Part shown: in pieces, positions 1 through 64,000 of the stretch
How the letters are laid out: each line of letters opens with the position of its first letter
Numbering within the stretch: position 1 is the stretch's first letter
Assembly (NCBI RefSeq): GCF_000143415.4
Contig: NW_003314303.1
Coordinates: 1,456,676 to 1,520,675 of the forward strand
Direction: 5' to 3'
Length of the DNA stretch: 64,000 nt
From: Selaginella moellendorffii
Lineage: Eukaryota > Plantae > Lycopodiophyta
Made by a program: the position numbers and the translations under genes
The notes under the pieces: model-generated
Databases searched by the model: none
What the model was told of the DNA's origin: nothing
Seen by the model: only the letters and a program-made list of their open reading frames with translations

Positions 1-98
1 ACTGATTTTCCTCTTCTTTTTCTTCTTTCTGCAACTTAGTGTCAGTAAAAGGTCCAACTTTGCGTGCTGAGTAAAGCCATACCTTGATCTTCTAACAG

Positions 99-1084
99 GT
101 GTGGAAGTCTCACTCCAGTACACTGGAAATCCAGCGATTCTCGCATTGACAGACAGCAACGGAGTTTTCAAGCTGCCTGTGAAGAGCGCGTTCTTCGCAG
201 ATCCTGGTGCAAAAAGCCGACAGCTCTTTGTCAAGATCGTCAGGCTCCCAGACTCCACTTGCCAGATACCAACGACCACCGAGAAAAACGCTGGGATCTT
301 GTCCAAGGCAGCACGAAGAACAGGCATCTTCACGGTGGGAGCTTTTACTTTTCGGCCACAGAAGACCCTGTGCTCGGAGCTGCCTCCATCGCTTTCCAAC
401 ACCTCCATCATACCGCCACTTCCGCCAGCAATCTTCCCGTTTCCTCACCCTGGCTATGGCGGCGCTCCGCCGATTGGAAGCTCGCCTTTCCTCCCATTCT
501 CTCCACCACCATACGAAGAACTCCCACCACCGCCAAACGCCGAGCCGCCGGAGATCGTCATTCCACCGCAACCAACATCTCCGCCACCACCGCATTCTCT
601 TCCGCCGGCCCCTGTTCGTAGAAACAACGGGCCGCCGCCACCGCTACACGCTCTTCGTCCTCCTCTTCCACCGCCAGCCCCGCGGATGAAATCCCCTCAC
701 CCCTCACCGCCAGCTCCATATGTCCGAGACAAATCACCGCCACCGCTTCCAAAGCCGCCAGCTCGAAGCAAATCGCCACCCCGTCCAAAGCTCTCTCCGC
801 CGCCGCCAGCTCGAAACAAACCGCCGCCACCGCTTCCAAAGCTCACACCTCCCCCTCCTCGAAACAAATCGCCACCGCCGCTTCCAAAGCTCTCTCCTCC
901 GCTAGGACCACCAAAGCACGCTCCGCCTTCCAGGGCTCCCAGTCCTGGAAGAAAACCACTGCCATCGCCATCGCCATCGCCGACGCCGCCGCCATTTCCA
1001 TCACCATCGCCGTCGCCACCGCGTAAAGAGAGCCCTAGAGCGCCATACCTTCCATCACCACCGCATTGCCAGCAAAAACCCTAA
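99..1084 (+). CDS. Terminal exon of a Pollen Ole e 1 / extensin-like proline-rich cell-wall protein (5' exon(s) outside window)
   Basis: Acceptor ttctaacAG ends at 98. The exon reads GVEVSLQ..TDSNGVFKL..VKIV..P..C..FTF.P..C (Ole e 1-like domain), then SPPP/KSPPP/PSPS proline repeats to TAA at 1084. Confidence 0.75.
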
Positions 1085-2499
1085 TACCCGGGAAAGGGAA
1101 GTTTTCAAATGATATTAACTTTCTAGCGATCTGGGTCTTCATGCAAGGATTCTTCTGGGATTTCAATGCCCATAGTCAGTCACAAGGGTCACGACAGAGA
1201 AGTATTTTTGCAAGGATTCTTCACGACGATCTTATACCATTGTTCTAGTCAGATTGTCTTTGAAAGAACCAAGGTAATTTTAATGCCATAGTCCAGCACA
1301 GTCAAACAGTCCAACACGAGGAAGCATGAAGTATTCCTCTGATTTCGGGCAACAAGGCCGACTCCGTGCCCGACAATACACTTCTAACCCCCGTCAGGTA
1401 TCCATCAGGGCAGCGGCCGAAGTTCTCCACGATGAAAACCTCGTCCCCAAAGCTCGTCATCACGCTCTGGTTCTTGCTCACGTATGGGAGATACTTAGGC
1501 CTCAAAAGCTGAGTTGCCCGTAAGCGAGCATAGTTCCAGCCTCCAGCCCGGCAGCTTGTCCAGATAATCCAGCTTGGTGACGAGCATCCAGCATCCGCCA
1601 GACCCACACTCCCAGCGGCTGCACATTGTCGGGACTGGCAGCAGCAGTATCCTTAATGTTAGTTAAGGGTATCTTTCTTTTTTGGTACATACCAACTAAA
1701 CTTTTATCTCTTATTAAAAAATAAATTGCTACAGGTTGGTTGGTTTGCAATGCTTGGTTTGCTAAATAATAGTGTTATTTTTACTTATTAATTCAATTGA
1801 TCAAATAAAGTTTATAATTAAAAGCATGTTTGTAATTTATAAACACAAAATTAATCTTGTTGCATATCAACCATTAGATGAAAGAATAAAAATAATATAT
1901 TTGAAAAGGCTTAAGAAATTTTATAAATTATAAACATGTTTATAAATTATAAATACAAGATTAATAGTAGAATATCCTAGAATATCCAAGTATATTCTAG
2001 GTATATTCACTACCATCCGCTTAAGCAAACCAAAAAGAGATAAAGTTTGATATCATACTTTAAATAGCATTCTCTATTAATTGATATAAATCTTTTGAAG
2101 TTAAGATTTGATTTGTTTTTAGCAAAACACTTAATATATATTTGATAAAGTTCTATATAAAAAAAGTGAACATCTTGTTTATATATAGGAGTGAATGGTT
2201 TGAATTGAAACCAATTTGATGATTATCAAAATCCCCATGTGTATATGTGGGATGAGGTGGACCTAATTATGCATATAAATGATCTTATAAGTAGTGTTGA
2301 GTTAAGTTTTTGATCTCATCTTTAATATGGATTGATTACAGTGCAATCATGACGAATATGGCTTTGAAACTTCTTCCCTTTATTTTACATTTTTTTCATT
2401 TTTCTTTCATTCCTCTCAATTGTGTTTTAATTCATCCCTCTACTTCTTCCATCAGTTTATCTCCCCACTACTTTTTATTGTGTTTCCTTTTTGTTTTTT

Positions 2500-4300
2500 T
2501 ATTCCCTTTTTAGATCCTTTAAATAGTCTTTGCATTGTAATTGTTGACTTACTATGCTAATCTTTTCAATTTTGATATGTCATTTAAGGTTAAGATTGCA
2601 ATGCATCATCCTATTTTAACTAAGGATGTTTATCTTCTATTTGGCATTAGTCATCAAAAAAGATTAAAATTGTTTATGCAAATATCAAAGAGATATTGAA
2701 GAAAAATGTTATTTAAAAGTCTCAGAGCTTTTAGGATTCTGAACCTCATCTTGTGATGAAGACTAATAGGAGTATTCAATTTTACATTGATTATTCTTTG
2801 TTAAATGAAATGACTATCCTAAATATGTATCCTTTTCTTTACACTATTAATCTTCTTGATTGTCTGAGGAGAAATTATTAGTTCACCAAGTTAAATTTTA
2901 CTTTTGGTTAGTAGATGGCTAAAGAGGATGTTCTAAAAACCATTTTTTATACACTATTTAATTTGTATGAGTTTTTGGTGATGTTGTTCAATTTACATAA
3001 TGCTTTAACAACTTTCTAGTAGATGATAGATGAGATTCTTTATGATATGTCAAATGTGATTGTATAATGTTTTGATCCATTTAGAGGGGATGTGGGAAGA
3101 GTATATTCATGACGCTTACAAGATATTGGATCGACTACAAAAAGTTAGTTTGGGTTGAAGTGATTTAAGCGTGTGTTTAAGCCTAAGGACATAATTTATC
3201 TTGAGTACTACATTTCTTTGTTTGCAAGTTTATTATAAAAAACTTATGGCTATTTTGAAGTTCTTTGCTCCAAAGTGTATGAATAATATATAACACTTCA
3301 TCATTATGAGCATTGTTGATGTCGTCAACATTATTATTCATTTGGTTTAAAGATGGTGAATGGGCATTTATAGATCTTAAAAAAATGTTAATAATTCTTC
3401 CAATTTTGGCACTATACTCAACTTTTCATCTTGCATATAGATGCTTTTAATATTAGTTTTAGAGGTGTATTGATGCAAGAGAGCATAAATCTAGGTCTAT
3501 GATAAATAAAGAGTGTCTAGCAGTGGTTTTGAGAAGTTTCATGCATACTTACATGGTTATTAAACTTTATTAAAGGGTGATTATGTTATAATCATTATAT
3601 TGAAGTGGAAGAAATTGGCTCGTTATATTGTTGGATAGATTTTGAAACTTAAAATATATGACTTCAAAGTTGTTTATAACTTAGAAGTATTATAACTAAT
3701 GTTGAGGTTCTTTCTCAAACTCCTTTTCTTTTTTTGATCTTTTTTTATGTTCCTAATATGTTTGTTATTCAAACATTAGTGAAATTTACTTTCTCTTGGT
3801 GAGGTTAGTGAAGCTCAAAATGTTGAGTTATGGATTTAAAAGCTTTTGATAGGTTTGAGAATCTTGTTGATGACTTACTATTTTAATATTTACATTCTTA
3901 ATGTTACCTTAAGGATAACTTTTTTTACTTTGTGGGGGCTCATTGTGGTGATCATTTATGGTTAGTGGTGCCTTCAGTCTTTATTCCACATGAATCTCCT
4001 ATTCTAGACAAGCATATAAGACATTATTGTATGACTAGAAAGCTATTGTAAAGTATATAAACTTTTAACATTCAAATTAAGATGGTTATTTATTATTTCT
4101 ACAATATGCATATATTACAAGAATATAAAGTTTATTGGTACTTCAATATATTAATGCTTATATAATAATAATTCAATTGCTCATGAAGTTGAGTTTACTT
4201 TTGTGATTGCCATGAGCTATTAATGCTAGGTTCTAGGATTAGTATTTGAGCAGCCTAATAAACAGTTGGGCTGTATACAAATAGGCAATAATAACATTAT
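2500..4300 (+). mobile_element. Highly decayed Ty3/gypsy pol remnant (RT-RNase H)
   Basis: Relict motifs in the correct order: IDYKKL (~3130), DA (~3440), GVLMQ (~3464), KECLAVV (~3508), GRxLAR-like (~3607). Many stops and strong CpG depletion. Boundaries approximate. Confidence 0.6.
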
Positions 4301-5339
4301 AACTCTTATCATTACCCACCTATAAAATATGAAGTGGATGATGTAATATTGGTTTGTTTTCCCAATTTTATAGTATGTGGTTTATTTAAAGGGCTCCTTA
4401 CTCAGTTAAAAAAACTGTATCAAATGTTGAACCGCAAGTTTATAAGCACGTTGAACAAAAAGTTTATAAAGTTCGGCACAATATTCAATATGCCAATCCA
4501 CTACATATTGTGTATATGGAGTAGATAAAACACTTTATATAAAGGGAATAAGAACAAATAGTATTACTTATAAATTCATTAGTGCCTCTTCTTGATGTTC
4601 CTCTAGATCTTGGTCAATCAACTAGAGAACTCTAATTACCTTCGATCCTTATGATAAAAAAGGGTTCAAATATAATTATAATATTGTATACTATTATTAA
4701 CATAGTTGTACAATGCAAATGTAGATGGTAAATGTGTGGCAATAGGCTTAGTAATAAAAGATAAACTTAAATCCATCTCAACTAACATGGAAAGGGACTT
4801 CTTGTTATAAAAATAAGCTTGGAAAGTAAACATTAGATAAACTAGTGGCAACTAAACCCCTTTAAAAGTATTCCCAGAAGATAGATGAAGGGGTCACTAA
4901 CTAATTCATGCAGGTCCCTCCATTACTTATATGACTCCCTATTTCTCAAAAAAATCTTAATATTATGACTTTTCACCATATCAACACCAATATGATGTTA
5001 TTAACACCAAAGCCTCTATCTAGAAAATGGAGGATGCTAATCTAGAAAATGATGATAACACTTATATGTATGGCCATCCTCATCACATGCCTAACAACAA
5101 ACATTATGGCCACAATTATGTCCTTGCCATTGTCTTTAAACATGGATAGCAACAACATCAACCTCCATTAGAACATATACTTCAACTCCACTTCATGTGG
5201 GAAATGTAGCGACAAGTGGGAGAAGTGATGTCTCATAGCATTATATCAGTTAAAAAGCATCATTAAAGGTGGATGGGGCAAATATATGCACAACTCTCAA
5301 AAGATCTTAATGAAGTGTTAGCCACAACATTCCTAAAGA

Positions 5340-6145
5340 TCTAGGAATCTGAAATCAAAGTCCGGGAATGAGTCTGAGATGGAGTCCAAGAAGGAGTTTA
5401 TAATGGAGTCCGAGAAGGAGTCTGAGATGGACTCTGAAATGGAGTCCGAGCAAAGGAGTCTGAGATGGAGTCCGAAAAAGAGTCTAAAATGAAGTTTGAG
5501 AAGGAGTTTGAGATAAAGTTTGAGAATGAGTCCTATATGGAGTCCGAGATAAAGACCGAGACTGGGACTAAGACTGGGATTAAGACCAAGATCGAGACCG
5601 AGACCAGGACCAAGACCAAGACCGAGATCGAGACTGAGTCCAAGTCTGAGTCCGAATTCGAGTTTAAATCCAAGTTCAAGGGTGAAAGCCTAAAGCGATT
5701 ATCTCCCAGACCCTAAAGGGTTTTGTAAGCTCCAAAAGGATAGTAGTGGGAGGACTTTAGTGGAACCAGTTTAGCCAGGAAATGCTAGTGTGACTAAGAA
5801 AGGCTATACTTATATGGTGGGTGATAATATAACCACTAAGGAGTTTAAGGTTAGAGTGAATACAGATGGATAAGTAGAGTAATTTGGTGAAGTGTTTAAA
5901 AGCTGACTCTAGCTCCCTTGGGAGATCAAATGGTCAATGCTCCCAATCCAAGTGTGGGTGGCACTATTTACTTGGATACCTGGCATGGCTTATTAGAACC
6001 TCACTTTAGCCACATATCTAAGGCACCAAAGGGTGGAAGGTGGGGAAAGCATCCATGAGACTTATGTAGGGCTACAATGTTTTGAAAAGTTATCCCAAAG
6101 TCTCAAACTATAGAAAGGAAAAGGAGCAATCCTCTTACATAGTGA
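5340..6145 (+). mobile_element. Old LTR fragment of the 44342-51791 family, opposite orientation
   Basis: GAGATGGAGTCC and GAGACC repeat arrays followed by unique sequence that is the reverse complement of ~44880-45340. Confidence 0.8.
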
Positions 6146-6199
6146 CCAAAGGTATATATAAAGAACCAACTCTTCGAGGTGTCGTAAGCTAAAGGGAGG

Positions 6200-6328
6200 G
6201 AGGCTCTCGACCTTTCAAATCGGAGCTTTTAGTCCAAACATGTTACGCTCTTTTAGCTTTCGCTTTGGCCACTACCACATGGCGCCCTTTCGGCTCCACT
6301 TTGGGGCCTAGGGATTTGGTGTCTCACA
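6200..6328 (-). mobile_element. LTR terminal fragment of the same family
   Basis: Matches ~45875-46001 and ends in the same GGGATTTGGTGTCTCACA terminus. Confidence 0.8.
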
Positions 6329-6369
6329 GAAATATGGAGATCCTTAAAAGCACAACCAAAATGATAAAG

Positions 6370-7919
6370 AGTTCATTGGGTGAAACTAAATCTGAGATCG
6401 AGTCCGAGACCAACTTTGAGACCGAGTTTGAAACCGAGTCTAAGATCGAGTTCGAGGCCACTCTAAGACGGAGTTCGAGACTGGGGACAAGACCAAGTTT
6501 GAGATTGAGTTTGAGATCCGAGATTGGGTCCGAAACCAAGTCCGAGATTGAGTCCAAAATAAAGTTCGAGGTCGAGTTCGAGATCGAGTCTGAAATCGAG
6601 TTTGAGACTAAGTTTGAATAGTAATACAGGTTGTGGGGTGAAAGCACAAAGCATGTGTCTCCTGGGGGGGGGGGGGGATATAAAGGGTTCCAAAAGTATA
6701 ATAGGGATAGTGAGGTCTAGGAATTAATCTTGAAGAAATTCTTTAATGATGCTTCTAAACTGACTTAAGGTTGAAAATAAGGTATAAGGGCTTTGGATGG
6801 GAGTGAGCATGGACTTGGGTGGTGCCGAAAGGGCCACCCAAGGACATGCTCAAGAGCAACTCCCACCCTCAGAAGGGAAATTAACTATGGTGCTCCCGAC
6901 TCATGTGGAGTGGTGCCCCACTTGAGTATCTTACAGCTCATTGGTCCTCGCCCTTCCTACAGGCTTGGACCTTCCTTTCGGGATGGAAGTGGGGGAGTAG
7001 AGGCCCATACCAGGCTATTTGGCCATAGTGTTTCCCCCTGGTGTCCCGAATCAAGTATTGCACCTAAAGCTTGGGATTTAGAAGGGTTCTATAATCAAGT
7101 CTTGTTGTACCAAGGGATGTTAAGAACCAGGAGGTTTGGTGTGCTTGGCTGCTTGTGCTTGTGAAGAGTGTAGTCAAACTTTAAGTCTAGTCTAATTCAG
7201 GGAGGGGGATTAAAAGAGAATTTGGAAATTCATAGATAGATGGCTAATGTTTTGTTGCTCGTGCAATGAGTTGCTAAAACCAAATATGACTAAGTAAGAG
7301 CTGGTATAATAGATAGGAACCTCGGCAAAAGATTTTAACTAAGGCCAAGGTCATGGTGGTTGGATAGATGAGGTAAGCTAACAAATTGGAAAGGAAAAAT
7401 TTATATCTTATAGTATAGTCACGTGGTGAGGAAGTTTCAAAGGAACTTAGTAGTTAGATCTTTGAGCCCTAACTTAGTGACAGTGTTGGTGAGCACAACT
7501 ATGGATAGAGAGGGATTTAATGAGGACTAAAAAAGGGATATTGGGGAAAGGTGTTCCCTATGTCTTCAGGCATCTTAAAGATGTTAAGGTATGGTTTTAG
7601 AATGACCACTCATAAACAAAGGGCATAATCTTTTAGAGACAGGACTATAGCATAAGTGGTCTTAGACTATTAATGAGACAAGGGTAAATGGTCAAGGCCC
7701 TTAGCATAACAGGCTGATATGTTAGTGGTGCCTTTGGGGTGTCTACCATGGGATCGGACATATGGAGCACTTGGACTAAAGTGGCATAGATGCCATTCAT
7801 GGGGCTAGCATGTCCTAAGTTAGGATTAAGACTTATAAAAGGTTATGAGTAAGATTCTTTCAAGTGGTTAAAAGTGTGATTAAATGACTAAAGTAGAATG
7901 GAAAACTTAGTCGTTTACA
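6370..7919 (+). mobile_element. Related, diverged LTR in opposite orientation
   Basis: GAGTCCGAGACC-type repeats at 6380-6620. ~7450-7919 is the reverse complement of 44342-44830, ending ...GTCGTTTACA. Confidence 0.7.
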
Positions 7920-8280
7920 CTAATCCTTACGTCCTACCAAAGTTCTTTTATGGGAATCTTAAAGATGTTATATATCATTGGTTTAATCATTTTATAGTGG
8001 TTGTCATATGTCATTTCTTGCGATGATGCCTAGCATTTACACAAGTTTCCAACATGTCTCTAAAGGAAAGCATTGCAATGGTACAATGGTTTAAGCACAA
8101 TCACTTATGTAAATTAGAGTATTAGATGTTTCTAAATGTGCATATAAACATGTTGACAATTGTGATAATACCTTCCAGTAATTGCATCATCTTTGTCAAA
8201 AGCCATTTGAGTTAATTATGCAACTTGGTACTCACTTCTAAAGCCTCTTTTTTCATGCAAAGCAAAATATGTAAAAGTGC
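7920..8280 (+). mobile_element. Decayed gag fragment homologous to the gag at 63230-63590
   Basis: Colinear nucleotide similarity, e.g. AAGTTCTTTTATGGGAATC vs GAGTTCTTTCACGGGAATC, continuing through TTTGAGTT...GCAAAATATG. Confidence 0.7.
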
Positions 8281-10230
8281 TTAAACTCCATCTCAGGTGC
8301 CTTCTTGGACTCCATCTTGAACTCTATCTTGGATTCCTACTTAGACTCTTTGAATTCCATCTTGAACTCCTTCTTAGACTCTTTCTTGGACTCCATCTCA
8401 AACTCTTTTTCAGACTTGGTCCCGACACTTGCCATATGTCAATCCTTTTTATGTCCCTTTCTAAAGACTTATTCACCAATTGCTTCATGCTCATTCCTTA
8501 ATCACTTTATTTGAAGTTTCACTCCCATTCTTGACTTTTCGAGTTAAAGTTTTTAGTCCAAATGCGTTACATTCATTGAACTTTTATTTTGACCACTACC
8601 ATATGGCACATTTATAGCTTCACTTTGGGGCTTAGGGATTCATGTTTCACAACTCCATAAACAAAGTTTGATGTCCTTATTGAACAATAAACCATTTTAT
8701 AAAATAACTCTATCATAGATTACCATTTTTATCTTTGGCATTAAGCTAATATTTATCAAGAGTTTGCCATTAAAAGTTCACTATGCCTTACTCATTTTCT
8801 AAGGAGTATAGTTTCTCCATCTTAGAGACTCATAAGATCACTTGTGGTGGTTTTCTTCCTTTTTTTGTTTAACTCTTACTAAACTTATTAAACACCTCTA
8901 TCTCAATTTTATTACTCATTCTAGAGTAGTCTCTACCTCTATCAACATAATTATCATACTTTAGAAATTTGATATTGATTTCTCAAGTCAATTTCCTTAG
9001 TGTCTCTGACATTAAACTCTACTTCTCCATCCTAGAAAGTTATTCACTTAAGGGCACAATTATCCTCTCTTTTATTTTGTACCACCCTAGACACTAAGTT
9101 CCATTTATTTTATGTTAAGACTGTCTATGGCACTATTATTTAGCTACCTTGCTGCTCCATTTCTTGGAGCTTTCACCTTTGTTATATTAAAGCATTTGGT
9201 AAATCCATTTTTGGAAACATATTTTCTTTCCTATAATCCATTAGCATCCATCACATTGTAATTCCTTGCCTAATTTATAATATGGATTCCTTCTAGTAAT
9301 TTTCAAGATCTATTTTTAGCCATTAGTTTTTTGCTCCTATCCTTTAATTGTTACACCAAGTAACATAATGTCATTACTTTTAACCTTGAGCTATCTTTTT
9401 GGTTCCATAGCAAAGGTTTTTCTTTACCAAATTTATAGAGTATTCATCTTTTGTAAGTTTCTTTAGCATTTCCTACTGTGAGCTCTATCTTTAGCCCAAT
9501 CTTGTAACGCTCCTCTAGGTCTTTCCTTAGAGATTATTTTTTTTAGACTCAAAATACCATTATATTTCATTGCTTATTTCACCTATGTATCTTTCCTATT
9601 TAGTCACCTTAACCAAGTTACACCATTGTCAATAATTCAAATCAACACTTTAAACTAGAAAACTCATTTCTTAACCTAATAAGGAGTTTATCCTTGTTTA
9701 GCTATAAGATTACTTAGTGATCTCACATTGATCCATTAACATGTCTACTAATAAATATTGGGTTTGCCAAACCTTTAAATTGTTAATTATAACTTTGGAG
9801 GCATCATCCACACTTGGCAGTGTGCCTAAGCTATCCCTTTTGGCCAAGGGTCCATAATAACTAAGATTGAGTGTCTTTATCTCATTCACCATGTCCTTGG
9901 TATCACTTGTACTAAAGTGTTTAAGTTAAATATATTGAGCTTTCACACTAAACACTTTAACCATGCATCATAACTTTGGGGCATCTTTGTTTGGTGGTGT
10001 GCCCAAGCTAGCCTCTTTACTGAGAATCTATGACTACTGAAAAATGAGTGTCTTTATATTCCAAACTATCACTATGCCTTAGTAGGTTGGGACTTAAACC
10101 CAACTTTTGTATATGCATTTACAAATGACATCATATAGAATGTTTGGTATGACTCCCAACATTGGTGCACCAACTTATATCTAATATGCGTTATGGATCA
10201 TACCTTAGAAACCTACAAGCTTCCATACAC
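8280..10230 (-). mobile_element. Older truncated copy of the 44342-51791 LTR element (partial LTR to 8651 plus internal region)
   Basis: LTR terminus ...GTTTCACA at 8651, then sequence colinear with 46002-47700 carrying many C>T/G>A changes. Confidence 0.85.
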
Positions 10231-12644
10231 ATAAAGCCGTATTTTACTTTATATTAATTTATTAATTTTGGTTAATAGTTTTTATTTAAAATTTAAATGG
10301 ATTTAATTATATAATTTTATTGCTAAAGTGAGAATTGAATTTTTAAAGTTATTTTATTCCTTTCACTAAGTTTTTTTAAAATCTAAACATAATAAAATGA
10401 ATATAACCATTTTATTCAACTATTACAACATTCTTTTATTATATTTTTAAAGGATTTTTTTTAATTTATAATGTTTTCTTTATTAACACTACATTTTTTA
10501 TTGATAAGATTTTTAATACATTATTTTTAAAAATATTCATCTATGTCTTTAACATTGAAGTTTTAATATTTTAAGAAATATTTTTGGACAAGTTTTAACT
10601 TCTTTAGTCTGTATATTAAAGTATTGATTAGTTTAATTTATCATTTTTTAAGAAATTTTATAAAATATTTATAGTTTTATAATGTATATTCAAATTATTT
10701 TAGTTAAATACAATTGATTTATTTATAGTTATAGGGACAATTCGAGTGGAAAATATGGATGATAGATTATTATTTGTGGTGGATTGTTATAATAGATTAT
10801 GTTAATCTCTCTAACAAGGAACCTTTTTGGCTTAAATAAATGTTTTTTTTAATATTACAGCAGGATCTTAGCTCATAGGTATTTAATATAGTAGTTTTTT
10901 AGTATAGCAAATTACATATAAAATACAGATGAGGTTGCATTAGAATTTATATGGTTAGAATATTTTTTTAAAAGAAATTTTGAAGTAAAATTAAACATGA
11001 AAGAATCAATTTAGATAAAAAACGCTATTAAAATGCTAATTGTTATTGTCTAATTGCCTTGAGATTTTGGCAGAGAGTTTATTAGTAAAACTGGTACAGA
11101 ATCTGAAGGTTTATAATACCTGGCTTCACATTACTAATGATTAAAAAATTTAAAATTCCAAACATAACTTTATGGATATAGATAGTCTAATATTATAGCA
11201 TTAAACTTACTTTTTAGATTAAAACTGAAATGAAAAAGAAAGTAAATCTCATCCAGCTTATAGGTGGATCACATCACATGCCAGCAGATGGGATCCAGAC
11301 AGAGCAACCAGGCAGGCAGAGGCTGCTTATAATGCTACAAGATGCCATACAGCAACAGCAACTCAAAATGCCCCTGCTGAGTAGCCACACCAACTTATTT
11401 CCTGAAATTTTACCTTGAAGAAAAATAAAAATAAAAATTATATATATCATTGTTTTCGGCAAAAGTACATTGATTGTAAGAAAAAGTATAGACTAAGACT
11501 TAGTCTATAACAGTGCCCAACCGGAGACAAAGGAAGCCAGGAAGAACTTTGTGATCTTCACTTTATATGTTTGCAACATATATATATTAATACCATGTTG
11601 TGGTTCTTTTGTCCTTGTCCAAAAACTCCGTGTCTTGCAAGCTGTGATCAAGCTATGGTTTTGGAAGACCTTTTGAGAGCGACCTGATATTTCATCGGTA
11701 AGCGTACAGTATTTGTACAGTTTTGGAGTATTGATGGCGATGAATGTAAAGACGGTGCGATATACGGACTGGGAAAATTATAGTTAGAGAACGAGAAAGG
11801 TGGTGGTGGAGTGGTGGCGCGGTGGTGGTGGTGGTGGTGGTGGCGGATAGGACGCAAGCATCACCTCATTTAAGAAGGAATGAAACGAGAATTTTTCTCA
11901 CACCGATTTTGATACATTTTTTTTTTTCATGCTTTCTTTTTGTTTTTTTCCAACACTTAAAGCGAGAAAGAACAAGGATTGATCTGTGAAGCGCACGCTT
12001 TGGCTTTTAAAACCTGGTCGTTGTTTGTAAGGGAAAGCCTGGAAGAGCTGAAATGCCAGAGGGGTGGGGACTTGCATTGCAAGCCAAGCTTCTTCTATCG
12101 TGTCGATTTGTAGCGCTGGAGAGATGGAGAGCTCTCCTCCTTTGCAAAAAGAGAGCTTGCTTTTCTCTCCTGCCTGGCTATGAAAGCTCTCCTTCTCCCT
12201 CTTCGCGTAGAGAGTTCTAGAGCTCCAATTCGGTCACGGGAAAGAGGAGCAAAGATCCATGGAAGCTTGCGAGAATGTGAGAGTGAGAGGGAATCGTCGC
12301 GCAGGAGGAGGCAGTGGATCATTGCTCGCCACCTCTAGGTCTTGTCCCAACCTTGCTACGCTACAATTCGACTCGTCCTGGATTCAGGGGGAGCGCTCCT
12401 TGTTGTTTTCTTTCCAGGTCGATCGACTATGACCAGAGTACTATAAGCAGCGCACGAATCTCCAATCTCCACCGAGAGTTCCAAGAGAAAGAAGGAAGAA
12501 ATTCTCGCGAATTTCTCATAGCGGATAGCAATCCGAGAAGGAAGGAGAAAGAAATCTCTCAGCTCGATCGAAATCCAAGGAGAAAGGATTGAATCCGAAG
12601 AAGATCTCTCTCGCAGCTTATCTCCTCTCGCGATAGATCAAGCA

Positions 12645-13892
12645 ATGTGGGTTACCAAAGTTCTTCCAGTCGCTCTTCTCTTCCTCCAATTTCTCCTCCT
12701 CCCGGAGCTTCTCCCAATCGCGAGCGCCCAGATCGACACCACCGAGTACGCGGCGCTGCGCGTGATCCGGAACGCCCTGGACGATCTCCCGGGCTCCACA
12801 TTCTTCGCGACCTGGGATTTCACGCTAGATCCTTGCTCCTCGTTTCGCGGGGTCGTGTGTTCTTCCGGGGATCACGCTGGCGATTCCACGCAGCACGTCG
12901 TGATGCTCAGCATGGGCAGTGGCTTCGCGGGCTCTCCAGGTCTCTCCGGCCACCTCAGCCCGGCGCTGGGCAGCCTCCCATACCTCCGGATCCTCACGCT
13001 CGTCCCGGGTAGCGTCCGTGGTTCCATCCCACCCCAGATTGGCGCCCTCTCTCGCCTGGAATTCCTAGGGATCTCCAAGAACGGCCTCTCCGGATCCATC
13101 CCAGAGAGCTTCAAGAGCCTGGCATCGCTCCGAGGGCTGGATCTCAGCAACAACAAGCTCACCGGATCCATCCCGGCCTCCATCTTCGCGCTGCCATCGC
13201 TGGCCACGCTCATCCTCTCCTCCAACGATCTCTCGGGCTCCCTCCCGGGCGCCATCGCCGCGCCGCTCCAGCGATTGAGCGCCGACCGCAACCGGATCTC
13301 TGGAAACCTACCCTCGGCGCTGCCCGCCGCCACTCTCGCCCACCTCGATCTCTCCTGGAACGCGCTCGAGGGATCCATCGCCTCCACGGCGCTGCTGGGC
13401 CAGATCGCCTTCCTGGACCTCAGCTCCAATCGCCTCTCGGGCGCCATCCCGAGCTCGCTGCTCACGCTGCCCGAGCTCGCGGAGCTCCTCCTCCAGCGCA
13501 ATCTCCTGGGCGGGAGCGTGGATCCCCAGGGCCCCGTGAGGATAACGCGCCTGGATCTCAGCCACAATGCGCTCACTGGATCGCTATCGCCATTCCTGGC
13601 CACTGTCAAGAGCTTACTCCTCAACAACAACAAGCTCTCGGGTGGAGTCCCACGGGAGCTCATCCAGGGATTGGCCGCCGGCGACGTGGAGAACCTCTAC
13701 CTCCAGCACAATTTCCTCTCGGCGATCCAGGCGATGGAGGTGATGCCCCAGCTCTTGCCCGCGAGCTCGGTGTTTTGCATCCAGTACAATTGCTTGGAAC
13801 CGCCCGCGCAATCGTCGTGCCCGGCGAGTACCGGCAAGGAGCCCAGTCGCCCCGGCTTCCAGTGCGACGATCTAGACGGGGATTGGGACTGA
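12645..13892 (+). CDS. Intronless secreted leucine-rich-repeat protein (extracellular LRRs, no TM or kinase domain)
   Basis: Signal peptide, LRRNT (WDFTLDPC..F.GV.C), about 10 LxxLxLxxNxLxGxIP repeats and a C-terminal CxQYNC..PP..CP..RP..QC cap. GC-rich coding sequence. Confidence 0.92.
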   Translation: MWVTKVLPVALLFLQFLLLPELLPIASAQIDTTEYAALRVIRNALDDLPGSTFFATWDFTLDPCSSFRGVVCSSGDHAGDSTQHVVMLSMGSGFAGSPGLSGHLSPALGSLPYLRILTLVPGSVRGSIPPQIGALSRLEFLGISKNGLSGSIPESFKSLASLRGLDLSNNKLTGSIPASIFALPSLATLILSSNDLSGSLPGAIAAPLQRLSADRNRISGNLPSALPAATLAHLDLSWNALEGSIASTALLGQIAFLDLSSNRLSGAIPSSLLTLPELAELLLQRNLLGGSVDPQGPVRITRLDLSHNALTGSLSPFLATVKSLLLNNNKLSGGVPRELIQGLAAGDVENLYLQHNFLSAIQAMEVMPQLLPASSVFCIQYNCLEPPAQSSCPASTGKEPSRPGFQCDDLDGDWD

Positions 13893-13918
13893 TCGATTCG
13901 ATCGATCGATCGATCGAT
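13889..13918. repeat. (CGAT)n self-complementary microsatellite after the LRR stop
   Basis: GATCGATTCGATCGATCGATCGATCGATT. Confidence 0.8.
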
Positions 13919-14039
13919 TGTTACTGGATTTTGGATTGGATGATTTCTTGTGGATAAAATTCATTACGCCAATAACTCAAGAACCCTAAAAGGCAAAAAG
14001 GACTTTCTTGGAAGAACCCTAAAAACAGAGGATTGGAAT

Positions 14040-14390
14040 TCATTGTCAATTCGATTGGATTGAATCCGTTTCTAGCAATGGATCAGTAAGTGGTCATTTC
14101 CTTCTCTTGCCTCCCTGTTCTAGCAATGCAAAATTTGTTTTTGCCCCGCAGCTCTAGTGATGGTCTCGCCTTTGATAGAAAACAGAGTTCTTGGGTGATT
14201 CCTTGTTAATTCGATGGGATTGGATCAATCTCTAGCAATGGAGCATTAAGTGGTCCTTTCCTTTCCTCGCCTCCATCCCTGCTCTAGCGATGGAAACTTT
14301 GTTCTTGCCTCGCTGTTCTAGTGATGGAACTGAGTGGTCATTTCTTCCATGGAATGGAGCTATAAGTGATCATTTCTTCCTGCCCTTGGT
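14040..14390 (-). repeat. Imperfect tandem duplications in the FEN1 3' UTR
   Basis: ~14044-14163 and ~14204-14328 are near-duplicates. Each contains a copy of the TAAGTGRTCMTTTC motif that overlaps the FEN1 stop at 14370. Confidence 0.7.
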
Positions 14391-16496
14391 CGTGGCTTTT
14401 GATTTCTTCGCAGAGCTCCCTTTCGTCGTCTCGGGTGTCTCCTATAGATGAGGCTTCATGAGTTACAATACGGAGCTTTTAACTTGCGCACGCCACGCCA
14501 CAATCACTCCACTCACCTTTCTCTTTGTAGCAGCGGCTGCTGGCGAGGACGACGCAACGGGCTTGAAAAATGACTCCATCCTGCACAGATTTCCACTCCA
14601 AAACTCCTGAGAAATCCGAAGCACAATTAAAACAGCTACGACAGACCTTCCCTGGGAGGACTTGTTCTTGGCGCTCTTGATCCTCTCGATTGCCTGGGGA
14701 ACGGAGCCTGCGCTTTTAGTTTTCTATACCCAAAGAGGTGCCGCAGCTTTACCTTTGTCACGCGATCGATATTGAATCCATTCTCTTCTACCAGAAACTT
14801 TTTCAATCCCTGCAGCAGGAGATTAGCAAGAAGATAAATGAAAACTTGGACTTATTTACCTCCTCATCGGGTGCATTCCATTTGAGCTCCGGAAGCTCTT
14901 CATCTGGCAGCACGATGGGCTCTTTAAAGAGCCGCCGGGCTTCTTGGTAAGGCCAAGATTCTGGAATTTGGTATCTGGTTTGATATTGCAAGTCAAAGCA
15001 AGAGATATCGTATGGAAAAACGCACCTGTCCTTGTTCAAGTTCTCCAATACTGCTTCTAAAGTACTGTGCTGTCTAATAAGTTTCAAAGCTGTCTGTGGT
15101 CCAATTCCTAACAAGGTACAAACCAGGTAACCACTGTTTTAACGATAAGCAAGAAACTTACCGCGAATCGTGTCGCAGTAGTCACACCCGCAAAGAATGC
15201 AAAGATCAATAAACTGATCCATGGAAAGGTTTAGCTCTTGAAGAGCCTAGACAGCCAAGAATCAACACTCATTGTGAGAACAAAAAAAAGCTTAAACGCA
15301 CGCACCGTAGATATCTGGAACTCCATAACTGGTATTTTACGAGAAGCTGGCTCCATGAGGTGCCGTAAGAATCTCGGACTTCCAAAGGTAAGGGAATCCA
15401 TGTCTTCAGAAGCCACGGCATAAACCTGCGGAACAAAACCGCAGTAGATTCAAAGACGAGAAAGATCGAACTGGAGAGATAGAGAGATCGAACTACCTTG
15501 TCAGCTTTGCACAAGGCCGCACATTCAGCTTCTGCCTCGCAGGGAGCCTGTTACAAAGTACAAGCAGTGAAAATCTTTGCTGATGCAAAGATCCACCAAA
15601 GAAAAAAGAGTACCTCGATGACCGGAATTCCCATGAGCCGTAGCAACTTTTGACAGTCTTCATTGTGTTGCTTTGTGACCTTCACAGGAACCATGTTGAT
15701 CGAATGAAAGAATCAAATGGAAGTGAGGCGTACCTTTACTGTTCTCTTGCTATACTTCTCTATGTCCGCGACTTCACCTTTCTGCAGGACAAGGACTATA
15801 ATCAGACAGAAAAACACTACACGAGTATTTCAGTAACGCCACCTCGATCGCTTCCGTAAGCCCTTCAGTGGCCTCTTCACGCCTCGCACCTCTGATTAAA
15901 AAAACAAAAGTTTGAAGAAAAACTGTGCTATCGGAGCTACCTTTTCACAAGCTCAGCTTTCTTCAGCTCCGGAGGTTTTCCATCAAAGACATACCTGACG
16001 TGAATGATCACTCGTAAGAAACAAACAACAATACAGTAAGAAAAATCGCCACAAACTCGATGTTCTTACACAGGCTTCATCCCGGACTCCAGCAAGCGAA
16101 CTGTCCGAGTAAACATTCCCTGCAAATGACTGCGTTGGAGTCAGCGAAAGAACTAAGTATCAAGGAAAGAAAAAAAAAGGAATTTGTTCTTCCTTTCAAA
16201 CAAACCTTGTAATTTCTCCAGCCTCATTCGTGAGCATTTCAGTGCCAGTTCGTCCCACAACAATCTAGAATGCAAGGCTTCTTGTGTGAGACACAACGCA
16301 AAGATATCTAGAACTCACCAAGAACTGATATATACTCATACTCGCATCCACAGCGATTTTCCGCCCAAAGTAGCTCTCAAACTTCTGCTCCTTCATGGCG
16401 CCGGGCGCGTTGTCCGCCAAGAGCTTCGTCAATCCCTGCGCATCCAAAGCTATAGCGCTAGCCAAACGAGATAGGACGCACTACCTTGATCCCCAT
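14370..16496 (-). CDS. FEN1: Flap endonuclease 1, about 17 exons with ~50-80 nt introns
   Basis: MGIK (16485-16496) | [28 protein letters not shown] ... [11 protein letters not shown] ... [24 protein letters not shown] ... PIP-box-like QGR.ESFF ... KGRKK stop (TGA 14372-14370). GT-AG introns of 49 nt (16436-16484) and 54 nt (16265-16318). Confidence 0.96.
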
Positions 16497-16675
16497 TGCC
16501 CCCAAAATGCGTGGGAGCGCCAAAAGAAAGAAGCGCGAACTCAAGAACCCTAACTCACCTAGACCGCTGGATCAAAGTAAATCCGACGGCCAGATAAAAC
16601 TAGCCGAGCTTTAGGTCAGGGTTGAGTGTCCCATTTTCTCTCTTCCTGGTAGATCTTCGCGATTTCGAGGCAGCG
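16497..16675. promoter_or_regulatory. Compact bidirectional promoter FEN1/SDH2 with E2F site and telo-box
   Basis: 179 bp between the two ATGs. TTTGGCGC (E2F consensus WTTSSCSS) on the minus strand at 16517-16524 and AACCCTAA at ~16546-16553. Confidence 0.65.
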
Positions 16676-17614
16676 ATGTTCACGGCAGCTGGAGCGATCG
16701 CCAAGCGCCTCGGCAGGCCCGCTGCCAGTGCTGTAAGTATCAGGGCGAGCGCCACCGCCTCGGATTCCGCCCTCGGCCAGGAGAAATCCTCCAACATCAA
16801 GGAGTTTTCGATCTATCGCTGGAATCCCGATGGCAGCAGCAATCCCCAGCAGCAGGTCTACAAGATCGACCTCAACGAGTGCGGCCCCATGGTGCTGGAC
16901 GCGCTCATCAAGATCAAGAACGAGGTGGATCAGGGTCTCACCTTCCGGCGATCGTGCCGGGAGGGGATTTGCGGCTCCTGCGCGATGAACATCAATGGGA
17001 AGAATGGGCTGGCCTGCCTGACCAAGATCGAGAAGGACGCTGCCCAGACGTCGGTGCTTCCGCTGCCACACATGTACGTGATCAAGGACCTGGTGGTGGA
17101 CCTCACGAACTTCTACCAGCAGTACAAGAGCGTGGAGCCGTGGCTCAAGACCAAGACTATGCTAGAGGCTGGCCAGAAGGAGCACTTGCAGAGCAAGAAG
17201 GAGAGGCTGAAGCTGGATGGGATGTATGAGTGTATCCTGTGCGCGTGCTGTACCTCGTCCTGCCCGAGCTACTGGTGGAATCCCGAGAAGTTCTTGGGTC
17301 CTGCGGCATTGCTTCACGCTCACAGGTATGGATGGCTCTTTTGTCCTTTGATCTTTGCCTGTTCTAGATGTGTTGGGTGTGTTTTGTTTGTAGAGCTTTT
17401 GTGTGTTCGTGAACTTGGGTTCTAATTGGATCTCTTCCTCAGATGGATTGCCGATAGCCGAGATGAGTACACGCGGGAGAGGCTGGAAGCCATCGCCGGA
17501 GACTACAAAGTTGGGCGCTGCCACACCATTCGCAACTGCGAGAACGCTTGTCCCAAGGGATTGAGCCCTGCTAACCAGATCATCAAGATCAAGGCGCTCC
17601 AAAACACCCTCTAG
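16676..17614 (+). CDS. SDH2: Mitochondrial succinate dehydrogenase iron-sulfur subunit, 2 exons (16676-17325, 17443-17614)
   Basis: Transit peptide [12 protein letters not shown].., then [38 protein letters not shown] and [20 protein letters not shown] intron 17326-17442 restores HR|WIADSRD. Confidence 0.97.
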
Positions 17615-17719
17615 ACACCTCCAGATCTTCGCTTTTTTCCTCTGGAATAAGTGACAAGCGTTTCTTCGTCGATGAATAGCAATAAAGGTTGACGAAAGCT
17701 CTTAGCTTTACTTTGAGAG

Positions 17720-17990
17720 TTTTGATCTTTCTTTGGAGCAATGGTTATATATCTTAGCCGCGATACATTTACAGTCCACTCAACTAAGGTCATATTTCTT
17801 ATGGTTTTATTTCGGCCACGATGGAAGAAAAAGTTTGATCTTTGTTTTGGAGCAATGGTTATATCTCGAGAAATCTTAGAAAACGTTTGATCTTTCTTTT
17901 GAAGCAATGGTTATATTTCGGCCACGATGCTCGAAGAAAAAGTTTGATCTTTGTTTTGGAGCAATGGTTATATTTCGGCCACGATGCTCG
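17720..17990. repeat. Tandem ~55-80 bp repeats spanning the PPR stop codon and 3' UTR
   Basis: About 4 copies of GTTTGATCTTT..TTGGAGCAATGGTTATAT(TTCGGCCACGATG). Confidence 0.85.
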
Positions 17991-19524
17991 AGAGAACTAC
18001 GTACGAGGAAGCACTCCTTGGATCCAAATGCATCACTTGCCCGGTTGCCCGGCTGCCACCCTCCACATCTCTTCCAGTCCGGCAAGCCCCGAGCAGGCTC
18101 CTCCATGCCGACGCCCTCGGCAAATACGGCATCCCCGCAAGCAAATCCTCGGCATGCCGCAAATGCCCAGCTCTCCCGAGCATCTCCACGACGCAGCAGT
18201 AGTGCTGCGGCGTTGGCTTGAGGGCGAAGTCCGTGACCATCGAGCAGAACTTGGCCCAGCCTTCGTAGAGCTTCCCCGAGTGGATGCAAGCCAGGAGCAC
18301 GCAGACAAACGAAACGGCATCGGGGGATTCGCTGAGCTTCATCTGCAGGAACATTTCCATGGCCTCGGCGTGGTGCCCCGTGTGTGCGAACGACGCCACC
18401 ATCGTGTTCCAGCAGATCATATCCTGTTCCGGGCTCGCATCAAACATCTTCTTCGCGTCTCGCAGATGCCCGTTCTGGGCATATGCTGCGAGCATCGCTC
18501 CCCAGGAGACCATGTTGTGCTCCGGCATCTCGTCGTAGATGTTCTTGGCCTCCTCCAAATGCCCAAACTCTCCGTAGGCAGAGAGCATAGCGGTGCAGGA
18601 CACGAGATCGTGGCTCCGCATTCTATCAAACAAAACCCTTGCTTCCTCCAGATGCCCGTTTTGGACATACGCTGCAAGCATAGCGTTCCAGGAAACAATG
18701 CTCCTCTCCTGCATCGTTTCAAACACTTCGTAGGCTTCTTTGATCTTGGCATTGTCTGCGTAAGCCGATAGCATCGCTGTCCAGGAGACGAGATCTAGCT
18801 CTGGGATCCGATCAAACAGTCCCTTAGCTTCGTCAACTTGCCCGTTCTGGGCATGCGCCGAAAGCATCGTAGTGCACGAGATTAGGTCCCACTCCGGCAT
18901 GGATTGGAAGATACTCTCCGCCTCTTTCAAGTGTCTAGCATCCGCATAAGCCGAAAGCATAGCAGTCCAGGTGACCATATTCTTCTCACGCATGGAATCG
19001 AAGAGCTCTTTGGCTCCTTCCAAATTCCCGGTATGGGCAAATGCTGATAGCATCGCAGTCCACGACACAAGGTTCCACTCGGGCATCCGATCAAAGTGGC
19101 GCTTAGCCTCGTCCAAATGCCCGTTCTTCGTGTATGCAGCGAGCATGGCAGTCCAAGAGACCTGGTTCCTCTCGGGCATCTCATCGAAGATCTCCTTGGC
19201 ACTCTCAAGTTGCCCAGCCCGCGCGTACGCAGAGAGCATGAGAGCCCAGGAAAAGACGTTCTTGTCGGCGATGGCGTCAAAGACGCGGCGCGCCTCCCCG
19301 ACGCTGCCAAACTTGCCATAGGATTCTACGAGCTTGTTGGAGACGAAGGCATCTCGCTCGAGCGGGACACGGTCGGCGATGCACGAGTGGATCTCTCGGA
19401 GCATCGAGAGGCCCCGGCACAGGCCAATACGCTGGCCATAGACGTAAGACTCCGCTCCATTGGTGTCGAAGACGCTGCCACCACTGTCTCTAGCTCTCTG
19501 GATCTTCGTCTCTATCGTCACCAT
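17968..19524 (-). CDS. PLS-class pentatricopeptide repeat protein with E domain and no DYW (likely organellar RNA-editing specificity factor)
   Basis: Run of ~31-aa repeats (VSWTAMLSAYA..G.L.EA..IF..M.E), then HYCCVVEMLGRAG and AWRSLLGAC...YVVLSSI. Single exon. Confidence 0.92.
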   Translation of the reverse strand: MVTIETKIQRARDSGGSVFDTNGAESYVYGQRIGLCRGLSMLREIHSCIADRVPLERDAFVSNKLVESYGKFGSVGEARRVFDAIADKNVFSWALMLSAYARAGQLESAKEIFDEMPERNQVSWTAMLAAYTKNGHLDEAKRHFDRMPEWNLVSWTAMLSAFAHTGNLEGAKELFDSMREKNMVTWTAMLSAYADARHLKEAESIFQSMPEWDLISCTTMLSAHAQNGQVDEAKGLFDRIPELDLVSWTAMLSAYADNAKIKEAYEVFETMQERSIVSWNAMLAAYVQNGHLEEARVLFDRMRSHDLVSCTAMLSAYGEFGHLEEAKNIYDEMPEHNMVSWGAMLAAYAQNGHLRDAKKMFDASPEQDMICWNTMVASFAHTGHHAEAMEMFLQMKLSESPDAVSFVCVLLACIHSGKLYEGWAKFCSMVTDFALKPTPQHYCCVVEMLGRAGHLRHAEDLLAGMPYLPRASAWRSLLGACRTGRDVEGGSRATGQVMHLDPRSASSYVVLSSIVAEI

Positions 19525-20929
19525 TTACAAAGCTCCATAGCCTTTTATTAGAAAGGAAGAAAAAATTATCTCTCTATTCAAATAAATTGTGAATCTTAAT
19601 ATGAGCTATGCCAATTTTGGGAAGTCCTTTAACCGATTTGAAAAAAGGGTAAATTTCTTGTTCATAAACTCTTTCTCTCAAATTATTCCTTTTTTCCATA
19701 TTATTGAAACTCTTTGCTCAGAAACCCATAGAGCTTTTGGGGCTACTAGAGTCATCTGCAAGAACTACAAGAGCAAAGTGCTTGCGTAGGATCAACTCAA
19801 TTTCACACTTAGAAACACACAAAAAGAGGTCATGAACTTTTCTATCACACTTTAAAAAATCATTATTAAATGTTAGTAAACAATTTGAAACACAGGAATA
19901 ATGCCTAGCCTACCTCATAAATTCCTGGACACTAACACTATACTGTCATCCTCCACAACTCGACAATTTACTCAAATCCTAACCAAAATTGTTTGATTAT
20001 AGAAAATCACCTCATGCCACCTAGCCACCTTATCATCTTCCTCTTGCTTTTGTTATTTTGGCATATGCTCATAGATTTTTTTTTTTGAAATGTAGTAAAA
20101 ATTATCATGTGTTTTAGGTTAAGGAATCCTATACTTTCTCATTTAATATTATACATCCACCGATATATACCACCGATATATGCACCGATATATATCCAAT
20201 CCTATTGACTAAAGTATAAGGAAAACTAGAAATATACCAAATATTTTAATTAGACTAAGATATGGATAAATGCTTATGTACTATGGTGGATAATTGATGT
20301 TATGATTAAGTGCAAGCTTAGGCATGAAGCAACAGAAAATTCACATTAAATTCTGATATACAACAATTATTTTATAGATTGTATGATTATGCTAGAAATT
20401 CATTATATGTTTTTCAGATTTTAATATTTAAAAAAAAATTACTTTAGGAGATTAAATAACAAAAGGCTTTTTCAGACGTTAAAAAATTATTTATTAAATA
20501 TTTTCTAATGATAAATCATTGAATAGAAAAAAATATTGTGTTTGTTCATAAATGTTATTTTAAATTTTAAGAATGGGTGAAATTGTCAATTTAATAAATT
20601 TATTGAAATAAATACAATTATATCATACAGTATAAGTTTTATATTTACTTTAATTTTGAATAGTTTTTAAATACAGAAAAGTTATATTAAAAAAAATATT
20701 TTGTACGTTTTATTTTAATGGCAATACCATGACCATGTTTTAATCTCTATATATATGATAGTTCTATAAGATTTTCTTTAGAGTATTTCCAAACAACCAA
20801 TATTAACAGTTTTATGAATTCAGATTAAAATATTTTTCTTTCATTGCTTTGCTAATTGTTGTTGTTAGAATGAGGTGCTACTGCTTTTGTCATTTTGATT
20901 AATCTTGGGTTTATAATTTATAAACATTC

Positions 20930-21540
20930 TTAAAATAATCCCATCTAACTAGTCTTGTGTTTATTAATCATCCGATGGGGGTAACTATAAAGGGGTTATT
21001 TCTTTAACCACGTCTTAGTGAATAATCTTGCTAATGTTTGCTGTCCGTATATACTGGTTCCGTGACATTATCCCCCACGAGTTCCACAAATCATTGGTCC
21101 TGGTTTGAATGGGTACCGCATGTGGAAGTCAGATAGTTTTGAAACATTTGTTAAATTTTCTAAGGTTCCCATGTCCAATCACTTGAGGATTAGCCAACCC
21201 AGTCAATGAAGTAGTACAGTCAATGTTGAAGGATCTTGGAATCTAGGATTTTAACAACTTCGTACTCAGAGTGACCATCAATCTGGACTTCGGGAGCTAG
21301 TGGGATGACTCGACCTGGGATGTCATTAGCGATGTATGGTTCAAGCAGAGAAACGTGGAAGACAGGATGAAACGCATGGTCGAAGGAAGATACAACTGAT
21401 ATGCCAATCAGAGATGCCAAGGCATTGATAGTCAAATTTACCAAATAGACGAGTATGCCGAAATAACCAAATTTGATCACCAACCTTGAACTCAGAAACC
21501 GTGAGGCAATGTCGATCAGAAGTGAGTTTGTGACATTCGT
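20930..21540 (-). mobile_element. 3' remnant of a Ty3/gypsy chromovirus (integrase end, chromodomain, PPT, start of LTR)
   Basis: [35 protein letters not shown] on the minus strand. PPT GTGGGGGATAA precedes the TGTCACGG LTR start at 21067. Confidence 0.8.
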
Positions 21541-21585
21541 GAGCCTCAAGTAAATGTTGTTAGTGATCATGAATTTGATCATGTT

Positions 21586-21930
21586 TTGAGGCATCCTTCT
21601 GTGGGTGGATTCATCACTCACTGTGGGTGGAACTCGACGCTGGAGAGTGTTTGCACAGAGCAGAATCTGAACTGTGCGTTTCTGGTGGAGAAGAAGCTCG
21701 CATTGAGCCTGCGAAGGAGACAAGACGGAGTTATTGACAAGGCAGTGATCGAGGAGGCTGTCAGAGTTCTGATGAATGGGGAGGAAGGGAAGGAGATACG
21801 ACGAAATGTGGGTGAGCTTGGCAGGGATGCCAAGAGGGCCGTTGTGCAAGGGAGTTCGTCTTCGGCAAACCTGGAGTTGTTTGTTGAAGGCTTGAGAGCT
21901 ACAAAACAAGAAGCTGTTAAAAGAGTATGA
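21586..21930 (+). pseudogene. C-terminal remnant of a family-1 UDP-glycosyltransferase
   Basis: [21 protein letters not shown] (PSPG box) with the GVPM..WP segment missing, then EQxLN ... [11 protein letters not shown]. The 5' part is replaced by the gypsy remnant. Confidence 0.85.
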
Positions 21931-23027
21931 GTATGTACCTTAATATTCAACTTTGAACTGCAAGATCATAGATCGATCTTATGATATACTAATGAAATAT
22001 GTAACATTCTAAAAATATACCAGAATATCCAGGACTTGCTCCAGAAGCTGAGATCCAAGAAGGCTGTTGTTTCATCACTTGCTTTCCATCTCCAGAGGCA
22101 GATTAGCCAGCCCGTTAGGTTGTGAAGAAACTCCCGCTGAGCAAAGGATATTCATAGCGAGATTCAGTTAAGGATTAAGAACTAGAGTCAGGCTGAAGCG
22201 AACATTATTCCGTTTAAAAGCCATTATACAGCCAGGGCAGCATAGTCGTTTCTTCTTCATCATTCCAAAGCTCTTCACGTTTCACTCGCTCGCATACTTC
22301 GGACAAATTGCAGCAATTGGATGAATGACACGTGTCAAATCAAAAATCATAAACCCAACATTTAAACTAAATGCAGACTGGCCAAAATGAAAGAACACAC
22401 ATTGTCACCGCTGGATGAATAAACGTGTCAGGTTAAGGGAGTTAAGCCCAACACAACCTTGGCCGCGAGGGATTATGCCCATTATAATCAATTTTTGAAT
22501 TTTGATTCTGCTTCTTTTGCTTTCTCTGCTGATTCTGCTGCTTTGGAGATGGCTGATACTGAGATCCAGCCGGTCGCGGAGATTGCTGATCCAGAGATAC
22601 AGCCGGGCCTGAGGCTAAGAAACCTCAGCTTGAAGCGCATTTGCTACTGTTTCTGCCGCCGATGACGAAGAAATTGACTTGACCAAGACAGAGGAAGAGG
22701 CTGGAATGTTCTTCCTGCTCGCAGGGGTACGCGAATGTCTCAGAAGAGCTGCTGCAGTTGCTGTTTCGGATAATCCCCCAGCAGATGCTGCAATGCAAAT
22801 TGTAAGGCTAAAATTCATGAATTTACTACAAATTCGCCTCAAGCTTGCCACAAATAATATGCATCTACAAAATTGCCTCTAAAGCTGCATCAAATATTTT
22901 GCCTCTACACCAACAAAAAGGATTTCCTCACCATCGCATCAAACCTAGTCAGTGATTAGGACTTTGTTAGGTTACAACCTCCAGATCGACCTGCACGCCA
23001 GCCAATCTTCTTCAATCGTTTGTTTGT

Positions 23028-23656
23028 TCAGAATGGCAAAGCTCTGGGAGAACAGACGCCTTCTACGGAGTTTGGCCAGCCTGGGACTCTCGGATCGCAC
23101 GAACGGTGGGAGACTTCCTGCGGGCACATGACAACGGTACACCCATTCTTGAGATTGAGCCTCTGGTAGTTCCGGGTGCAGCTGATATTACGTGGGAAGT
23201 GATCAAGTACGGCACCAAGCATAGCTTTCCACCTGCAAATGCTTTTGTCTTCCATCTTTGTCATCGAACTTGGCAGCAACAACATCTTCCACTCGTGGCT
23301 GCAAACACCAACCTGAACACAGAACTCTGGGACATCATTCGGATCTTGACTCTATGGACGATCTACAGAGAAAGAATTGACGTCTTATATCACCATAGGA
23401 CTCAGCCGAACGACATCAGAGCCGCTGTCAGCTTTTGGTCGGATCTCTTGGTTTCACTCGCATCTCGATGGGAGAGGATCAAGCACAGGTCAGCCAAAAA
23501 GCAGCAGCAGTTTCTTGGCACGTGGCTGGTAATGAGGACTTTCAGGAACGTCAGACCTTTCGGTGTCACTTGGAATTGGAAGCCGCCATGGACTTTGAGT
23601 GGTAGAAGAACAACTTGAAATGTTCTCCAGTTTTTCTATGAATATATACACATTTC
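23028..23656 (+). mobile_element. 5'-truncated LINE (ORF2 C-terminus and tail), diverged family
   Basis: WDIIRILTLWTIYRER and terminal W.W.PP motif like the other LINEs here. The tail AATATATACACATTT resembles their AATGTACATACACGTTT tail. Confidence 0.6.
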
Positions 23657-23664
23657 ACCTAGTC

Positions 23665-23712
23665 TGATTAAGCCGGGGTTCGAACCAGGGACCTCAAGCA
23701 TGTGAGTGAACT
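23665..23712 (-). pseudogene. 3' half of a tRNA-Val(CAC)-like sequence (tRNA pseudogene or SINE head remnant)
   Basis: Minus strand reads CTCACATGCTTGAGGTCCCTGGTTCGAACCCCGGCTTAATCA: anticodon loop, variable loop and B box/T arm. No D arm or A box. Confidence 0.6.
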
Positions 23713-23796
23713 TAGTTTGTACTCTAAACAACCTTTCAGAATGAGAGGTGGAGGTCAAGGCCGGCGAGGATAGCTCAAGGACAAGTTGGTGTTCTT

Positions 23797-24380
23797 TTGG
23801 ACGATGTGAATGACTATGTCTCATTGCAGCAGCATCTTCTATCTCTAGGTCTTGTGCAACAAGGATCCCAGTTCTCTATCTTGCAGGAGCTGCGATTTGG
23901 GTCTGCCGCTCCAGAGTTCTTCTGCATTCCTTTCACCCAAGAACCTCTCACAAATGACTCAGTGTATTATGTCATGATTCAAAGACCCTCTTCCTCAGGT
24001 ATGATTTCCTCCTACTATCTCATCAGACTTCTGATGCTTGGAAACTCGTGGAGAGGGTGAAACAATCCGGGGTATTTGGATGCATTCTGCTTATGGGGGT
24101 TAGTGGCTGTGGTAAAACAAAGTCTACAATTATGGAGGTGCTACTTGACGGGAGGCTTGGTACAGTAGTCTGCATTGCAGGGATAAGCATCAGCATCATG
24201 CAGATGGAACTGGATAGTTATATCATGTTTGGTGTGGCCAAAACTGTGAACGGGCCCCCTGGATTCGTAACAAGCTTTGACAAATGGGAGAGGGCAGTGG
24301 ATGTTTACAACTTTTGCAAAAAGTATTTGAAGATGCTTGGCCTTACAACAGCCAACTACAGCAGACTGTTTGAAAAGTGA
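23797..24380 (+). pseudogene. Fragment of a P-loop NTPase gene
   Basis: ILLMGVSGCGKT: hydrophobic strand plus Walker A. No intact start or Walker B visible; truncated by the adjacent LINE. Confidence 0.4.
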
Positions 24381-24384
24381 GAGT

Positions 24385-26550
24385 GGTTTGCCAATGAGAG
24401 TGGTTGTAGCCAGGAGCATCATCCTGCCTAGCATTTGGTACCACCTCTCAATTTGGCCTGTCCTCGAACACACTCTCAAAAAGGTACACACGATGGTTTG
24501 TAAGTATCTGTAGCGGGGCACGCTTGTCATGGGTAGGATCATGGCCAAGGTTGCATGGCAATCAACAGCACATCCACGAGTCCTTGGAGGACTTAGAGTT
24601 ATTAATCTGAACAACATGGCAAAGACACTACGGTACAAAATCCTCCTTATTGGCTTCCAACCAGGTAACCAACCCTGGAGACTCATGTTTAGGCAGAGCT
24701 TGTTGGCAATCCGGCCTAGGCACAACACTCCAAGACTGTGGGAGGAGGATCCATATTGGCTTTTTGCTAAAGGGCCGAAGCAAGTAGTTAAGGGTGGCAC
24801 ATTGGTTCAAGGGTTTCTCAGGCTATGGAGCGAGTTTTCAGTTAGTAGGGTAATGCTAGGGCAAATGGAGGATTGGCTGAACTAGCCGCTATTCTTCAAT
24901 GACCTCTTCAAAGTGGACCACTACACTATCTAGCCACTACATTATTTGGAGAAAGTTGCATAGCAAAGGCTTTCAAACTCTCAAGCAACTAATGGGAGTT
25001 CTGAACAAGGATATGAGGCAAATGCAAGTCTTTAACCTAGGACGGTGGAGGAAATTCCACCTCAATCTTCTTCGCATCATCAGAACGGTGAGTGAGGTGA
25101 AGAAGGGGCAGCTCTAGCCTAGGTGTTGTCTCAAACTTGGAGACTTTGTGGCTCTACAATGGGACGTGGTGCCAGGAAGGGAATGACTCAACTTGGGGGC
25201 TTGGACACGGGTGTTTATGGCCTCGAAACTAGCTTGGGAGGATGGCGATATGGAGGTGTGGTTTGTTGTGTCTCCCGAACAAAATCTTAAGTGTCCTTTT
25301 TGGGTTATGAGAGGTGACATGCTGCTGCCAGCGGGAGATGAACAGGCCATGCCAATGGTGACAGATGATAAAATCAAGGGCAAGATTCAAGTAGTATGAC
25401 AGGCTTTGAAGTAGTTGGTGGTGGTTCAATCGATGGCCACACTAGAGTGGGATAGCATTCTCAGATGGTGGCAACAACAACTTATTGAGGATTTGGATTG
25501 GGACCCAATAGCATGGAAATGAGGAGTAACAAGCTTCTCCTCGTTTGAAGTCAAAGAAGCATGGGATGGTCTCTTGACCAGCAGGGAGGAGGCCCGAGGG
25601 GAGATCCCCAAGCTTTGGAAGAAATGGATCAAGCAAGGAGTTGAAGCAAATCAGGTGGTGGACAACACGTTTGCATTCTGGAAACTATCGGTACAGAAGA
25701 AAGTCAAGGCCGCTTCTTGGTTGGTGGCAAATAACATGCTACTAGTAGGACAACGGTTCTGGGAGGAAGTATGCCGACGATGCAAAGAGTGTGGTGAGCT
25801 AGAGACAGCATGACATGCACTTTGGGAATGTGACATGGACTTTGGGAATGTGATGTGGCAAGAGAGGTATAGTGACAGATCTTCAAGGTGACATAGGAAT
25901 TAGGAGACATTCCAGAATTCGAGGCTTGGAGTGGGGATATCCTCCACTGGTTTGAGGGAGCTAGAAGTCCAGCCATTGGTCCAGCGTGGAGGTGCATCTG
26001 TTGTCATGGATGACACGCATGGAACATGCGAGTTTGGTGGGATGCGACAGGGGCTGAAGTCGGGATGTCAGTTTGGGAGGCAATTGGCCATGAGCGCTAG
26101 TCCATCTGGAGAGCAACTAGAGTGCAAGCACTTTGGGAGCCATGGAACCATTCTCACTTTGATGGGCAACAAGTGAGGATATAGGTAGTGGTGGCATCAT
26201 GGTGGAGACTCACTTTTGCAGTGATGTGTCTTCATTACACCACCCTGAAAGAGCGGGCAAAACCAAGATTGCTTGAGGAGTGGAGGTCTAGGTGGCTCCC
26301 ATGCTTCGGCAAAATGGTAGGTGGTGAGATTCACTGGCAGTGGTGCCCCCCAGACTCTGTTCTACATTCAGCTCATCAGGGAGACTTGGACATCGACATG
26401 ATTCAATTGAGACGACCACGTCCACTTCTACTCCAGGACTAGGTCCAGCTACGACACTAGAGGATCACGTAGAGTAGCTCATTGAGAGGGCAACACACCC
26501 AGTTTTTGTATTAGTCCCATTGGGATATGGGGAATGTACATACACGTTTA
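24385..26550 (+). mobile_element. 5'-truncated L1/Tx1-like LINE (post-RT ORF2, zf-RVT, 3' UTR), decayed
   Basis: SIILPSIWYH, KVAW....P...GGL.VINL, C..C.E..ET..HALWEC and terminal WQWCPPD. The 3' UTR ends AATGTACATACACGTTTA at 26550, followed directly by the 20-bp target. Confidence 0.85.
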
Positions 26551-26614
26551 GCGATCTCACCGAATTGCAGCATCGCAGGGTGTCTTTGACCCTAAATGCG
26601 TCTAAATCCTAAAC
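26551..26614 (+). repeat. 3' tip of a Penelope-like terminal repeat (target site plus degenerate CCCTAAA repeats)
   Basis: GCGATCTCACCGAATTGCAG-CATCGCAGGGTGTCTTTGACCCTAAATGCGTCTAAATCCTAAAC matches 39263-39356 and 40025-40103. Confidence 0.85.
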
Positions 26615-28794
26615 TATTTGTGGTTCAAAAGCATCCAAGCGGGCCTCACCAGCTTTGATTGGTTGCAAAAGCACGTCCACCAAGTAAGCTTAAGTTCTCA
26701 CACTGTTTCTTTTGTCTCTAGAAGAATTTGGTAAATTTGAATAAGAATCTATTGAAGTTGGACCTCTTCGCCAATGGCAAGCCAAGACAACTCTATATAT
26801 TGGCTCTAGAATAGGAGAAATGAGCCACAATGCCCCTCACTCCCTTTGCATGGGTCTAGCACAGCAAGTCTCTAGGTCGGGCATTTGTATTAGCCTCTGT
26901 GTGTTGTGTCCCGCCACTAGAGTGCCACAAAAATCCCCACCCGAAGCTGCTCATTGCCACTAAGGGTTTGGGAGCTAGCTTGAAATCTCCATTTAACAAT
27001 TTTTTTAGCGTCTAGTGCAGCCCAACTCCCCTGATTTGGGTCTGGCATGGCAAATCCCTCACAAAGGCTTTTTACCCCCTTTAGTGTGTTGCTTTGGCAC
27101 CACCAAAGGATCACCAAAAATGCCATGGGAATGCTCCCTACCACTCAAAGCACCTAAGCTGCCTAGACATCACCACAACACTGCCAAGAATCCACCCAAT
27201 CTGCCACTTGGAGAACAAAAATACTGCCCACTGACACCTCTGTTTTCTTTCCCCTCTTGCCCATACTCCACTGTCAGATCCTCTTGATCTAGCGGCCCAC
27301 AATGCTCAAACATTGAGTGCAAAAAATTTTAAGTCCCTACATTTAGATTTTTTGTCTTTTGTGACTATGGAGGAAGGAGCAACGGGAGAAAGCATGTGAG
27401 CATGGTAATCGTGTTTTGAGCTTGCTAGACTACAGTTTAGGGTTTGGCCTGCCCTCTCCTCTTCTCTGAAGGGCTTTTTCGTTTTCTTGCCTAGGGCTAA
27501 CCCCAAGGCACCATAGCAGCTTAGCCTTGCTAGCAGTAGCAGCCGTCGATGCAGCTAGTGCCAACTATAGCAGTAGCCAGCAGCCTACCAATGCTAGGCT
27601 GCTGCAACCGCAACTCCAGCCGGTCAACCAGCTGCATCATGGTTAGCTACCCGCAGCTGCCACACCCACCCACGACTTGCTGCCCAACATGTCGTGGCTT
27701 GGCCTGGCCCAGTAGCGCCAAGTAGTGTCACAAGCTGCCACGCACTGTTGCATGCTGCCCAAAGCCGCCCCACGTGCGCCAAGCACCACCCAGTGACACA
27801 CGGTACTACCATGTACTGCCCAATACCACCTAGTGCCACCCAGTGCTGCACAGCATCACACAGCGTCCTTAGCACTGTGGCTGTCCTTAGCACTACAGCT
27901 GCGACCAATGATGCCCGGTCATTGCCACCTTCGCCACTTGCCATTCTAGTGCTTGTACCAGACAATCATGATGACATGGACCCCTCACTACTCATGCCAT
28001 CAAGGCCAGTAGCACTAGGGAGCTCTAGCCACGCCATGACTGTAGCTGAAGCAGTTCTTGCTCCAACTCCACTAGCTCCAATGTCCACAGCAAGCATGTC
28101 TTGCTCAACATTTGAGTTCAGAACCATGTCATGAACAACCTCGTTATGTGAGCATTCCTAGCTTCTTGCTAAGGCCATCTATGACGAACGTGTGTCGCAC
28201 CAACCACTCTCACCGTATTTTAAGCGAGTTCTAGACACTAGACGTGCGTTGTAGCTCTGCACAATGCATGTTATCACGGCTCACATCGAGACACACATGG
28301 AGAACTTGGAGCAAGATGACACTCTCTTGAGTGTTGCCAACTTCTTTTGCAACGAGGTGTTACATTTGGCATCGCAGTGACTTCCCCCCACCTCCTCTAA
28401 CTCGGGCACAACATAGAATTCCTCAGACTCTATGGCTTGCAGCCTTGACATGAGCAAGCTGCAGCAAAGTACACGACATGGTCCATACTCTGCTATACAG
28501 GAGCATTGTGTGGCAAACACTGCAGTGTCATATGTGGCCAACTATGGCAGCCTGACATCAGAGTAGAAGGTTTCCCAGGCAGAGGGCACTAAAGACGTGG
28601 AGCATGTGAAACGTGCTATTGGCAATACCTTTACTGTCTAGCCAACATGCCAGTTCCCCATGCCGGACTTGCCACGTGCACTTTGAGCCCCATGCCATCA
28701 AAGAGACCTGCTCTTTCTACGTCGATAACTTTCCATATCACTACATCAGATCTCAATTTTAGGATGCATTTGAGTCCCTCCTAAGGGACCATGG

Positions 28795-29387
28795 TGTAAA
28801 CTCCTGAGTTTGGTCTTCCCTGGAGGTCACCCAACCCAGTACTATTCAAACCCAAGGACGCTTAACCCCAATTATCCTAAGACCCTTAACTGATTGGAAA
28901 AGGGGGTGCACTCTTGTTCATGGGCCCTTTCCCTCTATATTTGGACCCCATGGATCGTCTCTCAAGTCGTTCCCTTTGGTTGCTTACAATCCACCATGCT
29001 TCCCTACAAGTTCACACCCTCGTGAACGGAAGCTGAGAGCCGCAGCTCTCCTGAGAGCCCCGCTCTCTTGACACCCTACCCCTCGGCTCGAGCCCAGCGG
29101 GAGCAAACTGGACTAGCCAGATGTTAATCAACATGTGGTGTGATTCCCCTAGCCAACCAACAGAGTCGGACCCGAGACCGCTTTGATACCAAATGTAAAC
29201 TCCTGAGTTTGGTCTTCCCGGGAGGTCATCCAGCCCAGTACTATTCAAACCCAAGGACGCTTAACCCCAATTATCCCAAGACCCTTAACCGATTGGAAAA
29301 GGGGGTGCACTCTTGTTCATGGGCCCTTTCCCTCTATATTTGGACCCCATGGATCATCTCTCAAGTCGTTCCCTTTGGTTGCTTACA
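28795..29387 (-). mobile_element. Complete Cassandra-like TRIM with 5S-rRNA-derived LTRs, inserted in the PLE
   Basis: 194-bp LTRs at 28795-28988 and 29194-29387 (TG..CA) with TSD CATGG. PBS TGGTATCAAAGCGG (tRNA-Met) and PPT-like GGGAAGCATGGTGGAT. The LTR contains GTTAAGCGTCCTTGGG..AGTACTGGG.TGG.TGACCTCC..GGGAAG, matching the 5S A box to C box. Confidence 0.93.
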
Positions 29388-29807
29388 CATGGAGCCTACC
29401 CGCATGGGGTCCTCCCTGCCAACCTTGGCCCTTCGACCGTAGAGCTAAATGCTACAGCGATGAGATGGATTTTCCCACCACCTATGGTGCTAAATCCCAT
29501 GCCATCGCCACCCAACATGGGAGTAAAGTAGCGACCCCCATCGGAGAGAGGATTTCCAGGACCTGGCTCACTGCAATAGCCTCCGTCACCTGTGATGCAT
29601 GGCTCTACCTCACGGCCTATCTAGCCCAAGCCCACCATGTCACATCGACAGGAGCAGCCAGTGTCTATGCCTCCATGCTTGACACCTTTGCCACGGACTC
29701 GACAAGCATCTCCTCATGCTTCGATGCCAAAACGGCTGCCCACACCTCACTCGACTAGACTGTAGCATGTAGTGTCATAAGAGCAACAATGTCCTCCCCC
29801 TGCTCTT

Positions 29808-30689
29808 GTGGACCCTCTAGTCACTCTACCACCTCAAGACTGCTCAACAGCACAGAGGACACGCACAAATGCTGAGGCCATCCCTCTCCAGCTAGAGCGA
29901 TGCTCATGCCAACCAGCTCCAAGATGTACGTCTAAGCCACTAGCTGCGTCACCTCTGCCACTGGCCATTGGAGCAGAAGATGGCTACACACTTGGAGGCT
30001 TCAAGAACATCGATGGAGCCTTCAACAGCATCCTAGCATGCTCCCTGTGAGAATTTTTGTAGGAGTACAACACTCTGGTGTCATCGAGATTAGCTCTCCA
30101 GGGGCTTAAGGACCTGAAAGAGCAAAAGAAACACCTGCAGTCACTCTGCGCACGCCCATTGAAGCTCAAGGTATCTCGTCACGCTCAGGATGGCCTCATG
30201 AGCAAAATTGCTGAGGTGCACGAGCGCTATCTCACAGAGCTGCACGACATTCTCATTAAGGCTTGCCAAGACGAGATTGAGACACTCCAGAAGCTAGTCT
30301 CCTCGGGCCTTAAGGATCTCTTCTGCAGCTGACTCAAGGATCTTGTGACTTTGACACTCAACTATTGTGGCGCCACAAAGCACGACTCCATGTACCACCA
30401 CCTACTTGCACACAAACAATGATGCACTATCAAGTTTGACACTGAGACATCATTCTTCATGGCCGTCAAGGGAATTGAGAACCACACGCAGGCGACAGCG
30501 ACACAATGTCTAAAGGAAGCCATCGACGCGGCAAATGCCTCTGCAAACGCCCTCCCTAAGGAGTAGACCATCGCAAAGCTCGTGAACGCCGCATTCACCA
30601 AGGCCTTCCAAAGCCAGCGACATGCAATGCTGTCAAATGCAGAAAAAAAGAAGAGGAAGCGAGAAGAGAAGAAGAAGACACGAGAGTAA
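29808..30689 (+). pseudogene. PLE ORF1-like coiled-coil/basic protein, interrupted by stops
   Basis: One reading frame (ORFs 29808 and 30078 and beyond) with several in-frame stops. Heptad-rich (LKDLKEQKKHL, QDEIETLQKL) with basic tail EKKKRKREEKKK. Lies directly upstream of the RT. Confidence 0.55.
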
Positions 30690-31199
30690 CGTGATGGCAC
30701 ACTGAGTAAGCATGCACAGGGCCTGAACAAGAGACACCGCATCTTCTTTGCCGCTCACTTTGATGAAGCTGGATCCTAGTCAGCAACACCAGCCCGCAGC
30801 GATTAGGGAAACGGATAGTAGTGGAGTGGGGCTACTAGGACTCCTCCCACCCATTCCGCTGCCTTGGCTTCTTCTTCGAGGGGGACTCCATGCCGGACAT
30901 CTCCAGCTCAGAGTGGTTCCCACGAAAAGAATGCTAGACGTGATGGCCCTCGCCATTCCAGCCGCAGCAGCTCCCTGCAGTAGCGCCCACACTGCACCAC
31001 GGCAGCACAGGTCGTCTTAGGTCCCCAGCAACCATGAGGACATTCACCGACTAGAGGCAGCAAGGGAACTCGCACACGCAGCCCTCAACCTCGCCTTGGG
31101 TAGAGCTTGACCCCTGCCAGCCACAAGAGTAGGACCCCAGCACCATGATGCCACTCTTGCTTGCACTCATGCTTGCCAACCACCAAAGTCCCCATGAAG

Positions 31200-33061
31200 G
31201 GAATCCTCAAGACTACTGGTCACCACTGACTAATCCGTCTAAGGCCATCCTTGATATTGTGGGACAATGTCCAGTCTCAAAGTTCGAGAACCAAGTGGAG
31301 ACTAGAGCCATACACAACCTCTCGACCAGGGCTCTCTTAGCTGCCGATATCCGTCTCCTCTCCCTCGGCTTAAGGTACATCCCGAACTCAACACTACTCA
31401 GAGCCCCACAGATTGTGGAAAGCTCTAATGCTCTCTGCCGAGCCATTTGACTCCATCACCTTTTCAAGGACAACAACTCAGCCCTATTGGAGTTTCGAGT
31501 ACTGAACCCAAGCTTCGAGCCACCTCCAACACCAGTGCTTGTGGAATGACGCCTTGCACACATGTGAGGCAACCTACTCCACAAGCTTGAAGGAGCACAC
31601 AAGTCTTGCTCCTTTGCTCATGGCTGGAATAAGTGTGCTCTCCACTCTCTCGCGACAGACACATCCATCATCATCAAGCCCACAGATAAAAATCTTGGAG
31701 TGGTAATCCTGGATTGCAATTGGTACACTAAGGAGGCTCTCCGCCAGCTGAATGACCTACTCATTTATGTGAAGGTCCCCTCTATGCCATCCAAAATCCT
31801 CCAAGAACACCTCACCAAGCTCATCACAAAGCACCGTAGCTGCCCATGGCTCAACAACTCCACGCAGCAGTTCTTGCTGCACCAGCCTGCCATTCCTTGG
31901 TAGGCTTGCATGCTATATTTCCTTCTGAAAATACACAAGCAGCCAATAAGGGGCCAGCTCATTGCGAGCTACATCGGGACTTTGTGGAAGCCACTCACGC
32001 GTTGGCTTCACCGCCAGCTCTACGACATCCTATTGAAGCAGCCGATGTTTCTTTCTGACTTGCTCACGCTGCTGCAGGACCTCCTCCACCTATAGTTCCC
32101 GTGGGATTGCTGGCTCTTCACGTTCGACATAGAGAGCCTCTACCCAAGCATCCCCACACAAGAGGGTCTCCAATGCCTCCATGACTTCATGTTTGCCGAG
32201 TATGGCCACACCACACGCTCGCGATTTCTCATGGTTGCAGCTGCCCTTGTCTTGGAGCACAACTACATGGAGTTTGATAGTAACCTCTACCAGCAGATCC
32301 ATAGCACAACAATGGGCTCCAATTTTGTGGTGGTCTACACTTACCTCTTCCTCTACTCTCTTGAAGCTGAGTACAAGCATGCCACCAACAATTGGCCTTT
32401 CTACCTACGAAGGTACATAGATGATAGAGTGGGCATTTGGACACATACACGAGCAGGCCTCGAACGATGGCTCCAAGGATATGGCACGTTGTGTCCGTCA
32501 ATCAAGACCACCTCGGTGATCTCGCTTGAGGAGTTGGATATCCTTGATATCCACTTCTTCAAAGGCCCTCGCCTTGAAGAGATTGGCTGCCTCGACTTGT
32601 CCATGTTCTAGAAGCCCCTCAACGCCTACCAGTACCTCCCCTGGATGTCAGTTCACCCACAGCACCAGAAAGTGGCATTCATCCGTAGTGAGCTTCGGAG
32701 ATACCTCCTGCACAACTGATGGATTCCATGCCATGTGCACGCAGTTCTAGCACCGCCTCCATGCCCGGGGATACCTAATCTCATTCCTCCAACACTGCTT
32801 CTCCAGCATCTCCTATGACCAGCGACATCAAGCTCTCCTTGCATGTCCGCGCCGCTCCAGCGATGCTTGTCGGCCCCCCTCACCTTTAAGCTGCTTTACA
32901 CACTCCATAGTGCGCAGCTAGGCTTGGGGGACATCCTAAACCCTAAACAGGTGATGGATGAAGCTCCCGGAGACACACTCCCCCGAGTGATTACATGCTG
33001 GAGACGCTCCCCGAACCTTGGTTCGTTCCTGGTCAGAGCTAAGCTCCCTTCGCGAGCCTAG
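31200..33061 (+). pseudogene. Penelope-like reverse transcriptase (disrupted), without GIY-YIG endonuclease
   Basis: IHNLS..LLSLGLRYIP, IIIKPTDKNLGVVILD, FTFDIESLYPSIP, YQQIHSTTMGSNF, RYIDD (32414-32425), LDILDI, KPLNAYQYL..HP..K..IRSELRRY, ending ITCWRRSPNLGSFLVRAKLPSRA stop. Confidence 0.92.
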
Positions 33062-33089
33062 CCATGTCTTGTACTACACTTTGCAAGAC

Positions 33090-33850
33090 ACAGAAGCATA
33101 TGTTTGCATCCCTCTCTATGTAACTGATGACTCCCAGGGTCAGGCCGATGGATTCTAGGTATGTCCCAGCCACCCCAAGTCATCCCTCACCAGTCAATGC
33201 TCAGTCTATTGTCAAAACTAGAATATTTTCAAATATTCCCCAACAGTCAGATGGTTGACTGAGTCAATGAGGCCTACACCATTTGATTCTACACCTCTTT
33301 CCAAGTGTGACTATGTTGGTCTCATCTCCTAATGATGGACACTACACCTTGGAAAGCTTTCGAATCTTATAATGATGCCATGCAACTACATTGACAACAC
33401 ACATGCCAACACCTAGCAGGAAAAGGGCCTTTCTGCATGACCAAAGGACCTTGGGTACGTACCAGTCACTTCAGGCCACCTCCCCTTTGAGTCAACACAC
33501 GGTCAACGTGAAGTCAACGACCAGAATGAAATATTCCTGAATATTCCCTGACAGTCTTTTTGTTGACTGAGTCAAAACGGCATATACCATCGGATTCCAC
33601 TCTTCCTTCCGATTGTGATTATGTGAGTATCTACTCTGAACTCTATACACAATTCGTTGAAAAGCATCTATTCCATTAAAACGGTGCTGCTCCTCCAACA
33701 TCGGCGACATACACCAGCAGCTCGCGGGATGGTTCTCCTCTATGTAACTGTTGGACTCTGGGTATGTATGAGTGACCCTCCACCATCCCAGTCCACACAC
33801 GGTCAACGCAGGATCAACAGTCAATGACAGAATATTCCTTGCAAAGTGAA
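33090..33850 (+). repeat. Degenerate ~300-bp tandem repeats in the PLE 3' region
   Basis: Recurring blocks: CTCTATGTAACTG (33113, 33737), AATATTCCC..ACAGTC..GTTGACTGAGTCAA (33231, 33540) and CACACGGTCAACG (33496, 33796). Confidence 0.6.
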
Positions 33851-34373
33851 CCACATTTTTCGTCTCTAGGTATGTACAACTTACACAAGCATTGTGGACT
33901 TAATGCATGCATTATATCATGCCACATCTACAAGTTATCTTGCGTCAAAGGTACGTTACTTGCCGGACGAATACTTACTCTCTTTGTCGATCCGCTGAAG
34001 ACATTCTATGCAACTACCACTACTGCTGAGTAACCAGCTCTAGCTTTGCTACATTTGCATCTTCACGAGCCAACGCTGCCACGCCACTTTGCATGGCCGC
34101 CAGATGGACTCGCGCCAAGTAAGAGAGCCAAAATATAAGTAGAGTTGATGCCAAGCTAGGGTTAGGGTAAATGCTAGATGACTACACCCAGATGATGAGT
34201 CCCAAAAAGGACGAAACTAGTCTCGGGTTGTCTCTTGTCCTTTCCCTCACTCTCGAATGAATGAAAATTCATTCCCTTGCCTCCTCTACTTGCTCTTGAT
34301 CATGTTGTTTCGACAATAGCACATGGAGAATGTGGATTGCACAAAGTGGTGCCGCAATCTTGCCAGATTGTAG
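33706..34373 (+). repeat. PLE terminal repeat copy 1 (completed at 39263-39356 after LINE insertions)
   Basis: Direct repeat of 39358-40045. Confidence 0.9.
34184..34231 (+). ncRNA. Minimal type I hammerhead ribozyme motif (core C3 mutated)
   Basis: ACACCCAG-ATGATGA-GTCC-CAAAAA-GGAC-GAAA-CTAG-TC-TCGGGTTGT: stem I, near-CUGANGA core, stem II, GAAA, palindromic minimal stem III and a GUC cleavage triplet. Confidence 0.8.
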
Positions 34374-34603
34374 GTGGCGAGATTCGCTGGCAATGGCGCC
34401 CCCCAGACTCTGTTCTAAGATCAGCTCGTGGGGGAGACTTGGACATCGACATGATTCGCTCGAGACGACCACGTCCACTTCTACTCCAGGACTAGGTCTA
34501 GCTGCGGCATATGAGGATCACGTAGAGTAGCTCATTGAGAGGGCGGCACGCCAATTTTTTGTATTAGTCCCATTGGGACATGGGGAATGTACATACACGT
34601 TCA
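34374..34603 (+). mobile_element. Severely 5'-truncated LINE flanked by a 20-bp TSD
   Basis: Same 3' end as 26320-26550. Flanked by GCAATCTTGCCAGATTGTAG (34354-34373) and GCGATCTTGCCAGATTGCAG (34604-34623). Confidence 0.9.
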
Positions 34604-34623
34604 GCGATCTTGCCAGATTGCAG

Positions 34624-36795
34624 AAAGGAAGACGTGCAGAATTTTGGCTGAGCGTGTTGCAATCTGCCCAAGGGCAAGTAGATGAATGGCTGGTCCTAGG
34701 AGACTTCAACATGGTTGAGGACATCTGCGATTGCAGGGGAATGTAGGAAACAATTCAACCATGCGAGTAGGAGCAATGGAGTCAGCTTGTGGATGCATTG
34801 GGGATCATGGACCTCCAACATGCAGTAGGGTTTGCACCTCATGCTCACCCCTTTACGAGGTGGCAAACAATGAACTCCCAGTCGAGACTGGACCGGATTT
34901 ATGCCTCAACTCGCATATGGTAGGATCCTTAAGACGTGGCTTGGTTTCACTTCCTTCTCCAATCACGACCCCCTCTACTGTGTGATCAAGCTCCAAGGAA
35001 CAAAGGGACAGCAGTCCAGCATTCAATCATGAGAGCAACACTGCAAGACTCGGTGGCAAATAGGCTAATACATGACACCCTTGTGCAAGACAAGATGGGA
35101 CTGATCCCAATGCTCCTATCTTGCTCCTAGAAGCTCCAAGCATGCCAGAAGGACCTCAAAGGTGCAGTGATGAAGGATGTGAGATTGGCCAGGTAGAGAG
35201 TGGCAGCAGCACACAGGATGTTGCTAAACACACAAAATGAGAACAAGTGGCAAGCAGTACTAGATGAATGGGAAGCCAAACTATGTGACATGGAGTATGT
35301 AGCATGGAGCAAGGGTGTCTAGCCATGGAAGATGGATGGGCCCTAAACGAACACCTTCTCAACAAGGCTTTCTTTAGGGGAATCAGGCTAGTGACTAACT
35401 CTCCTCCCATCCTGGGACTGAAGCACAACGACAGGAGGGTCATTGAGGATCAACAAGGGATGCAACAATTTGTTCAGAAGTTTTACCAAGTGCTAGACCC
35501 TAGAGAACGTGGCAGTAGAAGTGCTTGTGTCCCTTCCCCAGCGTGTCCCCCACGAGTGGTACGACTCACTGAGGACGGACTTCACACTAGAGGTGCTTTG
35601 AGAAGCGCTCGGGAAGCTCAGCAACAACAAACAGCTAGGTATCAACGGCCTATTGCCTATTTTCTTTGAGGAGCATTGGGAGACTTTAGGCCCGTTGCTG
35701 TTGCAAGTGTGGTGGGATGCTCAATGTGATGGGGCTTTGCCTCGTGAGATTCTTGAGGGCCAGATTGTGCTAATCCCAAAGAGGGGGGACTTGCAGGAGT
35801 TGAGGAACTGGAGGCCAATCACCATGCTCAACACGTCCTACAAGATCTATGCCAAAATAATGACCCTCAAGCTCCAAGCTGTTATGCCATTGGTCATTTG
35901 AGAACAATAGGCAGGTTTCATTCCAGAATGGCAAATCACAAAAAACATCTGGATGTACCTGCTGGCTCAAAGATGGGTATAGATCTTTGACCAACAAGCT
36001 ACTGGACTTCAAGAAGGCATATGATCGTGTGTACTGGAGGTTTCTAGAGGAGTGTATGCATATGATCGGCATCCTCAGAGAGATGGTTGCTAGGATCTTG
36101 TTACTGTATTGTGGAGCTGCAAGTAGAATCACAATCAATGGTGAGACGGGACTAAGTTTTCAGCTGGGACGCTCGGTGCACCAAGGGTATCCGCTGGTGC
36201 TTTACCTCTTTATGATTGTGGTTGAGGCCCTGGGCACGTTTCTAGCAGAAAGCAGGCGTATCAAAGGACTCACCCTGCCAGCTGTGAGATAGCAACTTCT
36301 GAGAACGACAAGGGTGATTCAAGAACTCCTGGATGGAGCATTTGCAGATGACACGGCCTTGTTCCTACTCGCAATCAAGGAGAACCTGAATGCAACTAAG
36401 AAGGCGCTGGAGACTTTCAACCTCGCAACTGGTGCAACAATTAACTGGAACAAATCAGTGGGCATCAACTGGGGTTGGCCAGGCATCGAGTCCTGGGGCC
36501 AAGACATTGGCTTCCAGTGGCTCAAACCAGGAGAGGACACTAGATACTTGGGGATTCAAATTGGTACCTGGTTCAGCGTAGCACTTCAGAATGACATGAC
36601 TCTGTTCTACATTCAGCTCATGGGGGAGACTTGGACATTGACATGATTCAATTGAGATGACCATGTCCACTTCTACTCCAGGACTAGGTCCAGCTACAAC
36701 ACTAGAGGATCATGTAGAGTAGCTCATTGAGAGGGTAGCATGCCCAGTTTTTGTATTAGTCCCATTGGGATATAGGGAATGTACATACACATTTA
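34624..36795 (+). mobile_element. L1/Tx1-like LINE: part of APE endonuclease plus RT, internally deleted and joined to the 3' UTR
   Basis: WLVLGDFN, SRLDRIY, SNHDP, NWRPITMLNTSYKIYAK, LLDFKKAYDRV, RSVHQGYPL, FADD and YLG motifs, then a jump to the shared 3' UTR at ~36598. Confidence 0.88.
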
Positions 36796-39262
36796 GTGGA
36801 GATGCTTCTTTCGAGAGAAGAGAGGAAAAGGAGGAAGGAGGAGAGCCCCGTGTGCTGCTGCCCTGGCATGTGCATTGTTGCTGCCATCCTCTGCACTCCT
36901 TCCCTCGCTCCTCCTCATACTATCTCTCTAGTGCCTTCTAGCACACTCCCAAAACTTAGAACTTAGGGTTTGCAATCTAGCAAGATTGCACTTGTATTTT
37001 GATTTTGCCCAAACGGCTGGGAGTTTCCTCGATTCCTTCAACAGGGGCCTTATAAGAGTGGAGCATTAGGTCCTCTTATAATGGCGCAGTGAGATCTGCC
37101 ACAGATCAGGAGATCTTGCTCACCCTAGTTGCAGCGATAGCTAGGGTTTGCAAGCTTTCACAATTTGGGGCTTTCGGTTCTAGGGGGAAATCAAGTTGTG
37201 GGAATGATTGAGGTGAGGAAGAGGGATGTCACCTCCACTTGCTTCGTCGGAGTGGCTATGGCAAAGAATAGGCTCTTTTTCTCCTCTTTTCTCTCCCACA
37301 GCTTAGTTTTTGGTCTTTTTCCATTTCGACTTCATGGCTGGCAGCTAAGGAGTGGCGAGAAGCACTCCTAGCAGCGGCACTTCATTTAGATCTGGGATCT
37401 GAGAGATCTGGACGACCCCAACTCGTGCTCTGGAATTAAGGTTCTTGGGCAGCAGCTAGGGTTAGGGTTCTTGGCGGCTGCTAACAACTAGGGTTAGTGT
37501 TTGCCCTGTCTAGGGCTATGGTTCCTTGGTCGCTAGGGCTTCTAGGGCTGGTAGTGGCAGGTCACTATGGTCCTAGGAGGCTCTTAAGGCATCTTGACAG
37601 TGGACAGACAGTTACAAAAGCTTTAGAAATGGAGTTCTTTGCCAAGATCTATGCGATCTTGCTTGCCTTGATGCGTGATAAAGATGGTAGTGGTCAAGGA
37701 TTGGTGGAGCTGGATGTCACTTTAGGAGTGGCTTGGACCAGTTAGGACTTGAAAAAGCTTCTAGTGTTTTGGATTCTCTTTGGAACACCATGCATAATGT
37801 CTTGCTTTGAGGATGATCGGGAAAGGAGGATTTTTGGATTCAGTGGTAGGGATTGTTGCCACAATTGGGGCCAGTGGCCAATAGGGTCAATTCGGTGCTA
37901 CACATGTAGGGGATCCATACATTTCTTCTCCAAAGCTTGCTTTGGAGTTTTCTCCCTTAGGAGGAGGTTCGTGCCCTTTCTCTAGTCCCTATTGTAGGGT
38001 TAGGACTCATTCAAAGATGAGTTAACGTGCTTGTCTCATGTGGGAGGCAAAGTAGCACACTCTAGCTTTGAGTTGGAGGACACTCACACTTCATACAGAG
38101 CTACGAGTAGGAGCTTCATTGCGATTGGACATAGTTTTGGCACCGAAAGCATGCTGGCGGTGGTGTCACGAATGTGACTTTGGGTATTGAAAGTTATCTG
38201 TCGGCCAGTCCTTACGGACACTCTTTCCTTACTACCATGATTGCAAAAAGTTGGTATTGCTGGACCCTTTATCAGCCCCTTTTATTCAAGTGTTAGTAAA
38301 TTGGACTTTGTATTTGTACTTGGCCGGATGAGCATAAGGACAGAATTCCTAAGTGTTTATTTTGCCAAGCATAATTGGCCTGGCTTTTTAGTTCTCTTTT
38401 GCTCTGTTTTACACTAGTTTGACAAAAACCCTTGCATATTGAAACTAGTCCCTTAATATCGCTGGATGATAGTTATAATGTCTACAAACACCCTTGCTAT
38501 CATGCCCTTTGTGTTAGTCTCATTTTAGTCCCAAATGGTATTTAGAAAAAGTGTTTAGATTTGCTCATTTGGCACATCTAGCTCCCGCTTGCGTGTCTGT
38601 CCTTGTTCTGTGTATGGCTTGGATTTAAGCCCAAGTTCCATTCTATGCTAGCTGGTGGAGTACCCATGTCCTTGCGTTAAGCCACCGGTATGCTAAAATA
38701 ACACCAAACTTTGTTTAGCTCTGTTTTGCATGTTGATCTTGGCATTGGGATGCTGGTTACTCTAGGACTATTCTAAGTTGCTTTGTGCTCTTGTCCCTTC
38801 GCTCCTTAGGCTGTATGTTTAAGAGTTGCTCCGTGCTCCCATGCCATTGCTCCTTGGCTCCATACTTGGGAGTTTGACACTATTCCTTCATTCAGTGGCC
38901 CAAGGCTTTGAAACTTGGGTTCCACACCACTGTCCTTTGGACATGTGGCATGTGACATGTGGCATATAACACATGGCATATAGAGGGTTTAAGTTCTGCT
39001 TCGTGGTGTTATCCTATGGTAAATCACCATAGGATAAAGAGTAAAATCCATGTGTGCTATAGGTGGAGCGCTACATGGCATGTCTCACAGGTCATGGAGC
39101 GTACCAGGTGGCTTCAAGCTTCGCAATAGAGTCACCTGAGAGGCGGACGGCCCAAGAGCAGCACCGAGCATTTGTGCTTGTAGCTTCACTAATTTCTCTG
39201 AGAGTGCGCTCTCAATGTTGTTTTGATCCCTTTGGGACTGGGGTAATGTATATATATGTTTA
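36796..39262 (+). mobile_element. Probable non-autonomous LINE derivative (ORF1-like remnant plus LINE-type tail)
   Basis: VFWILFGTP and a CYTCRGSIHFFSKAC zinc-knuckle-like motif at ~37760-37940. Ends GGGTAATGTATATATATGTTTA, like the LINE tail, directly before the 20-bp target. The interior assignment is tentative. Confidence 0.45.
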
Positions 39263-39300
39263 CCAATCTTGCCGGATTGTAGCACTGCAGGGTGTTTTTA

Positions 39301-39356
39301 ACCCTAAATGCATGAAATCCTAAACGCGCCTAAATCCTAAACCCTAAACCCTAAAC
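39301..39356 (+). repeat. Interstitial plant-type telomeric repeats (CCCTAAA and variants)
   Basis: ACCCTAAA...CCTAAATCCTAAACCCTAAACCCTAAAC. Confidence 0.9.
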
Positions 39357-39357
39357 T

Positions 39358-40103
39358 GACACACACCGGCAGCTCGCGGGATGGCTCTCTCCTATGTAAC
39401 CATTGGACTCTAGGTATGTATGAGTGACCTAAGGCCCTCCACCATCCGAGTCCACACACGGTCAATGCAGGATCAACAGTCAACGACAAAATATTCCTAG
39501 AACATTTCTTGCAAAGCGAACCACTTGTTTTGTCTCTGGGTACGTATGGCTGACACAAGCATTGTGGACGTAATGCATGCACTATATCACACCATGTTTA
39601 CAAGTTATCTTACGTCAAAGGTACGTCACTCACCGGACAAATGCTTACTCTCTTTGGCGATCTGCCGAAGACATTCTCCGTGACTACCACTGCTACTGAG
39701 TAACCAGCTCCAGCTTTGCTACGTTCGCATCTTCATGAGCCAATGCTGCCATGGCACTTTGCATAGCCACCACATGGACTTGCACTAAGTAAGAGAGCCA
39801 AAATATAAGTAAAGTTGATGCCGAGCTAGGGTTAGGGTAGACGCTAGATGACTACACCCAGCTAATAATTCCCAAAAAAAAATGAAAGCTGTCTTGGGTT
39901 GTCTCTTATCCTCTCCCTCGCTCACAAATGAATGAAAATTCATTCCTTTGCCTCCTCTACTTGCTCTTGATCATGCCGTTTCAACAACTGCATATGGAGA
40001 ATGTGGATTGCACAAAGTGGTGCTGTGATTTTTGCCGGATTGCAGCACCACAGAGTGTCTTTGACCCTAAACGTGCCTAAATCCTAAATCCTAAACCCTA
40101 AAC
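39358..40103 (+). repeat. PLE terminal repeat copy 2, uninterrupted, ending in telomeric repeats
   Basis: Direct repeat of 33706-34373 with an empty target site at 40025-40045 and CCCTAAA-type repeats at 40064-40103. Confidence 0.9.
39854..39902 (+). ncRNA. Decayed second hammerhead motif
   Basis: ACACCCAG-CTAATAA-TTCC..-GAAA-GCT-GTC-TTGGGTTGT at the homologous position. It keeps the core C and a fuller stem I, but G>A changes disrupt the core. Confidence 0.55.
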
Positions 40104-41473
40104 CAGTTTCTCGAGGTTTTGACACGGTGCTTGTGGTGGTTGATCGTTTTTCCAAGATGGCCCATTTCTTGCCATAGATGATGTCATCAGTGATTGTGGT
40201 TCTCAATTTGTTTCTAGAGTTTGGCAACAGTTCCTTTCTTTCCTTCATGTCAAGAGCCAGCTGTTGACTTCCCACCATCCTCAAACTAATGGGCAATCGG
40301 AGCATACAATTCAAACTCTAGAGCAATACCTTCAATGCTTTATTTGCCATCAACAGGATGATTCGGTTGATCTTCTTCCCTCTACTGAGTTTGCCTACAA
40401 TAATTCTCAGCACTCCTCAACACATTCATTTTTTGTGAATTATGGCCTTCAGCCCCATTGGTCATATTCGTTACCTCCAGCTCCTGGTAGTTTCTAATGC
40501 TTCGATTGCTGCTTGTGTTGTTGCTTTGGATTCTCTTCACAAGGATGTTCATCACCACCTTGCTCATACCCAAGCTGCTCATCACCATGTTGCTAATCAC
40601 TCATGTCAACCTAGTCCTTCATTTTCTATTGGATCTAAGGTTTGGCTTCTTCAGCATCATTGGAAGACTACTTGCCCTTGCAACTAGTTGGACTACCAAT
40701 GTTTGGGCCCTTTTCCAGTTCTATCTCACATTTTTGAGGTAACTTATCGACTTGATCTTCCAACATCCATGGGTTTGCATCTAGTATTCCATATTTCTCT
40801 TTTGGAACCTTAGCATGCTCCTTCGGATCCTACTCGTATTCCTCCAGCTCCTCCTACAATTATTGCTGGTGAACCAGAGTTCAAGGTTGCTGCTATACTT
40901 GATTCTAAGTACAGGTATTGCAAGTTTTATTATCTTGTCGATTGGCTTGGATATTCACCTAGCAATCGTATGTGGGAGCCTGCTACTTTTGTTGCTCATG
41001 CTCCTGATTTGGTTGTGGATTTTCATTGTTGCTATCCTCTCAAACCTGGTCCTACACCACTTCAGTTGCTGGTCAGTGCTTGGCAATAGGAGGGGGGATG
41101 ATATCATATATTTTCCATCTCTCTCTATATTTACTGAAGGTATTTTTCACTATATTTGCTCCTTACGGGATTTGAACCCTGGACCTATAGTGATGAGATT
41201 TGAACCCAAGATCTACCATGCATGTGCATACATGCATGGGCATCCAGGATTGGTATGGACCCATGCCTAAATTAGTTTCCTGGATTAGCAAAAGGGTTTA
41301 CCAAATTAGGTTCTAAGGACCCTATAAAAGTAGGGTTTCTAGGACTTTGTACTCAGAGTGTTCAACACAATTCTTTCTTCCTTCAACTTTTCTTTTGTCT
41401 TTGTCTTTTGATCTTGTCTTTTTCCTCATCATCTCCTTCTCTCGCTGATGAGCTCTTGACAGTTTTGATGACA
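40104..41473 (+). mobile_element. 3' part of a Ty3/gypsy chromovirus: integrase core, chromodomain, PPT and LTR
   Basis: VVVDRFSKMAHF, HPQTNGQSE, FAYNN, VFHISLL, EFKVAAILDSK, YYLVDWLGY..WEP. PPT AGGAGGGGGGA at ~41088-41098 and LTR ~41102-41473 ending ATGACA. Confidence 0.88.
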
Positions 41474-43479
41474 TTTTTTGAGAGGTGTCTTAGGGTTTAG
41501 GGTGAAAATTATAGCTGAAATATCTCTACCTTGGATCACATTTCTTTCTTATGATAACATTTCTAGTAATTGGGCCATTAGTTCTTTATTTTATTCCTAT
41601 GATCATTTCCAAATATGTTTCCATGAAGAAGTAGTGACTCTTAAGCTTGTGGAGGGTGAGTTCTAACCCACAAAGAACTAACCATTGTTCATGAAAATAA
41701 AACCTAAATTGAGGTTGGCTTTCCTCTCTAGTTTTGAGCACTATCACGAACTTATTAAAGCTATCAATTTATCACTATTTTGTGACTTCTATTGACTACA
41801 GTATTTTTTATTGTCAAGACTATTTTACTCAACTACCAAATCCTTATAAATATGTTTTTCATTATTATCGTTATATATGGTGAAAACTTTGTGACTTCCA
41901 ATGACTGCAGTATCTTTTACAATTAAGACTACTTTACTAAACAGATAATAATGTTTTTCATTATTATCATTACATATGGTAAAAACTTTTCTCTTTTCAC
42001 TTTCTTGTTTTTTCCTTCATTTGTTTTTTTTTTCTATTTTCTTTCACTTTTTCTTTCTAGGATGTGGTATCAAAAAGATACATCCCATTTTACTGAATAG
42101 GTATTTTAATAAAATAAAGTATGATTTAACTTTTGTTAGAGTATTTGTAATAGTTTTCTTCCATCCACAGTTGATTTGTCAGAGTTTTGGGGCAATGAAG
42201 TAATTAGATTTATAGATTTAAATGAAAGTTATCATCTAGAATAAAATCTTTCTTAATTTATTTCTCTGTGTGCCATATGCAAGTAATTTTACCCCCACAA
42301 CACACTAGCAATAACTTTAGGTATTTGTCATACATTAAATTTTCAACTTGAGGTGGTGCCAACTCCTAAGAACTCATATATTTCTTAGTTTTAATCCCAT
42401 GGTTTTTAAATGTTTTCTACATCACATCATTCCAATCACTATCATGATCAATCTGAGTAATTTAAACTAATTTTCTACCAACCAACCCACTCACAACACC
42501 ATATTCAATACTCACTATACCTAGTTTATATTTCATCAGTATACATATACTTATTTAGGGATATTTTAAAATTATATACCTTGAGTGAATGGCCTAAAAC
42601 CTAGGGCTCATAGTTTAAAGGTTAAGGTTTTGAATGATTAATATTATATTAAAAACTATTGGAATAAAATAAAACCCCTACAAAAAATAGTTTAGTGTTT
42701 ATACAACCTTTGAAATTACCCTAAACCCTAGGGTTTGCACCACCCTAACCCTAAACCATAGGGGTTATATAGATTATTCTTTCAACCATTCAGCTAGGGT
42801 ATTAAATGTTAAGGAAAATGGTCATTTCAAGCATGTTGTGTGATGCAATCACAAAGTGTTAGAAAGCAAAGGTCAAAGAAATTATTTCTAGAGTATCAAA
42901 TTTTAACAACATAAGTGACATTGGTAGAGTACCTTTGGTTGTGGCTTGTACAATAGGTAATCAAGCTATTATTGAATTGTTGCTATGAGAAGGGGAAAAC
43001 AAAGACTTTAATGGTATTCAGAATGGCTTTGTTTTAATGTTTTTAGCTTTACAGATGTTTTTAAAATGCTCTTATACCTTGAGGTGGTCAAGCATCATTT
43101 ACCATTCAATCTTATTGAAGACCTCTTATCAACACTAGCACTGCTTAGTATAACTAACATTACAGATAACCTGTTGCGTGCCATGGATTTCATGGATGAA
43201 AATAAGAAGCAAACTATGAAAAAGCATATGTAGCAATTGAAGCAAGTTTTGGAATAAATTCTAAGCAACTTTGACGATGACAAGCCCAGTCATTTGCAGT
43301 GGTCAACAATGACACGAAGAATTTTGGGAGACAGTGAGTTTCCTACTAGCACTAGAAGGTCTACAAGGCTAGAAAAACTTAGAAAACTTAAAAATCTGTT
43401 GAAGTAATAGGATGTTGTTGGTATGACCAATGACATGTACTGTAGATACCCAAATACCAATTACTATTTCCCATTAGCT

Positions 43480-43955
43480 TATTGAATGATGTTGAAAAAC
43501 CTTTACAAAACAAACCTGATATTCTTGACATAGTCATAGGTAAAAATAACCTCTTTTATGCGTAATTTTTTAAGTTAAAATATCCTCTTGTACTGTAGAT
43601 AATATCTAAGGACTATTTTGAACAAGGAAAATATTTAAAAGAATGTAATTTCCTCAACATACTTAATGGTTATTTGTTAAAACAAATAGTAAGAACAAAA
43701 GAGATATAACTGCTTCTATGTGTAATTGTGTTTTTGGAGTCTTTTAAGTTGGGAAATCCCTTTGGGTGGCGTAGAAAATGGCTAACTACTGTAGTGAACA
43801 ATAACAATGTTGAAAAGCCTTCACAAAACAAACTTGATGTTCTTGACATAGTCATTGGTAAAAATAGCCTCGTGCTGAGGTTAAAATATCCCTTTACAAC
43901 AATAATGTCCAAAATCTGTTTCGAATAAGGAAAATGTTCAAAAGAATGTAATTTA
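43480..43955. repeat. Imperfect ~150-170 bp direct duplication
   Basis: ATGTTGAAAA.CCTT.ACAAAACAAAC.TGAT.TTCTTGACATAGTCAT...AAAGAATGTAATTT at ~43488 and ~43807. Confidence 0.7.
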
Positions 43956-45339
43956 GTTAAAACAAAAAGATAAGTTTGATTTAGGATGAGGGCATTTCAT
44001 AGAGCTTGTTGGAAGGTGGGGTGGTAGTGTTGGAAGGGAGCTAGAGATTTGCCACTAACCTACATTTCATGTGTCCAAATAAGTAAGATCCTCAGTTATA
44101 TAGATAGGAAGGCTACTTTTGTTTTAAGACATAATGGTGAAAAAGGATGTCTAATGAGGTTTTTTAGTCAATAGTCCTTTTCTAAGCTTTTTTTTATCAA
44201 TGGGCTGCTCATTTGGGCATCTACTTAAAGATGCACAGAGTTGCCGATCAAAATGAAGCTCAAATATTACTCTAAAACCTTAAACCCTAAACCTTTTTCA
44301 CGAAAATGCATAGTAGTGAAGGGGTTTTTGGTTTTTGGTTTTGTAAGCGATTAATTTTTCCATTCTACTTTAGTCACTTAACCGCACCTCCAACCACTTG
44401 AAGGAGTCTCCTTCACAACCTCCATAAGTCCCATTCAGAACTTGGGGCTTGCTAGCCCCGCGAATGGCATCCACACCACTCAACTTTTGCACTTGGTCCA
44501 AGTGCTCCATGTGTCCGATCCCATGACCGACACCCCAAGGTACCACTGACATACTAGCCCGTTACGCTAGGCCATGCCCATTCACCTTGGTCACATCAGT
44601 GGTCCAACACCACCTACATTACAATCCTGTCTCTCAAAGATTAGGCCATCCATCCATGAGTGGCTATCCCAGATCCACTCCATAACAACCTCAGAATGCC
44701 TGCAGACATGGGAATAGCCTTCCCCAATGTCTCCTTTCCGGTCCCCACCAAGTCCCTTTCTGTCCATGGTCGTGTTCACCAACACTGCCACTGGATCAAG
44801 GCCCACAGGCCTGACCACTAAGTCCAACTGTCCTCTAGGACTTCCTCACTGTGTGACTGTGTCCCTTGCCACCACACTAGAGGGCTACTCCTCTTCCTTT
44901 CCACAGTCTGGGACTTTGGGGCAACATTTTGGAACACCGTGGCCCTACACAGGCCTCATGGGTACTCTCCTCGCCTTCTACCTTTGGGTGCTCTAGCCAT
45001 GGGCTTAGAGCGAGGTTCCGTTGAGCCACACTAAGTATCCAAGCAAGTAGTGCCACCCATACTTGGACTGGGAGCATTGGCCAGTCAATCTCCCGGGGGA
45101 ACTAGAGCCGGCTCTTGAACACTTCACCAAGCTACCCCACTTGTTGGTCCGTGTTCACTCTAGTCTTGGACTTCCCAGTGGTCAGTTCATCACCCAACAC
45201 TGGGTCGGGCCTTCCTGGGCCAAACTGGCCTTTCCTGGCCAAACTGGCTCCACTACAGTCCTCCCCCTTACTATACTTTTGGAGCTCACCAAACCCCCCA
45301 GGGTCTGGGAGACGAATGCTTTGGGCTTTCACCCTCTCA

Positions 45340-45770
45340 GACTTGAACTCAGATTCGGACTCAAACTCGGACTCAGACTCGGACTCGGACTCGGGCTCGG
45401 TCTCGGCCTTGGCCTTGGTCTCGGTCCCGGTCCCGGTCTCAGTCCCGGTCCCGGTCTCAGTCTCGATCTCGGTCTTGGTCCCGGTCTCAGTCTTGACCTC
45501 AGACTCCATCTCGGGTCCTTCTCGGATTCCATCTCGGGTCCATCTCAAACTCCGTCTCGGTCCATCTCGGACTCCATCTCGGACTCCGTCTCAGACTCCA
45601 TCTCAGGTCCATCTCGGACTCCATCTCGGGTCCATCTCGAACTCCATCTTGGTCCATCTCGGACTCCATCTCAGACTCCGCCTCGGTCCATCTCGGACTC
45701 CATCTCAGACTCCACCTCGGACTCCAACTCGGACTCCATCTCGGACTCCATCTCGGACTCCATCTCGGAC
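45340..45770. repeat. Hexamer/dodecamer arrays inside the LTR (GACTCG, GGTCTC, GGACTCCATCTC); counterpart at ~51115-51560
   Basis: Directly visible. Copy numbers differ between the two LTRs. Confidence 0.95.
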
Positions 45771-46836
45771 ACTTCCACGTGTCATGCGTTAGTCCTTTTG
45801 GGTCCCTTTTTGGAGCCTCGCTTATTGCTCACTTCATGCTCGTTCCTTGAGCACTCTGTTGGGAGTTCCACTCTTGCTCTCGACCTTTCAAGTCAGAGCC
45901 TTTTAGTCCAAACGTGTTACGCTCGTTTGGCTTTTGCTTCGGCCACTACCACGTGGCACCCTTTTGGCTCCACTTTGGGGCTTAGGGATTTTTGTCTCAC
46001 AACTCCACCACCCCTAGACGAAGTTCGATGTCCTCATCGAACAGTAAACCCTTTTATAAAGTAACACCCGCAGGTATTACCATTTCCATCCTTGGCACCC
46101 ATCCAATATTTGTCTATGGTTTGACCCCGAAGGCTCACCATGCCTTATCCATCCTCTAAGGAACATAGTCTCTCCAACCTAGAGACTCCCTCGACCACCT
46201 AGGGTGGTTTGCTCCCTTTTATTGGTTCGGTTCTTGCGAAACCCGTTAGAGACACCCTCTCTAACTCAATTCCACTACTCATTCTCGAGTAGTCTCAGAT
46301 TCCATTAACCTAACCTTTGCACTTTGGAAATTTTGATTTTTGACTTCTCAGAGTCAATTTCCTAGGTGTCTCCGACACCTTACGTTGCACATGGTGCAAC
46401 TCCACTTCCCTATCCTAGGAAGTTCTTTACTTGAGGGTACCATCATCCTCTCTTCGATATCGTGCCACCTTTGGCACTAAATTCCAGTTATCATAATTGG
46501 TGCTAGGGCTGCCCACGGCCCTATTATTTGGCTACCTTATTGCTCCCCCCTTTGGAGCATCCACTTTCGCCAAATCGGAGCGGTTGGGAATCCACCCTTG
46601 GGGAAACATTGCCTTTCCCACAATCCGTTAGTACCCAATATATTAGTGTTCTCGGCCTAACTTTGCCATTTGGATTCTTTCCCATGATTCCCATAGCTCT
46701 TTTCTTAGCCACTAGTCTTTTGCTCCTATCCTTGATTGTTGCACCCAGCAACATAGGATCGCTATCTCCATTTTTTAGGTTTCCTTTCAGTTCCATAGCA
46801 AACACTTTGTTTTTCCAAGTCTAGAGGGTGTTCACC

Positions 46837-46936
46837 NNNNNNNNNNNNNNNNNNNNNNNNNNNNNNNNNNNNNNNNNNNNNNNNNNNNNNNNNNNNNNNN
46901 NNNNNNNNNNNNNNNNNNNNNNNNNNNNNNNNNNNN
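46837..46936. other. Assembly gap (100 N)
   Basis: Run of N. Confidence 1.
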
Positions 46937-49900
46937 CTCTATCCACGGCCCAACTTTTTGAGACCCTCCCTTGGATCTCTTATAGAGACTACTTCCCTTG
47001 GACTTACTATGCCATAATATTGACATAGTTCATTTCCCTTAGGTGTTCTTCCCACTTGGTCACCTTGACCAAGCCACACCTTTATCAATAGTTCAAATCA
47101 ACACTTTGAACTAGGAATCATATTCCTTAACCCAAACAAAGACTTTATCCTTGTTTAGCCACAAGATCACCTAGTGATCTCATCTTGACCCCTACTAGGT
47201 CTATCAATAGGAACTAGGTCTTTCAGACCCTTCTAAGTTGTTGACTAGGGGGCATCCCCCACACTTGGCGGTGTGCCCAAGCCAACCCTTCCGGCCAAGG
47301 ATCCATAGCAACTGAGACTTGGGTGTCCCCATCTCATTCACCACGTCCTTGGTGCCCTTTGCACCAAAGTGTTCAAGTTAGATATGCCAAGCTTTCACTC
47401 TAAGCAATCTAACCGTGCATCACGACTCCGGGGCATCCCCCGCTTGGCGGTGTGCCCAAGCCAACCTCCTCATTGAGAGTCCATGACCACCAAAATATGA
47501 GTGTCCTCATATTCCAAACCATCACCACGCCCTAGTGATTTGGGACTCGAACCCAAGCACTAGAGGGTCGGGACTCAAACCTAACCTCCGTATATGCATC
47601 TACAGAAGGCATCATCCAAGATGTCTGGCGTGACTCCTCACACTAGTGCACCAACTTATAGTTAAAGCGTGCTATAGATCACAGCTTAGGAACCTAATTC
47701 CTCCGCACTGCCAAGTCCTCTTACTTGACAAGTCTGTGATCATGCATGGACTCCTCCATGCTCGGCCCCATAGGCCAGCCCTTTGAAGTTAGCACCTTCA
47801 ACTAGGGGATTTGTCCCCCTGACTTGCCAATCTCACTTAGTAAGTCATCCGGCCACCGTAACATGGTTCATGCATAAGCGTGAAAGTCCTTAACTATCGA
47901 CTTTCGTTCAAAGCCCTCTCTTTGAACACTCGGGAACCACTTCCCCAACCTTGATAGCTTCGCCTCATGGCCAGCTTCAAGACCACACTTCTGCTGCGCC
48001 ACTCTGATTTCGCACGTTCTAGGAACCATTTACACTTGGCTTTCTAGGTACTAAGCTACCTAGAATCATCTTTGGGAACTTTGAAGGACCTTTGTCCCTT
48101 AGCTTGCTAAGACCTCCCTTTTCGCAAGCTTTCTAGCTGCCATATAGTCTAACATGGACAATTCCATATTTTAGACTCCCCATGACATCACGGTTGTTAG
48201 CAACAACACCCTCGAGCCCCCACTTGATTCTCCACTCTCAGTTGGCATAACCAACCTTGGTTATACCCTTCAATTCTTATAGTTCGGTTCTATCCCCTTA
48301 CTACTTGCTTTTTGGCTTCACACTTTTCCTTCGGTCATTCTCCTCTAGACTAGGAGGATAGCTTTGCACTTTCTATCATGCCTTAGCAAGTATTCTTAGG
48401 GATGAACCTACTTAATAGCCTAGGAAGTGGTTCCTTAATCTAGGTATGCTCACTTTATAATCCCACACACCGGGATTAACGTTGTTGCTCATGGGCCTTC
48501 ACTAGCCTTGCCAAAATTCCATTTTTGGCTTTGTCCAATTCGGGTAGACAGTCTTCTCCCATCTCTGCAACCTTGGACATTTGGATAGCACCTTCTATCC
48601 ATCATTCGCTAGGGACTTATTCCCTTGGGCCTTATCTATTGCCCTCGCGACACTAAACACCACCTCCTAGTGTTTCAGAGTGTTTGGGTGTCCCAATGAT
48701 GGTCTCCTTGACAATGAGCATTTCCTTTTACAACATTGACTCACTATATCGCAACATAAGTAATTTATCCCTTGTAAGGGTATATCTAACTTCTTTATGC
48801 CATTAAAAAGTCTTGGGTAGCCATCTTCTACTCGTTTAACCAATTATCTTGCACCTTTTGCTTAGTTGCCTCATAGTTGTCAAGTCCTACAACTCATTGC
48901 TAATGCTTCCACACCTCCATCATTGTTTTGGTCACCACACTTTACCACATGCCTTCCAGCTTAGGCTATGCCATTCCTATTTCTGTTGGGATTCCCTTGG
49001 CAAGGGGTTCTTATGAACCTACCAACATAACCTCAAGGTATCACACCTTGACACCTTTGGTGTCTCCACACCATCGGCCCCGCGAGCCTATCCTTATGAC
49101 ACTACATATTAGTGTTTAGGTCTTTGCCAAGACCAATATAGTTGTTCCTCATGCTAACTATTTGTTAGCACCGCACTATAGCGTTTGCACCCAACTCTGG
49201 GCTAAAGTTTTTTTCTTCTGGGAACATCTTTCCCACAACTTTAGTATGGCACATTCTGCCATCAATGAGATACCTACTGTTCTCATACTTGGATCTTATG
49301 ATCCTCTTCATACCTCATGGGGCACTATACACCTCAGTCCAAATGCTTCAACTAATCCCTTAGGACCATTCCCTGACTTCGCTTGAGTCATTTAACATTT
49401 TGGACTTTGCTAATCCAACAATCCAAGATCTTAGTCTTCGAGGTGCCAACTTGCTAGAATACAACTTCTTGTATTCATGTCCTACTCACAAGGACAATCT
49501 TTGCAAGTGTTACTCCAACACTTGATGATTTTCTTGGGGCTAACCTTTGCCTCTTAGGACTACTTGTCCATGTGATGAGAATAGCAACTCATGTTTAAGT
49601 ACACCCCCAACTCCTTGGGTTGTTCCAGCATTTATTAAAGGTAGCCCCGGCTACCATTCCAAGGACTAGTGTCCTCTTCTGTATTTGACCTCCCATGGTC
49701 ACCAATTCCGGTCTCAAATTTATGAGTACCAACCTCAACTATATAAGGGTAATCTTGTGACTCCTTTATTGTTTTGGAGTCTACATCTTTCCCATGATCC
49801 CAACTATAGTTGTTTAACACAACTATATTAGCCCGTTTGCTGCGTCAAACACTCATCTGGATCACATCCTCAGCTCTCTGAGGAAACCCTTATACTGTTC

Positions 49901-52900
49901 CCAAGATCCCAAAGTCGTTCCCTTACTGGCCCCTTTTCTATCCACCATATCGCGCCCAAGTTCACGCATGAACTTGAGTGGAGAGCTATGTCCTCTCAAC
50001 ATGCTACTCTTCAAGGATAGGCCCCCTCTTAGGACCTTCCGATGCCAATATCAATGGTGATATACTTGAGCACCAATAAAAATTGGACTAAGGAACAGCT
50101 CCGATACCAAGTTGTAAGCAACTAATGTTTTCATTCTACTTTAGTCACTTAACCGCACCTCCAACCACTTGGAGAAGTCTCCTTCACAACCTCCATAAGT
50201 CCCATTCAGAACTTGGGGCTTGCTAGCCCCGCAAATGGCATCCACACCACTCAACTTTTGCACTTGGTCTAAGTGCTCCATGTGTCCGATCCCATGACCG
50301 ACACCCCAAGGTACCACTAACATACCAGCTCGTTACACTAGGCCATGCCCATTCACCTTGGTCACATCGGTGGTCCAACACCACCTACATTACAATCTTG
50401 TCTCTCAAAGACTAGGCTATCCATCCATGAGTGGCTATCCCAAATCCACTCTATAACAACCTCAAGATGCTTGCAGACATGGGGAATAGCCTTCCCCAAT
50501 GTCTCCTTTCCGGTCCCCACCAAGTCCCTTTCTGTCCATGGTCGTGTTCACCAACACTGCCACTGGATCAAGGCCCACAGGCCTAACCACTAAGTCCAAC
50601 TGTCCTCTAGGACTTCCTCACTATGTGACTGTGTCCCTTGCCACCACACTAGAGGGCTACTCCTCTTCCTTTCCACAGTCTGGGACTTTGGGGCAACATT
50701 TTGGAACACCGTGGCCCTACGCGGGCCTCGTGGGTACTCTCTTCGCCTTCTGCCTTTGGGTGCTCTAGCCATGGGCTTAGAGCGAGGTTCCGTTGAGCCA
50801 CACTAAGTATCCAAGCAAGTAGTGCCACCCATACTTGGACTGGGAGCATTGGCCAGTCAATCTCCCGGGGGAACTAGAGCCGGCTCTTGAACACTTCACC
50901 AAGCTACCCCACTTGTTGGTCCGTGTTCACTCTAGTCTTGGACTTCCCAGTGGTCAGTTCATCACCCAACACTGGGTCGGGCCTTCCTGGGCCAAACTAG
51001 CCTTTCCTGGCCAAACTGACTCCACTACAGTCCTCCCCCTTACTATACTTTTGGAGCTCACCAAACCCCCAAGGGTCTGGGAGACGAACGCTTTGGGCTT
51101 TCACCCTCTTAGACTTGAACTTGAACTCGGACTCGGACTCGGACTCGGACTCGGACTCGGACTCAGACTCGGACTCGGACTCGGGCTCGGTCTTGGCCTT
51201 GGCCTCGGTCTCGGTCCCGGTCCCAGTCTCGGTCCCGGTCCCTGTCTCGGTCCCGGTCTCGGTCTCGGTCTCGGTCTTGGTCCCGGTCTCAGTCTCGACC
51301 TCAGACTCCATCTCGGGTCCTTCTCGGATTCCATCTTGGATTCCATCTCGGGTCCATCTCAAACTCCGTCTCGGTCCATCTCGGACTCCATCTTGGGTCC
51401 ATCTCGGACTCCATCTCGGGTCCATCTCGGACTCCATCTCGGTCCATCTCGGACTCCATCTCGGTCCATCTCGGACTCCATCTCGGACTCCATCTCAGAC
51501 TCCACCTCGGACTCCAACTCAGACTCCATCTCGGACTCCATCTCAAACTCCATCTCGGACACTTCCACGTGTCATGCGTTGGTCCTTTTGGGTCCCTTTT
51601 TGGAGCCTCGCTTATTGCTCACTTCATGCTCGTTCCTTGAGCACTCTGTTGGGAGTTCCACTCCTACTCTCGACCTTTCAAGTCGGAGCCTTTTAGTCCA
51701 AATGTGTTACGCTCGTTTGGCTTTTGCTTTGGCCATTACCACGTGGCACCCTTTTGGCTCCACTTTGGGGCTTAGGGATTTGTGTCTCACAGGTTTTTCT
51801 TTGGTCTTTTTTTTCCTTTGGTCTTTGGTTTAAAACCTGATTGCTTATCTTTGGCAATTTTTCAATAATGCACAGAGCAGCCTTGACTAAGGAAGACATT
51901 GACAAATTCAACAATGCAAATGAGTGGCAATGTCTTGAGGATGGAGACAACAAGCCATATGTGTGCAAGCTCAAAAACGTCCTTACACACCCCCTAGAGA
52001 GATTTTGTGACGAGCAATTTTTTGACAAAGCAACTCTAAATCAACATAGAATCTGAATTCACAACCGTGAAATCATAAGTTTTTTGTATATTTTTTTCTT
52101 TCTAATACTGTTTTTTACACTTGACAATGCTAAAATCTGGAAATGGATATGGGAGAAAGAGTAAACAGGAGTCCTCCTAGTACAGAATTTTTGTTCCTCA
52201 AAATTCATTCAAATTTTAATGCAAATTTTTATTATACAGACTTTAAAAAATCAAGTGCACAATGAAATGCTGCTATGTAGACCAAAGAACCAAAAGATGA
52301 ACCTTTTAAACATGAAATATAGCCACATCAATGCCAAAGAGACTCGAAAAATTAAAATCCTATAAGATCTACAAACGTGGAAAAAACACTACACCGACTT
52401 GATGCTGGTGAACGACAAAAAGAAGCAGCCTGAGGATAGAAAACTACATGTTGCTCAATATGAGTAGGAATTAATAATTTTCATGTTGTCTGAAATGTTT
52501 TTACTCTGTTGTTTTTGCAAAGAAAGAGGAAATAGGAAATAATGAGAGAGAAGAACAAAAGAAAAAAAAGACTAAACATGAGGATCGATATGTTGTATTT
52601 AGTCTAAACTAGTTTTTGTTTTTAGCTCTCTATATTGTGCAATACAAGCATGACAAAAAAGAAAAGGAGATTTTCGTGGAGGGACAAGGCCAAAACAACA
52701 AAAAAAACTTGTGTGCAATAGGATGAAAATGCAAAGGATAAAGGAAAGGTATAGTTTTATATTTATTTAGTTATTCATCTTTAAAAAAATTAAAGACTAA
52801 TTACTATTTTCAAAGGGAGGTGTAGGAAAACAACGGAATAAAAAAGGATGAAGAAGATAAAACAAAACAATGAAGAAGACAAGGATGACAAATGAGATGA

Positions 52901-53099
52901 TGAAGATGACAATGTGTAAGATATGTTTAAAACAAAAAGGAAGAACAAACAAAATAAACATGACAGCTCGTTAAAGGTATTTAGTTAGAACTTTGACAAA
53001 AGATAATAAGATTGTTTTTTTTTCTAGGATGTAAAAAAGCTGACAAAAAAAATGTGAGAAAAAGTGGAAATATTTGACTTTACGTTATTAGTTGAAGCT

Positions 53100-54740
53100 T
53101 CAAACATATAATCTCAACCTCAATATAATTTGAAAATTTTATCTTAAGTCTAAAACTTTTTGTAGTAATGAAGAGCTACTCATCATGAATATTGATCTGT
53201 AGTGCTTGAATGTCAATTGAATGATAAATGACACAATTGTAAACTTCTTCATACTATAAGATATTTATTTTATTTTTTTCTTAACACATTTTTCAAGAAC
53301 CTGAAGTTAAAAGAACTTCAACATACCATCTAGAAGTAGTTGCCAACAGTTACATTGCAGTGGTTGCCAAATGTCGATATCCATAAATAGACCTAACTCT
53401 AAAAAACCAAGAGGACTAATATAGAAGGTAATTACACTAAAGTAGTATAAATAGAGCAGTTGTAGAGTTGAGAAGTTATCCTGATCTTACTACTCAACAC
53501 CATAGAAATCTTTATACTTGATTCTTTATCAAATTGCTTATGAAATTTGTTGCCAACTATCTATATTCCTAAGATCGACTCAGAACATGCATTTTTACTC
53601 ACTTTATATTTACCTTCTATTATTCTAGTTCTTAGACTTTTGTTAGATCTTGATTGATTTTGTGGCTTGTGCCATCTTTACTCTACTTGTTGATGGCCAA
53701 ATCTTACATGCAAGTGCTACATAGAGCAAATTATTCAATTAACTCAGTTTATCATTCTTCATTGTTGGAGCTTGTCTCCGATTGGTGACCCAAGATAACT
53801 CTATTTTTCATCATTTTTCCACCATCATCCTTCCTACTCCTAAACATCTCATTTTCAAGTTTATCAGAGGATGACAAATGAAACGATGAGGATGACAATG
53901 TGCAAGACGTGCTTGAAACAAAAGGGATGGACAAACAAAATAATAAGGATAGCTTGATAAAGGTCTTTAATTAAAACTTTGACAAGAGATAATACAATTG
54001 TTTTTTTCCTAGGATGTGAAGGAGCTGACAAAAAATACATGAGAAAAGGTGGAAATATCAAACTTTACATTATTGGTTGGAGCTTCAAATAGAATATCTC
54101 AACCATGAAATAATTTACCAAGTTTATATGACATTCGTGATTTTTTACAACAATAAAGCTACTTATCAGTAATATTGATTTATAGTGCCTGAATGCCAAT
54201 TGAATGATAAATGACATGGTTGTGAACTTCTTTATTGTGTAAGATATTTATTTATTTATTTCTTAATATATTTTTCTAGAATCGTCCTCAATAGCTTCTT
54301 CTATTCATATTTGTATCAAAAGGTAAGAGTTTTAAATTTTAAATTTTTTCTTTATTAGTCAAAAGTATGAAAAAAAAGGAAATGGAGAATCAACCAAATA
54401 TTTTTGAGAAAAAAATATCTATTATTGCCCATTTTCAAAACATAAGATTTTTTTTTTTTAATTCTTTGGTCTTTGAATTTAATATACACCAATTTTTAGA
54501 TCCCACTAAAGTTTGGTTGTCATTTCTCTCAAAGCGGACCAAACTTCAATCTTTCACCTAGATTCTATATATTGCATTGGACACGACAATAGCAAAGCCT
54601 TCAAGATTGTTAGAGAATACTTAGAGCATGAGTGGATGTATTACAATGGTGAAAATCCCATGATCAAAATTAATGTAAAAAAATTGAAGGTATGTTTTAT
54701 GTTGCTCTTTAGTTTATTAGTTGACCTTGTTTAATTATTG
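53100..54740 (+). pseudogene. Intron-containing Ulp1/C48-protease-like fragments, probably from a Mutator- or CACTA-type DNA transposon
   Basis: INDTIVNFF / INDMVVNFF (Ulp1 WLND.IINF-like) followed by GT..AG introns, and IFHLDS. Duplicated directly (52880-53300 vs 53870-54280) and invertedly. Confidence 0.45.
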
Positions 54741-57174
54741 GCTATTGGAGCGTTGTAGAGACAAGTTACCCAGACGTCTTAAAGCTACTGTGGTCGAGCC
54801 AGAGGTGTAAATTGGCGTCTAATATCCGACTAACCACTATTTGCAAAGAGATGTCAAGGAAAACAACATAATAAAGAAGGAAATTATGCTAAAAAAATTC
54901 TTACAAAGGTGTAAAAAATAAAATGTCAAAAGGAATGATAAGGAGGAGCAAGAAGTTGCTACTACACATAAGCATGAGGAGAAAGATAAAACTTGCAATT
55001 AAAAATGGAAGATGAAACTATGGGTGAAAAAGTAGATGACTAGGTAGTCTTTAAGCCAAATGAAAAGCTAAAAACTAATTTCTAAATATAGGAAAATGTA
55101 GAATGCAAAAAAGTAATGTAACTCAAACGAATTAAGATATTTTGAGGCTTTATCATAAAACTTCTATAAAGCATGAAAGTTCTACACGTGTCAGCTTTTT
55201 TAAACTTTTTTTTGAAAAACTTACTATGAATTTCGTTATAAGATTTTATACTTTGAAAAATGCCTTCGAAATGGAAAAATCTAAGCTAGGATAGAGCCTT
55301 AAAATGTTTTGATTCATTTGAGTTATATTTGCTCTTTTGCACTCTATGTTTTCCTACATTTAGTAATTAGTCTTTAGCTTTTCATTTGGCTTAAAAACTA
55401 TCAAGTCATTTATTTTTTCACTTGTATTTTCATCCTCCTTTATTAACTACAAGTTTTTATCATTCTCCTTTTGCTCATGTGCAGCAACAATTTTTTGCTC
55501 CTCCTTATCATTCCTCTTGACATTTTGTTTTTTATGCCTTCAGAAGAATGTTTTTAGCACAGTTTCCTTCCTTATTTTGTGATCAGTAAATAGTGTTTAG
55601 TTTTTAGCTTGTCTGAAGATGAGTAACTACTTTAATATAAAACTATACCCTTTCTTTGTTGTTTGCATTTTCATCTGTAACATACCATTTTATCTACAAA
55701 CTTCATTGTAAGATTGTTAAAAGATTTTTTTATGAATGTCTCTATGATGTGCATCGTGTAGACTCTACAATTCACAATATTGATTTGTTGTAGAACTTGG
55801 AAAATTGAACAAGGTCAACTAATAAATTTAAGACCAACATAAAATATACATTTAGTTTTTTTACGCTAATTTTAATCATAAGATTTTCACCATTGTAATA
55901 CCTCCACTCATACTCCAAGTACTCCTTAATAATCTTGAAGGCTTCACTACTGTCATGTCCAATGCAATGCATAGAATCTAGATGGATAAAATTGATGTAT
56001 ATTAATTTTAAAGACCAAAAAATTAAAAAAACAAAACTTATGCTTTGAAAATGGGCAATAATAGATAATTTTTCTCAAAAATATTTTGTTGATTCTCCAT
56101 TTCTTTTTTTGTCATACTTTTGACTAATAAAGAAAAAATTTAAAATTTAAAACTCTTACCTTTTGATACAAATATGAATAGAAGAAGCCATTGAAAACAT
56201 GTTAACCTTGTTTTAGCTTTAAGTTCCAGAAAAATATATTAAGAAAAAAATAAATAAATATCTTACACAATAAAGAAGTTCACAACCATGTCATTTATCA
56301 TTCAATTGGCATTCATGCACTATAGATCAATATTACTGATGAGTAGCTTCATTGTTGCAAAAAAATCACAAATGTCAGATAAACTTGGAAAATTATTTCA
56401 AGGTTGAGATTATCTATTTGAAGCTCCAACCAATAATGTAAAGTTTGATATTTCCACGTTTTCTCATATGTTTTTTGTTAGCTCCTTCACATCCTAGAAA
56501 AAAAACAATTGTATTGTCTCTTGTCAAAGTTTTAACTAAAAACCTTTATCAAGCTATCCTTATTATTTTGTTTGTCCATCTCTTTTGTTTCAAGCATGTC
56601 TTGCACATCGTCATCCTCATTGTTTCATTTGTCATCCTCTGATAAACTTGAAAATGAGATGTTTAAGAGTAGGAAGGATGATGGTGGAAAAATGATGAAA
56701 AATAGAGTTATCTTGGGTCACCAATTGGAGACAAGCTCCAACAATGAAGAGTGATAACTTAAGTTGATTGGATAGTTTGCTCTAGGTAGCACTTGCATGT
56801 AAGATTTGGCTATCAATAAGTGTGAAGAGGGTAAGATGGCACAAGCCACAAAATCAATCAAGATCCAACAAAAGTCTAAGAATTAGAATAATAGAAGGTA
56901 AATATAAAGTGAGTAAAAATGCATGTTTTGAGTCGATCCTAGGAATATAGACAGTTGGCAACAAATTTCATAAGCAATTTAATAAAGAATCAAGTATAAA
57001 GATTTCTATAGTATTGAGTAGTAAGATCAGGATAACTTCTCAACTCTACGACTGCTCTATTTATACTACTTTAGTGTAATTGCCTTTTATATTAATCCTC
57101 TTGGTCTTTTAGAGTTAGGTCTATTTATAGATATCGACATTTGGCAACTGATGTAACTGTTAGCAACCACTTTT
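53332..57174. repeat. ~3.8-kb imperfect inverted repeat (fold-back) centred near 55220
   Basis: ~53332-54738 mirrors ~55803-57174, and ~54868-55158 mirrors ~55285-55578. Mirror-image ORFs appear in the track (53752-/56572+, 53864-/56445+, 54513+/55772-). Confidence 0.9.
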
Positions 57175-57529
57175 GGACAATATGCTAAACACACAACAGT
57201 ATGCTAAAGTTGTGTGTTTGAATCCTATAGGCCCCTTTACTGCTCATCCTTTGGGTGTCGTTGAGTTTTAAACTGTTGACCTCTTTGTGTTGGAGATTTA
57301 GTGGTTGGAGCTCCATTCCTATTCTATGTGGCGGGGTGAATATTCCATTCTTCTAACTTGGGCAATTTCCTGCTTTATGACACACTTCCAGACTTAAACT
57401 GCACTAGTGTCTGAATTGTTTTCTTATTTGATTGCTGTGTTGACTTGTTACCACTTTGTAATTTTTATTTTTTATATGATCCTCATTTTCTCAAGTGATA
57501 AATTTTCTTAGTTCTTATTGTTAGAGCAG

Positions 57530-59750
57530 AAACTTGAACCTGATAGAACTTGAGTGCTTCGAAGGACAGAATGATCCTATGGAGCGAAGTTGGCTGGGAG
57601 AGGTGGGTGCTGACTCTGAATGCTGCAGATGTAGTTCTGGTACTGTTGGATCTCCTCTCTCAGTCGGTTCAGCTCAGTCTGGACTTTGGGTGGTGTTTCG
57701 ACAACGGTATGCTGCAGGTTCTGGTGGAGCTTCTATATCCCCTCCAACACCTTGAGATGGTACTTGTCGTTCTGGGTTATGAGGGTGTTCAACTGCTGCA
57801 CCACCTGTGTTGTGTTGGCTTCGTGGGACTTCATCCGGTGCTCTATCTTCTGCTGCTGCTCCTCGATTGACTTGAGTCAATGTTCAAGCTTTGGCTCCAT
57901 CTCCTGCTCTTGGGCTATGGAGTTGAGGTAGTTCGCCACTTCACAGAGCACCACATTGCACCACTTCCTGGATGACTCAGCGTGCTTCCCATCGAGTGTC
58001 GGAGCTCCCGGGTGTCACCGTTGTCTCCTCGGCCCTCGGCTGGTGGTGACTGCTCCCGAGTCTGCTTCCACTCGGAATCTCCGTGCCGTACCGTAGTACG
58101 GTTGATCTCCATGGTCAAGGTTCCACTCTCGGGCAGAGCGCTGAGTGGCATCCGACCCATACCTGGTGTTGGAGCGTTGTTGGGTGGGTGGATGGTAGAT
58201 GGTCCCACTCCCGCACTCCCTGTTGGTGGTGGTAGTTGTTGTTCAGCTGTGGCATAGGCCCTGACGACCGTGGGACTTGGATCCCTCAGCTGCTGTGGCC
58301 GGTTGGTGACCATGATCGTCCCAAAAGTGGCGGTCGCTGCTGCTGTTTCCATGGCAAGTAGGCTGCTCCCTCCCTTTGATGCTGCAGCTGCTGTGTTGGC
58401 GGCTGTTGCTGTTGCTTTTGTTGTTCCTGTTACTGCTGTGGTACTCCATGTCAGTCTGGGGCGCCGCCTTAGCCTTGTCCTTCTGGGGCTCCCACCGCAC
58501 GGTGTTGGTACTTGTAGGCTGTGGATGAGTCTTGGGCATGGCGTCTTCTTGGTGGGTTTACTGACGTGGGTGATCCCCATCAATTCCATTGTCTCTTGTA
58601 GTCTTGGAGGTGCGTACGGGTGAAGTTGGTTGGTACATCTTGATCTAACTCACGACTCGGGCTACTTTGTAGGTGGCTTCCGTACCCTTCCGTACCTCCT
58701 TGGTCTTACTTCTCGGTTGGCGCAGTGTGGTGACCTGCTCCAACGTCTCCCCCGGTGACTGTTCACTGTCGGTTTCCTCCTCTTCATTGTCTTCATCCTC
58801 CTCGACATCCGAGAGAAGCTCTTTGGCAGTCTCTCCAGTGATCAACTGAATGCAGTCGGATTTGTTGGAGGCATTGTTCATTAGTCGTCGCATCTTCTCG
58901 CTCGCCCTCCAATCCTTCTGCGGCACTCCTCTGTCGAGATCGAACTGGGGTCAGAGCTACCCACTGATTTGCGCGCTGGAGTGTTTCGACAATCCTGAAG
59001 AAAGATGATATGAGGATTTCTCCTTATGATCCCCTTTTCCACTGTGAGATATGCCCATATGATTGGAATGTGCACACTCTTCAGCTTATCCAGGCATCGT
59101 TTAAGTCAGGACCCTCTAAACTTTGTCGTTGAACTCAGCCAACTGCAAGCCCTTGGCCTTGAGTCTCCTGCACATGTGCTCCTCCATGCTGACTTTGAGG
59201 AGTTGTGATCTTCCTAGGTGGCTTTTCCATCCGCAAGTCTGCTTCCGGAAGTTCAAACGCCTGGCTGAAGAGTTTGGCTGTGAGTCGAAACTCATAGCCC
59301 ATTAGCTAGATGGATTTCCAGTGGGCGTCCATGGCGAGGACCATCCACGTGTAGAACAGGTGCTCCTTTGTTGGTGGCGCATCCTTGAGAAGTAGAAAAT
59401 TACCTTCAAACTGTCGAGTGTTGAACCATTGGTAGTCCACCGATCCCTTTTGGAATTTCACCTCCTACTTCTTCAGGCTGATGTCAAACTGGCTCACGTT
59501 GATCGTGCCCATCATGCTGAATCGGTGATTTGGGCAACTACTAGCTGTGCTCTTTGAACCCTAATGACCGACTTAGCTTTTTCCTCTTCATCCTTTTCCT
59601 ACTTCTGCCGGTGCATCCTGACCGCTTGTTCTCTATGCCAACGGTTCAGATCCCATTTCGGTGCATAAAATGGTATCCCTTTGGAAAATAGCTGGAACAG
59701 AATATCCTTCCTCCTCTAAGGCTGATTTGACGCTTTAAATGCTTGCTCTT
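57530..59750 (-). mobile_element. Decayed GC-richer TE-like ORF of unknown family
   Basis: Broken minus-strand reading frames (RLTAKLFSQAFELP, PIIWAYL, acidic and coiled-coil stretches) set in AT-rich flanks. No diagnostic domain. Confidence 0.35.
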
Positions 59751-62158
59751 CATGGTAATATATTAATTTTCTTAAAATCTTAGTTATATATTTATTCATA
59801 TTCCAGGTAAACACATAATAACTAAAGAATACTTTCCCTAAATCATTAATAATTAATCTTAATAATTTTTATTTACTTTTGTTTGAGTTTGGGTAGTAAT
59901 ATATTAGTTTTTTTAACCATTTTAGGATTCTAATTTTGTTTGTATCCCAAGTAAAAAAATACTTTACATGTAACATCTAATTAAGAAAATTATTTTTTAG
60001 TAATTTTTTATTTACTTTTTATTGGGAGTGTACTAAATATATTTATAATCTAATAACTATATAAAAATTATTCTTAACAATTTTTATTTTACTTTACTTT
60101 GGGTTGGATATTAAGTTTCTTAAAATTTTAATATTATAAATATATTCATATTCCTAAGTAGTACTTTGCATATATTATCTTTATCACTAATATTTAGTTA
60201 TTAATTATTTTTTCACTTTGGGAATATTAGTAGTCTAAATTAATGGTCTATATTGTATAGTATTATATGTGTATATAAAGATATCAGAAGGATTGATTTT
60301 TGTACTCATGTAGCATTTGCTGGGCAACATCTCACATGCAAAGTATTAACTAGCATTAACACTCAATTTTTTGCAATGAAGACCCTCTGAAATTGAGAGG
60401 GTAAATTCTAAGGTTTAGTAGAGAGTGTTTGCCATGACAGCATGCCTAACTATTGGTGCCTTCAAATTGTGATTCAAGCTCATATCTGAATCTCTTTCCC
60501 TTGATTCAGGATTTTGTGAGCTATGGCACATGCTCTTGCCAATCCCTAGCAATGGCACCTCATATTCATCCCAAATGTGCAAATTCCTGCACAACACCCT
60601 TCTTTTCTTGTTGTAGTTTGTCTTGTTGCTTGTTTTGAGAATTGAGATGAGCTATGATACCACTGGAGCTGCTATTATAAGTTGATTTTCTTGTAGTGAG
60701 ATTGCATTTTCTCAAACTTCTTATCAAGTCATTAGGGAGAGTCATTGAGATTGCAAGTACTTTTTTTCTCTCTTCTTCATTTCTATTTTGTTTTGTTTCT
60801 TTGGATTCAGGGCAAAGTTGCTTCGACAGTATGGTGGTGTGATGATTCTAGCAACATGTCTAAACCACAAAAAAGCAATCAACGAAGTAAACTATTCTCC
60901 TATGATTTCTTTTATGTTCTTTAGGTGGTGGCATAAGCTCTAGAGAATGAAAAAGTGAAGGAGTGAGATTTATGCTTGGATAGTGACATTCTTTATGATC
61001 TTTCCATTGGGAGGATTATGTTGGGCATCACATTGAAGAATTACTTGGTATATAGTTTCTCAGCCACTTATATTAGAGGAGCAGCTTATATGCTTCTCAT
61101 TGTGGTAGATTTGTATGGTCATCAGAATGGTAAGTTTTTTACTTTCTTTACTAGGTGAATTCATGAGTGTAGAGATCATGACACTGGGTGTTGAGTGGTG
61201 GCTAAACTTCAACAATAGGTTTTGTCTTTTGCTATGGTGATAGAAGTGTGGTATCAAAAGATTTTAAGTTATCCAAATGGCAATATATAGTGCTCTTGCT
61301 AATCTAACCAATGATAAATTGTACTCATGAGGTTATAAATTATGTATGTCTTTGGTGGCATTACTAGATCAAAATTCAAAACTGCTAGAGATTTGAATTC
61401 TATTTAACAGGTTAAGAGAGTGAATATTTATTTTTAAGTGAACTTTTTAATGCTTTACTAATAAAATAATCAACTTTTCCTAAACTTATTCTGTTTTATA
61501 AATTATTATAATCTTTGAATATTTTAGGTCACAATTAAATTTTATAATTTAATTTAACAGTATTTATAAATATAATAAGAAAACTGTATTCTAGAATAAT
61601 CTTATTTTGTAAGCTAGAATATACTAGATGGCCTATTTAAATATTACAATAACATATGAAACCCAACACCAAATGATAGTATATCAAATGTGGATTGACT
61701 TAGTTTTATGAATGTGTAGGATCATGATTAAAGCTTCAAGCATTAATATATAAAAAAATTAAACAATTTCAACAATAGGAGTATATATTATATTTTTATA
61801 TGTAACCTTAGCTATTTACAATTTAACTCATTATCAGAAAAACTAAGATAATGTATGCAGTATCTGATTAAGCAGTAATATTTTAAATTCTTTTTCCTAA
61901 CTGTAAAGATAGTTTATTAGTACATAATACTATGGAATTACAATTTCTATAGCATACATATTTACAAAATATTTTTGTTAGTAATTAGTTTCTTGACTGG
62001 ATCTAGGTAGTAATATATTAATGTAAACTTATTGTTTTATATATTCTAAGTAAAAAGCATAATTAAGTAATGTTTTACTAATAAAAATGAGTAATAATTA
62101 TTTTTAGTGTGAGGTTTAGGTGTACGACTACGATGTCGTATACTAATATTAACATAGT

Positions 62159-62751
62159 TGTAAGCAACCAAAGAAAACGACTCAAGAGACGCTCCATTGG
62201 GTTCAAATATAAAGGGAAAGGGCTCATGAACAAGAGTGCACCCCTTTTTCCAATTGGTTAAGGGTTTTGGGATATTTGGGGTTAAGCATCCTTGGGTTTG
62301 AATAGTATTGGACTAAGTGACCTCCTAAGAAGTCTAAACTCATGAGCTTACATTTGGTATTAAAGAGGTCTCAGGTTTGACTTTGTTGATTGGCTAGGGG
62401 AATCACACCACATATTGATTGACATCTGGCAAGTCTAATTTGCTCCGGCTGGGGTTGACCTGAGGGGTAGGGTGTCAAGAGAGCAGGGCTCTCGAGAGAG
62501 CTGTGGCTTTTAGCTTTCGTTTACAAGGGTGTGAACTTGCAAGGAAGTTTGGTGGATTGTAAGCAACTAAAGAAAATGACTTGAGAGATAATCCATCGGG
62601 TTCAAATATAAAGGGAAAGGGCTCATGAACAAGAGTGCACCCCTTTTTCCAATCGGCTAAAGGTCTTGGGATATTTGAGGTTAAACGTCTTTGGGTTTGA
62701 ATAGTACTGGGCTGGGTGACCTCCCGGGAAGTTCAAACTCAAGAGTTTACA
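62159..62751 (+). mobile_element. Second complete Cassandra-like TRIM
   Basis: 194-bp LTRs at 62159-62352 and 62558-62751 with TSD ATAGT. PBS TGGTATTAAAG at 62355, 5S-like A/C boxes, and the same 593-bp length as the first copy. Confidence 0.93.
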
Positions 62752-63091
62752 ATAGTGGGATTTTGGTAGCCGTCGAATTGGTTTTAATCTGGACCATTTA
62801 CTCCTATATATAAGTTAGGGTTTTTTGGCTAATTGATATGCACATTTTCTGTATCCCCTTTCCATATTCCATGCACTCATATTAGTGGAGTTTAGGGGCA
62901 CCTTTGATTGTCCCTAAGGAATGCCTGGATTTGGGATTTTGGTTTAGATCTAGCTTTTTCCATTTCTTTTCTTTTGTTCTTTCCTTTTAGGATTTTGGTT
63001 TAGATATAGTTTTTTGTATTGTCTAGATCTCCATTTCCTTCTAGTTTTTTGTCATTTCTCTTCTTTTGCTCTTTCCTTTTCATTCATCTTC

Positions 63092-64000
63092 ATGGCAGAT
63101 CAGCAATCTCCTCCTTTAACTCTAGAGTAGCAGTTGGTACAATTGCTTGATGCTATGTGTAATTGAATAACCAAACTTAGTTGATGGTAATGTTCACGGC
63201 ATATAGTACAACTCCTCCTACTCTTGGTGCCAATCCTCATGTTTGGCCGGAGTTCTTTCACGGGAATCCTGGTGATAATGTGTACCATTGGTTTGATCAC
63301 TTCACGGTGATTGCCACATATCATTCTTGGGATGATGCTCAATGTTTACGTGAGTTTCCCACGTGTCTCCATAGGACAGCATTGTAGTGGTACAATGGTT
63401 TGAGAGTAGCCACTCGTGGGGATTAGAGTGTTCTCTTGGATGTCTTCAAATGCACATTCGGATATGCCAATGATTGTGATGATGCCTTCCAACAATTGCA
63501 TCGTCTTCGCCAAAGGCCATTTGAGTTGGTGATACAATTTAGCATTCATTTCCAAAGTTTTTTGCTTCATGCAAAACCAAATATGTCAAAGCGGATCAAG
63601 CTAGGAATGTTGTGGCTAGCACTTTGTTAAGATCTTGTCAAAGTTGGCTCCTATGACCCTTGACGATGCTCTTTGCTTAGCACAACGTTATGAAATATCA
63701 CCTCTTCCACTTTTTGCTACCCGTTTTTCAACTCCACTTCTTATGGGTGGTGGTCTTGTTCCAATGGAGGTTGATGTTGCTACTGCTCGAGTTCAAGGAC
63801 CAGGGCGAAGCCGTGGTCGTGGCTGTGATGTTCGTTGCTGAGCGTGTGATGAAGTTGGTCACACTTATTGGCGTTTTCGGCATTTTCCAAATTGGCAGCC
63901 ACCATTTCCTGGGTGGAGACCTTGTCTTGTTGGTGTTGTTGCAGTGGAAGGTCTGGACATTAAGATGCATCCGGGAAACAAGGAGTCATGCGAGTAATAG
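63092..64000 (+). mobile_element. Decayed Ty3/gypsy gag
   Basis: PEFFHGNPGDNVYHWF..WDD, W(Y)NGL, LRQ, P.TLDDAL..AQRYE, VPMEVD and a broken zinc knuckle C*ACDEVGH. Several stops. Confidence 0.75.

Follow-up and report, generated by a model that had tools for sequence, protein, structure and literature searches.

The window, a stretch of 64,000 nucleotides of Selaginella moellendorffii scaffold GL377607.1, contains a decayed chain of endonuclease-less Penelope-like elements (PLEs) with hammerhead ribozymes and CCCTAAA caps. Four insertions in this chain have the same nucleotide of the PLE 3' hairpin as their site: three 5'-truncated L1-type LINEs (copies A, B and C) and one non-coding partner. 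The features are listed below in order, with the strand in brackets.

24385-26550 (+), LINE copy A, 5'-truncated: end of RT, zf-RVT (E 9e-5) and 3' tail without poly(A); 47-60% at the amino acid (aa) level to the Selaginella relative P0002
26551-26613 (+), 3' end of the upstream PLE unit: target variant (C8, A13) common to both haplotypes, hairpin 3' arm and degenerate CCCTAAA tract
26614-33705 (+), PLE body, endonuclease-less, with a decayed first ORF region and the RT ORF at about 31145-33060 (RVT_1)
28795-29388 (-), Cassandra-type TRIM with 5S-like LTRs, inserted in the PLE
33706-34353 (+), part of the PLE 3' repeat TR1 that precedes the insertion site, with the hairpin 5' arm as its last feature; 84% to TR2
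34186-34228 (+), type I hammerhead ribozyme in TR1 with one core base altered (Rfam RF00163, 36.3 bits, E 6.3e-6)
34354-34373 (+), target copy left of LINE B, 0 mismatches: 17 bp plus 3 bp assignable to target or LINE
34374-34603 (+), LINE copy B: 230-bp 3' end of a separate subfamily, least decayed, target on both sides
34604-34623 (+), target copy between B and C, 0 mismatches
34624-36795 (+), LINE copy C: end of the APE domain (Exo_endo_phos, E 0.089), RT (RVT_1) and 3' tail, with an internal deletion at 36596/36597
36796-36989 (-), inverted block: target copy 36970-36989 and the first ~175 nt of the partner
36990-38163 (+), middle part of the partner: no blastx match, diverged copies among contigs
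38164-39061 (+), high-copy solo LTR inside the partner, a passenger: 5-bp TSD GGTGG, loose ends at both borders
39062-39262 (+), 3' part of the partner, the last ~43 nt LINE-tail-like
39263-39356 (+), remainder of TR1: target copy with 1 mismatch, hairpin 3' arm and CCCTAAA tract
39357-40104 (+), TR2: PLE 3' unit, truncated at its 5' end; the hammerhead is decayed, the hairpin (40017-40052) empty and a CCCTAAA cap present

The host has the properties of an endonuclease-less, telomere-type PLE: its RT is of the PLE type, its terminal repeat contains a hammerhead, and its 3' end carries C-rich telomeric repeats. A motif search behind the RT found no GIY-YIG domain in the decayed ORF, and its absence also rests on the short distance from the RT to the 3' repeat. 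The Atlas neighbours of the RT are RT/HTH_animal clusters in which rotifers and cnidarians are the commonest taxa. The chain does not lie at a chromosome end, where telomere-type PLEs are expected. It is interstitial: the scaffold end is about 162 kb away, genes and LTR debris flank the chain, and its C-rich strand points inward, away from that end. This interstitial chain is a fossil of a healed chromosome end. TR2 is joined to an LTR-retrotransposon integrase fragment. The Cassandra-type TRIM is present in this haplotype only (the other-haplotype locus L011 has the empty site) and is outside the LINE/PLE system.

All LINE copies here are dead and their APE is incomplete; neither the window nor the fetched loci contained a full-length copy of this family. 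The family shows APE before RT, though only the end of the APE domain remains (Pfam E 0.089), and a non-LTR RT with C-terminal zf-RVT and no RNase H, the same domains as in P0002 and the other relatives. The 5' truncation and target-site duplications within the range of about 7-20 bp are also those of L1-type LINEs. A poly(A) tail, which is usual but not universal in L1-type LINEs, is absent; the last bases of the tails, CAC(G/A)TT(T/C)A, abut the target. In the APE region, copy C shows 33-38% aa to full-length relatives, and in the RT 64-67% to P0002; the RT of C was translated across its breaks, each of which was given an X. The three copies have three different 5' ends. A and C differ by 12 transitions and 1 transversion and form one subfamily; B has 18 private differences in 198 nt and is separated from A and from C by 7-8 transversions. 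Duplication of C as the origin of B was rejected, since the first 32 nt of B fall inside the deletion of C, in addition to the transversions. Contigs of other LINE copies cease matching C at 36596. The CpG observed/expected ratio is 0.87 in B vs 0.44 and 0.31 in A and C, a decay consistent with B as the youngest copy. Copy A is common to the other haplotype (86-89% identity), and a target at its 5' end was found in neither haplotype; the comparison with the other haplotype, on scaffold GL377653.1, extends only to the start of the PLE.

The partner is 1.57 kb long and has only its last ~43 nt in common with the LINE tail (76.7% over 43 nt). It was earlier taken for a third LINE end with a diverged tail; the 39262 tail as a diverged LINE was rejected, as no coding match was found by blastx. 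Like a SINE, the partner combines a LINE-shared 3' tail with lack of coding capacity and several copies. Rfam and ARAGORN found no small-RNA head in this copy, which may be 5'-truncated and whose start is rearranged. Behind its passenger solo LTR lies a primer-site-like TGGTATCA, and copies of this LTR occur in the fetched locus L003. In a read comparison over 34150-40110 (5961 letters) the matches were swamped by this high-copy LTR.

A tail-pattern search of the window placed tail ends at 26550, 34603, 36795 and 39262 (0.11 expected by chance), with one further 2-mismatch match at 1931. A distant LINE at 22945-23657 is similar in its last 15 nt and sits at an unrelated insertion site. The 20-mer target was found at 26551 (3 mismatches), 34354 (0), 34604 (0) and 39263 (1), with 0.04 expected by chance in the same window. 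The sequence-only reading had thus been right to place the same 20-mer behind the tails at 26550, 34603 and 39262, the last of which belongs to the partner. Its report of a 230-bp insert flanked by the 20-mer on both sides also holds. The duplication around B is adjusted to 17-20 bp, since in the LINE, too, the bases immediately upstream of the first position of the 230-bp copy are ...GGTAG. The LINE that it saw starting at 34624 is copy C, and the empty site that it gave for the second terminal repeat (40025-40045) lies within a hairpin with a 13-bp stem (z -4.8), just 5' of CCCTAAA-type repeats. The insertion point is about 20 nt 5' of the telomeric tract, the target itself being a non-telomeric 17-20-mer, and the LINE/target junction falls in the hairpin stem, not in the loop.

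No clear target had been recognised after the tail at 36795. A target copy is present 175 bp further on, on the minus strand (36970-36989). Read on the minus strand it differs by two transitions, read on the plus strand by two transversions, and the best match in 300 shuffles never had fewer than 4 mismatches; a forward target or a chance match at the 36972-36989 hairpin was rejected on these grounds. The opposite-strand joint 36798/37001 is present in one contig, and another contig is identical over 36738-37225. The order within this single hairpin can be read as target, LINE B, target, LINE C, target (inverted), partner, target, i.e. four target copies for three insertions, which supports the earlier proposal of stacking just upstream of the PLE telomeric tract. 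A derived A is common to the three left targets and absent from the right-most target and the empty site. The PLE copy that holds copy A has two other target variants, found in both haplotypes; the four insertions lie in two different PLE hairpin variants. The different 5' ends, the two LINE subfamilies and the locus-specific target variants argue for independent insertions, as had been proposed, the diverged tail apart.

We consider it probable that these poly(A)-less L1-type Selaginella LINEs insert by target-primed reverse transcription (TPRT) and show a strong preference, based on sequence, for a single nucleotide of the PLE 3' hairpin, that the partner borrows their enzymes and that the copies were stacked from right to left. 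The junctions, the duplications and the markers of independence are observed directly. In the proposed mechanism, the LINE would prime at one hairpin nucleotide of a telomere-type endonuclease-less PLE, with an APE nick at about GTGCT^GCGATC. A second nick, predicted 16-20 nt further on, would lead to duplication of the hairpin top. The partner, having the same 3' tail, may be mobilised in trans by the LINE enzymes. New copies would enter the left-most target, which retains an intact upstream arm that presumably plays a role. Because new copies would use this target, the stack would have grown from right to left: the partner, then C, then B.

It is unlikely that the junction was inherited by hitchhiking, in which retrotransposition or recombination of the PLE would have multiplied a master copy that already held one or two old insertions, without repeated targeting of the site. 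PLE chains do grow via copying of 3' ends, A and C are of one subfamily, and copy A is followed by target, arm and telomeric tract and lacks a 5' target, as in a PLE-primed cDNA that stopped inside the LINE. However, such spreading cannot fill a single hairpin with three different inserts that alternate with target copies. In addition, the sequences of B and the partner are unlike those of A and C, and the hairpin of A is a different variant. For the truncated unit with copy A, co-mobilisation in a PLE transcript is consistent with the structure, and a later break or deletion fits as well.

Recognition of structure or niche is a still weaker candidate. The LINE could nick hairpin or cruciform DNA or open subtelomeric chromatin, the PLE hairpin being one hot spot among many. 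The target does form the top of a 13-bp inverted repeat, where nicks placed almost symmetrically would produce a duplication of 16-18 bp, and moss relatives are on-site in only ~57% of cases. Against this stand the single-nucleotide register in four events, the junction in the stem and the other inverted repeats of the window, which lack a tail of this LINE family. The assembly is old and the region is repeat-rich, but an assembly artefact or chance is very improbable: contigs without differences cover 35831-36524 and 36738-37225, the same A junction is found in the other haplotype, and the target copies far exceed the 0.04 expected. The preferred reading remains sequence-preferring insertion by TPRT; its junction evidence in Selaginella comes from one locus with two PLE copies.

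Protein searches found a single Selaginella relative, P0002, which is truncated on both sides, lacks the tail and has a DNA identity of ~64-67%. More distant relatives (35-41% aa) are present in moss-type metagenome contigs, where 12 of 21 non-redundant junctions (~57%) are at one solo-LTR site and 9 of 21 are off-target. The solo-LTR insertions have a fixed site and locus-specific 14-15-bp duplications. Targeting of other elements thus recurs among relatives, as a preference and not exclusively. The earlier view that the family specifically parasitises the PLE site is borne out as repeated independent insertion at this locus; exclusivity is not seen in the moss relatives. No PLE, hammerhead, rRNA or tRNA was found beside the moss and fern relatives, the LINE tail pattern had no match in metagenome and genome contigs, and P0002 had none in viral contigs. 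In a tree built without named Tx1 references, the LINE family forms a Selaginella branch with good support; it falls among the LINEs of non-angiosperm plants and not within the angiosperm group. A firm sister relationship to the moss clade was rejected (FastTree 0.81, no resolution in IQ-TREE).

This kind of system is already known in animals (PMC4494074). In crocodilians, Tx1-Mar LINEs and SINEU prefer one site in another transposon, Mariner-N4_AMi, and tandem insertions sandwich a 16-bp TSD (Kojima, 2015; PMC4494074). Both cases combine an L1/Tx1-type LINE with a non-autonomous partner and a sandwiched TSD, and in both hitchhiking is the rival to exclude; the crocodilian case has an animal, a DNA-transposon host and an snRNA-derived partner head, whereas here we found a plant, a telomere-type retroelement host and no small-RNA head. 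According to PMC4494074, Xenopus Tx1L inserts in Tx1D, a non-autonomous piggyBac element, and the Tx1 clade is described from animals. Tx1L is likewise an APE LINE within another mobile element, its host being piggyBac-type and the host here a PLE. Target-sequence preference as in the Tx1 clade is evident, with 4/4 tails in this window at one nucleotide, but the host, S. moellendorffii, lies outside the animal range of that clade (PMC4494074).

Telomere-associated endonuclease-less PLEs of S. moellendorffii are known (Gladyshev and Arkhipova, 2007, as cited in PMC12477314), and type I hammerheads occur in PLE terminal repeats (PMC4209133). As far as described there, these PLEs are the host type found here (endonuclease-less RT, type I hammerhead, telomeric repeats and truncated units arranged in chains), except that the present chain is interstitial. 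The accessible literature, the original 2007 description excepted, makes no mention of a site-specific LINE inside them. Non-LTR elements at chromosome ends such as SART/TRAS, Tx1-1_ACar, Zepp and MoTeR go into telomeric repeats, as PMC10088271 describes them, in contrast to the non-telomeric 17-20-mer inside another retroelement targeted here. Selaginella PLE-X elements, which target 28S rDNA, also show precise retroelement insertion in the same genus (PMC8557442), but PLE-X is the targeting element whereas the PLE here is the target. In the searchable literature we found neither a plant case nor a Penelope-like host for transposon-parasitising sequence-specific APE LINEs.

A wider proposal, which we put forward only tentatively and regard as doubtful, is that a lineage of sequence-directed L1-type LINEs in early land plants has been overlooked. 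Its members would specialise on other mobile elements, in spikemoss on a PLE hairpin and in moss on an LTR, and the spikemoss family would ride a telomeric PLE, placed before the telomere-annealing tract and copied to chromosome ends by the PLE RT. PLEs are thought to prime at chromosome ends via their 3' telomeric tract. The LINE splits the hairpin ~20 nt before this tract and could either disable chromosome-end priming or ride on it, so that LINE, PLE and telomere constitute a testable three-way interaction. Judging from the moss result, this plant LINE lineage appears to switch from one repeat to another as its target. Such switching gives natural endonuclease variants with which the evolution of APE specificity can be studied and which may be of use for site-directed insertion in plants.

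The window comes from Selaginella moellendorffii scaffold GL377607.1, since the genomic locus of the protein encoded at 12645-13892 is identical to 2645-23892. Three copies of one LINE family and a non-coding fourth insert lie at the 3' ends of Penelope-like element (PLE) copies, the host. The features are as follows.

24385-26550, LINE A, end of the RT through zf-RVT to the tail
26614-33705, PLE body with a decayed RT ORF (basis RVT_1)
34186-34228, type I hammerhead in the PLE 3' repeat (36.3 bits)
34374-34603, LINE B, last 230 nt only
34624-36795, LINE C, begins in the APE domain, has RT, internal deletion at 36596/36597
39357-40104, second PLE 3' unit, 5'-truncated, 84% identical to the first 3' repeat

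A motif search of the window found the LINE tail without mismatches at 26533-26550, 34586-34603, 36778-36795 and 39245-39262 (chance expectation 0.11), and the target 20-mer at 26551, 34354, 34604 and 39263 (chance expectation 0.04). The coordinates that the sequence-only reading had given for tails, 20-mers and empty site proved correct in these searches. The empty target (40025-40045) lies at the apex of a hairpin whose stem measures 13 bp (z -4.8), and degenerate CCCTAAA repeats begin about 20 nt after it. The target duplication is 17-20 bp, given as a range because the LINE reads GGTAG immediately before the start of B. One more base at the 3' junctions can be assigned to either target or LINE. 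A 16-bp duplication would place both nicks, the proposed APE cuts, symmetrically in the inverted repeat. Duplications of such lengths are in any case usual for APE LINEs.

It had been suggested that the insertions at this single hairpin nucleotide were independent, and the evidence agrees. Over 198 nt, 18 differences are private to B, which is separated from A and from C by 7-8 transversions. The initial 32 nt of B fall within the stretch deleted from C. B is therefore not a copy of C. Contigs of other copies lose the match to C at its deletion (36596/36597). A sits in a different PLE copy, where both haplotypes carry C at target position 8 and A at position 13. The three left targets read CCAG or CTAG; the corresponding bases are CCGG in the right-most target and at the empty site. 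This fits a target mutation that would have arisen after the partner (fourth) insertion and been copied by later duplications, and the variant shared by the left targets would give the insertion order partner, C, B. CpG o/e is 0.87 in B versus 0.31-0.44 in the others, which agrees with B as the putative youngest insert. The feature is real, and we consider repeated insertion guided by target sequence its best, and probably correct, explanation.

The fourth insert (in 36796-39262) was ruled out as a LINE. It is a 1.57-kb sequence without protein match whose likeness to the LINE is confined to the last 43 nt (76.7%). An 898-bp solo LTR, flanked by a GGTGG duplication, interrupts it. Diverged contigs cover its body, thus it exists in further copies. 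Trans-mobilised partners are recognised by a shared tail and the absence of coding sequence (PMC3747384), and we infer that this insert may have been mobilised in trans by the LINE. The sequence-only reading had cautioned that the tail at 36795 lacked a clear target. None directly follows that tail, but a 20-mer copy is present, inverted, on the minus strand at 36970-36989. Read on the minus strand, its hairpin (36972-36989) is two transitions away from the target; on the plus strand the difference would be two transversions. In 300 shuffles of the partner, target mismatches were never fewer than 4, versus 2 observed. One contig has an opposite-strand joint (36798/37001), another copy loses the match at 36991, and a further contig shows 0 differences across 36738-37225. 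The simplest reading of 36796-36989 is an inversion that took in the target and roughly 175 nt of partner, one of its breakpoints falling exactly at the LINE nick site. In the first 3' repeat the hairpin then has the order arm-T-B-T-C-T-partner-T-arm (arm, one side of the stem; T, target). Our guess is that the inversion began with a second, failed cut at that site. Contig joints also go back within 36937-37295, so the 5' part of the partner differs among copies. An abundant repeat family (5359-9446, 44341-51791 and locus L003) has long terminal-like repeats that contain hexamer-based arrays of GAGTCC type, and it is frequently nested with a solo LTR of the 38164-39061 type.

The closest Atlas clusters of the host RT are RT/HTH_animal proteins, chiefly rotifer and cnidarian. 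A pattern search downstream of its ORF gave no GIY-YIG pattern. Hammerheads of this sort have been published for Selaginella PLEs (PMC4209133). The second 3' unit is joined behind the telomeric tract, and its far end abuts an integrase fragment. Chains of units are expected for endonuclease-less PLEs priming at chromosome ends (PMC12477314, PMC8557442), and the arrangement here matches such a chain. By scaffold coordinates, about 162 kb separate it from the scaffold end, and its C-rich strand points to the interior; it is a fossil. The PLE 3' region also contains an 85-bp direct repeat (33232-33316 and 33540-33624) and, near 33125, a hairpin with CTGATGA, perhaps the decayed remains of a second ribozyme. 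L001 and L002, from two JGI samples, encode an RT of PLE type that shares 40-50% identity with that of the host; the 3' end lies beyond these short contigs. Two Cassandra-type TRIMs with 5S-like LTRs were found (28795-29388 and 62158-62751), the former missing from the other haplotype.

Downstream of A are target, arm and telomeric tract; neither a 5' target nor an upstream PLE arm is found in either haplotype. Under co-mobilisation, PLE-primed cDNA that ended early inside the LINE would look like this. Because no telomeric cap precedes A, a subsequent break, fusion or deletion would account for it just as well. Immediately left of A, a 110-aa ORF (24048-24380, both haplotypes) has a Walker-A-like GxxGxGKT motif and no Pfam match. 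Between 24385-28794 and L011, the locus of the other haplotype, divergence is strongly uneven across a few kilobases (11-14% in LINE and PLE versus 1.3% in the adjoining 518-aa gene). A distant 5'-truncated LINE (22945-23657), which NCBI annotation makes part of a gene, has a last 15 nt similar to the family tail and a 13-bp duplication whose two copies are identical in the other haplotype. Its insertion site adjoins a minus-strand sequence that resembles the T-arm of a tRNA (about 23672-23710).

The LINE/PLE pairing works like Tx1L in Tx1D (PMC4494074). The closest parallel is Tx1-Mar and SINEU in Mariner-N4_AMi, which has tandem copies around the TSD in common with the Selaginella stack (PMC4494074). 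The family should not be classed as Tx1, because the tree contained no Tx1 references and Tx1 elements have been described from animals. In the literature searched, which did not include Repbase or the 2007 paper on these PLEs, there was no plant LINE with such a habit and no LINE aimed at a PLE.

The nearest relative of the LINE RT is XP_024517766.1 from the same species (62% identical). In RT trees, copy C groups with P0002, a Selaginella protein, with support of 100. The family falls among LINEs of mosses, ferns, a conifer, a liverwort and Chara and apart from the angiosperm LINEs, in trees without Tx1 references that give no firm sister group. Of 80 related metagenome loci examined, none had a neighbouring PLE or telomeric tract, and the scanned ones gave no tRNA or Rfam match. 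One group shares 61-78% identity with a protein of Sphagnum magellanicum. Its insertions share a fixed solo-LTR site in 13 of 23 3' junctions (12 of 21 after duplicate removal; L032, L042, L045, L081 and eight more JGI metagenome contigs), at one nucleotide of an approximately 830-bp solo LTR, immediately behind CCCCATATAGTAT. Both junctions are visible at four loci, where the 14-15-bp duplications are specific to the locus. LTR sites without an insertion are also present, and the LTR itself has 5-bp TSDs. The tail end is similar to the bases ahead of the nick. No description of this fixed-site family was found in the literature. Co-mobilisation in the PLE and a plant-wide LINE lineage targeting other elements, taken together, seem to us a tentative and rather doubtful proposition. 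In the Sphagnum-like group, targeting is preferential rather than exclusive; given the fixed LTR site and the separate duplications, the targeting of another element is seen again in this region of the tree.
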